A stretch of DNA of 52,106 bases from Gemmatimonadota bacterium (GTDB lineage Bacteria > Gemmatimonadota > Gemmatimonadetes > Gemmatimonadales > GWC2-71-9). Shown here piece after piece: positions 1 through 52,106 of the stretch; position 1 is the stretch's first letter; every line of letters starts with the position of its first letter. The notes below the pieces were generated by a model. The model was not told where the DNA came from and ran no database searches. It saw nothing but the letters and a program-made list of their open reading frames with translations. The stretch is from positions 1 through 52,106 of the forward strand of contig JBDHKN010000020.1 of the NCBI GenBank assembly GCA_039586365.1, given 5' to 3'. The position numbers were made by a program, and so were the translations under genes.

Positions 1-1849
1 GTGGATCATCAGGATTCAACTCGAGATGCTGTTCTGCTGCCCGTAGCGCCCGGCGATAGGCTGGGTTCGCCTCCGCGTCGCAACCGAGCGCCGCATACGA
101 TTGAGCTGCAAAGAACCGGGCTTGATAGTCTTCGCGCACGTCCGCCGCAGTCTCGAACAGCCGCGCGGCCTTGGCGAACTCTCCCTGCTGAAAGCACGCA
201 CGGGCGTAGAAGTATCTTGCCTCGAACTGCTTGGCATCCAATTCTATCGCTCTTTCGAACTCTTGGACCGCCGCATCCAGATCTTTCAGCTGGAACAGCA
301 CGAACCCTCTGGCAGCGTGGGCCTCGGCCAGATCGGGATCCAGCTCCAACGCCTTGAGACTCGCACTATCGGCCCGCTTGAGAACATCTTCCCCGCCCGG
401 GTAGAACATGTGCAGCAACGAACAGCACTCGGCGACACTCGCGTGCGCCAGAGCGTAGTCCAAATCGATCTCGAGCGCACGGGTGAACATCTCCAGGGCA
501 TACTGCAGGCTCTTCTTACGTGCCTCGTGCATGAACTGTCGGCCCCGCAGGTAGTAGTCGTAGGCCTTCACGTCACTCGGCGGGACTCTCGTGATCGCTT
601 GCCTTTCTTTCTCGGTGAGCACCAGCTTGAGCGCGTCCGCTACATTCTGTGCGATCTCCTCCTCGATAGCGAACACATCCTCAAAGTCACGATCGTAGCG
701 GCGCGACCACAAGTGGTATCCATCGGCGACATTGATCAGTTGTGTCGTCACCCGGAGTGTGTTGCCCGCCTTGCGAACGCTCCCTTCGAGCATGTATGCG
801 ACACTTAGCTGTCTACCAATCTCACGGATATCCTGCTGCTTCCCCTTGAATGCGAAAGCAGAGGTGCGAGAGGCAACCCTCAGTGCCTGCACCTTTGTCA
901 GCGCATTGATGATCTCTTCCGCGATACCGTCGCTGAAGTAGTCCGCCTCCGGATCGCTGCTCATATTCGTGAACGGCAATACAGCGATCGACATCGCCGG
1001 CGCGGCGGCGCTGGACAGCCAGTCTGGTTCGAGCGCTACGATGAAATCGCCTGTCGACGCAAAACGGTCGGCCGGTAGGCACGCGAGCGCACGGGTGACC
1101 ACAGCTTCCAGAGCACCCGGAATCTCCTCGCGGACGAGACGCACGCTGGGTACGCTTCCCTTCAGCTTGCGGATCAGAATGGACCTGGCGTTCGGACCTG
1201 TAAACGGGGGCTCGCCAGCAAGCATCTCGTACAGCACGCATCCCATTGAATAGATGTCAGAACGGGCGTCAGAGGGCTCGCCCGCCGCCTGCTCTGGACT
1301 CATGTAAGCCGGAGTGCCGATAGTCGTGCCGCTCTTGGTGATCCGCTCTGCATCCAGGTCGGTTGCCGCACTGGCAATCCCAAAATCCGCCAACACCGCA
1401 TGCCCCGACGCCAGCAGGATGTTCTCGGGCTTGACGTCCCGGTGTACGACGCCATGGCCGTGAGCATACGCTATGGCACCTGCCACGTCACGCGTGATCT
1501 GCAGAGCGTCCTCAATCGGCAGTTCCCGCTCCCGGCGCAGGCGATCCCGGAGCGACTCGCCCTCCACGAAGGGCATCACGTAGTAGAGATTGCCAGCAAT
1601 GTCGCCAGAATCGTACACGGGAACGATGTTCGGGTGGGTGAGCCTTGCGGCAATGGTGATTTCACGGAGAAATCTGTCAGCCCCGATTGAAGCCACCAGA
1701 TCGCGACGCAACACCTTGAGCGCAACTTCTCGGTCATGTTTACAGTCATGAGCGAGGTATACTACCGCCGCCCCACCGTGTCCCAGTTCCCGCACGATGG
1801 TATAACGCTCTTCTAGCGCAGACTTTAAACCTGTCACACCATTGGGCAA
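1..1849 (-). CDS. Ser/Thr protein kinase with TolB-like and TPR domains (3' end runs off the window; absent from ORF track)
   Basis: Manual minus-strand translation from TTG 1849 (GAGG upstream): ERYTIVRELGHGGAAVVYLA, VALKVL, HRDVKPENILL, ADFGIA, then SIAVLPFTNMSSDPEADYFSDGIAEEIINAL, and HLELNPDDP at the window edge in the same frame. Confidence 0.93.
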   Translation of the reverse strand, partial: MPNGVTGLKSALEERYTIVRELGHGGAAVVYLAHDCKHDREVALKVLRRDLVASIGADRFLREITIAARLTHPNIVPVYDSGDIAGNLYYVMPFVEGESLRDRLRRERELPIEDALQITRDVAGAIAYAHGHGVVHRDVKPENILLASGHAVLADFGIASAATDLDAERITKSGTTIGTPAYMSPEQAAGEPSDARSDIYSMGCVLYEMLAGEPPFTGPNARSILIRKLKGSVPSVRLVREEIPGALEAVVTRALACLPADRFASTGDFIVALEPDWLSSAAAPAMSIAVLPFTNMSSDPEADYFSDGIAEEIINALTKVQALRVASRTSAFAFKGKQQDIREIGRQLSVAYMLEGSVRKAGNTLRVTTQLINVADGYHLWSRRYDRDFEDVFAIEEEIAQNVADALKLVLTEKERQAITRVPPSDVKAYDYYLRGRQFMHEARKKSLQYALEMFTRALEIDLDYALAHASVAECCSLLHMFYPGGEDVLKRADSASLKALELDPDLAEAHAARGFVLFQLKDLDAAVQEFERAIELDAKQFEARYFYARACFQQGEFAKAARLFETAADVREDYQARFFAAQSYAALGCDAEANPAYRRALRAAEQHLELNPDDP

Positions 1850-2025
1850 TCGATCAGCCTCTGCAACCGAAATGTACCCTATCGGGGGGTACGCACGCGG
1901 CCTCCGATTGGTTTCAGGTCGGGTGCTGCAGCGCGAGCAAGAGGCCAGAAGCCGGGCGGCTGCACCCTTGCAATATCTCACCTGACAGGTCTATTCAATA
2001 CGCAACCCTCGACGAGAGCGATGAG

Positions 2026-2403
2026 ATGACACCCAAAACACCCGTCCGCAAGTTCATATGGGAGGAGATGCCCAAGGAACCGGTCACAGATGTGATTGAC
2101 CGGCGCGTGATTACCGGTGAGCGCGTGATGCTGGCGCACGTCTATCTGAAGAAGGGATCCATAGTGCCGATGCACCAGCACGAAAACGAGCAGCTCACGT
2201 ACATCCTGGAAGGGGGCCTGCGGTTTTGGATCGAGACTGAGGATGCCGATCCAATCGAGGTGCACGCCGGCCAGGTGCTGACGATCCCCCCAAACGTACC
2301 TCACAAAGCGGAAGCGCTGGAGGACACCTTCGACGTGGACGTGTTCTCGCCTCCGAGACAGGACTGGCTGGATGGAACCGACACCTACTTCCACCAGACG
2401 TGA
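2026..2403 (+). CDS. Cupin domain protein
   Basis: Cupin motifs PMHQHENEQLTYILEG and IPPNVPHKAEA. Confidence 0.9.
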   Translation: MTPKTPVRKFIWEEMPKEPVTDVIDRRVITGERVMLAHVYLKKGSIVPMHQHENEQLTYILEGGLRFWIETEDADPIEVHAGQVLTIPPNVPHKAEALEDTFDVDVFSPPRQDWLDGTDTYFHQT

Positions 2404-3197
2404 AGATGGATCTCGGCATAGCTGACCGGGTTGCCTTAGTGGCAGCATCCAGCAAAGGCCTGGGCCGGGCGGTGGCGGCGGAGCTGGGCAGAGAGGGTGC
2501 ACGTCTCATCCTCTGTGCGCGGGGTGACGCAGCTCTCAACCAGACCAAGGAAGCCATTGAGAAGGAAACCTGTGCTGTGGTGTTGACCGTGCCCGCCGAT
2601 CTCTCCGACACCCGTGCCGCGGAACACGTGGTTCAGCGAGGGCTCGAGGAGTTCGGCCGAATCGACATCCTGGTAACCAACGCCGGCGGTCCACCCGCTG
2701 GACCCTTTGAAGCGCACGGCATGGATGCCTGGGAGAACACCGTACGGCAGAACTTCCACAGCGTCCTTGCTCTCACTCGTGGTGTTCTTCCCGGGATGAA
2801 ACAACGAAGTTGGGGCCGCATCCTCAACATCACTTCCATTGCGGTGAAACAGCCCGTGGACAACCTGATCCTGTCCAACAGCGTGCGAGCAGCCGTGACA
2901 GGGCTTGCCCGGACATTGGCCAACGAAGTCGCTTCGTTCGGGATCACCGTGAACAACCTGATGCCGGGATACACGCGTACCCAGCGGGTGGAAGAGCTAG
3001 CTGCCCGCATGGCGGAACAACAGGGGAAGGATCCCACGGACATTATCGCAGCTTGGGAGTCCCAGATTCCGATGGGTCGTTTAGGAGAGCCCAGGGAGTT
3101 TGCGGCGGTGGCCGCGTTCCTGGTATCAGAACGGGCTAGTTACGTGACCGGTGCTTCCGTCCAGGTGGATGGTGGTTGGATCCGGTCGCTGCTCTAG
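2400..3197 (+). CDS. SDR family oxidoreductase (3-oxoacyl-ACP reductase-like)
   Basis: ASSKGLG nucleotide-binding motif, NAGGPP, SNSVR, C-terminal VTGASVQVDGG; GTGA overlap with cupin gene. Confidence 0.9.
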   Translation: MKMDLGIADRVALVAASSKGLGRAVAAELGREGARLILCARGDAALNQTKEAIEKETCAVVLTVPADLSDTRAAEHVVQRGLEEFGRIDILVTNAGGPPAGPFEAHGMDAWENTVRQNFHSVLALTRGVLPGMKQRSWGRILNITSIAVKQPVDNLILSNSVRAAVTGLARTLANEVASFGITVNNLMPGYTRTQRVEELAARMAEQQGKDPTDIIAAWESQIPMGRLGEPREFAAVAAFLVSERASYVTGASVQVDGGWIRSLL

Positions 3198-3205
3198 GAG
3201 ATAAG

Positions 3206-4135
3206 ATGTCAACACAGCTCGTGGAATCGGAGTGGATCTGGAAGGACGGAGTATTCATCAAGTGGCACGAAGCAACAGTGCATATTCTGAGTCTGGCGGT
3301 TCAATTTGGTTCCTCCATCTTCGAGGGAATCCGGTGTTATCGGACACCTAAGGGTCCGGCCGTATTCCGCTTGGGGGATCACTTGCGCCGGCTGCGGGAT
3401 TCCTGTCACATCTACCGCATAGACCTACCGCATTCGCAAGAGGAACTCATAGCCGGCTCGCGAGCCGTGATCGCGAAGAACGACCTGGAAGAGTGCTATC
3501 TCCGTCCCATGGTGCTGAGGGGTTACGGGGCGGCGGGAATGAACCCAGTCGGGAGCCCGATCGAGACCTATCTAGTGTGCTGGCCGTGGGGAACGTATCT
3601 CGGTGAAGATGCTCTGGAGCAGGGAGTGGACGTTTGCGTATCGAGCTGGCATCGGCCGGCACCGAACACGTATCCGGCGAATGCCAAGGCAGCAGGTCAC
3701 TACACCAATCCGCAACTGATGAAGATGGAGGCGATAGCCGACGGCTACACCGAGGCCATCGCTTTGGGCCCCGGCGGTGTAGTGAGCGAGGGCAGTGGAC
3801 AGAACCTGTTCGTGGTCCGGGACGGAGGACTTCACACTCCGGCAACCGACGGCACCTTGCTGCGGGGCATCACGCGACACTCGGTCATCACAGTCGCCAA
3901 TGAGCTCGGAATTCCCGTGTGGGAAGAAGCAATCCCACGCGAAACTCTGTACACCGCCGACGAGATGTTCTTTACCGGCACTGCGTCGGAGATCACACCG
4001 ATCCGTAGCGTCGATCGCATCACAGTGGGAGCGGGGCGGGCCGGTCCCCTAACCCGACGTCTGCAACAGCATTTCATGGCTGTTGTGCACGGCGAAGTCG
4101 AGGACCAGCACCGCTGGTTGACGTTGGTGCGGTAG
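3206..4135 (+). CDS. ilvE: Branched-chain amino acid aminotransferase (class IV PLP)
   Basis: FEGIRCY, YLRP, AKAAGHY, EGSGQNLF, LRGITR, FFTGTASEITPI; AGGAG precedes ATG 3206. Confidence 0.9.
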   Translation: MSTQLVESEWIWKDGVFIKWHEATVHILSLAVQFGSSIFEGIRCYRTPKGPAVFRLGDHLRRLRDSCHIYRIDLPHSQEELIAGSRAVIAKNDLEECYLRPMVLRGYGAAGMNPVGSPIETYLVCWPWGTYLGEDALEQGVDVCVSSWHRPAPNTYPANAKAAGHYTNPQLMKMEAIADGYTEAIALGPGGVVSEGSGQNLFVVRDGGLHTPATDGTLLRGITRHSVITVANELGIPVWEEAIPRETLYTADEMFFTGTASEITPIRSVDRITVGAGRAGPLTRRLQQHFMAVVHGEVEDQHRWLTLVR

Positions 4136-4139
4136 CCGG

Positions 4140-4544
4140 CCGCAGCTAACCTCGGATCCACCTTCGTGGCCCGCCGCGCAGGTACATGACTCGCACCAAG
4201 TGCCGCAAGTGCGAGGAGCATGACGGCGACCATGAACGTAGCTGCGTCATAGGTGGCTATCTCGAACAGAAAGCTGCCGAAGAACCGCACGGCTGCCAGG
4301 GCATGGCCACTCCAATGGCGAGCCCGGTCCCTGCCAACGTGGCACCGCGCCTCAAAGCAGCCTTGGCCACGCCACTCGCTTTCGCCCCCAAAGCCACCCT
4401 TATGCCGATCTCGGCAGTGCGCTGCACCATGACATACGCCAGCACTCCATGAACACCGATTACCGCCAGAAGTCCTGCCAGTACCGCGAAGAGGAACACC
4501 AGACCTGTCCGGAAACGGGGCGCTGCAGCCGACAGGGAGATCAC
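4140..4544 (-). pseudogene. Frameshifted C-terminal remnant of an ADOP/MacB-FtsX ABC permease
   Basis: GVHGVLAYVMVQRTAEIGIRVALGA in one frame continues after a shift near 4300 as FLFEIATYDAATF...ASHVPARRATKVDP; matches the C-terminus of the 31995-34673 permease; no N-terminal part. Confidence 0.8.
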
Positions 4545-4564
4545 GAACTCCGCCGGCCCCTAGC

Positions 4565-4617
4565 TTGACCTCCGCACGAAAATAGATATGATACGTTGTT
4601 ATTATACATGTTGTATA
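4565..4617 (+). promoter_or_regulatory. Candidate sigma70 promoter followed by palindromic operator
   Basis: TTGACC-N16-TATGAT (4565-4592), then TATACA-tgt-TGTATA (4603-4617) in an AT-rich island. Confidence 0.5.
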
Positions 4618-4737
4618 GCTATCGACGGGAAGCGCCCGTGGCGCTGCGTCAGTCCAGTAACAGCCGGGATCGGTACCGCTAATTGAAGCCCGGCATACTG
4701 AGTGACCGCCCCAACCGGTCGCTCGTTGGAGAGTGAG

Positions 4738-5721
4738 ATGACCACCAGGAGCATTCACGGCCTCAGCGCGCGCACGCACGCCGTTCTTGCATGGCTGCTC
4801 GCGGCTGGCGCTATGTTCGTTCTACCGAACCCATTGTCCGGACAGGAGGGCCGACCGCCTCCGGATGTGAATCACTTCCCCGTCAGTGCTGCTGTGCTGG
4901 TGGACGGGCAGTTCAGCCGTTGCGAGGGCATTGCATTCAACGGCGAGGGTGACCTTTACGTCGCCGGTGACCGGTCGCTGTGGCGTGTCAGCCGCGACGG
5001 AGCGGTGACAAAGATCGCTGAACTCTACTCCAACCTGGGGCTCGCCGCCATCGGTTCCCGGGACATTCTGATGGCCGATTTCGGCCCTACCAGCCGATTC
5101 AGTCACGGTCCGAACGCCGACGGTATCGTATGGCGCATCACCCCCGAAGGAGAGAAGACACGTGTCGTGGACGGCGGGATCGGTGATCCGAACTTCGTAT
5201 TGGTCCGACCAGATGGCTCGTTCTTGGTGACGGACGACGCTACGGACGAAATCTTCCTAGTAGACACGACGGGCACCGTAACTCTATACACGGATGCTGT
5301 CGGGCACCCCAACGGGGTAGCACTCTCAGCCGACGGTTTCACCCTGTACGTTGCGCAGATCTTCACCAGCCTCCAGCCACTGGTCGTAGACGACCGCCTC
5401 TGGGCAGTGCCCTTAGAGAATGGTGTTCCAGCAGGGGAGCCAGAGGTCATCGCCAACTTGGGAGAGCAGGCCGCCAACGACGGTCTGGCAATGGACGAAT
5501 TGGGTCGCATTTACGTCGCGGCCAACGGAGCCGGACAGATCTGGCGCGTGGACCCTGCTACCAGAGCAACGGTGCTCGTCGCCGAGAACATGCCTGGTGT
5601 CGCCAGTCTGGCGTTCGGCGCAGGAGACTTCGATCCTCACGCCATCTATGCTACGTCTACACGGACTGGCAAGGTTTGGGAGGTGGCGGTAGGTGTTGGT
5701 GGAGCGCCACTTCACCGGTAG
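4738..5721 (+). CDS. Secreted SMP-30/gluconolactonase/LRE family beta-propeller protein
   Basis: Signal-like N-terminus; CEGIAF, PNGVALSADG, NDGLAMDELGRIYVA; start 4702 or 4738. Confidence 0.85.
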   Translation: MTTRSIHGLSARTHAVLAWLLAAGAMFVLPNPLSGQEGRPPPDVNHFPVSAAVLVDGQFSRCEGIAFNGEGDLYVAGDRSLWRVSRDGAVTKIAELYSNLGLAAIGSRDILMADFGPTSRFSHGPNADGIVWRITPEGEKTRVVDGGIGDPNFVLVRPDGSFLVTDDATDEIFLVDTTGTVTLYTDAVGHPNGVALSADGFTLYVAQIFTSLQPLVVDDRLWAVPLENGVPAGEPEVIANLGEQAANDGLAMDELGRIYVAANGAGQIWRVDPATRATVLVAENMPGVASLAFGAGDFDPHAIYATSTRTGKVWEVAVGVGGAPLHR

Positions 5722-5856
5722 CGGACTGGCTCTGTGACCCCAACCTGAGCAACGATGCTACGGGTGCCTCGTGCTCCCATGTCTTGGTAAGCTCGGACAA
5801 TTCGGGATGAGAGGCCACGTCCGGGTCCGCATCGGACCTGGTCACCCAGTCAGGGG

Positions 5857-6384
5857 CTAGGATGCCAGCGTGGCAGATCTTCCCGGCAATGCGAACCCAG
5901 TAGGCTTCCCTTCGAAGCGGACCGTGAACCTGCCGTCCGTACCCCAGCCCAAGGCTGCGGCTGCTACCGCGAGCAGGTACTGAGTCTCTTCGGCAGCCCT
6001 CTGTCCCGTAACGCTGACCGGCACGCGCATGAAACGGCGCACCTTGGAGCAGTCCGTAGCGCGCTCGACTCTAGGAGAGAACCCTGCTGAGAGCAGGCTC
6101 CGTTCGACCTGAGTGAACACATCCCCAGTCCAGACAACGTCGGGTAAGCCGAACTCGAGGATCCGGTCGATTCCGTTCTCGATCAACTCCAACTGGAAGA
6201 AGCCCGCGCCATATTCACGCTCCATGACCATCACGCTCCCACTCTCCCCCTGAGAGAGAAATCGCCCCATGTAGCGTTCGAGTTCGTGAAATCGGACGTG
6301 TCGCTGGTACTTCGGCTGCCGCATGCGCCACAACAGAAAGAGCAGGATTCCCAGGACCGGAACCGACCAAAGCCACCATGGCAT
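5857..6384 (-). CDS. Hypothetical protein with N-terminal membrane anchor
   Basis: 175-aa ORF, hydrophobic MPWWLWSVPVLGILLFLLW, GGAG upstream; no family recognised. Confidence 0.6.
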   Translation of the reverse strand: MPWWLWSVPVLGILLFLLWRMRQPKYQRHVRFHELERYMGRFLSQGESGSVMVMEREYGAGFFQLELIENGIDRILEFGLPDVVWTGDVFTQVERSLLSAGFSPRVERATDCSKVRRFMRVPVSVTGQRAAEETQYLLAVAAAALGWGTDGRFTVRFEGKPTGFALPGRSATLAS

Positions 6385-6525
6385 GTTGGTGATACTCCCG
6401 AAATGGTTGCTTGGTTGGAGAAACGGTGGCGTGTCTTAAGTACGACGGTCCATTGGACTAACCATGAACACGTCAATTGTTCCCAGCAGTTGGCGGCACC
6501 CGGCAACTACGAGCGCATGATGAAC

Positions 6526-6696
6526 CTAGAACTCGCGCTTCTTCATCTGCGAGAAGAGTCTCTGAGCTTCCTCATCCTCGTCTCTCTCCGGAGGGAGCGT
6601 ATCATCGTACTGCTGCCGCTTCTTGGCCTTGGCCTTGGCTGCCTTGGCCGCGTTCTTCTTGGCCAGAGCGGCCAGTTTCTTATCGTCGATCGTCAT
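6526..6696 (-). CDS. Small hypothetical Lys/Ala-rich protein
   Basis: AGGAG before ATG 6696; MTIDDKKLAALAKKNAAKAAKAKAKK...KKREF (56 aa). Confidence 0.65.
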   Translation of the reverse strand: MTIDDKKLAALAKKNAAKAAKAKAKKRQQYDDTLPPERDEDEEAQRLFSQMKKREF

Positions 6697-6781
6697 TGTT
6701 GGTGCTCCTAACATCACCAGCTGTTTCGGAATGGCCACTCGTCCCGCACCACCCAACGGGCCCGCATAGCCAGCCTGGGCT

Positions 6782-7012
6782 TCACATCAAGTCATCGACC
6801 GAGCAGTCCGGCACCAACCCGTCGATGATGCGTCGTCCGTACTCAAAACAACCTTCGATCGCATCTTCTTCAGAAGCGTATGTGCTGGCGCCGCTGAAGG
6901 AACGCAAGTCCGTCCGGCGGCGAATCAACAGATCGAGCGTCCAGCGTCCGGAACCGCGTATCTGGAATGTACGCGGCCAGATCGTAAAACCTTTGTAAGA
7001 ACAAGAATTCAG
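6782..7012 (-). CDS. Small hypothetical protein with apparent CTG start (absent from ORF track)
   Basis: Manual translation: NSCSYKGFTIWPRTFQIRGSGRWTLDLLIRRRTDLRSFSGASTYASEEDAIEGCFEYGRRIIDGLVPDCSVDDLM*; TATAAT at 7044-7039 upstream. Confidence 0.6.
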   Translation of the reverse strand: MNSCSYKGFTIWPRTFQIRGSGRWTLDLLIRRRTDLRSFSGASTYASEEDAIEGCFEYGRRIIDGLVPDCSVDDLM

Positions 7013-7307
7013 TGGTGCGTCCGGGCAGGTGTCAACGAATTATACCCAATTGTGCTACCGGATGGATTGTACGATGCACATCCCTACGTCGTCGCCGGCT
7101 TCGAACTGAAAGGTGGGCGAACCCAGCACCTCGAGCGGCCGGTGTCGATCCTGCCGACAGTTCACAAGAGGATAGCCAGGAAAACAGGCAAAATCGCGCG
7201 ATCGTGGCACCAAGACCGCACTTTGACTGTGCTCACCCACGGAGGGGGCAAGACTCGAAGGCTGGCGCCCCGCACCCCCTCTCCCACTGTGGGTCACCCC
7301 GACTCAC

Positions 7308-10300
7308 CTAGTGCGCGGCTACTCCAGAACCTCTCTGCGGCACCTCGACCGTGCTAGTCCCTTTCTCTGCGAGAATCCGGTTCAATGCCGGCACCGTCTC
7401 TCGGATCGCCTCATCCAATCTCTGCACAGCCTCACGGAGCCTTACCCTGGTCCACTCCAACCGCTCTTCCTGGGATCGAGTTGGGCCTGTCATACTCCCT
7501 ATTACAGAGGGCCCTCCAGCAAACTTCCCGATGAGCCCGCGCCACCAGCCCCGCAGGTCGTTGTTCCGGCGCCGTAATTCGCTCGCAACATCGGCGATGG
7601 CACTGCGCAGGGAGTCAGCAATTGCCAACTCCTCAGGCAGTGAATCTCGCGGGGTTCCAGCGGGCACGTCTTCCACAGATTTTAGCGTGTCCATCGCCTC
7701 CCGTGCAACATCAGCAACTTCGTCAGCCTGAACGGAAGCGTGGTAACCTATCTGCTGGAGCTCGTAAAGAGCCATGGTGAAGTCGTGTCGCGCCCGAATC
7801 TCTGATTCCAGCATGGGCTTTAGAGGATCCCAGCGAACTTGGAGCTCGGTGGAGGAGAGGACCTGCCCCGCTGCAAGCAACTCAACACTGTATTGCCCTG
7901 GCATTACCATAGGTCCCCGCGGACCCACATCCAGACTGGGGACCTGGAATCTCGTGGTGTCATGTGGTAACGGCTGATACCGCAGATCCCAGGTGACTCG
8001 GTTGAACCCCGCCTTCCCCGGGGCGGGCATCGTTCTGACTGTCTTCCCGCCGGAGTCCCGAATATTGAGTCTGGCATCGTCGAGTTCCTGGGAGAGCCAA
8101 AAGTCCAGCATCGCTCCAAACGGTGGATTGGGTGCGATGAATATCCCCTGCCCTTGGGAGGGAACGTCCGTGTTGTACTGAAAAAGCGTCGCGTTGCGCG
8201 GAGTGAATATGTGGGCCACACTCTGCCTGACATTCGACGTCAGACCCGCTAGTGCTCTGACGTCATCCAGAATCCAGATTCCGCGACCATGCGTGCCGGC
8301 CACAAGGTCGTTCTCTCGGGCATGAATTTCGATGTCGTCCACCGGCACTCGGGGCATGTTGTTGTTGAACGGCAGCCACGTACTTCCCCGGTCGAGCGAG
8401 GCGAAGATACCGTCTTCGGCTCCCACAAACAGGAGGTCCTGGTTGTCCGGATGCTCTGTGATCACGTTTACCGTGGCGCTCTCCAGGTTCCTTGCTAGGG
8501 ACCTCCAAACCTGCCCGAAATCCTCGGTCACGTAGAGGTAAGGTCCATAGTCGTCGTCCCAGTGGCCGTCAAATGACACGTAAGCCCGGCCCGCGACGTG
8601 GTGAGATGCCGCTACGCGGCTCACGAACATGGGGTGGGGAAGGTCCGGTATGCGTCCAGACACCTCGGTCCATGTTTCGCCGCCGTCCTTACTCACCTGC
8701 ACGTTTCCGTCGTCGGTCCCAACCCAGAGGATTCCTGACCTGGCAGGGGATTCGGCAACCGTGGTAATCACTCCATAGGTGGCCGCCCCATCGTTTCTGG
8801 CAAGCGTGGTGGAGTCGGTAAGGATCCCCATGATCTCTAGACTGTCCTGTGAGACTCCCCGGCTCAGGTCTTCGGTCATTTCCCAGCTGACGCCACGATC
8901 TCGCGAAGTGAAGAGGCGGTTACCACCCAAGTAGACGGTGGCCGCACTATGTGGGGACAGCAGCATGGGCGCGGTCCAGTAGAACCGGTACTGATTCACG
9001 GTGTCAGCGGTGAACGGCTGGATGTCCTTCCGGTCCAAAGTGCGAGTGTCCAGCCGGATGATGGCACCACCCTGTGAGCTGACGTAGGCGATCCGGGAAT
9101 CCGTGGGATCCGCTTGGTTGGTCATGCCATCGCCGTAGTCCACCACGATCCAGTCACGATTCAAGATACCATGGTAACGCCGTGTGGCCGACGGACCGCG
9201 GTAGGAATTGTTGTCCTGAAGACCCCCGTAGATACGGTAGGGATCCTCCGTGTCCAGAGAGATGTCGTAGAATTGCTGGATAGGCAGGTTGGCAGTGAAC
9301 AGCCAGTTCTCGCCGCCGTCGAACGTGTAATACAAGCCTCCGTCGTTACCCAAGACCATGTGGCGAGAGTCCCTAGGATCGATCCAAAGGTCATGGTGAT
9401 CCACGTGAACGCCCGTGTTGTACTCCAACTCCATGGGCATTTCTGTGAAGGTCTTGCCTCCATCGGTGGAGCGATGTAGCTGGGTCCCCAGCACATAGAT
9501 TCTCTGGTCGTCGTTAGGGTCGATGCGGATTTGGCTATAGTACATGGCCCGAGGATTGAGACTGTTGACTTTCTCCCAGCTTTCCCCCTGATCGTCCGAT
9601 TGGTAGATCCCGCCCTCCCGAGCCTGCACGATAGCCACGACCAGGTTGGGATTGCGGGCCCAGACTGTAAGTCCAATACGGCCCTTATCTCCCTCAGGCA
9701 GCCCTTGCGACACTTGATGCCACGTCACACCGCCGTCCATGCTCCTGTAAATCCCGCTACCGGGACCACCTCCTACGAACCCCCATGCTCGGCGACGTCG
9801 TTGGTAGGCGGCAGCATACAGCACATCTGGATCGGCCGGATGACGAGCCAGATCGACGAATCCAGTGTTCTCATCAATGAAGAGCACCTTCCGCCATGTC
9901 TCACCTCCGTCGCTGGTCTTGTAGATCCCACGCTCGGCATTCGGACCCCAGAGATGTCCCAGAGCGGCCACCCACACCGTCATAGGGTCCGTCGGATGGA
10001 CCACGATCCGTCCGATGTGACGCGTCTCCTCCAGCCCCATGAAACGCCACGTCTTCCCCCCATCGCTGGAGCGGTAGACACCAGCACCCCAAGGGGACGA
10101 GTTCCTGTTGTTCGCCTCCCCGGTTCCTACCCACACCTCCAACGGGTCTGAAGGGGCCAGGGCTATGTCACCCACACTGATGTTTTCGGCTGCGTCCAGA
10201 ATCGGTTCCCAGGTAATTCCGTGGTTGCGAGACAGAAACACTCCTCCAGAGGCAGATCCAACATAGAGTTGGGATGGGGTGCCCGGGACGACTTCGATGT

Positions 10301-10454
10301 CCGTGACCCGACCTCCGGCCACTGCAGGGCCCAGCGAGCGCCACTGAAAACCCGCAAGGATGGACGGGTCTTGCCCATGGATGTGCTGAATCGCTCCCGC
10401 CATAAGCAGGGCAAGGCAGACTCCAAGTGAGTGAACGACGCTCGGACGGGACAT
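7308..10454 (-). CDS. Secreted Asp-box (BNR)/VPS10-like beta-propeller glycosyl hydrolase-like protein
   Basis: Signal peptide, WRSLGPAVAGGRV, repeated SxDGGxTW boxes, HVDHHDLWIDP, GGLQDNN, THGRGIWILDD. Confidence 0.88.
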   Translation of the reverse strand: MSRPSVVHSLGVCLALLMAGAIQHIHGQDPSILAGFQWRSLGPAVAGGRVTDIEVVPGTPSQLYVGSASGGVFLSRNHGITWEPILDAAENISVGDIALAPSDPLEVWVGTGEANNRNSSPWGAGVYRSSDGGKTWRFMGLEETRHIGRIVVHPTDPMTVWVAALGHLWGPNAERGIYKTSDGGETWRKVLFIDENTGFVDLARHPADPDVLYAAAYQRRRRAWGFVGGGPGSGIYRSMDGGVTWHQVSQGLPEGDKGRIGLTVWARNPNLVVAIVQAREGGIYQSDDQGESWEKVNSLNPRAMYYSQIRIDPNDDQRIYVLGTQLHRSTDGGKTFTEMPMELEYNTGVHVDHHDLWIDPRDSRHMVLGNDGGLYYTFDGGENWLFTANLPIQQFYDISLDTEDPYRIYGGLQDNNSYRGPSATRRYHGILNRDWIVVDYGDGMTNQADPTDSRIAYVSSQGGAIIRLDTRTLDRKDIQPFTADTVNQYRFYWTAPMLLSPHSAATVYLGGNRLFTSRDRGVSWEMTEDLSRGVSQDSLEIMGILTDSTTLARNDGAATYGVITTVAESPARSGILWVGTDDGNVQVSKDGGETWTEVSGRIPDLPHPMFVSRVAASHHVAGRAYVSFDGHWDDDYGPYLYVTEDFGQVWRSLARNLESATVNVITEHPDNQDLLFVGAEDGIFASLDRGSTWLPFNNNMPRVPVDDIEIHARENDLVAGTHGRGIWILDDVRALAGLTSNVRQSVAHIFTPRNATLFQYNTDVPSQGQGIFIAPNPPFGAMLDFWLSQELDDARLNIRDSGGKTVRTMPAPGKAGFNRVTWDLRYQPLPHDTTRFQVPSLDVGPRGPMVMPGQYSVELLAAGQVLSSTELQVRWDPLKPMLESEIRARHDFTMALYELQQIGYHASVQADEVADVAREAMDTLKSVEDVPAGTPRDSLPEELAIADSLRSAIADVASELRRRNNDLRGWWRGLIGKFAGGPSVIGSMTGPTRSQEERLEWTRVRLREAVQRLDEAIRETVPALNRILAEKGTSTVEVPQRGSGVAAH

Positions 10455-10527
10455 GACGGACCTCCAATGCCTTGAAGCGGTCAGACTTCTCGGATATGAG
10501 GTCGTAAGATATGGAAGGGCTATGCTG

Positions 10528-10563
10528 ACAGCTATCAGCTACCATCGGATAGCTGATAGCTGT
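10528..10563. repeat. Perfect 14-bp inverted repeat (possible terminator or REP-like element)
   Basis: ACAGCTATCAGCTA-N8-TAGCTGATAGCTGT just after the stop of 10573-12063. Confidence 0.7.
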
Positions 10564-10572
10564 TCGTTGATC

Positions 10573-12063
10573 TCACCTTATCGGCACCGATATCGATATC
10601 TGGTGTGTCAGCACCGTCACGTCTTGCAGCGTGAGAGGGCCACTGGGAGCCAGCAGAACGTCGTTGGCCAACGCGAAGTCCTCAGCACGCGCTGCCGCCA
10701 CGCCATCCCAGGCCACACCGGGACGGCCCGTGCCGGTTGTAGCACGACCTACGTAGCGCAGTTCGAGATCGCCCAGTTGTACTCGCGCTCCCCAACTGGG
10801 GACCCATTCCATCCAATCCTCGTCCTGGCGCCGAAAGTCCTCCTCCACGTGGTCCCATTGGTCCAAATGGTAGTCGTACACCCGAATCCCCAGCCCAAAC
10901 TGGAGTTCTGCCGGGCCGACAGCGCGAGATACGCCCATGTTCACGAAAGCATTGGAGAAACTAAAAGCGTTCTCCACGGTCTTCTCGCCCACCTGCAGGG
11001 TGTCACCGCTCACCGTTGCCACTGGCTCCGCTGCCTCGGCCCACGTATCGCTGCTGCCGGGTTCGTACACGATATCGAGCCCGAAGGTTGTGGGGCCGGC
11101 CTGTTTGGCAATCCCGACACCGATGTCGAACGCCGTGCTGTTGCCGGGATCCCGTGGGATATTCATGATCTCGTAGTTGGGGATCTTGGGATGCGATTTC
11201 CAGTTGGCTGTGAGAGTACCACCTACTTGCCACCCGCTCGTCCCGACGGGCTGGACATACCCCAGGTGGAGGCCCCAGGTGTCCGTTTTGTCGAGATTGC
11301 TCTCCGTCCTGACTTCCTGGTCCCACTGCCAGTTCGTCGAGTCTACCAGCACCCAGTCCACGTACGTAACGTCGTGGTGCATATCGAACCGGTGGTATAG
11401 GGCGATGCCCTCGAGAGTGCGACCACCCTCGAACGTCTTAACGGCACCGATGCGCAGGTCTTCCATATCCCCCGACTGTTCGATGCCCGATGCCATGGAG
11501 TAGAGATGCTCCACGCCGTCCACGCCGTTCAGATCAGCCAGGAAAAGGCTGCCACCGACGGCAAACTCACCGGGAAGCACTGTGCCGAGCGTCAGGAAAC
11601 TGTACTTGTTGGTGGCGGACCGCGCACGCAGTGCATTGGAGGGAAGGATGTCGAGTTCACCAAACCAGACTGGGCCAAACTCCTCACCGCGTTTGAGCTG
11701 CTGCAGGGCCACCATGCCACCGCCGAACACTTTGGGGGAGCCGAAGAGCGCACCCGCCGACAGCGAACCCGCGCTGCCAGCGCGATTGCTCACGCTGTAG
11801 TACATGGGAGCAGCGAACACATGAGAATCGGCGATCCTTGCTCCCTTTGCCGGGTTCACGAAGGGATCCAGAACCGAGTCGTCCACCGCGATGCTGATGG
11901 CACCCATGCCAAGATTGCGTGACGGGAACAGCATGAACTGATCGCCCGCTGCGACCGGGACGGTCTTGAGCGAGATGAGCTGCGCCAGTGCGGGCGTGGG
12001 AAACGCGGTGATCGTCGCCACGAGACCAATGCACAGTCTTGCACGTGACAGAGTATGCTTCAT
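10573..12063 (-). CDS. Putative outer-membrane beta-barrel protein
   Basis: AGGAGG RBS, signal peptide ending PALA-Q, alternating amphipathic strands, C-terminal HQISISVPIR. Confidence 0.65.
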   Translation of the reverse strand: MKHTLSRARLCIGLVATITAFPTPALAQLISLKTVPVAAGDQFMLFPSRNLGMGAISIAVDDSVLDPFVNPAKGARIADSHVFAAPMYYSVSNRAGSAGSLSAGALFGSPKVFGGGMVALQQLKRGEEFGPVWFGELDILPSNALRARSATNKYSFLTLGTVLPGEFAVGGSLFLADLNGVDGVEHLYSMASGIEQSGDMEDLRIGAVKTFEGGRTLEGIALYHRFDMHHDVTYVDWVLVDSTNWQWDQEVRTESNLDKTDTWGLHLGYVQPVGTSGWQVGGTLTANWKSHPKIPNYEIMNIPRDPGNSTAFDIGVGIAKQAGPTTFGLDIVYEPGSSDTWAEAAEPVATVSGDTLQVGEKTVENAFSFSNAFVNMGVSRAVGPAELQFGLGIRVYDYHLDQWDHVEEDFRRQDEDWMEWVPSWGARVQLGDLELRYVGRATTGTGRPGVAWDGVAAARAEDFALANDVLLAPSGPLTLQDVTVLTHQISISVPIR

Positions 12064-12097
12064 GTTCTCCTCCTGAGTTGACCTTCTATGGGATTGC

Positions 12098-12988
12098 TCA
12101 ACCGCCGCGCAGCGGGAGAACTACCGTATGAGTCGTTTCCTGCCCCACAGCTATCGCGACACCCGGTGTGGTTGTGGCCCCCAGGACCGCCGACCCGGGT
12201 GCTGTCACCTGAACTGTGTACGTTCCTGCCAAGAGGAAGCCCACTGAGTAACGACCGTCTGGGTCAGTGTGTCCGGTTGCGGTGATCGACCAACTGGAGG
12301 GAGGTTCGGTGGAGTTGCCTCGCAGCACGGTTATCACCGCGTTCTCAACGGGCTCCTGGAACTGGTCGCCGTCGATGTCACCAAGGACCATCCCACTGAG
12401 AAATCCCGTTACCGACTTGTCCACGGCTCTCACGAAAGGAACGAACAGGAAATCGAAGAGAGGATTCTCCAAACCGAAGACGAAGCTCTGACCGACATCG
12501 AAGTCTACCACGATCTGGCAACCTGCTTCTGTTACCGCCAGTGGCTCCTCGACTAGCGCGAAGACCGGGGTACTCCCCGTATCAGGCCACCGCACCCTGG
12601 CCTCACCGCCGCCCGCGAATACCACGCGAGAGGAATCTGTATTGATCGTGAGCCGCACAGCTTCGTACTGTCCCACCAGCAGTCTTCCCTCACCCGCCAA
12701 CTCCGTGACTCCCTGCTGCAGTGAGATGAGATCGAACCGGCGCCCGGGGGTGGCAATGTTCAACCACTCTTGCTGTCCCAAGACCGTGTTCACCTCTGTG
12801 GACGCAGCGATCTCCACGACGTACACTTCCACTCGATCGACCATCTCAAACGGCAAGGGTGCGTCGGTTAGGTACACACTCGTGAGCCCGACTGCTGCTG
12901 ACGGCCATAGGCTGTCGTCCTGATAGCACGCAAGTCCTATGGAGACGGCAGTGAACAGGATTACAGCACCCGATGCGGAACGCTTCAT
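12098..12988 (-). CDS. DUF4382-like lipoprotein with C-terminal carboxypeptidase-regulatory-like beta-sandwich
   Basis: Lipobox-like IGLAC; VYLTDAP, FDLISLQQG, IVVDFDVGQSF; C-terminal TDPDGRYSVGFLLAGTYTVQVTAPG. Confidence 0.75.
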   Translation of the reverse strand: MKRSASGAVILFTAVSIGLACYQDDSLWPSAAVGLTSVYLTDAPLPFEMVDRVEVYVVEIAASTEVNTVLGQQEWLNIATPGRRFDLISLQQGVTELAGEGRLLVGQYEAVRLTINTDSSRVVFAGGGEARVRWPDTGSTPVFALVEEPLAVTEAGCQIVVDFDVGQSFVFGLENPLFDFLFVPFVRAVDKSVTGFLSGMVLGDIDGDQFQEPVENAVITVLRGNSTEPPSSWSITATGHTDPDGRYSVGFLLAGTYTVQVTAPGSAVLGATTTPGVAIAVGQETTHTVVLPLRGG

Positions 12989-13025
12989 GTTTTTCCTTGA
13001 GCAGAGGAACCGATGACCGACATCC

Positions 13026-13055
13026 TGGATACCCAACCAGTGCCTACCGAGTCAC
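13026..13055 (-). promoter_or_regulatory. Candidate ECF-sigma promoter, leftward copy
   Basis: Minus strand GTGACTCGG-taggcactggt-TGGGTATCCA; same motif and spacing as 13081-13110. Confidence 0.65.
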
Positions 13056-13080
13056 ACCGATGCGTGGCACCCTGGGTCAC

Positions 13081-13110
13081 GTGACCCGGAGGAAGCTCCA
13101 TGGGTATCTA
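13081..13110 (+). promoter_or_regulatory. Candidate ECF-sigma autoregulatory promoter, rightward copy
   Basis: GTGACCCGG-aggaagctcca-TGGGTATCTA immediately before in-frame GTG 13115; overlaps palindrome GGGTCACGTGACCC (13074-13087). Confidence 0.65.
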
Positions 13111-13660
13111 TGATGTGAAGGGGGAAAGTGACGCAGTGCTGGTTGAGCGGGTGCTGGCGGGCGAAACAGATGCCTATGCTGGGCTTGTCGCCCGCTACCG
13201 AGATCGCCTTGGGCGATACGCCGTGCGGATGCTTGGCAACGTAGCGGATGCCGAGGAGGCTCTGCAGGACGCTTTCGTACGGGGATACCGGTCTCTGGCA
13301 CGATGTACCGATCCGGACCGGTTCGGAGCCTGGTTGTTCGGCATTCTGGTCAACCGTTGCCGGACACTCGGTAAGCAGCGGGCTCGTCGTCACAACTTAG
13401 TGGTGCACAACGAGCCAGCTGTTGCGAAAGCAGCCGTGGCACATTCCGAAGATCGCGACGCGACGCGGGAGGCCATCGAGTGGGCCGTGGCCCAGATCTC
13501 GGCGACGAACCGGGAGGCGTTTCTGTTGAAGTACGTGGAAGAACTGAGTTACGATGAGATGACCGTGATCACAGGTGCGAGCGTATCCGCACTCAAAATG
13601 CGGGTAGCCAGAGCCCGGGAAGATCTACGTCGTCTGTTGGCGGAGGTGGAAAGTGACTGA
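13100..13660 (+). CDS. ECF-type RNA polymerase sigma factor
   Basis: Region 2 DAEEALQDAFVRGY...FGAWLFGILVNRCR; region 4 REAFLLKYVEELSYDEM...ALKMRVARAR; true start may be GTG 13115. Confidence 0.93.
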   Translation: MGIYDVKGESDAVLVERVLAGETDAYAGLVARYRDRLGRYAVRMLGNVADAEEALQDAFVRGYRSLARCTDPDRFGAWLFGILVNRCRTLGKQRARRHNLVVHNEPAVAKAAVAHSEDRDATREAIEWAVAQISATNREAFLLKYVEELSYDEMTVITGASVSALKMRVARAREDLRRLLAEVESD

Positions 13661-14216
13661 GGGAAACGGCAGGCTGGAGCGGGCGATCGATGCCCTCAAG
13701 GAACCGGTGCAACTCGGGCACACATTCGATCAGCGTGTCATGGCCGAAATCGAATCGGGCCCAGAACCGCGTGCCTGGGCATACCGCTTCTGGGCAATTC
13801 TCGACTGGCTGAAACGCGGTCGCCCTGTTAGCGTGAGTCCTCTGGGTGGCCTCGCCCTCACAGCAGGAATCGCTCTCGTCGCTCTGCTAGGGCGATCGAT
13901 GCTCGAATCTGAGGGTCAGAGCACGCCCGTCGCGGCCGCTGCTTATGGTTCCGTAGTGCAGTTCGTAATCGTCGAACCTGCGGCAACTGCGGTTTCGTTG
14001 GTAGGGGACTTCAACGATTGGAGCGCAGCAGCCAATCCAATGCAGCGCATGGCAGGCAACGGTGTCTGGTCAGTGACCGTACCGCTTACACCCGGCCGCT
14101 ACCGCTATGCGTTTCTGGTAAACGGCAGCATATGGCTTAGTGATCCATCTGCACCACCTACGCTGGACGACGAATTCGGACGACCGGGGTCGGTCGTCAC
14201 TATTGGAGAGTTATGA
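13653..14216 (+). CDS. Putative anti-sigma factor: single TM helix plus glycogen-binding (CBM48/AMPK-beta-like) domain
   Basis: Overlaps sigma stop; N-terminal FDQRVMAEI, TM GGLALTAGIALVALLG, then VSLVGDFNDW...GVWSVTVPLTPGRYRYAFLVNG.WLSDP. Confidence 0.8.
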   Translation: MTEGNGRLERAIDALKEPVQLGHTFDQRVMAEIESGPEPRAWAYRFWAILDWLKRGRPVSVSPLGGLALTAGIALVALLGRSMLESEGQSTPVAAAAYGSVVQFVIVEPAATAVSLVGDFNDWSAAANPMQRMAGNGVWSVTVPLTPGRYRYAFLVNGSIWLSDPSAPPTLDDEFGRPGSVVTIGEL

Positions 14217-14872
14217 GACCTGGAGCTAGTCAACTCGTCTCGGCACTCGCCCTTGTCGCTGGCATCAACGCGGCAGCCGGAACGGCCTCTGCTCAGGAGC
14301 CGCGCCTGCGGGATCGGCTACCAGCACCCACCCGCATTGCGATCGACGCCATCCTGGATTCCGCTCACGCAGAGGGACTTCCCACAGAACCGCTAGTAGA
14401 CCGCGCACTCGAAGGTGCGAGCAAGGGTGCCGCTCCAGATCGGATTATGGCAGCTGTGCAGCGGCTTTGGGGAGAACTCCGGACTGCCCGCATTTCTTTG
14501 GGTCTCGGATCCTCGGCACCCGAGATCGTGGCTGGCGCCAGCGCGCTGCGAGCGGGCGCTGATCCTGACGACCTCACGCGTTTGCGAGAGCTTCGTACGC
14601 GACAATCCCTCACTGTGGCCAGTGCCACCCTGGCGGATCTGGTGGCGGTGGGAGTGCCGGTGGACACTGCTGTCGCAGCCGTAATTGCTCTTGCCGAGGG
14701 TGCTGAGGACGCGGATTATCTGGCGTTCAGGAGGAATGTAGAGCGTGACATCGCGCTGGGTGCCTCCCCGGTCAGCGCCCTCGGTGTTCGGTTGGGCGCG
14801 GCAGCTGCAGAAGCGCTCAGCAACATCGATCAAGCCAGCTCGCCGGGCCCTAGGCGCCCGCGGAAACCGTAG
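14213..14872 (+). CDS. Secreted Ala-rich helical hypothetical protein
   Basis: ATGA overlap; signal peptide ending ASA-Q; GLPTEPLVDRALEGASKGA. Confidence 0.75.
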   Translation: MRPGASQLVSALALVAGINAAAGTASAQEPRLRDRLPAPTRIAIDAILDSAHAEGLPTEPLVDRALEGASKGAAPDRIMAAVQRLWGELRTARISLGLGSSAPEIVAGASALRAGADPDDLTRLRELRTRQSLTVASATLADLVAVGVPVDTAVAAVIALAEGAEDADYLAFRRNVERDIALGASPVSALGVRLGAAAAEALSNIDQASSPGPRRPRKP

Positions 14873-14886
14873 TTGTTGCCCAGTCG

Positions 14887-16035
14887 GTGACCCACTGCCG
14901 CTCTAGCGCCGCCGTAGTGGCAACTGTCTGGTACTGCCTGAGTGGTTCCACACTCGGCGCACAAGTGATGGGTTCTGTGGATATCGGTACATCTTGGGTC
15001 GATTACGAGGGCTTTCTGGCTTCCGGAGCAGCCTTCATGACCCCAACCCTCCGCTACGAGGGGCCCGGTGTTTCCCTCGGTGCGAGCGGAAGCTACGTGC
15101 TTTTCGAGAGTGGCAACCGTATCCTACAGGGCCTGACGGCCGGCGGTTGGCGAACCCGCTTGGGCCGCCGAGTGCTCGGCGAACTGTCTGGATCGGCCGG
15201 CCTCAACGTGTACGAGGACTACCCCGGCTACGGACACCTCATGAGCCGAGTCCGGTTTCATTACGTGGGGCTACGTAGCGGAGCCTGGTTTGGCGCCGCT
15301 ACTGGACAGTCCTACACGGGATCGACGTCGGCCACGCCATACGAGGTCGAAGTTGGCGGTTGGACTGTGAGCAGTGGCCTCGCAGTTGGCGGCACCATCA
15401 CGCGTACTTGGATCGCTGACGCAGATTACCTCGACATCTTGGGAACGGCCCGCATCCGTGACAGATTGTTCGAGATCGACGGATCGCTGGGCTTTCGCGC
15501 ATGGGGCGAAGGCGGCGGCGAAGGAGTCTATGGTGAGTTGCATGTCCAGGTCCCATTGGTCAAGCGACTCACCGCAATGGTTGCGGGCGGGCGCTATCCG
15601 TCGGATCCAGTTCGCGGCGTGATAACCGCGAACTACGTGAGCGCAGGTCTCCGGATACACGCGCTCACAGCTTCCACCACACGTACCACCACTCTCCTCG
15701 GTGATTCGTTTGGAGCGTCGGCTCGTTCAGAGCCACCGCGCACCGGCCAGGCACGCCTAACAGTTGGCTCTTCGGCTCACAACTACCACACCATTCGTGT
15801 GGAAGCACCTGGCGCGGAATACGTTGAGCTAAGTGGTGACTTCACAGATTGGCAACCGATTCCACTGATGCGCACGGAGGGGGGACACTGGGAACTAGCG
15901 ATCCATATTGAACCTGGCGTCCACCGCGTCAACGTCCGATTGAATACTACAAGGTGGATCGTACCACAGGGTGTGAGAGCAGAGGAGGATGAGTTTGGCG
16001 GAAGGGTTGGGATTCTGGTGGTACCAGAGCGGTGA
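14887..16035 (+). CDS. Putative outer-membrane beta-barrel protein with C-terminal glycogen-binding (CBM48-like) domain
   Basis: Signal peptide, Gly/aromatic strands, Thr/Ser linker, then APGAEYVELSGDFTDWQP...WELAIHIEPGVHRVNVR...DEFGG. Confidence 0.75.
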   Translation: MTHCRSSAAVVATVWYCLSGSTLGAQVMGSVDIGTSWVDYEGFLASGAAFMTPTLRYEGPGVSLGASGSYVLFESGNRILQGLTAGGWRTRLGRRVLGELSGSAGLNVYEDYPGYGHLMSRVRFHYVGLRSGAWFGAATGQSYTGSTSATPYEVEVGGWTVSSGLAVGGTITRTWIADADYLDILGTARIRDRLFEIDGSLGFRAWGEGGGEGVYGELHVQVPLVKRLTAMVAGGRYPSDPVRGVITANYVSAGLRIHALTASTTRTTTLLGDSFGASARSEPPRTGQARLTVGSSAHNYHTIRVEAPGAEYVELSGDFTDWQPIPLMRTEGGHWELAIHIEPGVHRVNVRLNTTRWIVPQGVRAEEDEFGGRVGILVVPER

Positions 16036-16200
16036 GCAATGACGGCGAGAAACAAACAGTGAAAGCGCCGCACTACCTGCCCCTTCGCAAAACGGCCCCG
16101 GAGCTCACTGATTTCCTTGTTTGGGGGCGGTGCCCGCGGTGGCACCTAGTGCGCCGGAGGCCTGGAACTATCCCACGGTCTGGAATCTGACGGAAACAAC

Positions 16201-16226
16201 GCGCGGGAGCCGATCAGCTCCCGCGC
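16201..16226 (-). terminator. Intrinsic terminator
   Basis: GCGCGGGAGC-cgatca-GCTCCCGCGC 10-bp stem followed on the minus strand by GTTGTTT. Confidence 0.7.
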
Positions 16227-16252
16227 GAAGATTCCGGCTGCAGGGCTATCCG

Positions 16253-16933
16253 CTAGATCCCGAAATGTAGACCGACACTCGCCAGGAACGGTCGCCGTCT
16301 GACGTCGTCGAATGTGGCACCACCTGTCAGTTCAGGTATTGACTGGAAGTCAACTGCCACCTGCGCACCCAAACCCATTAACAACCGGGCATCGATGCCG
16401 GCAGACACGCCAAAGTGATTGCGATTATCGCTGTCATCACCCAGGGACTGCCGGCGGAACGTGTAGCGCGGCGCCACCCAGGGCTGAACCTGTGCTGCGA
16501 TCAGCGGAACATGAAGTCCCAGGGCCACACTCACCGGAATATCGACTGTCTTCAGAGCGTCCGTGAATCCCGTCACTGACGCTTGCGTGAAGCCGATACC
16601 AGCCTGCACGGCTATTGCCACCAATTGGCCACTACTGACCGGTCGGACCGCCACCGAGGCCATATAGGTAGCCTCGTTCGTCTCTGCCAAGTCGACGACG
16701 CCCATGCCCGCCCCGAGAATGACCTTGGACACTCCGATCTGGCCCCTTGCGGCAAAGGTCGAGTTCTTATCTGACTCGTCGTTCACTCCGAATGCGTAGT
16801 CCCCGGCGATCCGAACGCCAGATATGGTCGGGTTTGCGTAGACAGGCACGTTCGCCAGCTGTGCTACCGCCGAGGATGTGGTAACTAGGACCACAGCCAA
16901 CACACTGCAGATGCTTATAAGACACTTGTTCAT
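16253..16933 (-). CDS. Small outer-membrane beta-barrel-like protein
   Basis: AAGGAG before ATG 16933; signal peptide ending AVA-Q; C-terminal ASVGLHFGI. Confidence 0.65.
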   Translation of the reverse strand: MNKCLISICSVLAVVLVTTSSAVAQLANVPVYANPTISGVRIAGDYAFGVNDESDKNSTFAARGQIGVSKVILGAGMGVVDLAETNEATYMASVAVRPVSSGQLVAIAVQAGIGFTQASVTGFTDALKTVDIPVSVALGLHVPLIAAQVQPWVAPRYTFRRQSLGDDSDNRNHFGVSAGIDARLLMGLGAQVAVDFQSIPELTGGATFDDVRRRPFLASVGLHFGI

Positions 16934-17222
16934 GCATGAAACTCCTTTCTCAAAGTCGATGGCCGGGCGTATTCGATCCACACACAGCTCATGGCTGCTG
17001 ACTGTAGTTTTATATGATTCCTGAGGTCCATTCGTTCCGTGAGGAAGATCACTCCACGATCGACTGCCTGGCTCACGTGTTGGGCAGCGGGAGGAAGGGA
17101 GGACCCTTGTGGGACCCAGAGTTATGAGGAATGTTCCCAAGAACACACTCGTGGTTCGAGTGCTTGATCGTGATCCAGGACGGTTTCGCCGGCCCTAACG
17201 GACTGATTCCAGGAGAAGACCT

Positions 17223-18590
17223 GTGGATTTCACCGAACTCTCGTACCCTGACGCACCTCGCATCATGATCACGCCGCCGGGACCGGAATCACGCAAGTAC
17301 CTCGACTATCAGTCAGCCACGGAGAGTTCGGCCGTCTCATACCCCCGAGGGATGCCGATGGCACTGTGTCGGGGAAAGGGGGCGACCGTCGAGGATGTGG
17401 ATGGGAATCGCTATATCGATTTCTTCGGTGGCGCGGGTGTAATCAATGTCGGACACGCCAATCCAATGGTCCTGGAGGCCGCGCGGCGTCAGTTGCAGGA
17501 TGTGACACATACGTTGGACATCCCGAGTCCGGCACGGAAGTCGATGGTGGAAGCACTGGTGGACATCTTGCCCAGCGAGATCAGCAAGATCTTCTTCGGA
17601 GGACCTACCGGATCTGACGCTGTCGAGGCCGCGGTCAAACTCGCCAAGTACAATTCGAGACGCTACCCGATGATTGCCTTCGAGGGCGCTTACCACGGGA
17701 TGACTAGCGGGGCGCTGTCACTGTGCAGCGGTTCTGCGTTCAAGGGAGACTTCCTTCCACTGCTACCCGAGGTCCACTTCGTCCCCTACTCATACTGCTA
17801 CCGTTGTACCTTCAACCGCGACCCGGAAAGCTGCGATCTCGAGTGCGGCAAGTTCCTCGAGCACGTAGTTGAGGATTCTCACTCCGGGGTTGGAGAACCG
17901 GCAGCGATACTAGTAGAAGCTATTCAAGGGGAAGGCGGCTCGATTGTACCCGACGAACGATTCATGCCGACAGTTCGCGCGGTCTGCGACAAATATGGCA
18001 TTCTGCTGATTGCAGACGAAATCCAGGCGGGGTTTTGCCGGACTGGTAGGATGTTCTCCTTTGAACACACTGGAGTGGTTCCGGACATTATGACCATGAG
18101 TAAGGCTCTCGGTGGCGTCGGATTCCCTATCGCAGCAGTAGCGTACCGGGAACGATTGAATACGTGGCCGCCCGGTAAACACATTGGCACGTTTCGGGGA
18201 AACATGATCGCTTATGCCGGTGGCGCGGCCGGAATCAGGTTCATGCTGGAGAACAACCTAGCGGACCATGTGAGGAATCTCGGCCAGCGCATGCTCGATC
18301 TGCTGAAGCTGATAGAGCAAGACTCCGAGATCGTCGGTGAGGTCAGGGGAAAGGGACTCATGCTGGGAGTGGAATTCGTGAAGGACAGAGCCACCAAAGA
18401 ACCCGCACCTGACCTCGCGGCCAAGGTAAGGACGCTGTGCCATCAGAGAGGGGTGCTCATAGAGATCGGTGGTCACTACTTCAACGTAGCGAGATTCCTG
18501 CCTCCGCTCGTAATCACCGAGGAGCTCGCCAGGAAGGGCATAGAGGTGTTTGCCGACTCAGTGCGAGAATTGGAGAACAGCAGAAGATAG
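17223..18590 (+). CDS. Class III PLP aminotransferase, diaminobutyrate--2-oxoglutarate transaminase (Dat/EctB)-like
   Basis: ESSAVSYPR, GPTGSDAVEAAVK, YHGMT, EAIQGEGG, DEIQAGFCRTG, MSKALGG, PGKHIGTFRGN. Confidence 0.85.
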   Translation: MDFTELSYPDAPRIMITPPGPESRKYLDYQSATESSAVSYPRGMPMALCRGKGATVEDVDGNRYIDFFGGAGVINVGHANPMVLEAARRQLQDVTHTLDIPSPARKSMVEALVDILPSEISKIFFGGPTGSDAVEAAVKLAKYNSRRYPMIAFEGAYHGMTSGALSLCSGSAFKGDFLPLLPEVHFVPYSYCYRCTFNRDPESCDLECGKFLEHVVEDSHSGVGEPAAILVEAIQGEGGSIVPDERFMPTVRAVCDKYGILLIADEIQAGFCRTGRMFSFEHTGVVPDIMTMSKALGGVGFPIAAVAYRERLNTWPPGKHIGTFRGNMIAYAGGAAGIRFMLENNLADHVRNLGQRMLDLLKLIEQDSEIVGEVRGKGLMLGVEFVKDRATKEPAPDLAAKVRTLCHQRGVLIEIGGHYFNVARFLPPLVITEELARKGIEVFADSVRELENSRR

Positions 18591-18650
18591 GAAGGGGACC
18601 CTGCCCTTCCCTCACCTTGGGAGGACGTGGCTGGTCCGCCTCCCTCGCGT

Positions 18651-19736
18651 TCAATCCAGTACAGCGACGGACTTTACCCTGGCGAACACTGCAGTTCCTG
18701 CAGTGAGGCCGAGTCGCGAACATGATTTGCGGGTGATCCTGGCTAACAGCACTGGCTCTTGCCCTTTCTGATGGCCGAGCCGAATGAGGCAATCAGATGG
18801 TGAGAGATCGACGATCTGCAGCACCGTTAGGCACAGCTCGTTGAGTATGCTACTTCCGTGTTGAGCCGCGAGACCTAGACTCACGTCGCGTGCATAAACT
18901 TGGACTCGTACCCGGGTCCCGGGCGCCTCGGGACGCTGGTGTATGGTAAGATCACCTAACGGCGTCCTCACTTCGGTGAGATGGAAGTGGTGGTCGTGAT
19001 CGTGGACAGTACCGTCCAGGACCACGCCTGCCTCCTCGTCCCACCAACGCGCGAAGTCCAACTGCCCGAGGACCTTCGACACGGGACCCGCGGTGTTTAC
19101 TCGCCCGCCTTCAATCCAAACTAGATGATCAGAGAGACGCGCAACCTCGGTAAGGGAATGACTCACATAAACGACCGGGAGCTCGAGCTGCGTAAGAATC
19201 CGCTCCAGGTACTTCAATACGTCGCGCCGCGCCGGTTCATCCAAGGCAGATACAGGCTCGTCCATGAGCAGTAGTCTGGGACACGCCAACAGTGCACGCG
19301 CCACAGCTACCCGTTGGCGCTCCCCTCCTGAGAGATTGGGCACCGACCGCTCGAGAAGCGGCCCGAGCGCAAGCCATTGCACGACAGCTTCCCAGCCAAA
19401 CACACGCTGCCCCTCCGCGACTCGCCGGTGGGCGTATGACAGATTCTCTCTGACGGATAGGTGCGGGAACAGATCCGCGCCCTGCGACACATAGCCGACA
19501 CCACGCCGGAACGGGGGCACGAACACCCCGGCCGCCTCGTCCTGCCACACATCGCCATTCAGCCGAACCAAACCGGATTCCGCCCGGTGAAGGCCCGCAA
19601 GACAACGCAGCACAGTGGTCTTTCCGCTCCCAGAGGCACCGAACAGGCCGGTCACGCCGCTGCTACGAGCGGTGAAGTCGAAGTCGAGCAAGAAGTCGCC
19701 CAGTCGCGCGCGGAAACGAGCTTCGAGTTCGGTCAC
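18651..19736 (-). CDS. modC: Molybdate ABC transporter ATPase
   Basis: GASGSGKTT, LSGGERQRVA, LMDEP, C-terminal TOBE-like ARITRKS..LGL..G..VFARVKSV. Confidence 0.93.
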   Translation of the reverse strand: MTELEARFRARLGDFLLDFDFTARSSGVTGLFGASGSGKTTVLRCLAGLHRAESGLVRLNGDVWQDEAAGVFVPPFRRGVGYVSQGADLFPHLSVRENLSYAHRRVAEGQRVFGWEAVVQWLALGPLLERSVPNLSGGERQRVAVARALLACPRLLLMDEPVSALDEPARRDVLKYLERILTQLELPVVYVSHSLTEVARLSDHLVWIEGGRVNTAGPVSKVLGQLDFARWWDEEAGVVLDGTVHDHDHHFHLTEVRTPLGDLTIHQRPEAPGTRVRVQVYARDVSLGLAAQHGSSILNELCLTVLQIVDLSPSDCLIRLGHQKGQEPVLLARITRKSCSRLGLTAGTAVFARVKSVAVLD

Positions 19737-20407
19737 AGGCGGGGAGTCTCGAACCGCCGGTTTAGCGCGTAAACCGTCAAAAGGATAGAAAAGCTGAACA
19801 GCAGCATGACGGCCGCAAGGATATGGGCCTTGCCATACTCCAGTGCTTCAACGTGGTTGTACAGCGCTATGGAGAGCACTTCGGTCCGTCCCGGGATATT
19901 GCCTCCGATCATCAGCACCACTCCGAATTCACCCACCGTGTGCGCGAACCCCAGCGTAGCCGCGGTGAGGAACCCGGGTCTGGCGAGCGGCAACACCACG
20001 GTAACGAATCGATCGAGGGGGCCCGCTCGCAGTGTAGCCGCTGCATCGAGGAGGCGATCGGGCACCGCCCTGAAGGCATTGTGAAGAGGCTGAACAACAA
20101 ACGGTAGAGAGTAGAGTACCGAACCCACCACGAGGCCAGTGAAGGAAAACACGAGCCGTGGGCCACCGAGCGACTCCCAGAACCGCCCCACTGTCCCGGC
20201 CGGCCCTAGCAGGATCAGGAGATAGAAGCCAAGCACCGTCGGAGGCAGCACAAGTGGCATTGCTACGACCGCTTCCGCAAACGGACGGAATTTCGACTTC
20301 GTGCGCGCAAGCCACCAAGCCACCGGAGTCCCGCCAGCTATAAGCACGATGGTAGCAACGCCCGCGAGCTGGGCCGTCAGGATCAATACTTGCCAGTCTA
20401 GTGACAT
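19733..20407 (-). CDS. modB: Molybdate ABC transporter permease
   Basis: PLVLPPTVLGFYLL, SLPFVVQP, FAHTVGEFGVVLMIGGNIPG. Confidence 0.95.
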   Translation of the reverse strand: MSLDWQVLILTAQLAGVATIVLIAGGTPVAWWLARTKSKFRPFAEAVVAMPLVLPPTVLGFYLLILLGPAGTVGRFWESLGGPRLVFSFTGLVVGSVLYSLPFVVQPLHNAFRAVPDRLLDAAATLRAGPLDRFVTVVLPLARPGFLTAATLGFAHTVGEFGVVLMIGGNIPGRTEVLSIALYNHVEALEYGKAHILAAVMLLFSFSILLTVYALNRRFETPRL

Positions 20408-20414
20408 GGGACGA

Positions 20415-21209
20415 CTATGGCAGCCTATACCCTGTTGTAGCTATTACCTGCCTCCCCTCATCGCTCTGAAGAAACCTGAGAAATGCTTCAGCACCGACAT
20501 TACCCTCACCGTGCCGCAGCAGTACAGCATCCTGACGGATCGAGGTGTAGAGGCTATCCGGCACGATCCAATAACTGTGCCGGTCCCGATCAAGGACTTG
20601 CGAAAGAGCAACGAATCCAACTTCTGCGGCTCCGGACTCGACGAATTGAAAGGCCTGTCCCACGTTCTCTCCCCGAACGATCAGCGGCTCGAGGCGGTTC
20701 CATAGGCTCCATCGCTCGATTACCTCTCGTGCTGCGGAGCCGTAGGGTGCTGTACGTGGGTTGGCAATTGCGAGGTGTCGGTACGGGCGCGTTCGCAATT
20801 CGCTGTCACCCGCACGCACCGAATCCCACTGCGGTGCATACAACGCAAGTCGTCCCAGGGCATATGTGAATCGCGTCCCGCGAACGGCAAGACCCTCAGC
20901 CTCGAGTCGCCGCGGTCTATCGACATCGGCAGCCAAGAACACGTCGTAAGGTGCACCATTAGCTACTTGTGCGTACAAGTAGCCAGTGGCACCTACACTA
21001 GTCTCAACTACGATGCCCGTTTCCAGCTCGAACTCTCGAACCAGTCCCTGATGGGTTGCGGCGAAGTTGGCCGCCACAGCAACCCTGACCAGCGATCGTC
21101 CCCCCTCCCCGCCATCGCCCCTGTTGCAGCTCCACCCGACGACCCCCATCACGAGCACTACCGCCAACCGCTGACCAAGCAGCATCCACACCTCGGCGAT
21201 ATGACCCAT
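20415..21209 (-). CDS. modA: Molybdate ABC transporter substrate-binding protein
   Basis: VAVAANF, GATG.LYAQ..NGAPYDVFLAAD, IANP.TAPYG, GENVGQA; start 21209 or 21185. Confidence 0.92.
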   Translation of the reverse strand: MGHIAEVWMLLGQRLAVVLVMGVVGWSCNRGDGGEGGRSLVRVAVAANFAATHQGLVREFELETGIVVETSVGATGYLYAQVANGAPYDVFLAADVDRPRRLEAEGLAVRGTRFTYALGRLALYAPQWDSVRAGDSELRTRPYRHLAIANPRTAPYGSAAREVIERWSLWNRLEPLIVRGENVGQAFQFVESGAAEVGFVALSQVLDRDRHSYWIVPDSLYTSIRQDAVLLRHGEGNVGAEAFLRFLQSDEGRQVIATTGYRLP

Positions 21210-21403
21210 TCGTGCATCCCCACATGAGTCGGTGGAGGGGAAACATAACTGCCTGGCCGGAAGCCTGTAGCGGAAGCGGTAACGGAAACCAGTTCCACGA
21301 AGCCGGTGGACGGCCCCCGTAGTCTGAGCAATAATTGAAGGGTTGACTGACTCGACAACGGCCACTGCAGCAGGTAGGTCCGCTAGACTGGGAGACAATC
21401 GTC

Positions 21404-22795
21404 ATGGGCACAAGATCATGGCTTATCCGCGGGGGGACTGTGGTGGTCGGGCAAACAGTGGGCCAACGGGATGTTCTCATCCAGGGACAGCGTATAGCGG
21501 CGGTCGGCCACCTGGATGACTTGAAAGCCGACAGCGTGGTAGACGCTGACGGGCTCTTGGTCCTACCCGGTGCCGTGGATACTCACATTCACCTGAACGA
21601 TATCTTCATGAACACGGTCAGTGTGCACGACTACTACACCGGCACCCTTGCTGCCGCCTATGGTGGCGTCACGAGCATAGTCGACTTCTCCAATCAGGTT
21701 CCAGGCGGGTCTCTGATGAAGACCTTGGAAGACAAACAGGAGGAGTCCGCTGGAAAGGCGCTGATCGATTGGGGCGTGCATCCCGTGATCACGCGACCAG
21801 ACACCGAGACTCTAGATCAGATTCCGGCGGTAGTGCAAGCGGGCGCCCCCACGATCAAGTGCTACATGACGTATCGGCAGGACGGGTTGCTCGTCGACGA
21901 CGCAGACTTGAAGCGGATCGCTGTGCGGCTGACTGAGGCAGGGGGCATGCTCATGCTCCATGCCGAGGACAACGAGATGATCGAGGCTAGCATCCCCCGC
22001 TTCCTGGCCGACGGGAAGACCTCTTCCATTTACCATGCCAGGAGCAAGCCGCCGGAAGTCGAGGTCGCCGCGATTCGCCGTATCGTGGATATGGCGCGCG
22101 AGACCGGCGCGAGGTTTTTCATTGTTCACCTGGCGAGTGACGAAGGGCTCGATCTCGTGACGCAGGCGCGGGAAGCAGGACTGGACATCACTGCTGAGAC
22201 TTGCACTCACTACCTCAGTTTCACTGACGAGATGTTGGAGCGAGACGATGGGATCAAGTGGATCTGCTCACCACCTCTCAGGAACAGAACCATCCAGGAG
22301 AGGCTCTGGAATGGTGTCAGTGACGGTCGGATTGCAATGGTCACGTCAGACGACGCTGCCTACTCGTGGGAGGCAAAGATGTACGGCGCTGACCGGTTCG
22401 ACAGATGCCCCAACGGGATTCCTGGAGTTGAACCTCGCCTCAGCATCCTGTACTCGGAGGGAGTAGCAAAGGGTAGGATAACACTCCCGCGGTTCGTGGA
22501 GATCGTGTCAACCACGCCCGCAACACTGTTTGGAATGGCGCCGCGAAAGGGAAGCATAGCCCCTGGTGCCGATGCAGACATCGTACTCTTGGATCCAAAC
22601 GAGCGGTGGACAATGAGCCACGCAACCCTCCATATGGCTGCCGACTGGTGTGCTTGGGACGGGATCGAAATCACAGGCAGGGTAGTCAGAGTCTACTCGA
22701 GGGGTGAACTCGTTATCGACGGTGGGGAGTGCCTGGCGGAACCGGGGAGGGGACGTTACATCCACTGCCGACTACCACCTCGCAACTCGAACTGA
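21404..22795 (+). CDS. Dihydropyrimidinase/D-hydantoinase family amidohydrolase
   Basis: PGAVDTHIH, GGVTSIVDF, IKCYMTY, LHAED, VHLAS, ETCTHYL, CSPPLR, PNGIPGVE, KGSIAPGADADIV. Confidence 0.9.
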   Translation: MGTRSWLIRGGTVVVGQTVGQRDVLIQGQRIAAVGHLDDLKADSVVDADGLLVLPGAVDTHIHLNDIFMNTVSVHDYYTGTLAAAYGGVTSIVDFSNQVPGGSLMKTLEDKQEESAGKALIDWGVHPVITRPDTETLDQIPAVVQAGAPTIKCYMTYRQDGLLVDDADLKRIAVRLTEAGGMLMLHAEDNEMIEASIPRFLADGKTSSIYHARSKPPEVEVAAIRRIVDMARETGARFFIVHLASDEGLDLVTQAREAGLDITAETCTHYLSFTDEMLERDDGIKWICSPPLRNRTIQERLWNGVSDGRIAMVTSDDAAYSWEAKMYGADRFDRCPNGIPGVEPRLSILYSEGVAKGRITLPRFVEIVSTTPATLFGMAPRKGSIAPGADADIVLLDPNERWTMSHATLHMAADWCAWDGIEITGRVVRVYSRGELVIDGGECLAEPGRGRYIHCRLPPRNSN

Positions 22796-22828
22796 TCGTG
22801 CAAGGCAGCTTGCTTGGCTAGCAAATCC

Positions 22829-24205
22829 ATGGCGGATACGGACGGCAACCATATCTACTCAGGTGCCTCACCAGAACAGGTACAGGCTGACCTTGAGCCT
22901 CTCGTCGATTTCCAGAACGAAGGGCTCTCTCTGGAAGAACTGCGCAACTTGATCGAGAACCGCCTGGCTCCTCACTTGATGCGCTACGACTTGCCGACGT
23001 TTCAGTCGATGTTCAATGCGTTTCCTGAGGAGGGTGCCAAGTTCGGAGCAAGAGTGGCACTCACGTGGAATCAGGGAGTGACCAATTGGCAGGTCTCTCC
23101 GGGCGGAGCGGTTCTAGAAGAACTATCCATCAGAGCACTGTGTTCGCTTTTCGGACTGTCTCCTGGGTCGGACGGCACTGCCATGTACTGCGGCAGCTAT
23201 GCGAATCAGCAAGCTCTCTACATGGCGTTGCACAAGATCGCGGAGGATCACGGTTTCAACCTGGCCGAAACCGGAGTCAGGGGGTTCGAAGACCCTGCAA
23301 GGCTGGCTGTATTGACCTCCAAGGATGCTCATTTCTCCCTGCGGCACGCTGTGAGGTTGCTCGGTCTCGGTGAGAGGTCTCTCATAACGGTCGAGGTAGA
23401 CACGAACCGCAGAATGGACATTGAGAACCTGCAAGAGACACTTGCTCAGTTGGAGGGCTCGCGAGATGTGTTCTGCGTCGTCGCTACAGCCGGGACGACT
23501 CCAACTGGTTCGGTCGACCCGATACTGCCAGTGGCGGATATCTGTGAACAACTCGGTAGCTGGCTGCACGTGGACGGTGCGTATGGATTGGCCTACCAGC
23601 TCGTTCCCGAGTGGCGACATCTCTTTGCAGGGGTCGAACGCGCAGACTCACTATCGTGGGACCCACACAAACAATTCGGTGTTCCCATACCGAGTTCGGT
23701 CTTGTTCGTGAGACAGCAGGAAGACTTCGGTCGCATGGCACTATTCAGCAGCTACTTCAACCGGCCGGATTCGGCCCACCCGAATCCCGGTGTCAAATCC
23801 GTGCCGTCCACCCGACCACTATCGGTCCTCCCGCTGGTGACATCGATTCGCCATCAGGGATTGAAGGGAGTGGTAGCTCGACTGAGGGCTCCGCTGGTGA
23901 GCATCAGAGAACTCGCGGACTATTTGGTCCAACAGCAGGATCTGGAACTGTGCCACCAGCCAGATACGGGCATTCTCTGCTTCCGGATAGTCCCAGCAGA
24001 ACTGAGCGAAGAGAAACTGAACCAGCTACAGCAGAACATATACAACAGGATCATACGGCAAGGTGAGCGTACCATCTCCTTGACCCAGTTGGATGGCCGG
24101 ACTGTGTTGCGTCTAGTGGCCGTGTCGCCGGCGGTTACGGCCACAGCGATGATGGACACCATTGACGCGGTGAGGCGCGTCGCTGAAGCTGAGCGACCGA
24201 CGTGA
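22829..24205 (+). CDS. Group II PLP-dependent decarboxylase (Ddc/GadA-like)
   Basis: AHFSL, ATAGTT..GSVDP, HVDGAYG, SWDPHK (PLP lysine); start 22814 or 22829. Confidence 0.88.
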   Translation: MADTDGNHIYSGASPEQVQADLEPLVDFQNEGLSLEELRNLIENRLAPHLMRYDLPTFQSMFNAFPEEGAKFGARVALTWNQGVTNWQVSPGGAVLEELSIRALCSLFGLSPGSDGTAMYCGSYANQQALYMALHKIAEDHGFNLAETGVRGFEDPARLAVLTSKDAHFSLRHAVRLLGLGERSLITVEVDTNRRMDIENLQETLAQLEGSRDVFCVVATAGTTPTGSVDPILPVADICEQLGSWLHVDGAYGLAYQLVPEWRHLFAGVERADSLSWDPHKQFGVPIPSSVLFVRQQEDFGRMALFSSYFNRPDSAHPNPGVKSVPSTRPLSVLPLVTSIRHQGLKGVVARLRAPLVSIRELADYLVQQQDLELCHQPDTGILCFRIVPAELSEEKLNQLQQNIYNRIIRQGERTISLTQLDGRTVLRLVAVSPAVTATAMMDTIDAVRRVAEAERPT

Positions 24206-25653
24206 TGGAAGGCGTCCTTGATTTAGCGGCAAAGATAGACGCACTCCTCTGGGGGCCGTGGACGATACTCTTCATCGCATTCGTCTCGGTCTACCTCACG
24301 ATCCGCACGCGTTTGTTCCAGGTCAGGAGACTGGGACTGATCGTCACGAGCACGTTCGGCAGCATGTTCGAGAGACTGGACAATGGCCGGGCAGCCACTC
24401 ACGACGAGGTAAGGCGGAAGCAGGGGAGGATGACGCCCTTCCAGGCTACGACCACGGCTCTCGCGAGCACGGTCGGCATGGGCAGCATCGCAGGGGTAGC
24501 GACTGCACTCTCTACGGGAGGACCGGGCGCGATCTTCTGGATGTGGTTACTCGCCCTGCTCGGGACTATCACCAAGACAGCCGAGATCAGCCTGGCAGTT
24601 CACTACAGGGACATCGACGATCAGGGACGGGTGCGGGGCGGACCGATGTACTATATCAACCGCGGACTCGGCTGGCCGTTGCTGGCATTGCTGTTCAGTC
24701 TCGGCATATTCGTAAACGCTCTCTTTGCCGCCTCCCTACTCCAAGCACACACAGTGGGCAGGTCTTTCCTGAGGTCGTACCAGCTGAACCCCTACCTCGT
24801 GACCGCGGCAATGACGGTTGTCACGGCAATCGTCGTGATTGGCGGGGTGAGACGGATCGGCCGGTTCAGCGAGAGACTGGTACCTATCATGTCGGTAGTG
24901 TATGTCCTGGGAGGCCTGGTCCTGTTCTTCGCCAACTTCAGAGCCATACCCGAAGTATTCGCAATAATCTTCAAGTACGCGTTTGCACCGATGCCGGCAG
25001 TGGGTGGATTCGCCGGTGTGGCGGTATCCCAGGCGATACAGACGGGGATGGCCCGAGGAATGTTCAGTAACGAAGCGGGGCTCGGCACAGCCCCAATGGC
25101 GCACGCCACCGCCGATACTAAGCACCCCTTCCAACAAGGAATGTGGGGAGCATTTGAAGTGTTCATAGTCACGTTCGTCATATGTACCATCACGTCATTC
25201 GCGGTGCTCTCGACGGGTGCGCTCGCAAGTGGCGAGTCAGGAATCGAGCTTGTCATGATCGCGTTCTCATCAGTGTATCCAGAAGTCGTCTCGGGTAACC
25301 TAATTTCCTTCGCTATCCTGACATTCTGTCTAACCACTCAGATCGGATTCTTCATTTACTTCGAAACAGCGTCCGTTAATGTGTTCGGCAGGAAGGCCAT
25401 GAAGTACTTGAAGTGGCTTTACTTCATTCCTCCAGTGGTATTCGCAGGGGTTGCAGACGTGGACAAGCTCTGGGTGTTCGCGAATATCGCGGTTGGTGTC
25501 TGCGCCATCCCTAACCTGATCGCTGTACTGGCATTGAGTGGAGCCTTCCTTGCTCTGATGCGGGATTACGTTGACGGTAGGAACCAATACGCGACAACAG
25601 CTATTGACGCCTCCAAGGAATATGCGAAACAACCCCCCACCGCGAATTCGTGA
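24202..25653 (+). CDS. Alanine/glycine:cation symporter (AGCS/AlsT family)
   Basis: TPFQA..TALASTVG.G.IAGVA, GGPGAIFWMW, GGPMYY, RGMFSNEAGLG, PNLIA. Confidence 0.92.
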   Translation: MMEGVLDLAAKIDALLWGPWTILFIAFVSVYLTIRTRLFQVRRLGLIVTSTFGSMFERLDNGRAATHDEVRRKQGRMTPFQATTTALASTVGMGSIAGVATALSTGGPGAIFWMWLLALLGTITKTAEISLAVHYRDIDDQGRVRGGPMYYINRGLGWPLLALLFSLGIFVNALFAASLLQAHTVGRSFLRSYQLNPYLVTAAMTVVTAIVVIGGVRRIGRFSERLVPIMSVVYVLGGLVLFFANFRAIPEVFAIIFKYAFAPMPAVGGFAGVAVSQAIQTGMARGMFSNEAGLGTAPMAHATADTKHPFQQGMWGAFEVFIVTFVICTITSFAVLSTGALASGESGIELVMIAFSSVYPEVVSGNLISFAILTFCLTTQIGFFIYFETASVNVFGRKAMKYLKWLYFIPPVVFAGVADVDKLWVFANIAVGVCAIPNLIAVLALSGAFLALMRDYVDGRNQYATTAIDASKEYAKQPPTANS

Positions 25654-25935
25654 GCTAGTCAGTCCGAGCGGAAAGGACCTGTTGCGCCGTGGGAGGAATC
25701 GAGGCCAAACTCAACATCGACAAGACCTCGTTCACTGGGAATGATCAACTGTTTCGCGGAGATGGTGGCTTGTGGAGTGAAACAGCTGGCAATAAGTCCG
25801 CCACTGACACCTGAGGCTTACGATCTAGTCAAGCATTCGTCGGAAGAGGTCTTTCGGGATTATGCACCCGAGATCAGATCTTCCCACGAGAGATCCTCTG
25901 ATCCTTTCTTACTGAGGTAGGCAGGTACAATCGCA

Positions 25936-26625
25936 ATGCGGATTCTCATCATCAATCCCAACAGCGACCCGGATATGACCGTGGCCATACGGAGGTCAGC
26001 CGAGGATTTCTCACGTGGTGAATTCGACGTGGTCGTCACTGCGACCCCAGGATCACCGCGATTCATAGAGACTCATCAGGACCAGATCAGAACTGCACCC
26101 GGTATGATGCAGCTAGTACGGGAGTACGAGGACAATGTCGATGCGATCGTGATAGCGTGCCACTCGGATCCTAACCTCGACGCTGTCAAGGAGGCGACGA
26201 CCCGACCGGTAGTGGGTATCGGCGAGGCCTCGATGAAGATCGCCTCGATGCTGGGACACAGTTTCTCTGTCATCACGACTCACCAGCATTCGATTCCTGG
26301 CAAGATCGCCCAGGCCCGCCGCTACCACTTGCAGGAGCTAATGGCCTCCGTACGTGCACCGGATAAGGGAGAGGAAGGGATCGGAAATGAAGCCCTGTTT
26401 CGAGCTCTCTCAAAAGCTGCACTGGTCGAAGATCGCGCCGAGGTGATCGTGCTGGGTTGCGCCGGACTTGCAGGCATGGACAAAGCGCTTCAGCAGTCGC
26501 TCGGAGTGCCGGTCCTCGACGGGGTTGCATGCGCTTTGATTGTTGCGACCGGCCTGGTCAGGTATGGCGCCTCCACAAGCAAGGCACTCGGTTACAACCC
26601 GGACTTCGAAACTGATCAGGCTTGA
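25936..26625 (+). CDS. Hydantoin racemase (Asp/Glu/hydantoin racemase family)
   Basis: MRILIINPNS, catalytic Cys pair in IACHSDP and VLGCAGL, PVVGIGEAS, PVLDGV. Confidence 0.9.
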   Translation: MRILIINPNSDPDMTVAIRRSAEDFSRGEFDVVVTATPGSPRFIETHQDQIRTAPGMMQLVREYEDNVDAIVIACHSDPNLDAVKEATTRPVVGIGEASMKIASMLGHSFSVITTHQHSIPGKIAQARRYHLQELMASVRAPDKGEEGIGNEALFRALSKAALVEDRAEVIVLGCAGLAGMDKALQQSLGVPVLDGVACALIVATGLVRYGASTSKALGYNPDFETDQA

Positions 26626-26935
26626 AAGACGCTATCAGCACAGCAGCCGAATCCCGACGCGAGTCGCGTCAGTGCTCATCACGAGCCCCTCGGTGGCTGG
26701 CCAGGAAGGTCCTGTAGTGGAGCGGATGCGCACGGAGATGATCGAACTGAGTTGCGATGAGGTTCCCCACCGATGGCATGGGCAACCTAATCTGACGCCT
26801 TGGCCACGGTCCACGGCTGCTGGCCATCGACGGCCATTGCGGCACCGTGGGCGTGGGAAATCCGGGCTCATGGGAAGTCGACCCATTCGGGGCGATGTGG
26901 GTGCCGACGCCTCAATCAAGGTCGTTGCAGCCGGA
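26622..26935 (+). pseudogene. Decayed 5' fragment of a YgeY-like M20 metallo-amidohydrolase
   Basis: PSVAGQEGPVVERMRTEM..CDEV, frameshift, then DGMGNLI*RLGHGPRLLAIDGHCGTVGVGNPGSWEVDPFG; TGA at 26793-26795; truncated. Confidence 0.75.
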
Positions 26936-26939
26936 GAAA

Positions 26940-28103
26940 TCAAGCACTCCGATAAAGCTTGGTCAGCACAAACTCCCGATGCCCCAATACCTCGTTCGCT
27001 GTCAACCGCCCATTCACCACCCGTCTGAGCAATTCTAGTAGCCGATCGCCGGCTTCATCGAATGTCAGCTCTCCACGCAACAGCGCCGAGCAATCGAAAT
27101 CGATGTGCTCGCTCATGGTCTCACAGGTAAGGGGATTAGCTGAGAGCTTGATGACCGGGACTATCGGATTGCCGACAATGTTGCCTTGACCGGTGGGGAA
27201 GAAGTGGACGACGAAACCACCGGCAGCCCACAGCGTCACTGCCTCCGCAGCAGCCGACGACGTATCCATGAACCAGAGTCCAGAATCCGTGGGAGCCTCA
27301 GCCGGCTTGAGAACTCCAACGTACCTACACTTCTTCCCGATCTTCTGGAGATTACCGAAAGCCTTCTCCTCGATGGTGGTCAAGCCACCACGGATGTTGC
27401 CTTTTGTTGGTTGAGAACCGGAGAGGTCGTCGGTCTTGTTGGTGTTGATGAAGTTGTTGTATTCGTTCCAAACATCTAGGAACTGCCTGCCCACTTCCCG
27501 TGTGGCAGCTCGCGCTGCACAGACATCTTCAGCGCCCGTTATTTCCGAAGTCTCTCCAAAGGATAGAGTGGCGCCCACCGCATCTAGCTTGTCGAACGCG
27601 TTGCCTACAGTCGGGTTGGATGCGAGACCTGAGGTCGTGTCCGACTCGCCGCACTTGGTGGAGACCCATATTTCGCTGAGTTCGCACTCTTCCCGCCTGA
27701 GCTCGGAGGCCCAGTGCACGTACTCCTTGGCCTGCCAAGAAGCCTTGGCAATCGTGCCAATGTCACCAATCCGCTCGATTGAAAACCCGGTCACGGGTTT
27801 GCCGGTTGCAGCGATCCCCTCGACGATACGGTTGGTCCATTGAGGCTCGATACCGATCACCACGGCCGCTGCCACATTGGGGTTTGCCCCGGTGCCGATC
27901 ATCGTCCTGAAGAAGAGTTCCAGGTCTTCACCGAACTGAAGTCGTCCGTAGGAATGCGGGATGGCGATGGTACCCTTGATGTTGTTCCCGACTGCCTCAC
28001 AGGCGGCGTTAGACAGGTCATCCAAAGGAATGATCGCCACATGGTTGCGAACGCCCACTCGACCGTTCTCACGTCGATACCCCTCGACACTTGGAGGGCT
28101 CAT
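26940..28103 (-). CDS. suyB: UxaA-family lyase, (2R)-sulfolactate sulfo-lyase beta subunit-like
   Basis: [68 protein letters not shown], as recalled for SuyB; AGGAGG before ATG 28103. Confidence 0.85.
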
Positions 28104-28105
28104 GG

Positions 28106-28402
28106 TTACCACCTCCTCGTTTTGAGGTTGTGCACGTGGACGTGCTGACCTCGCTTGATGTCAGCAATTACCATCCCGATGTCATGTTCGTATTTGATCA
28201 CCGAACTGCCTATTGGGTGTTGCCTGAGCGCGATCTTGTGCCCTAGCGGTATGTCCTCCACAGCTTTGATCTCAATGGCTTCTTTTGTATCCATGTATAG
28301 GCCTCTCACCGATTCCCCGGCCTTAAGGTCCGCAGTCGCAACACCGACGGTGTCTGCAGCGTCGTGCACGAGGAATTGGATCTTGGGATTCTTGTCCGTC
28401 AC
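28106..28402 (-). CDS. suyA: SAF-domain protein, sulfolactate sulfo-lyase alpha subunit-like
   Basis: [48 protein letters not shown] before GTG 28402; directly upstream of suyB. Confidence 0.82.
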
Positions 28403-28640
28403 CACTGCCTCCTTCCGTATGAGAAACGGCAAGTCCAATCTAGTCACTGTGCCCTGCGTGTGGCCATCAGCTAGCAGCCGACTGTTTGCGGCCCCGCTTG
28501 CGTCCGCTCTGCGAGGGACCGAGATTCCGTCGGCAGATCGAATTGCCCTGAGATCGTTCAACATCCAGGAGTTCCCGAACGTATAGAATCACATAGAGAT
28601 GCAACGAGATCGGTTGAACATGCGTCCAAGAGGAGCACCA

Positions 28641-30392
28641 ATGAGATACAATATTGCCAGGCTGATCGGCACGACATTACCAGTTGTGATGCTGGTAGCC
28701 GCGAACGCAGCGGCTCAGCAGCTGCAGACGCCGGCGGAACGCACGAATTTCCAGGCTGGTCCGACGATGTACGACGACTTGATGGAGTTCGTGTACGAGC
28801 TGGATGCACAAAGCGAGCTGATGCAAGTGCGGAAGATCACCGAGACCCTACGAGGCAGGGATGTAGTCCTCTCTATTCTCTCCAACCCACCGGTCTACCA
28901 AGCATCGGACTTGATCGGTTCAGCCAAACCCGTCGTGCTCATCGTGAACAACGTGCATGGCGGCGAGGTGGCCGGTAAGGACGCCAGTCTCATCCTCATG
29001 AGAGATCTCCTCTTTGGAGAACTGCGTCCGCTACTCGACCGAGCAGTGGTTCTCAACGTTCCCACCATCAATCCGGATGGCGCCGAAGAGCGGCGCAGGA
29101 CCAACGAGCAGAACTTCGACATGAATCGAGACTACCTGAAGCTCGAGTCGCAAGAGATCCAAGCCCTCGTGACAAAGGTGCTCCATGAGTGGCAGCCGGA
29201 CATCCACGTCGACACACATCATGGAGGATCAGTCCCCTACGTGATCACATACCAGACGATAATGAATCCCACTGGGGATCCAGAGATCATGAGGATAGCC
29301 AACGAGCAGATCGTGCCGCGTATCCGCGAATCTCTCAGAGCAGAGGACTACGACGGATTCTGGTACTCCGGACCGCGCTCGCTGAATGGAGTGGCGGGAT
29401 GGGCACCGACTTCGGTGGAGCCGCGCAAACAACACGTGTACTCGGGTCTCGCCAACATAGTGGACTTCCTGTTCGAGACCCCGTCGGGTTCGCATCGTGT
29501 CATCAACAATGGTACTGAGGTCGTCCCTATTCCGCGCGAAGAACGGTATCAGCACCAAGTTCGAGGCCAGTACATCGCCCAGCGCGAATTGATTCGTTTC
29601 GCGGCAGATGAGTCGGAGTTACTGCGACGGACAGTACGCAATGCCAAGGAAATGGCCACCCGGCTCGGGGCCGATGACTCCGACAACGACCAGATCGTCT
29701 TGGAGTACGAACAGGTTGCCAAGATGGAAACCGACATCTGGCGTGCGAAAGGGTGGGCCGACCGTCAGGGTCAAGGTGGCGGACCTCCGGGCCCCGGTGG
29801 TGCCGAACGTGAGGTAGAATACGAACTGCTGCGGCTCCCCGTGTTCACCAAGTTCGAACCGACCCGCACCACGACACGGCCTTGGGGCTACGTATTGCCA
29901 CCGCAACTGGCGACTGTCGTTCCGCTTCTCCTGGATCACGAAATCGCCGTCCAGCGACTGGCGGAGCCGACGAGCCTGGAGGTCGAGGTCTACTACGCCA
30001 CGGAGATTGACAACTCGGAGTTCTTTCAGGGGCACTACCTCAATAAGGTCACGGCGGTGAAGAGGACGGAAACGGCGGAGTTCCCTGCGGGATCCTTCTT
30101 CGTTCCCGCCGGTCAACCGAAGGCGAACTTGATCAGTTACATCCTAGAGCCGGAGACCGACGATAATCTGATCACCTGGGGCTTTCTCGATACATATCTC
30201 CAAGCCATGACCGCTGAGGAAACCCAGGCGTACGTAGAGAGAATGGTTCGGTCTCGTGGCGGGCAAGATGAACAGGGACCGCCTCCGCCCGGTCAACTCG
30301 TCCCAATATACCGGCTGATGAAGAAGACCGACCTCAAGGGTACACTGGTCGAGTCATTCAATTCGTTCGAGCGAAATCGCTACGTAAGGTAA
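28641..30392 (+). CDS. Secreted M14 family zinc carboxypeptidase
   Basis: Signal peptide; VHGGE, NPDG, RTN..FDMNRDY, VDTHH, LFETP; GAGGAG before ATG 28641. Confidence 0.87.
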   Translation: MRYNIARLIGTTLPVVMLVAANAAAQQLQTPAERTNFQAGPTMYDDLMEFVYELDAQSELMQVRKITETLRGRDVVLSILSNPPVYQASDLIGSAKPVVLIVNNVHGGEVAGKDASLILMRDLLFGELRPLLDRAVVLNVPTINPDGAEERRRTNEQNFDMNRDYLKLESQEIQALVTKVLHEWQPDIHVDTHHGGSVPYVITYQTIMNPTGDPEIMRIANEQIVPRIRESLRAEDYDGFWYSGPRSLNGVAGWAPTSVEPRKQHVYSGLANIVDFLFETPSGSHRVINNGTEVVPIPREERYQHQVRGQYIAQRELIRFAADESELLRRTVRNAKEMATRLGADDSDNDQIVLEYEQVAKMETDIWRAKGWADRQGQGGGPPGPGGAEREVEYELLRLPVFTKFEPTRTTTRPWGYVLPPQLATVVPLLLDHEIAVQRLAEPTSLEVEVYYATEIDNSEFFQGHYLNKVTAVKRTETAEFPAGSFFVPAGQPKANLISYILEPETDDNLITWGFLDTYLQAMTAEETQAYVERMVRSRGGQDEQGPPPPGQLVPIYRLMKKTDLKGTLVESFNSFERNRYVR

Positions 30393-30412
30393 GAGACACA
30401 GGTGCGGCTCAA

Positions 30413-30442
30413 TTCCCTCTCCCTTCTCCGGGGGAGAGGGAA
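30413..30442. terminator. Hairpin (terminator or REP-like element)
   Basis: TTCCCTCTCCC-N8-GGGAGAGGGAA 11-bp stem 20 nt after the M14 stop. Confidence 0.55.
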
Positions 30443-30495
30443 CTGCCACGCACGCTTGGCAGCAAGTAGTGCACTAGCGGAGGTAACAGCGATCA

Positions 30496-30693
30496 ATGCC
30501 TAACCCAGTCCTCGGAGTGGTCAAGTGGTGCACTGGCCGTTGGCGTTATCCCCGATTGTTGTTGCTCAGCACCCTCGTATTCGCAGCTGACCTCGTCTTT
30601 CCCGACGTAATCCCGTTCGCCGACGAGATTCTGCTAGGCCTGGTTACAGTGCTCTTGGGCAGCTTCAAGCAGCGCCGAGTCAAACCCGAGTAG
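30496..30693 (+). CDS. Small membrane protein (DUF6116/DUF1232-like)
   Basis: GGAGG RBS; RYPRLLLL..LVF..DLVFPDVIPFADEILLGL. Confidence 0.7.
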   Translation: MPNPVLGVVKWCTGRWRYPRLLLLSTLVFAADLVFPDVIPFADEILLGLVTVLLGSFKQRRVKPE

Positions 30694-30814
30694 GATAGAC
30701 GCGAGCGAAACAGTTGGCGGTCATGAACCAGCCCGTGGTCCCTCAGCCGCATTCAGGCTTGGGGATGTAGGCAACGGCAAGTTGTCTAGCAGTCCAGTTG
30801 TTCCCGGGACTGAC

Positions 30815-31060
30815 TCACAACTCTTCGTCGTCGAGGTCCTCGTCGTCGGGTTCTTCTTCCGACTCCTCGAAGTCCCACTCCTCTTCCTCTTCCTCTTCTT
30901 CGTCCAGCTCGTCCGAATCCTCAGCGAGGTCTGGATCATCGAGGTCGTCGTCTCGCGCATCAAGCAAATGGGGTACCACACCAGTGGGGGTGGCGAAGAA
31001 GCCGTCGTCGGAATCCCAACGAAGTCTACGGATGCTATCGATGGTATCGGGCATACACAA
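30815..31060 (-). CDS. Small highly acidic hypothetical protein
   Basis: C-terminal half almost entirely Asp/Glu. Confidence 0.5.
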   Translation of the reverse strand: MCMPDTIDSIRRLRWDSDDGFFATPTGVVPHLLDARDDDLDDPDLAEDSDELDEEEEEEEEWDFEESEEEPDDEDLDDEEL

Positions 31061-31188
31061 ATCTGCTGGCTGACGCCTCGGTCCACCAGATCCCTCAGGA
31101 GGTAACTACCATCCCAGAGAACCCGGGAGTTTGACCGAAACGCCTCCCACCCCAAGATTGTGCTAGCTCCTCCCTTGGGAGATTCCCC

Positions 31189-31515
31189 GTGCTGAAGCTC
31201 ATCAAATGGTTGTTTCTAATTGGGTTCGTGAGCGTTCTGCTGGCTGGTGGATCGTACGCAGTGGCCCGTTTCAAGGTCGGCCAGATCGTGGGCCCGGCGC
31301 CACCGCTGGCCGGGCGAACCGTGGCGTTTGCATACCGCGGTGTTGAGAACCTCCCCGGGAAACCCCGACTTTGGGTTGTCACGTACAGGATCAGCCGACT
31401 CCCTGGCATACGGAGCGTTGCGATCTACGTGTCCCCTACCGGCAAGCTGGTAGCAACGCGGCCAGCGGATCTAGAGGCACGGTTAGCGGCTTGGGAGCAG
31501 TCACAGGAACCATAG
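31189..31515 (+). CDS. Hypothetical protein with N-terminal TM/signal helix
   Basis: GGAG before GTG; hydrophobic N-terminus; IYVSPTGKLVATRP.DL. Confidence 0.7.
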   Translation: MLKLIKWLFLIGFVSVLLAGGSYAVARFKVGQIVGPAPPLAGRTVAFAYRGVENLPGKPRLWVVTYRISRLPGIRSVAIYVSPTGKLVATRPADLEARLAAWEQSQEP

Positions 31516-31586
31516 GCTGAGCTCTACCCCTGCCCGGACACCAGGGGAAACACCCCACAGGACTGGGCAGTACATGTCCGCATTCG

Positions 31587-31648
31587 ACACCTTGACAGCT
31601 TAGGTATGCATCTGCAGATTCTCAAGAACACCTAAGCTGTTTGGGTAT
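31587..31648 (+). promoter_or_regulatory. sigma70 promoter with two candidate PadR operators
   Basis: TTGACA (31592)-N17-CAGATT; imperfect palindromes ACACCTTGACAGCTTAGGTAT (31587-31607) and ACACCTAAGCTGTTTGGGTAT (31628-31648). Confidence 0.65.
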
Positions 31649-31991
31649 TGAATTGAGCCTCAATGATGGCGATCTGATCTCGGGCACCCTGGACGTTCTG
31701 GTTCTCAAGGCGTTGAGTTGGGGCCCCAAGCACGGGTACGGGATTGGTCGGTGGATCGGCGAGAGTACTGACGCCACTGTCGCAGTCGAGGAGGGCGCTC
31801 TGTACCCTGCTCTGCATCGGATGGAGCGGCGTGGTTGGCTCGAGTCGAAGTGGGGCAAGACCGAACTCGGGCGCCGAGCCAAGTTCTACGGGCTCACGCC
31901 TAGGGGCCACAAGCAGTTGATCGCCCAAACCAAACGGTGGCACAGCTACTCACAAGCTGTATCGCTATTGCTCGACAGACCGTCCGCCTGA
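31641..31991 (+). CDS. PadR family transcriptional regulator (ADOP-associated type)
   Basis: GTLDVLVLKAL.WGP.HGYGI, EEGALYPALHR, RRAKFY.LT; exact start uncertain. Confidence 0.92.
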   Translation: MGIELSLNDGDLISGTLDVLVLKALSWGPKHGYGIGRWIGESTDATVAVEEGALYPALHRMERRGWLESKWGKTELGRRAKFYGLTPRGHKQLIAQTKRWHSYSQAVSLLLDRPSA

Positions 31992-31994
31992 CTC

Positions 31995-34673
31995 GTGATG
32001 CGGCTGCCCCATGGTATCCGACGCCTGTTCAACTTGGAATCCGGCGCCACTGCGCCACAAGAAGACATCCGCACAGAGTTGGATTTTCCCCTCGATATGC
32101 AGACTCGGGAACTCATCGGTGAAGGGTGGACGCAGGAGGAAGCGCGACGAGAAGCCGAGCGACGGTTTGGCCGCGTGATCCGAATAGAAAGCGACCTCAG
32201 GCAGGCGCACCGAAGCGAGCCGCGACGGCACATCGCGTCATTGTTGAACGCCACCCGCCAGGACTTGGGTTTCGCGCTCCGCACGCTCTCTCGGACTCCG
32301 GGATACACTGCGGTGGCCGTACTCACGCTCGGGCTCGGCATCGGCGCGAACACGGCGATGTTCACGCTCGTCGACGGCGTGCTGATGCGCCCCCTTCCCT
32401 ACCAGGACGCCGACCGCCTCGTCACTCTGTGGTCTAGTAGCCTCTCGCGAGGCCCGTACACTCGCAGCCCAGTGTCCTACCCGGATTTCCGGGACTGGCG
32501 CTCCCAAGCGACGAGTTTCGAAGGCATGGCCATGCTATACGGGCACGACGTGGTGCTGCGCGAGCGCGAAGGTCCAACTCCCCTCCTCGTGGCTGCCGTA
32601 TCCGGGGATTACTTCGAGCTGTTACGGGCCCGCGCCGTGCTGGGAAGACCGTTCAGCCAAAGTGGGGTGAGCGAGAACCCGCAGGTAGCAGTCCTCAAGT
32701 ACGGAACTTGGCAGCGCAGGTTTGGCGGCGATCCCGCTATCGTCGGGAGGACCATTACGCTCGACGACATGATCTACACAATCGTGGGAGTCCTGGACCA
32801 AGGCCGGGACTTCCCCGGCTGGGGAGAAATGTGGATACCGCTCAGCCCGGAGATCATCGCGCGCCATAATCTGGAGCACAGGGGACAGCGGATCGACACG
32901 TGGGTCCTCGCACGCCTGAGACCCGGTGTCGACTCCGCCGCCGCTTCGGCCGAACTGCAGGCCATTGCCAATCGCCTGGCACAAGCCTATCCCGAGACCA
33001 ACATTGAGTGGAGTACGTTGATTGCTCCACTGCACCAGATCGTCATCGACCCTTGGGGAACCAACGCGAGTATGCCCCGTTCCCTGCTGTTGCTGAACGG
33101 AGCTGTCGCACTGGTTCTACTAATTGCATGCGCCAACGTCGCGAATCTATCAATGGCACGAGTGCTCCATCGGCGCAGAGAATTGGCCATCCGTACTGCG
33201 CTCGGTGCCGGGCGTTGGCGACTGGTGAGGCATTTGCTCACTGAGAGCCTGATCGTCACCGCCACGGGAGCCACCCTCGGTGTGGTCTTTGCACGGTGGG
33301 CGGTGAGTCTCATCCTCCTGCGTGGCCCGGCCCTGCCCCGTGCACCTGAGATCGCCGTCGACCTGCGGGTCCTGTTGTTTACCGCCGGACTGGTGGGAGT
33401 GACAACTCTGGTGTTTGGGATCCTACCGGCGTTCCGAGGTGCAGGCACCGGCTTCGCGGAGCTGAGAGACGGCCCGCGCGGAGCCATCGGAGGCATGAGC
33501 GGCAAACGGCTTCAGTCGGTGCTCGTCACCTCGCAGGTCGGTTTCGCACTGCTCCTACTCACAGGGGCGGGGTTGCTGATAGAGAGCCTAAGGAGCTTGC
33601 AGCGCGTTGATGCCGGATTCGCGGTCGAGAATCTGCTCGTGCTGAGAACTCAGGCGCAGTCCCCACCATATTCGACAGACGAGCAGCTCTTGGACCTTCA
33701 TCGGCGGCTGGAAGAAGCAGTAGAGAACATCCCAGGTGTAATTGCCGCGTCTACCGTGAACCACGTGCCTGGCGGCGGGATGGTAATAAGCAGGATCGAG
33801 GCGCTGGGCCTCGACACCTCGCTGAGCGTCACTTTCCGGACCGCGGCGGCCGACTACATCGAGACCATGGGCATACCGGTCCGCGAAGGGCGCAGTCTGA
33901 CTGACGCGGACATGATCCCGTGGAACGGATCCATCTTAATCAATGAGCGCCTCGCCAGCATCCTGGGCAACGCACTCGGGAGGCGCGTCACAGTATTCAA
34001 GCAGAAACCGGGCCCCGACTTTGGGAAGCCGCTCGAAGGCACCGTCATTGGAATCATCGGCGACGTGCGTGGCTCCCTCGCCCAACGAGTGTCACCGTAC
34101 ACCGTCTACCTGCCGAACACTGTGAACCCCTGGCAGAGTGCCACGCTAGTCGTGCGCACCGACCAAACCGTACAGAACCCCGCCGTGCTGGTGAGGGAGG
34201 CTGTGCTGCGGGTGGATCCCAACCTACCCGTGATACAGCTCCGCATGATGGAAGACCAGATGTACGACTCGTTGGCGCAACAGAGGTTTGCCGTGCTGCT
34301 CATGGGTGCGTTCGCGAGTGCCGCTCTCCTCCTCGCAGCATTGGGCCTCTACGGTGTACTCGCCTACCTGGTGCGCCAGCGCTCCCGTGAGATCAGCGTA
34401 CGGATGGCGCTCGGTGCACGTCAAGTCGATGTTGTTCGCCTTGTGGTGAAGCGCGCAATGATCATCGTCGGAGTCGGGGTAGTGGCGGGGCTCACTGCTG
34501 CCACAATGCTCACAAGAGTAATGTCGTCACTGCTTTTTGACGTGTCGCCAACGGATCCGGTGACATTCCTCACGGTCACGGGCGTCCTGGTGTGCGTGGC
34601 AGTGGTTGCAAGCTACTTCCCAGCCCGCCGCGCTGCGAGCCTGGATCCCATGCAGGTCTTGCGAGACGGCTGA
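31995..34673 (+). CDS. ADOP-type duplicated ABC transporter permease (MacB/FtsX)
   Basis: EARREAERRFG, LTLGLGIGANTAMF, LLIACANVANL, RELAIRTALGAGR, C-terminal PARRAASLDPMQVLR. Confidence 0.92.
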   Translation: MMRLPHGIRRLFNLESGATAPQEDIRTELDFPLDMQTRELIGEGWTQEEARREAERRFGRVIRIESDLRQAHRSEPRRHIASLLNATRQDLGFALRTLSRTPGYTAVAVLTLGLGIGANTAMFTLVDGVLMRPLPYQDADRLVTLWSSSLSRGPYTRSPVSYPDFRDWRSQATSFEGMAMLYGHDVVLREREGPTPLLVAAVSGDYFELLRARAVLGRPFSQSGVSENPQVAVLKYGTWQRRFGGDPAIVGRTITLDDMIYTIVGVLDQGRDFPGWGEMWIPLSPEIIARHNLEHRGQRIDTWVLARLRPGVDSAAASAELQAIANRLAQAYPETNIEWSTLIAPLHQIVIDPWGTNASMPRSLLLLNGAVALVLLIACANVANLSMARVLHRRRELAIRTALGAGRWRLVRHLLTESLIVTATGATLGVVFARWAVSLILLRGPALPRAPEIAVDLRVLLFTAGLVGVTTLVFGILPAFRGAGTGFAELRDGPRGAIGGMSGKRLQSVLVTSQVGFALLLLTGAGLLIESLRSLQRVDAGFAVENLLVLRTQAQSPPYSTDEQLLDLHRRLEEAVENIPGVIAASTVNHVPGGGMVISRIEALGLDTSLSVTFRTAAADYIETMGIPVREGRSLTDADMIPWNGSILINERLASILGNALGRRVTVFKQKPGPDFGKPLEGTVIGIIGDVRGSLAQRVSPYTVYLPNTVNPWQSATLVVRTDQTVQNPAVLVREAVLRVDPNLPVIQLRMMEDQMYDSLAQQRFAVLLMGAFASAALLLAALGLYGVLAYLVRQRSREISVRMALGARQVDVVRLVVKRAMIIVGVGVVAGLTAATMLTRVMSSLLFDVSPTDPVTFLTVTGVLVCVAVVASYFPARRAASLDPMQVLRDG

Positions 34674-34883
34674 GGGACGGTCTACCTATCTGAGAATCTA
34701 CGGTCCCTGCGACCCGATCCAACGATTCTTACGCCCTGCACGTATAGAATAGATGAACAATGCCCGACGGCGGATATCTCCTACACCTTGATCCACCTGG
34801 GTACGCAGAGCATCTTGAGACATCTGTCCACTCCAAAGCCACTCCCGGGAGGCCGTCGTCTCCCGTCAACTGGAGGCAAACGC

Positions 34884-37484
34884 ATGATTTCGTATAAGCG
34901 CATTCGCTCCGGCGTTCTTGCGGCTGGTCTCTTCCTTGCTGCCGCCATGCCTTTCAGCGTGCAAGGCCAGGCAATCGACTCCATCCTTGCTACCGAGACT
35001 TTCTTGCGACCGCCACCGGAGATCGCCGAAGCAGTGTTGGCACCGCGCCACCTGAACGCGACACTCGGGAATCCGAGCCCGGATGGGCGGTTCTTTGTCA
35101 ATGAGATCGGCGGCGGTATGCCGACCCAAGCTCTGTTCGCCAAGCCGTTCTATCGGCTGGGCGGCGAGCAAATCGACTGGCGCGCGAACCGCTCGCGCAT
35201 GCTTACTATCCGCGGAGATGTAGGAATCGAGGTAGTTGACGGGCAGACAGGCGATGCAGTATCGATCCAGGTACCACAAGGGGCACGCGTTTCGGAGCCG
35301 AAATGGTCGCCGGACGGATCCAAGATCGCCTTCTTTGTTCACTCGGAAGAGGCCACACACGTATACGTGGCTGACCCGTCGAACGGCAGGGCGCGACAGG
35401 TAACCCGCTCACCCGTCCTGGCTACTGTATACACGTCATTCGAGTGGACGCCCGACTCGCGGTCGATTTTGACGGTATTGGTGCCGGAGGATCGGGGCGC
35501 ACCACCGGCGGAACCGGCGGTACCGACCGGACCTCAGGTCCGCATCACGACGCCCGAGACCAATTCGATTCGCACCTATCCGGATCTGCTGGAGACTGCC
35601 TACGAAAAGACGCTGCTGGAGTACTACTCGACTGGCCAACTCGTGGCCATCGATGTTGATCGCCGCAGAGCACGGCCTATCGGTGATCCTGCAATGATCC
35701 GCGGTGTGCAGGTGTCTCCCGACGGCATGCACGCGATCGTGAACACGCGGACCAAGCCGTTCTCCTACATCGTGCCGGCGCGTCAGGCCGGTAGCCTGGA
35801 AGAGGTCTGGAACCTCGAGAACGGCGACGTTCTGGCGTTGCTGAGCGAGCAGGAACTGAACGAGGGAGCCCCGAACGACACTACGGACAACGACGACGCC
35901 GATCCGGAAAAGCGCGGTTTCTCTTGGCGACCTGACGAACAGGGACTGAGTTTCCTTCAGGCGGTCCCCCGCGAGCCGGGCGACACGGCTCAAGCCGACA
36001 GCGCTACGGCCGGCCCTCAGCCACCGGGCGCACGTGGGGGTGGAGGTGCGCGGCGGGCGGACCGAGTATTCCAGTGGTTGCCGCCCTTCGACACGACCTC
36101 AATGACCATGCTCTATCGCGCCAACAATCGCCTCTCCAGCGTGCGGTACTCGGCCGATGCGGAGATCTTGTTCCTGACTGAACAAACCGGTGAGAACGTG
36201 CACGAGTACGCCGTTTTCATGAGCGATCCGTCAGAACGTTATACGATCTTCCGCGGTGAGCGACCCCGCTTCGGCCGCGGTGGTGGGGGCAACAGGATCG
36301 TCACGAAGACGTTGGATAACGGGGCCACCGCGGTTCACGTTACCCCTGATGGAGAGCATGTCTTCCTTACAGGTGTCGACAATGCCGACGACCCGATGGA
36401 AGAAGGCCCGCAGTCTTTCATCGACAAGATCGAGATCAAGACTGGGGAGAAAGACCGCATCTACGAGAGTGAGAATGACGGGGTCTGGGAACGTGTGATC
36501 GATGTATTGAATGACGACGCGACCGAGCTTCTCGTGTCGCGCGAGGGACCTACTGACGTGCCGGACTCCTATGTCCGCAACGTGGCGACAGGGGAATTCA
36601 GACAACTCACAGAGAACACCGACTACACGCCCGACCTGACGAACGCACAACGCAGGCGCATCATGGTCGAACGGGTTGATGGTTTCGAGTTGGCTGTGAA
36701 TGTGACGCTACCCCAAGATTGGCAGCCCGGCGAGAAGCTGCCTGGCATGATCTGGTTCTATCCCAGGGAGTACACCGACCAGGACAACTACAACGAGACA
36801 CTCGAGCGGTGGAATAAGAATCAGTTCCCGAACATCGGTACGCGTTCAATGGAGATTCTGGTTAGGGCAGGTTACGCGATAATCCAGCCGGATGCACCCA
36901 TAGTAGGCGACCAGGGTCGGATGAACGACAACTATGTGCACGACCTGCGCAACAATCTGGCAGCAGTGATCGACTTTGTAGATTCCGAGGGCCTAGCCGA
37001 TCGCAATCGACTCGGAATCGGCGGTCACAGCTATGGCGCGTTCAGTACTTTCAATGCCATGGTACACACGCCGTTCTTCAAGGCTGGCATCGCAGGAGAC
37101 GGCAACAACAACCGGACACTCACACCGTTTTCGTTCCAAAACGAGCGACGCTCTTTGTGGGAGGCCACGGAGGTCTACCTCGAGATGTCTCCGTTCTTCA
37201 ATGCCGACCACATGAACGGCGCGTTGCTCATGTACCACGGTGAGCACGACCAGAACGTGGGTACGTTCCCGATTCATTCGTGGCGGCTGTTCGAAGCCAT
37301 GGAAGCACTGGGCAAGACATCGTCGCTCTACGTTTACCCATTCGAAGACCACGGTCCGGCGACTCAGGAGACCCTACTGGACCTGTGGGCGCGATGGACG
37401 GCGTGGCTGGACAAGTACGTGAAGAATGCCGGCACTGACAAGGAGAAGCCGGTCACAGAGGACGCCTCCGCCACGGGGAAATGA
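34884..37484 (+). CDS. Secreted S9 family (prolyl oligopeptidase-like) peptidase
   Basis: GGAGG before ATG 34884; GGHSYGAF nucleophile, NRTLTPFSFQNE, HGEHDQN, PFEDH. Confidence 0.9.
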   Translation: MISYKRIRSGVLAAGLFLAAAMPFSVQGQAIDSILATETFLRPPPEIAEAVLAPRHLNATLGNPSPDGRFFVNEIGGGMPTQALFAKPFYRLGGEQIDWRANRSRMLTIRGDVGIEVVDGQTGDAVSIQVPQGARVSEPKWSPDGSKIAFFVHSEEATHVYVADPSNGRARQVTRSPVLATVYTSFEWTPDSRSILTVLVPEDRGAPPAEPAVPTGPQVRITTPETNSIRTYPDLLETAYEKTLLEYYSTGQLVAIDVDRRRARPIGDPAMIRGVQVSPDGMHAIVNTRTKPFSYIVPARQAGSLEEVWNLENGDVLALLSEQELNEGAPNDTTDNDDADPEKRGFSWRPDEQGLSFLQAVPREPGDTAQADSATAGPQPPGARGGGGARRADRVFQWLPPFDTTSMTMLYRANNRLSSVRYSADAEILFLTEQTGENVHEYAVFMSDPSERYTIFRGERPRFGRGGGGNRIVTKTLDNGATAVHVTPDGEHVFLTGVDNADDPMEEGPQSFIDKIEIKTGEKDRIYESENDGVWERVIDVLNDDATELLVSREGPTDVPDSYVRNVATGEFRQLTENTDYTPDLTNAQRRRIMVERVDGFELAVNVTLPQDWQPGEKLPGMIWFYPREYTDQDNYNETLERWNKNQFPNIGTRSMEILVRAGYAIIQPDAPIVGDQGRMNDNYVHDLRNNLAAVIDFVDSEGLADRNRLGIGGHSYGAFSTFNAMVHTPFFKAGIAGDGNNNRTLTPFSFQNERRSLWEATEVYLEMSPFFNADHMNGALLMYHGEHDQNVGTFPIHSWRLFEAMEALGKTSSLYVYPFEDHGPATQETLLDLWARWTAWLDKYVKNAGTDKEKPVTEDASATGK

Positions 37485-37554
37485 GCGAGAAGGAACCGGA
37501 CTGCAGCCTAGAATTGTAGGGTCATTAGACCAACAACTGCATCACTGAGTAAAG

Positions 37555-37583
37555 AGCCGGGAGGTCCACTCCCTCCCGGCTTT
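37555..37583 (+). terminator. Probable bidirectional intrinsic terminator
   Basis: AGCCGGGAGG-N7-CCTCCCGGCT flanked by AAAG and TTTC between convergent genes. Confidence 0.65.
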
Positions 37584-37650
37584 CCCATCTTCTCAACCCA
37601 TGCTCGAAACCGGCCGATAGCGGATAGCCACCAGCCGTCACCTGTCCGCC

Positions 37651-38385
37651 CTACCACACTAGCCTGATCGCCATCATCAGCAATGCAATCCCCAGCACCA
37701 CACGGATCGATCGGTCACCACCTTTGACCGAAACCCGGGTTGCCACGATCGCGCCGGTGGAATTGCCGACTGCGAGCGCGATTGCCGTGGGCCAGGCAAC
37801 GTTGCCAGTGATGGCAAAGACCATGAGAGCCGGGACGCTGAACACCAATACTACCAACACTTTGTGCATGTTCGTTCGAACCAGGTCAAAGCGAAGGAAC
37901 TGGTGCAGCACTATCATGATCAGGAAACCGACACCGGCCTGAATGAATCCGCCGTAGAAGCCAACCGCAAAGAACGACAGGAAGGCGACCAGCCGAGCAT
38001 GTTGTGGCGTGTCACGTCGCTGCTCCCCGTTTCGCCGCGGCACGAGCAAGCCGATCACGGCGATGACCAGCACGCCCGCGAGAATTGCTCGGAAGAGATC
38101 TTCGCTCACGGTGATTGCCACTAGGGCGCCCGCGACTGCACCTGGCACCGTCGTTAGGGCAAAGGCCAGACCGGTCCGCATGTCCGTGTACCCGTGCCGC
38201 CGAAAGGCTACGACTGCCGTGAGGTTCTGTGCGAGGATTGCGACACGGTTTGTGCCGTTGGCAACGGCTACCGGGAGCCCGAGGAAGATGAGCATCGGTA
38301 GGGTCATGAGCGACCCACCGCCCGCCATCACATTGAGGAAGCCCGCAATGATACCGATGCCAAAGACCGTGATATGAATCAACAC
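37651..38385 (-). CDS. TSUP family (TauE/SafE sulfite exporter-like) transporter
   Basis: AGFLNVMAGGGSL.TLP.L, ANGTNR, GFYGGFIQAGVG. Confidence 0.9.
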   Translation of the reverse strand: MLIHITVFGIGIIAGFLNVMAGGGSLMTLPMLIFLGLPVAVANGTNRVAILAQNLTAVVAFRRHGYTDMRTGLAFALTTVPGAVAGALVAITVSEDLFRAILAGVLVIAVIGLLVPRRNGEQRRDTPQHARLVAFLSFFAVGFYGGFIQAGVGFLIMIVLHQFLRFDLVRTNMHKVLVVLVFSVPALMVFAITGNVAWPTAIALAVGNSTGAIVATRVSVKGGDRSIRVVLGIALLMMAIRLVW

Positions 38386-38451
38386 GGTCGGAAGCTAGTC
38401 TGTCCCGAGACTGTTATCCATTCATGCTGAATAGCCGCAGTCACCGTCGAA

Positions 38452-41289
38452 TCAATATTCGCGCTCGCTGTTTGGGCGCCGTGCATCGAACTCCTTGGCC
38501 CACGCCCGCATGACCTCTACGTCGTCGAGGCTGGGCGATTCTGCGAGGGCGTCCCAATTGAAGTTCTCGTCGAGTGGATCCAGAGCCTTCTGGGGATCGA
38601 ACACGCGCAGATCGGGCGGCAGCGCCGAATACGGAGCGAAGTCGGGCACGTCGGTGAAGAAATCGGCCAGATCTGTAGCCCCGGCATCGTACTGATTGAG
38701 GTAAGGGAGACCCAGTACGTGCCAGAAAGTCTTCATGATGCTTCCAAAGCTATAGTGCTGCTTCGCCACATATTTCCGTTTGGCATAGGGTGAGATGACC
38801 ATCAGAACGCTCCGATGAGCATCCACGTGGTCCACTCCTCCCTGCGGATCGTCCTCCGTGACAACGATGGCCATGTTCTCCCAATAACGCGTGTGTGACA
38901 GGTATTCGACCACCCGTCCCAGCGCAAGGTCGTTGTCAGCCATGTAGCTCTCTACGTACGGATAGCCGTCTGCCGGCCGCTCGGCCGACCCATGGTCGTT
39001 CGGCAGCATCATCGTGATGATCGGGGGCATGACGGTGCCGTCTCCCAGCCACCGCTCCTCAAACTCTTCGATGAACATGTCCACTCGGAATTGATCAGGA
39101 ATACTCATATTGTAGGTGGCGAACTTGGGGGATGTCCGAGCCCAAAGAGGACCCGGCATCGGGTAGTTGATCGGCAACCTGATACCAGTGTATTTGAAGT
39201 CTTGCGTCTCGATGCCGGGGGCAAACTCGAATCCAAGTCCGAAGTTGAAGAAGTCGACGCCGAAACGGTCAAAGTGATCCCAGATGGAACCGGCCTCGTT
39301 GTAGTCTTCAGGGTAGATTGCTCCTGAAGAACCAACGAACGCCAGCATCCCGGGGGCCGAAGATTCAAGCCTCATGCTGCGTCCTCCGCCGTAGCTGGCC
39401 GCAACACTCGTCTCCACCCACTCATTGGGATAGATACCAACTAGCCACCGGTGTCCGTCCGCTGAAACGTCGGAATCGCAGTAGAAGTTGTCTCCTATGG
39501 CGAACCGTTCACCAAGTGCCAAGTGGTTCGGCATGATCGTGGCGTTTTCTATTGTCACACTCCCGTCCCGGTTACTGAACGTCACACTTCTCCCGTAGCG
39601 CGTCAGCGAGGGCTCGCCTCGACCCCCTACGATCTGGCCGTACACTTCGTCATACGTGCGATTCTCCTTGGTGATGAACACCAGATGTTTGATGGGAGAC
39701 TCCTTTTGGCCTGGATAAAGGGGGATGGGATTGGTCCTGAGGTTCGCAAAGGCTCGGGACGAAGGGGGTTCGAATCGGAAGTTGTTCGCCACAACTTGTT
39801 GTGTCTCAGACGGAAGGTCGGCGTCGTCAGGGATTTCGATCACCGACACAAAACCGTTCATCAGATTACCGACATAGCTTCCTCGGGCGTCGATCTCAAA
39901 CCGAGGTCCACCGTTCGGGCCGCTACCATAGCCCTTTGCATTAGCGACGATCAACTTCGTGCCGTCAGGAGTCACTGCCAGTTTCGATGGGAACCACCCA
40001 ACGGGAATGTGCCCCAGCACCTCAAAGCTATCGAGGTCTATCACGGCAACTGCGTTGATCCCGGATTCGGCGACGTAGAGCCGCTTGCCGTCCGGCGAGA
40101 GCGCCAGGCCAAACGGGATATGCCCCCGAAGGTTTCCCAACCGCTCGTCCAGTTGCAGGATGATCTCTGCGACTACGGTATCGCGCCGAGTGTCGATCAC
40201 GGAGATTCCGTCATTATTGCCGTTGCTCACGAATACCCGATCGTCGGTCGACACGAGCGAGTTGGGACTCGAGCCACCCACGGTTGGAAAGTCATCGACC
40301 TTCTGTCCTACGAGGTATCCCGTCTTGATCTTGGATATGACACGCGGTCGGACGGGAGACGTCACGTCCAGCCCCCAAACGGAGAACGATTCCGGAGTGT
40401 TGGGATCGCCCAGGCCCGGAACAGTGTACCCTTCGACCTCCACACCTTCCTCAGCTTCGCGCGAACCGTGCGCGAAAGGCGGGAATGCAACTCCCGGGCG
40501 AGGTGGATCAGCCTCTCGATCCACTCCTTCAAGCAGGGAGTACTCGTACATGCCGACGTTAGCCACATACACTCGTGTCTCGTCGGGGGTCAGGGTGACA
40601 CCAAATGGGTAGCGCCCGACAGGTGAGCTCGCTATCAGTCGCCGAGCTGCTGCATCGATCACGATCAGACGGAAGTTGGTTTGATCGACGGCGTAGAGTC
40701 TCTGCCCATCCCTGCTCAGAACCAGGTCGCCGATATAGCTGTCTTCGTATACACTCTCACCGAATCTGCCATTGGCAGCAATGTCTCCAATCCGATCTCC
40801 AGAATTGAGATCAAACAGGATCACGCTGCCTTCCTGTCCTCCTCCCACATACAGCGTGGCACCATCCGGCGAGATCGCGAGACCCATGAATACAGCAGCA
40901 AGAACACCATCGTCGCCTTCTGCACCCTGCGGCACCTGCGCCACGGTCGGATTAGCGCCGGTCAAGTTTCGGATAATCGAGATCGAGAAAGGCCTCACAC
41001 CCGAGTTAGCGGTCACCGCAACGGAGCCATCGCTGCTGAGCGTCAAACCGTAAGGATGGGGTGCGACCATGAGCACTTTCCCGCGCGGCGTCAGTAACCG
41101 ACCGTTCGGCAACACCGTGGTCCCGTCTCGATCAATTTCAGCGTAAGCATCGCCCGCGGGTGCCGTGGCGATCCAACTCTGCCGCTCCAGTCTATTACAA
41201 CTGGATAGCAGTAATACAGCAACCAGCAACGATCCACATACCAAGCCGGCAGAAGCGCAGCATGCCGGAGGGGTCTCTTTCGGCCTCAC
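38452..41289 (-). CDS. YVTN/YncE beta-propeller plus phosphoesterase (alkaline phosphatase-like) lipoprotein
   Basis: Lipobox LLSSC; LPNGR.LTP.G, IPVGWFP, KENRTYD, SADGH.W, LPNDH, EDDPQGGVDHVDAHRS. Confidence 0.85.
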   Translation of the reverse strand: MRPKETPPACCASAGLVCGSLLVAVLLLSSCNRLERQSWIATAPAGDAYAEIDRDGTTVLPNGRLLTPRGKVLMVAPHPYGLTLSSDGSVAVTANSGVRPFSISIIRNLTGANPTVAQVPQGAEGDDGVLAAVFMGLAISPDGATLYVGGGQEGSVILFDLNSGDRIGDIAANGRFGESVYEDSYIGDLVLSRDGQRLYAVDQTNFRLIVIDAAARRLIASSPVGRYPFGVTLTPDETRVYVANVGMYEYSLLEGVDREADPPRPGVAFPPFAHGSREAEEGVEVEGYTVPGLGDPNTPESFSVWGLDVTSPVRPRVISKIKTGYLVGQKVDDFPTVGGSSPNSLVSTDDRVFVSNGNNDGISVIDTRRDTVVAEIILQLDERLGNLRGHIPFGLALSPDGKRLYVAESGINAVAVIDLDSFEVLGHIPVGWFPSKLAVTPDGTKLIVANAKGYGSGPNGGPRFEIDARGSYVGNLMNGFVSVIEIPDDADLPSETQQVVANNFRFEPPSSRAFANLRTNPIPLYPGQKESPIKHLVFITKENRTYDEVYGQIVGGRGEPSLTRYGRSVTFSNRDGSVTIENATIMPNHLALGERFAIGDNFYCDSDVSADGHRWLVGIYPNEWVETSVAASYGGGRSMRLESSAPGMLAFVGSSGAIYPEDYNEAGSIWDHFDRFGVDFFNFGLGFEFAPGIETQDFKYTGIRLPINYPMPGPLWARTSPKFATYNMSIPDQFRVDMFIEEFEERWLGDGTVMPPIITMMLPNDHGSAERPADGYPYVESYMADNDLALGRVVEYLSHTRYWENMAIVVTEDDPQGGVDHVDAHRSVLMVISPYAKRKYVAKQHYSFGSIMKTFWHVLGLPYLNQYDAGATDLADFFTDVPDFAPYSALPPDLRVFDPQKALDPLDENFNWDALAESPSLDDVEVMRAWAKEFDARRPNSEREY

Positions 41290-41616
41290 GTGTCATTCTC
41301 CACTAACAACGTCGTAGGAACTCCGGGCATGGCGGCGAGCCCAGTGGTGGCTCGCGATCGACTGCTCGGTAACAGCTAGTAATAGAGCGAGAGCGGGTCC
41401 GACTCGCCAGGAACCTCGGCCGATTGGGCTGCGGAAGATCGTCCAACGCGAGCTGCCCAGCCAAGTCTACCGCGCCTAGAAGTTCAGCCCACTACGTCGC
41501 TGCTGCTTGTAGATTTCTGACCTGGCAAAAGTGAACTAGCCTGCTGCAGCTCTTGCTCCAGTATCCAGAAGTGAAGATCTTGCAGCAGTTGAGTTCGCCA
41601 TAACAAGGAGCTGTCC

Positions 41617-42405
41617 ATGCAACATCTTCGGACGTGGGGCTTGTCAGCAACCCTCAGCAGCCTCCTCTTGACTACATGGCTCGTCCCATCAGCCAAGGCC
41701 CAGGCCCAGGCCCTAGAGCTGGGGCGAGTCATCAATGCATCGACTTCCGACGAGAATGTGGCTGCGCTCACATTCCAGGCCAAATCGGCTGGTGTCCTCA
41801 CCGTCGTGGCCAGGGCCACCGGTGAGAGCGATCTCATTCTGGTTGTAACCGACGCCGACGGGCAACAGCTCCCTGACGGGCGATCGGACCAGGACATCGG
41901 AGGTAACAACGGTGCCGAGCAGCTTGCCATCACGATACCACGGGCTGGTACCTACTTTGTCCGGGTTGAGACGTTCTTGTCAGGAAGTGCCGACTTCAGA
42001 ATAGGAGCTTCATGGCTCGCTTTCGCCGATCTGGAGGTCGCCGCCGATCCCGACGGGTCGCCGAGCACGGCAATTCCAATTGGCGTGGAGCAGCAGACCA
42101 TCAAGGAATCCATCAACGGGGCCTCGGGTGATTACTGGGACTGGTTCGTGTTCGGCGCCGACGAAGCAGGCACTCTGACGGTAGCCACTCGCGCGGACGA
42201 GGGAGACCTGGTACTGGAGGTATTCAGGGAGGGTGACTTCAGTGAGGCCTGGGAACGTTCGGACCAGGATCTGCAAGGAATCAACGGCAACGAGGCATTG
42301 ACCCTGATAGTCACCGCCGGGCAGAAGCTCTATTTCAAGGTATCCTCCTTCAGCGAAGGAGCCTCTGTACCCTATAGCTTGCAGATAGGCTTCATGCCGG
42401 ATTGA
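41617..42405 (+). CDS. Secreted protein with tandem PPC-like beta-sandwich domains
   Basis: AAGGAG RBS, signal peptide, internal repeat AGVLTV..DLIL.V..RSDQDIGG...E / AGTLTV..DLVLEV..RSDQDLQG...E. Confidence 0.7.
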   Translation: MQHLRTWGLSATLSSLLLTTWLVPSAKAQAQALELGRVINASTSDENVAALTFQAKSAGVLTVVARATGESDLILVVTDADGQQLPDGRSDQDIGGNNGAEQLAITIPRAGTYFVRVETFLSGSADFRIGASWLAFADLEVAADPDGSPSTAIPIGVEQQTIKESINGASGDYWDWFVFGADEAGTLTVATRADEGDLVLEVFREGDFSEAWERSDQDLQGINGNEALTLIVTAGQKLYFKVSSFSEGASVPYSLQIGFMPD

Positions 42406-42423
42406 CAGGGAGTCGCTCGCAAG

Positions 42424-42449
42424 CTAGGCCGCTCCGAAGAGCGGCCTAG
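42424..42449. terminator. Hairpin terminator between convergent genes
   Basis: CTAGGCCGCTC-cgaa-GAGCGGCCTAG 11-bp stem. Confidence 0.7.
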
Positions 42450-42483
42450 TGCAACGAAACACCTTGCTGCATTGCGCTATCAT

Positions 42484-45400
42484 TCAACGCGAATGCAACG
42501 TCGTAGTAATGACTCCTGCGACATTCCGCTCTCTCACCATCCGGTTGAAGGCGGCGACATCGTTATCGAGGAGCGCCTTCAACTCGGCCTGGCACTGAAT
42601 CATCTGGGATCTCAGCAACTGATGCACTTCACGCTGCTGCTTGTTTGGCGCGAAGTCCACGGAAGCAGCCACGTCTCCGCCAAGAACCGACAGTTTGCTG
42701 TAGAGCATATTGGGGAACCGGAAGGATTTCGAGTCCCCCTCTGCAGCAATGGGTTGGAGGATCTTATCTTCGACCGCCTGCAGCTTCTGATACACTGCTT
42801 TCGCAGCTTCGATGATCGCGGCTCCACCGTCATCCGCGCGCAGTACATCCGTTAGGTCATCGAGCTGTTTCTTTATCAACTCAATGTCATTGATCATGCC
42901 TGAGACGGTGCTGATATCGTTACGGATCTCCAACTGAAGCGCTACTTGCTGCTCGATATCCGCCAAGGTCCCCGCGGAACGCGGATCCTTTCTCACAACT
43001 AGCTCTTGCGTGTAATCCTGATCACCGACGCTGAGCCTTACGGTGTAGGTACCTGGCGCAACCGTGATCCCCTGGAACCCACCGCCAGTGCCCCAGCTCA
43101 GAATCGGATACCACCCTTCGCGTTCCCAGGTCGTCCGAAACCGTTTCTCTTCGACGACATGCGGGTTGCCGGGCGGTTTGGTACGCAGCTTGGCCTGTTG
43201 CACGGGCTCGTACCGCAGGTCCCAGGTTACGCGGTTGATACCCTGGTTCTGGGTGCCACGCAGAGTATTCACCGTCTGGCCCTCGCCGTCCAAGATCGTG
43301 ATCTGGACCCGACCTTCAGGAACACTCTTGAGGTAATAGTTGATATGGGCTGCCGCGTTCGCTCGGGGACCACCAGTCACGCTGTGCATGCGGTAAGCGG
43401 GCCGTGGAGCGAAGAGATGAGCCTCGGATGCGATGACCTCATCCGTGAGCTGCTGGAGTGGAGTGACATCGTCCATGATCCAGAAGCCTCGCCCGTAGGT
43501 GGCTACAACCAGGTCGTTGAAGTGCTCCTGGACGACCATGTCGTGCACAGGTGCGTGCGGCAGGTTGTTCTGGAGCGGTAGCCAATTCTGCCCGTCGTTG
43601 AAGGAGACATAAATGGCATTCTCCGTACCGAGATAGAGTAGGCCCTGCCGCACAGGGTCCTCGTGCACCCAGTGCACGTAGCTAAACACACCCTTCGGAA
43701 TGTCGGAGCTGATCGAGCGCCAACTCTGGCCGTAGTCAGCGGTCTTGTAGACGAACGGATCACGATTGTTCATCTGGTGGAAATCCACCGTGACGTAGGC
43801 CGTGCCGGCATCGTATCTCGATGCTTCGATATTGCTTATCGTGCCCCAAGGTGGCAGGTCGGGAATGTTGTCTGTGAGGTTGGTCCAGTTCTGGCCACCG
43901 TCGCGGGTTACGTGGAGTAGACCGTCGTTCGTACCCGCCCAGATCAGGCCGGGCTCGAGCGGCGACTCTTCAATCGCGAACACGACTTCCCCAAACTCCA
44001 CGCCGAGGTTGTCCTTGGTCAAACCGCCCGACGGCACGAGCTTGCTGGAATCTTGGGTGCTCAAGTCCGGACTGATGATGGTCCAGCTCTCACCACCGTC
44101 AGTCGTCTGATGCACGTATTGGCTGCCGACATACACCTTGTTGTGGTCGTGCGGCGAAACGACTATGGGGAAAGTCCAGTTGAAGCGGTACTTCACATCT
44201 TTCGCGGCTGCGCCGTAGCCGGATTCCGGCCACACTTTGACGGTGCGCCGGTGGCCTGTACTGTAGTCGACCTTGGTGAACTGGGCATCGTAGCAACCGC
44301 CCCAGACAATGTTGGGGTTGACCGGGTCGGGAACGATAAAACCACTCTCACACCCTGCTGTCGACTCCCAATCTGAACCGCCACCGCCGAAGCCTCTTCC
44401 CATGCCCTGAGTGCTGGACCCTTTATTGCCACTGCCATCCTGCATACCGCCATAGACGTAATACGGGATCTGGTTGTCGACATTCACGTGATACATCTGC
44501 GCGATCGGAAGTCGGATGCGGTTCCACGTCTTGCCGCGATTGAGTGTGATCGTGGCACCCCCATCGTTGCTGATCATCATTCTGTCGGGAATCAGCGGAT
44601 CCGCCCACATGTCGTGAGTATCTCCCCCCCAGCCGGATCTTTCAGCGGTCACGCCGCCGTCGTATGAGATGCTGTGACTGTTGGCGGCAAAGTACACCTC
44701 GTTCTCGTCGGCTGGGTTCACCATGATGCGCGACGCATAGTGGGGTCGTTCGTTGAGCAGACGGTCATAACTAACCAAAGTCCAATTGTCACCACCGTCG
44801 CTCGACCGCCAGAGCACTCCGCGGTTGGGGTGGCCGGTTTCGATGAGGGCGTAGACAACTGCGGGATTACTCTGAGCGATAGCGATACCGACCTTACCGA
44901 CCGGAGGTTCGGGCAGGCCGTGGCCCTCAAGCCGCTGCCAGGTGGCACCTGCGTCGCGCGACCGGAAGATGCCGCCGTTGGGCCCACCGCTCTCGCGACC
45001 CCAGGTTCTGATCACCAACGGCCACAACCCAGCGAACAAGACGCGCGGATTGCTCGGATCCAGCGCGATTTCAAAAGCGCCGGTGTTCTCGTCGACAAAC
45101 AGGGTGTGCTCCCAGGTCTCGCCGCCGTCGGTGGTACGGAAAACACCACGTTCCCGTTGAGGTCCGTAGGAATGTCCCACGGCCGCGACGTGGACTATGT
45201 TGGGGTCGCGGGGATCGATCACGACCCGGCCGATCCGTCCGGTGTTCTCCAATCCCATGTGCTGCCAGGTCTTACCCGCATCGGTCGATTTGTAAACACC
45301 GTTGCCGATGGAGACGTTGCTCCGTACGAAAGCCTCACCGGTTCCGGCCCAGACCACGCTGGGATCCGAGGGAGCAATGGCGAGAGCTCCGATGGACTGG

Positions 45401-45696
45401 GCGGGTTGATCGTCGAAGATGGGTTCCCAGTTCACTCCACCATCGGTCGATTTCCATATCCCTCCGGACGCAGCTCCGATGTAATAGACCAGCGGATCAC
45501 CGGGCACGCCCACGACCGCTGAAGTCCGGTTTCCCGGGGGGCCGATGTGGCGGTATCCTAGACCGCTGTAGAGATCCGGTGTTATCTGCTGGGCGAACAG
45601 AGCAGTGAAACAACAGAGGGTTAGAAACAGACCCAAGGTAGCGGAAAGTAGCATCCTCGCAGACACGCGACGGCATGCTCGCCTCATCAAAGGCAT
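42484..45696 (-). CDS. Secreted Asp-box (BNR)/VPS10-like beta-propeller glycosyl hydrolase-like protein
   Basis: Signal peptide; RHIGPPGNR, repeated S/TxDGGxxW, DTHDMW.DP, GGMQDG, TYGRGFWIMDD; paralog of 7308-10454. Confidence 0.88.
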   Translation of the reverse strand: MPLMRRACRRVSARMLLSATLGLFLTLCCFTALFAQQITPDLYSGLGYRHIGPPGNRTSAVVGVPGDPLVYYIGAASGGIWKSTDGGVNWEPIFDDQPAQSIGALAIAPSDPSVVWAGTGEAFVRSNVSIGNGVYKSTDAGKTWQHMGLENTGRIGRVVIDPRDPNIVHVAAVGHSYGPQRERGVFRTTDGGETWEHTLFVDENTGAFEIALDPSNPRVLFAGLWPLVIRTWGRESGGPNGGIFRSRDAGATWQRLEGHGLPEPPVGKVGIAIAQSNPAVVYALIETGHPNRGVLWRSSDGGDNWTLVSYDRLLNERPHYASRIMVNPADENEVYFAANSHSISYDGGVTAERSGWGGDTHDMWADPLIPDRMMISNDGGATITLNRGKTWNRIRLPIAQMYHVNVDNQIPYYVYGGMQDGSGNKGSSTQGMGRGFGGGGSDWESTAGCESGFIVPDPVNPNIVWGGCYDAQFTKVDYSTGHRRTVKVWPESGYGAAAKDVKYRFNWTFPIVVSPHDHNKVYVGSQYVHQTTDGGESWTIISPDLSTQDSSKLVPSGGLTKDNLGVEFGEVVFAIEESPLEPGLIWAGTNDGLLHVTRDGGQNWTNLTDNIPDLPPWGTISNIEASRYDAGTAYVTVDFHQMNNRDPFVYKTADYGQSWRSISSDIPKGVFSYVHWVHEDPVRQGLLYLGTENAIYVSFNDGQNWLPLQNNLPHAPVHDMVVQEHFNDLVVATYGRGFWIMDDVTPLQQLTDEVIASEAHLFAPRPAYRMHSVTGGPRANAAAHINYYLKSVPEGRVQITILDGEGQTVNTLRGTQNQGINRVTWDLRYEPVQQAKLRTKPPGNPHVVEEKRFRTTWEREGWYPILSWGTGGGFQGITVAPGTYTVRLSVGDQDYTQELVVRKDPRSAGTLADIEQQVALQLEIRNDISTVSGMINDIELIKKQLDDLTDVLRADDGGAAIIEAAKAVYQKLQAVEDKILQPIAAEGDSKSFRFPNMLYSKLSVLGGDVAASVDFAPNKQQREVHQLLRSQMIQCQAELKALLDNDVAAFNRMVRERNVAGVITTTLHSR

Positions 45697-45834
45697 GGTC
45701 GTCCTCCAGGCGGGAGAGCTTTCAAACGCAGGAATAGGGTCAACTATTCCCGTAGTTCACGCAATGTCAAGTGAACAAGGGATGAGGTCCTTCCACCAAG
45801 GCAGGGTGCTTGCCGGGAAAGGCAGCCGCCGCGG

Positions 45835-46191
45835 CTAATAAGGCATCTCTGAATCACTCAGGCCCATATGGTGGCCTAGCTCATGAATCAGCGTGTTTCG
45901 GATCTCAGCCATCACCTCACCGGCTGTATCAAACGATCGCAGTATGGGCCCCCAGTAAATCTCAACTCGATCAGGGAGACCGACGCACCCGCTTCCTCGT
46001 TCTGTCAGAGGAACACCGTGGTAAAGCCCGAAAAGCTCGTCGGCCTCTCGCTCGAGACCGAGCCGCTGGAGATCCTGCTCGTCGGGTTCCTCTCTTACGA
46101 CAATCGCTAGGTTCTCCAGTACGTGCCGAAACTCCTCCGGAAGGGTCTCGATAGCATCGCGGACTACGGCCTCAAAATCTCGTCGTCTCAT
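45835..46191 (-). CDS. Zincin-like metallopeptidase (Zincin_1)
   Basis: LFGLYHGVPLTER, LPDRVEIY, LIHELGHHMG. Confidence 0.88.
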   Translation of the reverse strand: MRRRDFEAVVRDAIETLPEEFRHVLENLAIVVREEPDEQDLQRLGLEREADELFGLYHGVPLTERGSGCVGLPDRVEIYWGPILRSFDTAGEVMAEIRNTLIHELGHHMGLSDSEMPY

Positions 46192-46369
46192 AATGCAGTT
46201 GTCTATGTCTGAAACGCAGTGCAGTGCATAGCTTTGTCAACATGGCCGGTACTTGAGTTGGAGGGAAGGCCGTGCTACAGGTGAACACTCTGGTGACTGT
46301 CAGCCGGTTGCGGCGTGACCTTGGCCCGACCGAAGCCCAGGCAGTCACGGTTTCGAGGATGGCACACAC

Positions 46370-47592
46370 ATGATCAGTCTGCTAGGCCTGGTTGTCGTCA
46401 CTTCCGTCTCGACCCAGCAGCTTCCCAACGAGATCCGCGCGGCCGTGCGAGACCTTCGCGTTCAGGAGGCTCTGCAGTTCGTGGACGAACACGAGGATCG
46501 AGCCGCACAGTTCCTTCGCGAGATTGGTGGTATCATCTCCCCGTCAGGGCAAGAGCAAGACCGGGCCGTTGCGGTGGCGGCTCGCATGCGGGCCATCGGA
46601 CTGCACGACGTGCGGGTTGATGAGGGACCAAACGCGGTGGGGAGAATCCCCGGTCGATCTGGCCAGGTGGTTGTCTTGATCTCGACCCTGGACGACCTAG
46701 CGACCGTTGCAGAGCATCAGCGGGCTTCCGGTCGTCCACCGACTATTACGGCCGATCGTGTCGTCGGGCCCGGTACCAATACCTCGCTATCGACTGCGGC
46801 CTTGGTGACAGCAGCGGAGGCTCTAATCCACTCCGGAGTGCGCTTGGAGCATGATTTGGTTTTCGCCGCCGTGGCCAGGAGGAGACTGGGCTCGTGGGGA
46901 TGCAACGCATCTACGATCAATTCCGTGATAGTGCTGTACCGTTCGTCGACGTGCTCGGTGACGGCCACAGCATTTCATACGGAGCGATTGGCATACATTG
47001 GTGGCGCGTCATCGCCCGCGGGCCAGCTGGACACACCCTGAGTGGCGGGGTGCCAAACGTCAATCAAGCCATCGGTCGCGCCGTCGACCGGATTCTCTCG
47101 CTACCCGACGCCAGATGTGGCGATACTACACGAACGAGGATCAACGTGGCGGTATTGAACAGTGGTGCTGTGTTCAACCACAAGCCGGACTCAGGTTGGT
47201 TCTCGCTGGATATTCGCTCACTGGAGGCAGCAGTGATCGCCGGAATCGAGCGTAATGTTCGAGACATCCTCCAAGAGGTATCCGAGGAAACAAGCATCGA
47301 ACTCGAGATGCGGGCCTTTCAGCTGACGCCCGGTGGACAACTTCCCGGTGCTGCCGAGTCAAGACTGGTGCGGACCGCCGTCGAGACGGCACGTCATTTA
47401 GGATACGAGCCGACCCTATCGAACTCGGGCTCGTCGAACATAAACGTGGCTATTGGGGGTGGGTCGCCGGCGATCGGGCTGGGGGGCGGCCGAGGCGGCT
47501 CCCGTGGTCAACCGGATGAATGGGCCGACCGCGGAGCGTTGCTGCGGACAGCGAGATTCGTCACCCTGCTGGCTGCGGCCTTGGGAAACTGA
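46370..47592 (+). pseudogene. M20/M25/M40 metallohydrolase split by a single-base frameshift
   Basis: ORFs 46370-47041 and 46894-47592 join if one C is added at GCC^AG (about 46876), restoring FAAVAQEETGLVGM; downstream GPAGHT, GSSNIN. Confidence 0.8.
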
Positions 47593-47704
47593 ACCAATTG
47601 GTTAGCCCCGGTATCGGGGTACTATCTGGCACTCAGGTTGTGCCGCGCATTCAGTCTACTTCGGGCGACTACCGCCCGCAAGCATCGCGGCACACTGACG
47701 GGGA

Positions 47705-48868
47705 TCATCCAATCTGCTCTAGCCTGCCAGCCCAAGTTACCCGGTAGTACCTATCGCCCTGCCACAACAATGCCTGCATGAAACCGAGCTCTTCTACCGG
47801 CACGTCAATGCCGAAGATGCGCCCACCATATAGGCTTTCGACCTGGCGGGTCTCACTGTGCCCGGTTACGATCGCCTCTGCACCGTAGTACTCAAGGACC
47901 CTGTCCACATCCGGCACGCTGGCTCGAGGGTAATTCCCGGTCCTGCCGTAATACCCGCGATACCAAAGGGGGCCTGCTACATCAAACACGAACCTCGCTG
48001 TGGCACTGGACTGCTTCGAGGTCAGATCGATGTTTCTCCGAGCCGCCTCGTTCATATCGTTCAGAGTCAGTCCGTATACAACAACCTCAGGGGCGAGGCC
48101 GCCGTGCACGAATAGAATGTCGTTCAATCTGATGACGACGTTTTTGCTGCGGAGCCATCTTCCCATTTCTGTGTCGGGACCGTACAGATCCCTGTACTCG
48201 ATCCCCGTACTCTTGGCAATGCCTCTGAGGTACTTCTTGTTGACGTAGCGTTCCACACCTTGCATCACCAAGTGTTCATGATTACCCAGCACATAATGAA
48301 CTCGCCCACCCACCGCCTTTGCTTCCTGCTCTAATCGATAGATGAGCCACAGGGTTTCCGTGACCATGTCACCACGATCAAACACATCACCAAGAAAAAC
48401 CAAATGCCCATCGCCCCAAATCCAGTGCAGATCGTCGTCGATCACTTCGGAATCCATGAGCAGATGAACCAGCACCTCATACTCACCGTGAATATCGCTG
48501 ACTGCAAATATCTTCGACACGTCCTTGAATACGTCAGGTTCTACCTGGGGCTCTGCCAGGGGTATGAGGTACTCGGTCACCGAGTCTTCGCACAGGCCAT
48601 GGAACTGAAGCGTGTCGGCTGCCCGCAGCACTTCTCTCACGACCTGTTCCCCACAGAGATACAGGACTACGGCGCTGGAATCGTCTTGCCATTGGATGTG
48701 TGGACCTTCCCCCGGCGCGTAGCTGGCTGACTTGCGAGCGGTCCCCTCAGGCAGAGAATCGAGTGGATCCGCTCCGGAGCCAGCAGCCTTCGTGTCGGAA
48801 TCGGGAGCCAGGGTGACCACCATCGCGGCAAACAGCGACAACCCTAGACCATTCCGCAGGTAATCCAT
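47705..48868 (-). CDS. Secreted calcineurin-like metallophosphoesterase (Shewanella-like phosphatase type)
   Basis: SDIHG, GDVFDRG, GNHE, HGG, GPLWYRGY, GHS, IDV. Confidence 0.88.
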   Translation of the reverse strand: MDYLRNGLGLSLFAAMVVTLAPDSDTKAAGSGADPLDSLPEGTARKSASYAPGEGPHIQWQDDSSAVVLYLCGEQVVREVLRAADTLQFHGLCEDSVTEYLIPLAEPQVEPDVFKDVSKIFAVSDIHGEYEVLVHLLMDSEVIDDDLHWIWGDGHLVFLGDVFDRGDMVTETLWLIYRLEQEAKAVGGRVHYVLGNHEHLVMQGVERYVNKKYLRGIAKSTGIEYRDLYGPDTEMGRWLRSKNVVIRLNDILFVHGGLAPEVVVYGLTLNDMNEAARRNIDLTSKQSSATARFVFDVAGPLWYRGYYGRTGNYPRASVPDVDRVLEYYGAEAIVTGHSETRQVESLYGGRIFGIDVPVEELGFMQALLWQGDRYYRVTWAGRLEQIG

Positions 48869-49154
48869 ACGGTAGCGCCTCGTTGCGTTTCGGTTACTGT
48901 GGTGTTGCTATATGAAATGGAGCCCAGCACTTCGGCGCCACGCACAACGACGCCGATCGGAGGGTACTAGGAACTCCGTAGTGTCCTAGTCTGCACTATT
49001 CTTGCCACTGTACAAAGCTACCCGGTCGATCTTACAATCGCCACCTACGGCACAGGGCGGTGGCGCTGGTTGAGCGATCACCGCGGGGCTCCGACTAACG
49101 GACGCACCCGCGGTGGCAAGCGCATGTTCTCCTAATGTTCGCCAATCTAGGCGA

Positions 49155-50870
49155 TCACCAGCCTCTAGCCAACCCAGCCCACAAGAAGTCTCCGAGTTCC
49201 CACCATTTTTGCATCGTGGCCCGGGAGAAGTTGTTAGTGTACCGCGTCAGGAACTGACGGTACGTCATGGGATCCTCGTTGCCGTCGTCGCTGCTGGCAA
49301 GCTCCTGCTGCATCAGTTCCAGCGCCTTCTGTTCGATCAGTGGCACTTCATCGAAGGCCTGATCCTCGAACTCTATCACGGCGCCCTCCAGGTATTCCCG
49401 CGCCCACCCCCATTTGATCTGGGCCAGCCGGTTTGCTCGCCGGAACCACCAGCAGGCGGAATCCTCCCTGTAGCTCTTCTGGCAACCGGTCTTGAAACTC
49501 TCGGGTAACTCGGTTACCCCGGCCCAGATCGGGATCCGCGGACTCTGCCCCGGATTGTCGAAGGAGAACCAAGCGACTGTACCGATCTCGGGGGGGAGCC
49601 AGTCGCGGGCCTGGATGACTTGCGAGTAGGAACACTGCTGCACCGCAATGGTGCGCTGGAAGTCCACGGTGCCGGGTTTCAAGGTGTTCAACAGCTGCCC
49701 CCAGTCCCTGCTCATATTCCAGTTGTTCACCATCGGGCTCTTGACAGTCTCGCCAGACCGGTCGGTCACCGTGAGATTCCCTGTCATGTCGAACTCGGTG
49801 CCCTCGTACGTCTCCCTGTAATAGGCCAAGACATCCCGGACCGAGACCTTTGCGTCAGGTTTGACCGAAAAGGGCAGCTCTTCCATGTCTCTGGTGAGGT
49901 TCAGCGAAGGAGCGAGGGTGCTCAGGATGTAGAACTCCCGCACCGAGTACGGCGGCCGCGAGTTGCCTTCCCGATCGACGTTGCCGTATGCCTTCCACCA
50001 CTTGAACGGCTGACCGCTCTCCGGATCCCAATATCCAAGCTCCTCAGCCAAAGACAAGACGTTCTCGCTGGCCATGTAGTGGTCCGGGTCGTCCAAATCG
50101 AGGTTGCTGATGCGGGGGATGTTGGCCGAAACCCCTACGTGGCCATCGGGAATGCGCACCGCAGCCCATACAGCACCCACCTCCATGGGGCCCGCGCCCA
50201 TGATCTCGAAGTGCCAGACTTCCTTCGAATCTGCGAAGGTAAGACACTCACCCCAGTCACCATAGCCGTATTGCTGCACCAGTCTACCGATGAGCTGAAT
50301 CGCGTCTCGGGCGGTTGTGGTTCGCTCCAGGGCGATGGCTTGGAGGTTTTCTATTAGAAAGAGCCCCTCGTCATTGCGCAGCTCGCGCCTGCCGCCGATG
50401 GTGGTTTCCCCGATCGCGAGCCCCTTCTCGTTCATGGCGGGGTACGCCACGTTGAAGTAGCGGTAGGTTTGCTCCACCTCGGGGATGCTACCCTTGAGCC
50501 GCAGGTTCCGCATGTCGTCGGGTGTCTCGGTGTGCAGCTTGCCCCAGTAGATCGGTCGCTGACTGCCCGCTGGATTAACTCTGCGCGGCTCTATCTGCAA
50601 CCACGTGCGATAGTTGCCGTCACAGCTGTGGGCGGTCATGACGGAACCGTCGGTGGAGGCTTGTTGCCCCACCATAATGCTGGTACAGCCGCAATCGGAA
50701 TCCGGTGCCCCACACCCGCACCCCGAGCCGTCGGGCGCCGTATCGGAGCACTGAGGTCCGGCAGGGACCAATTGCGTCAACTGTGCGGAGGCCGGTACCA
50801 CCCCGGCGGTGAAGACCATGACAGCCGCCATCACCGAGCCCATCACGCCGATTTGTAGGTAACGTTTCAC
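49155..50870 (-). CDS. Secreted C69 family dipeptidase (Ntn hydrolase)
   Basis: AAAGGAG before GTG 50870; CTSIMVG..AS.DGS, MNEKGLAIGETT, ER.TTARDAI, EVWHFE, SANIPRI. Confidence 0.87.
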   Translation of the reverse strand: MKRYLQIGVMGSVMAAVMVFTAGVVPASAQLTQLVPAGPQCSDTAPDGSGCGCGAPDSDCGCTSIMVGQQASTDGSVMTAHSCDGNYRTWLQIEPRRVNPAGSQRPIYWGKLHTETPDDMRNLRLKGSIPEVEQTYRYFNVAYPAMNEKGLAIGETTIGGRRELRNDEGLFLIENLQAIALERTTTARDAIQLIGRLVQQYGYGDWGECLTFADSKEVWHFEIMGAGPMEVGAVWAAVRIPDGHVGVSANIPRISNLDLDDPDHYMASENVLSLAEELGYWDPESGQPFKWWKAYGNVDREGNSRPPYSVREFYILSTLAPSLNLTRDMEELPFSVKPDAKVSVRDVLAYYRETYEGTEFDMTGNLTVTDRSGETVKSPMVNNWNMSRDWGQLLNTLKPGTVDFQRTIAVQQCSYSQVIQARDWLPPEIGTVAWFSFDNPGQSPRIPIWAGVTELPESFKTGCQKSYREDSACWWFRRANRLAQIKWGWAREYLEGAVIEFEDQAFDEVPLIEQKALELMQQELASSDDGNEDPMTYRQFLTRYTNNFSRATMQKWWELGDFLWAGLARGW

Positions 50871-50893
50871 GGGATTACTCCTTTCGATCGTCG

Positions 50894-52087
50894 CTATTCG
50901 ATCACCACCCGGCCCGGCGGCGCCGTAGCAGGGTCGTGCAGCCAATGCCCGAGTCCCTTCTCGCTCACCTCCGCGTACCGCGGTACCCCTCGGCAGCTCA
51001 GCGGTCGGTCGGGATTGAGGATCGTCCAACTATCCATAGTCTGCAGCACTGCTGATGTATGACGGCCTACTCTGACGTCGATGGGCCAACCGTGCTCATC
51101 TATCCGCTCAAACAGCAAGCCGTGTTCACCGGCCTTCACCACGAACTCGTCCTGGCCGGTTAACAGCTGCTCCCGGGTCGTGCGACCTCGGGTTGCGTCC
51201 AGAAAAGGCTCCGGCGCCTCGAACAGCAGTGATATCGCATCGGAGTGGTCGCCCACTTCCCGATGGGACAGGCCGTGCAGATTCAGCGGTGAGTACTCCA
51301 TACCCATGTTGAATTCCTCATCGCTCAACATCATCGAGACGAATGTCGCCAGCTCTTCTCCACTATCGTGCGCTACGATGGTGCTAATCACCGGGTACTG
51401 CAGCTCAGCCTCGTGGAGATCGACGAAGATGTCCACGCCCTCCTGGCGGATGAGCTCCATCAAAGCGTAAGTAGTGCGTTCGGTCAGCGTCCCGTTCGGT
51501 CTCCCAGGCCACGTGCGGTTCAGGTTGCGTATGTCCACGTATGCCAGGTACTGCCCGCTCGGATCGTGGATGTAGACCTCGGGATCGGGCCATTGGTCTA
51601 GCGGATTCGACCAACGGTCTCCCATGCGGAAAGTCTGCTCCCCCCAGTCGGTCCGGATCGCAAAATCAGTGGGGTATGCACCTCCCACCCGGGTAACGGT
51701 GGTGGCGCTGCGGTTGGCGCTCAACACCAAGATCAGCCGACCTTGCTCCATCACGGCGTTCTCGGCGAACAGCCAGGCGGCCAGACGAGCCGCCGGCTCC
51801 TCCGGATGCGTACCGCCAATGACGAACATGGTGGCTCCCGGTTCCTCACCATCAAGGATGTAGACGTTACAGTCATTGACGGTGCCCCGAATACCTCTGA
51901 AGTACTCACTCAGCTGCCTCACTTGAGTCACGCCACTACTCAGAACCACTGGTTCTTCCAGATGCCTGTGCCGATAGAAACTCATGCCGGAGGTCGCGAA
52001 GAGCAGCAGACCCGAACCGCTGATCAACAGCTTGCGGACCAGTGATGGCCTGGCTTCAATGCCGGAGTCGACTCGATCAACCGTCAT
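50894..52087 (-). CDS. Succinylglutamate desuccinylase/aspartoacylase-like (M14-fold) hydrolase with N-terminal anchor
   Basis: GGTHPEE, RNLNRTWPG, DLHEA. Confidence 0.82.
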   Translation of the reverse strand: MTVDRVDSGIEARPSLVRKLLISGSGLLLFATSGMSFYRHRHLEEPVVLSSGVTQVRQLSEYFRGIRGTVNDCNVYILDGEEPGATMFVIGGTHPEEPAARLAAWLFAENAVMEQGRLILVLSANRSATTVTRVGGAYPTDFAIRTDWGEQTFRMGDRWSNPLDQWPDPEVYIHDPSGQYLAYVDIRNLNRTWPGRPNGTLTERTTYALMELIRQEGVDIFVDLHEAELQYPVISTIVAHDSGEELATFVSMMLSDEEFNMGMEYSPLNLHGLSHREVGDHSDAISLLFEAPEPFLDATRGRTTREQLLTGQDEFVVKAGEHGLLFERIDEHGWPIDVRVGRHTSAVLQTMDSWTILNPDRPLSCRGVPRYAEVSEKGLGHWLHDPATAPPGRVVIE

Positions 52088-52106
52088 CGCATTTCCCCCA
52101 TCTCAC

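Follow-up and report, generated by a model that had tools for sequence, protein, structure and literature searches.

An ECF sigma factor operon of Gemmatimonadota with two CBM48-fold domains is likely to run an envelope-defence response instead of glucan sensing

The stretch of DNA analyzed here (52,106 nucleotides of a Gemmatimonadota genome, hereafter the window) contains an ECF sigma factor operon in which two of the four products carry a glycogen-binding-type CBM48 domain. An initial annotation made from the sequence proposed that the system senses alpha-glucans across the envelope. Which signal does such an operon respond to, and which genes does it control? The features concerned, with the evidence for each in brackets, are:

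10573..12063, minus strand: secreted protein of 496 amino acids without a known family, probably sharing a transcript with the DUF4382 gene (neighbourhood)
12098..12988, minus strand: DUF4382 and carboxypeptidase-regulatory-like lipoprotein, predicted regulon member (domains, promoter)
13029..13055, minus strand: divergent second copy of the promoter below, facing the DUF4382 lipoprotein operon (motif match)
13081..13107, plus strand: predicted autoregulatory promoter GTGAC-N16-GGGTAT, ECF278s1-type (recurrence upstream of sigma genes)
13115..13660, plus strand: ECF sigma factor, probably 181 amino acids (Pfam, NCBIfam; start spacing in homologues)
13653..14216, plus strand: putative anti-sigma factor with a cytoplasmic N-terminus of about 60 amino acids, one TM helix and a periplasmic CBM48-fold domain (Pfam, topology, alignments)
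14213..14872, plus strand: secreted all-helical protein of an unnamed family (structure model, homologue search, complex model)
14887..16035, plus strand: predicted 14-stranded outer-membrane barrel with flexible linker and periplasmic CBM48-fold domain (fold model, Pfam)

Operon, promoter and ECF group

The four open reading frames and the overlaps at 13653-13660 and 14213-14216 are all present in the sequence, and the barrel gene starts after a 14-nt gap downstream of the helical gene. The helical gene was found in 193 of 301 Gemmatimonadota genomes, and the gene order, on which the initial annotation had made its reading depend, is conserved across relatives. The four-gene operon is genuine and widespread in Gemmatimonadota.

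The sigma protein exhibited Pfam scores above the cut-off for both Sigma70_r2 and r4_2. Its open frame begins at ATG 13100, which falls within the conserved promoter (-35 at 13081-13085, -10 at 13102-13107). The in-frame GTG 13115 is located 7 nt past the -10 element, a distance which recurs in many homologues. Thus, translation probably starts at GTG 13115, giving a protein of 181 amino acids and a leaderless mRNA. Upstream of sigma genes GTGAC-N17-GGT was found in 24 of 41 regions, and the reverse-strand site is present in many homologous loci. The GTGAC-N18-GTAT spacing of the window equals that of GTGAC-N18-GTATA in Desulfovibrio and Desulfobacteraceae loci. A generic sigma-70 promoter scan revealed nothing relevant.

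The description of the in silico group ECF278s1 (Casas-Pastor et al. 2021, PMC7826278) gives GTGAC (-35) and GTATA (-10) as promoter elements and, in position +1, an anti-sigma candidate that has one TM helix and bears an AMPK glycogen-recognition domain in the periplasm; glycogen sensing is its guess at the function. It covers only Desulfovibrio, Syntrophobacter and Chloracidobacterium, and its supplement text contains no characterised member. The operon studied here likewise has a single-TM anti-sigma candidate in position +1, a periplasmic AMPK1_CBM domain and a GTGAC/GTAT promoter, with a -10 element, GTAT(C), that differs from GTATA in the last base. In contrast, the ECF278s1 description mentions neither a helical partner nor a barrel or regulon. 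By sequence, then, the sigma/CBM48 anti-sigma core and its promoter match ECF278s1. The initial annotation had counted it against itself if the cluster belonged to an already characterised ECF group with a different signal; a described group was indeed found, but in its description this group is uncharacterised and carries the same glycogen guess. In a quick sigma tree the Gemmatimonadota clade (support 97) and the Desulfobacterota-type clade (98) were both located inside a 44-row clade with a support of 93 and weak internal branching. Literature searches for an ECF anti-sigma factor with a glycogen recognition site, for a Gemmatimonadota sigma factor with CBM48 and for the group name ECF278 found no paper.

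CBM48-fold domains and the helical protein

An HMM check, as proposed in the initial annotation, placed the putative anti-sigma factor above the cut-offs of both CBM_48 (46.6 bits) and AMPK1_CBM (34.2 bits, cut-off 26.8). A TM segment at about residues 61-79 was present in 57 of 57 homologues, and in all 57 K/R was richer on its N side. These two features therefore place the N-terminus inside and the CBM domain, which starts about 20 residues past the TM segment, in the periplasm. The layout of a single-pass protein in the anti-sigma position next to an ECF sigma factor was thereby borne out, and the topology is C-out where a cytoplasmic CBM domain would have spoken against the initial annotation.

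For the barrel protein the CBM_48 match of 22.5 bits is just at the cut-off of 22.4. Its model consists of a 14-strand barrel (residues 26-260), a disordered linker (263-280) and the C-terminal CBM48 domain, which, because of the even strand count, would lie in the periplasm and not at the cell surface. Pfam matches and topology thus agree with the earlier claim of CBM48-fold domains at both membranes, and they place both domains in the periplasm. The best fold match of the barrel was the cyclodextrin channel CymA (Z 19.0, rmsd 3.5, 235 aligned residues), with which OmpG tied (Z 18.5), and the barrel carries conserved lumen-type Arg/His/Glu residues. Beside some operons the barrel gene is absent; at four such loci (L169, L173, L180, L185) a small secreted CBM48 protein adjoins the sigma gene. 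The idea of a Slam-like translocon was dropped: the barrel fold searches listed no Slam chain, and regulon lipoproteins were not clearly enriched in a common motif following the cysteine (4 of 9 versus 40 of 164).

FecI/FecR/FecA is a cell-surface signalling system in which the FecA signalling domain touches FecR. The parallel drawn with it in the initial annotation proved to be loose. Sigma factor, anti-sigma factor and outer-membrane barrel do share one operon, but the barrel is optional and modelled as a plug-less 14-strand protein, whereas FecA is a 22-strand TonB-dependent transducer, and the FecR domain was absent from 57 of 57 anti-sigma family members in Pfam. No TonB-receptor Pfam domain was found in the operon, and the earlier statement that it encodes neither such a receptor nor a catalytic glucanase was confirmed by Pfam. 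Of 31 loci outside Gemmatimonadota, 28 have the helical gene next to the genes for the sigma factor and the CBM anti-sigma factor. Judged by gene content, the barrel is dispensable and the helical protein nearly constant.

Both CBM domains resemble the AMPK beta glycogen-binding domain in their fold and in the positions equivalent to W100, W133 and L146, and the anti-sigma CBM keeps the aromatic cradle (W123, W161, F175). Unlike in AMPK, Lys126 and mostly Thr148 are lost. In the alignment to 1z0n, K126 corresponds to A153 of the anti-sigma protein and T148 to R177; the equivalents in the barrel CBM are N349 and G372. Among homologues found by similarity, which give the unbiased count, a lysine at the K126 position occurred in 0 of 57 and 0 of 100. 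It was also missing from all 186 aligned domains, 107 of them from anti-sigma proteins and 79 from barrel proteins, a set in which similarity-found sequences are mixed with loci from a pattern that requires Ala/Ser at this position. The T148 equivalent is rare, that of W133 is replaced in about a quarter of the 107 anti-sigma domains, and N179 is often kept. Exchange of Lys126/Thr148 for Gly/Ala weakened glycogen binding by AMPK beta (PMC2642990). Since both tryptophans and the L146 equivalent are kept, and K126 is replaced in some plant and algal starch-binding domains (PMC4625611), residual sugar binding is possible.

The helical protein has a signal-peptide-like N-terminus (ASA|Q28) and an all-helical model with a pLDDT of 92.8. 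Neither Pfam nor NCBIfam contained a matching family, and a PDB sequence search returned none under E 0.01. An Atlas search matched only unnamed Gemmatimonadota clusters, and the best fold match was a designed repeat (Z 9.5), below the level meaningful for helical proteins. The family comprises 3184 representatives at E<=0.001 and is strongly conserved at E67 (42 of 42), G68 (42 of 42) and K71 (41 of 42). Desulfobacterota-type, Myxococcota-type and Thiobacillus loci retain this EGxxK motif; Bipolaricaulota-type loci have often lost E67. Apparent anti-sigma-helical fusions (L148, L177) were rejected as likely frameshift artefacts, L148 keeping an internal signal peptide and L177 being fragmented.

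A model of the complex between anti-sigma CBM and helical protein reached an ipSAE of 0.89, compared with 0.02 for the best of three controls; the mark applied to this score was reached by 116 of 157 solved pairs and by 2 of 215 mismatched pairs. Three runs shared at least 98% of contacts, and the partner had a pLDDT of 89. The lowest-error contacts joined helical E67, G68 and K71 to the invariant CBM residues D119, D122, W123, W161 and F175. The E67-G68-x-x-K71 helix end is thus predicted to sit in the sugar cradle, on W123/W161/F175, and we are fairly confident from the model that the anti-sigma CBM binds the helical protein. The barrel CBM retains those cradle residues that make contact in the model of the complex (mean conservation 0.89 versus 0.61 for the whole domain). 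Covariation between CBM and helical positions was tabulated as raw counts.

These data bear on two alternatives. Contact between the two CBM domains across the periplasm, reporting membrane spacing with the helical protein as chaperone or bystander, is permitted by the linker lengths on both sides. It is hardly credible given that the second CBM is optional, the helical gene nearly constant and the conserved CBM face predicted to be occupied. Alternatively, the helical protein might cap the anti-sigma factor, and periplasmic or barrel-imported alpha-glucan might compete it off the tryptophan cradle, much as RseB is displaced by LPS, and so report an envelope leak or the lysis of neighbours. 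W123, W161, F175 and, in many cases, N179 are kept, and the protein interface in the model coincides exactly with the sugar site. Glycogen sensing was proposed for ECF278s1 (PMC7826278), and the CymA-like barrel fits a glucan cue and counts against a CBM that binds protein and not glucan. The missing K126 equivalent, the rare T148 equivalent and the frequent replacement of W133 all argue against such a cue, and the conservation is sufficiently explained by a protein interface. We consider it distinctly unlikely.

Predicted regulon

In the genome itself GTGAC-N16-GGGTAT sites preceded a lipoprotein signal in 14 of 20 cases, compared with 5 of 114 for other spacers. In relatives this held for 25 of 71 promoter sites and, with the strict motif, for 19 of 37 (9 of 30 in more distant genomes), all lipoprotein counts being those of a crude regular-expression filter with visible false positives. 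The motif also precedes all five genes of the genome for serpins, which are protease inhibitors, three with spacer 16 and two with spacer 17, and the inhibitory hinge is intact in all five. Among 29 Pfam-selected serpin loci, 12 scored at least 16; random windows scored above 12 in 2 of 400 cases. Since the other 17 loci scored under 16, and serpins were found in 29 of 61 relatives but the helical gene in 47 of the same 61, protease defence is, on this sequence evidence, not the whole regulon. Desulfobacterota-type genomes contain few promoter sites (16 in 5 genomes), mostly local, and no serpin was found under any of these 16.

In many relatives this promoter likewise faces genes for DUF4382-like lipoproteins, and homologues of the 496-amino-acid protein, for which a PDB search gave no match, stand directly under it in other genomes. 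Small regulon lipoproteins carry DSRCP-x4/6-C or CACTEE(Y/F)R loops and matched no Pfam, NCBIfam, PDB or named Atlas entry; these loops may resemble canonical protease-inhibitor loops. The promoter evidence makes it very probable that the regulon consists of envelope lipoproteins and serpins. This predicted regulon, defined by the promoter motif before serpin and lipoprotein genes, is new here, and a literature search found no paper joining serpin, lipoprotein, bacterial protease inhibitor and ECF sigma factor.

No glucan gene was found among the predicted members, which also counts against the glucan-displaced cap. It speaks, too, against a nutrient version, in which the operon senses external alpha-glucan in the manner of FecI/FecR/FecA and switches on genes for taking it up or breaking it down. 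The presence of a CBM48 domain at each membrane and the CymA-like fold invite this reading, but the barrel CBM is predicted to be periplasmic and not exposed, and the promoter fronts lipoproteins and serpins. The GH13 cluster of the genome (on C114) scored no higher than 12.2, which is the random-window level, and four relatives at least 90% complete (G009, G014, G048, G059) possess the helical gene without a GH13 match. The nutrient version is therefore very improbable. In Clostridium thermocellum, SigI/RsgI pairs are polysaccharide sensors in which a membrane anti-sigma factor with a carbohydrate-binding-type module is released by regulated intramembrane proteolysis (PMC10328401). RsgI, according to this source, carries a periplasmic domain that cleaves itself, and it controls enzymes that degrade polysaccharides; here no Pfam match to that domain was found, no room exists for it between TM segment and CBM, and no glycosidase occurs in the predicted regulon. 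With Lys126 and mostly Thr148 lost, the cradle predicted to be filled by protein and the GH13 cluster without an above-chance promoter, the alpha-glucan reading of the initial annotation is weakly supported.

Proposed mechanism

We tentatively propose, at just short of an even chance, a self-activating ECF system in which the anti-sigma CBM docks the helical protein and not glucan, and in which loss of this cap leads to production of serpins and envelope lipoproteins. The anti-sigma factor would hold the sigma factor, and the helical cap would shield the anti-sigma ectodomain from site-1 cleavage in the style of RseB on RseA. That the cap is inhibitory seems somewhat probable. The barrel CBM, with the same cradle, would be a second receptor that sets a threshold or pulls the cap off; competition for the cap is a reading we moderately favour. 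Proteases entering the periplasm or outer-membrane damage may remove the cap, our judgement on proteolytic or envelope damage as the cue being evenly balanced. An RseP-type cleavage would then free the sigma factor, and induced serpins together with fresh cap and anti-sigma factor would end the response. An M50 (RseP-family) protease is encoded in the genome. The small secreted CBM48 proteins at four loci without the barrel, and the helical-barrel-CBM fusions described below, also count in favour of this proposal.

MucB is the parallel of RseB. RseB of E. coli and the proteolysis of its anti-sigma factor are described in PMC8058218. The present system resembles RpoE-RseA-RseB in its sigma factor, single-pass anti-sigma factor, co-encoded secreted partner predicted on the anti-sigma ectodomain, predicted envelope output and encoded RseP-family protease. 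It differs in that the proposed cap belongs to an unrelated helical family, the predicted dock is a CBM48 fold, a candidate second receptor is located in the outer membrane, and serpins and small lipoproteins take the place of chaperones or Bam/Lpt genes among the predicted targets. No RseA-family anti-sigma factor or MucB/RseB-family partner was matched in the operon by Pfam or NCBIfam.

The helical protein could also be an activator, parked on the barrel CBM and handed over to the anti-sigma CBM, where it would trigger cleavage much as the FecA signalling domain acts on FecR; barrel damage, a cut linker or a ligand in the pore would set off the hand-over. Helical-barrel-CBM fusions (5 among the best 150 helical-family representatives, all singleton clusters without genomic context) place the helical domain N-terminal to the barrel, where a periplasmic domain could touch the anti-sigma factor in a FecA-like manner, and the lumen-type residues and disordered linker of the barrel would fit as well. 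However, many operons have a helical gene without an adjacent second CBM (L037, L272, L279, L283, L163, L171, L199). They lack a sink, so an activator would leave them switched on, and we regard the activator as unlikely. In the fusions themselves a cap would stay bound to the CBM of the same chain, an arrangement which suits an activator better.

A broader version of the inhibitory cap is doubtful: a multi-phylum family would have turned a glycogen-binding fold into a protein dock, with two competing docks and a periplasmic protease alarm that calls up lipid-anchored inhibitors. The CBM, having lost its own lysine, would take up the lysine-bearing helix of a secreted partner, and the outputs would be serpins and several unnamed small lipoproteins whose variable loops are bounded by disulphides.

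It is likely that the system runs an envelope-defence response instead of glucan sensing. This would revise the sole functional guess printed for this sigma type in the ECF278s1 description, glycogen sensing, and advises caution, as the label "glycogen-binding domain" on a CBM48 protein that is secreted or sits in the membrane may point to a module that binds protein. The circuit, four small genes in all, could be reconstructed in a laboratory strain. The analysis provides a sharp promoter motif for a common and little-studied phylum, together with a candidate regulon in which several new lipoprotein families gain a testable role in envelope defence. The rare bacterial serpins are tied to a defined regulator which, if the assignment is true, would be the first dedicated bacterial-serpin regulator in the literature searched.

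The operon, its promoter and its relatives

The four open reading frames (window 13100-16035, + strand), both overlaps and both CBM48 motifs described in the initial annotation were confirmed by checking the sequence. Pfam searches revealed Sigma70_r2 and r4_2 in gene 1 (ECF sigma factor), CBM_48 and AMPK1_CBM in gene 2 (putative anti-sigma factor) and CBM_48 with a score at the cut-off in gene 4, in agreement with the assignment made from the motifs; gene 3, encoding the secreted helical protein, matched no Pfam family. Homologues bearing names belonged to Gemmatimonadales/Gemmatimonadota. A TM segment with an excess of K/R on its N side was found in 57/57 homologues of gene 2. Thus, its CBM is placed in the periplasm, as previously suggested. 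The AlphaFold2 model of gene 3 exhibited an all-helical fold (pLDDT 92.8). In that of gene 4 (pLDDT 87), a disordered linker connects a 14-strand barrel to a CBM at the C-terminus. The top fold matches of the barrel, CymA (Z 19.0) and OmpG (Z 18.5), were tied at 7-9% identity, and Foldseek agreed.

Two predicted promoter copies of the GTGAC-N16 type precede the operon:

Window 13081-13107, + strand: promoter toward sigma
Window 13055-13029, - strand: divergent promoter copy

GTGAC-N17-GGT was present in 24/41 sigma upstream regions, frequently with a divergent second copy (44 sites counted over both strands). The ATG at 13100 lies inside the promoter; the GTG at 13115 sits 7 nt beyond the -10 element, as in many homologues. 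The palindrome GGGTCACGTGACCC (window 13071-13087) overlaps the -35 element and was not conserved among the homologous upstream regions examined.

The window also encodes M14, S9 and C69 peptidases. No link to the operon was seen in the window for these or for the following genes:

Window 7308-10454 and 42484-45696, - strand: two large Vps10/BNR-repeat secreted proteins
Window 18651-21398: modABC
Window 17223-25653: aminotransferase/amidohydrolase/decarboxylase/symporter cluster

The same genome contains a paralogue of the operon:

Contig C26 (L031:4842-7940), - strand: second four-gene operon, 47% identical

This operon has a promoter variant of its own (GTTACC-N15/16-GGTCT) and a DUF4382 lipoprotein gene in divergent orientation. 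It also encodes a Gln-rich helical protein, and a barrel-like gene lies upstream. The regulon predicted for it seems confined to its own neighbourhood.

A pattern scan of GTDB genomes yielded at least 120 stretches, and the flanks of 80 were read. Among the matches listed, loci with a sigma factor and a CBM48 anti-sigma factor came from Desulfovibrio, Desulfobacteraceae, Myxococcota, Thiobacillus, Thermotogota and Bipolaricaulota. The promoter of the in-silico subgroup ECF278s1 is GTGAC/GTATA, and GTGAC-N18-GTATA lies ahead of sigma in the Desulfobacterota-type loci. A quick tree of 69 sigma factors grouped the Gemmatimonadota sequences (support 97) and those of Desulfobacterota type (support 98) as two sets in one 44-row clade (support 93) with no resolved order inside. 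The shared promoter and this clade therefore suggest that the core of sigma factor and CBM48 anti-sigma factor works like ECF278s1 and is probably its sister group. The ECF group, which the initial annotation had left to be assigned, is thus ECF278s1-like in promoter and anti-sigma factor, and its placement goes as far as the common clade. The core is already in print as an in-silico group (PMC7826278); a literature search found no description of the helical partner, the barrel or the regulon.

The helical protein as constant partner

The helical gene was detected in 47/61 relatives and 193/301 genomes of the phylum, one contributed by the unpublished G185. All four genes were present in 53/66 non-duplicate loci, selected via the helical gene, in line with a conserved gene order. 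The other loci comprised 10 without a barrel-CBM match, two truncated by contig ends and one misclassified by the script. Among the 10, L035 and L048 contain a diverged barrel gene, and L037 (G039), L272, L279 and L283 carry a different gene at the barrel position. In four barrel-less loci (L169, L173, L180, L185) a small secreted CBM48 adjoins sigma. In six Gemmatimonadaceae-type loci (L034, L138, L148, L165, L195, L198) the barrel-CBM gene lies upstream of sigma with its own promoter copy. L209:1586-3654 and L213:1436-3473 pair a barrel-CBM48 with a helical gene, no sigma being inside the 2.5 kb fetched; they are possibly stand-alone decoy modules.

Iterated profiles found the helical gene in 28/31 non-Gemmatimonadota loci (missing in L179, L194 and L204; hhalign probability 86 in L171). 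Loci of Desulfobacterota type, of Myxococcota type and from Thiobacillus retain the EGxxK motif (E67-G68-x-x-K71), which Bipolaricaulota-type loci have often lost. Eight Bipolaricaulota/Thermotogota-labelled loci (L141, L147, L150, L159, L160, L170, L175, L193) encode sigma, CBM48 anti-sigma factor and a diverged helical protein, with a secreted repeat protein of 550-570 aa replacing the barrel; CBM hairpin and EGxxK are both altered in this variant. The helical family has 3184 representatives, and the best 150 include five helical-barrel-CBM fusions, every one a singleton cluster, in which no internal signal peptide was seen.

According to PMC2642990, W100, K126, W133, L146 and T148 of AMPK beta1 touch the sugar, and exchange of each for Gly or Ala markedly lowers glycogen binding. 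In the 1z0n alignment the anti-sigma CBM has A153 at K126, F175 at L146 and R177 at T148. Lysine at the K126 column occurred in 0/57 anti-sigma and 0/100 barrel homologues, and in 0/107 anti-sigma and 0/79 barrel domains from operon loci, a set partly picked for Ala/Ser there. As a caveat, this position also varies in algal starch-binding domains (PMC4625611). A glucan may, with lower probability, compete with the helical protein at the sugar-site cradle.

Binding of the helical protein itself to the anti-sigma CBM is supported by a complex model of residues 27-205 and 96-187, respectively, which scored 0.89 versus 0.02 for the best control; that mark was reached by 116/157 solved and 2/215 mismatched pairs. 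Runs shared at least 98% of contacts (partner pLDDT 89). Since neither fold nor PDB sequence searches turned up a solved structure related to the helical protein, the model is unlikely to reproduce a similar complex already known. The modelled contacts place E67, G68 and K71 on D119, W123, R151, W161 and F175 of the CBM. The lysine of the helical protein would thus fill the cradle where the CBM has lost its own. Because R151 is present in only 54/107 anti-sigma domains, we claim no fixed E67-R151 salt bridge. Cradle residues of the barrel CBM showed a mean conservation of 0.89 versus 0.61 for the domain. Taken together, the constancy of the helical gene, the fusions, the small CBM48 proteins and the kept barrel cradle suggest that the helical protein is a single ligand shared by two receptors, the CBMs of anti-sigma factor and barrel.

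The predicted regulon

GTGAC-N16-[GAT][GA]GTAT occurs at 20 sites in the genome. A lipoprotein-type signal, as recognized by a crude in-house regex, followed within 80 nt at 14/20 sites with spacer 16 versus 5/114 with spacers 11-15 and 17-22, three of these five having spacer 17. Pfam assigned the 17 downstream ORFs to three serpins, one DUF6174 protein and one S41 peptidase, besides weak OMP and peptidase matches; 10/17 had no match above E 0.03. The S41 peptidase gene is probably not the first after its site. All five serpin genes of the genome are preceded by the motif (three at spacer 16, two at 17) and encode an inhibitory-type hinge. One of them, split over two frames (G000:C9:105545-106730), reflects a frameshift or an assembly error.

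In five close relatives 25 of the 71 sites read (92 in total) passed the lipoprotein filter, as did 19/37 of the strict GGGTAT form; their regulon sites included serpins in four genomes and DUF6174, DUF4382, BP74_N and RCC1-repeat proteins. For five genomes at a greater distance, the figure was 9 of 30 sites read (32 found). In an independent test, serpin loci chosen by Pfam scored at least 16 on the promoter matrix in 12/29 cases, including L304 from the training set and kin that are not independent, versus 2/400 random windows above 12. The serpin-bearing genomes G011, G018 and G045, which have no helical-gene match, scored -2.5, 8.2 and -9.5, and a GH13 cluster on contig C114 at most 12.2. 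A serpin gene neighbours the operon, no more than a few kb away, in G038:C1, G046:C9, G054:C19 and G055:C30; the one in G046 is the divergent gene beneath the second promoter.

Serpins occur in only 29/61 relatives, and the 16 promoter matches in five Desulfobacterota-type genomes, mostly local and including TPR proteins, contained no serpin, which argues against a general protease-defence role.

A lipoprotein family under the promoter (L063:3119-3550, L056:2830-3249, L059:5863-6345 and seven homologues) gave no database match. DSRCP-x4/6-C is invariant and the loop between the cysteines variable; we take this loop to resemble the canonical reactive loop of protease inhibitors. Another lipoprotein (L061:1850-2272, L092:1053-1469) carries CACTEE(Y/F)R directly after the lipid anchor, presumably recalling a Kazal-type reactive site, and L062:5760-6041 looks like a broken copy of it.

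A proposed mechanism

Most likely, the helical protein would cap and protect the putative anti-sigma factor in an RseB-like manner, by analogy with the RseB and proteolysis cascade acting on an anti-sigma factor (PMC8058218), and the outer-membrane CBM of the barrel would compete for this cap. The helical protein might instead be an activator, a reading favoured by the helical-barrel-CBM fusions, but in barrel-less operons an activator without a sink would always be on, which argues for the inhibitory cap. Loss of the inhibitory cap would lead to RseP-type proteolysis (an M50 protease is present in the genome) and the freed sigma factor would induce itself, the serpins and other lipoproteins.
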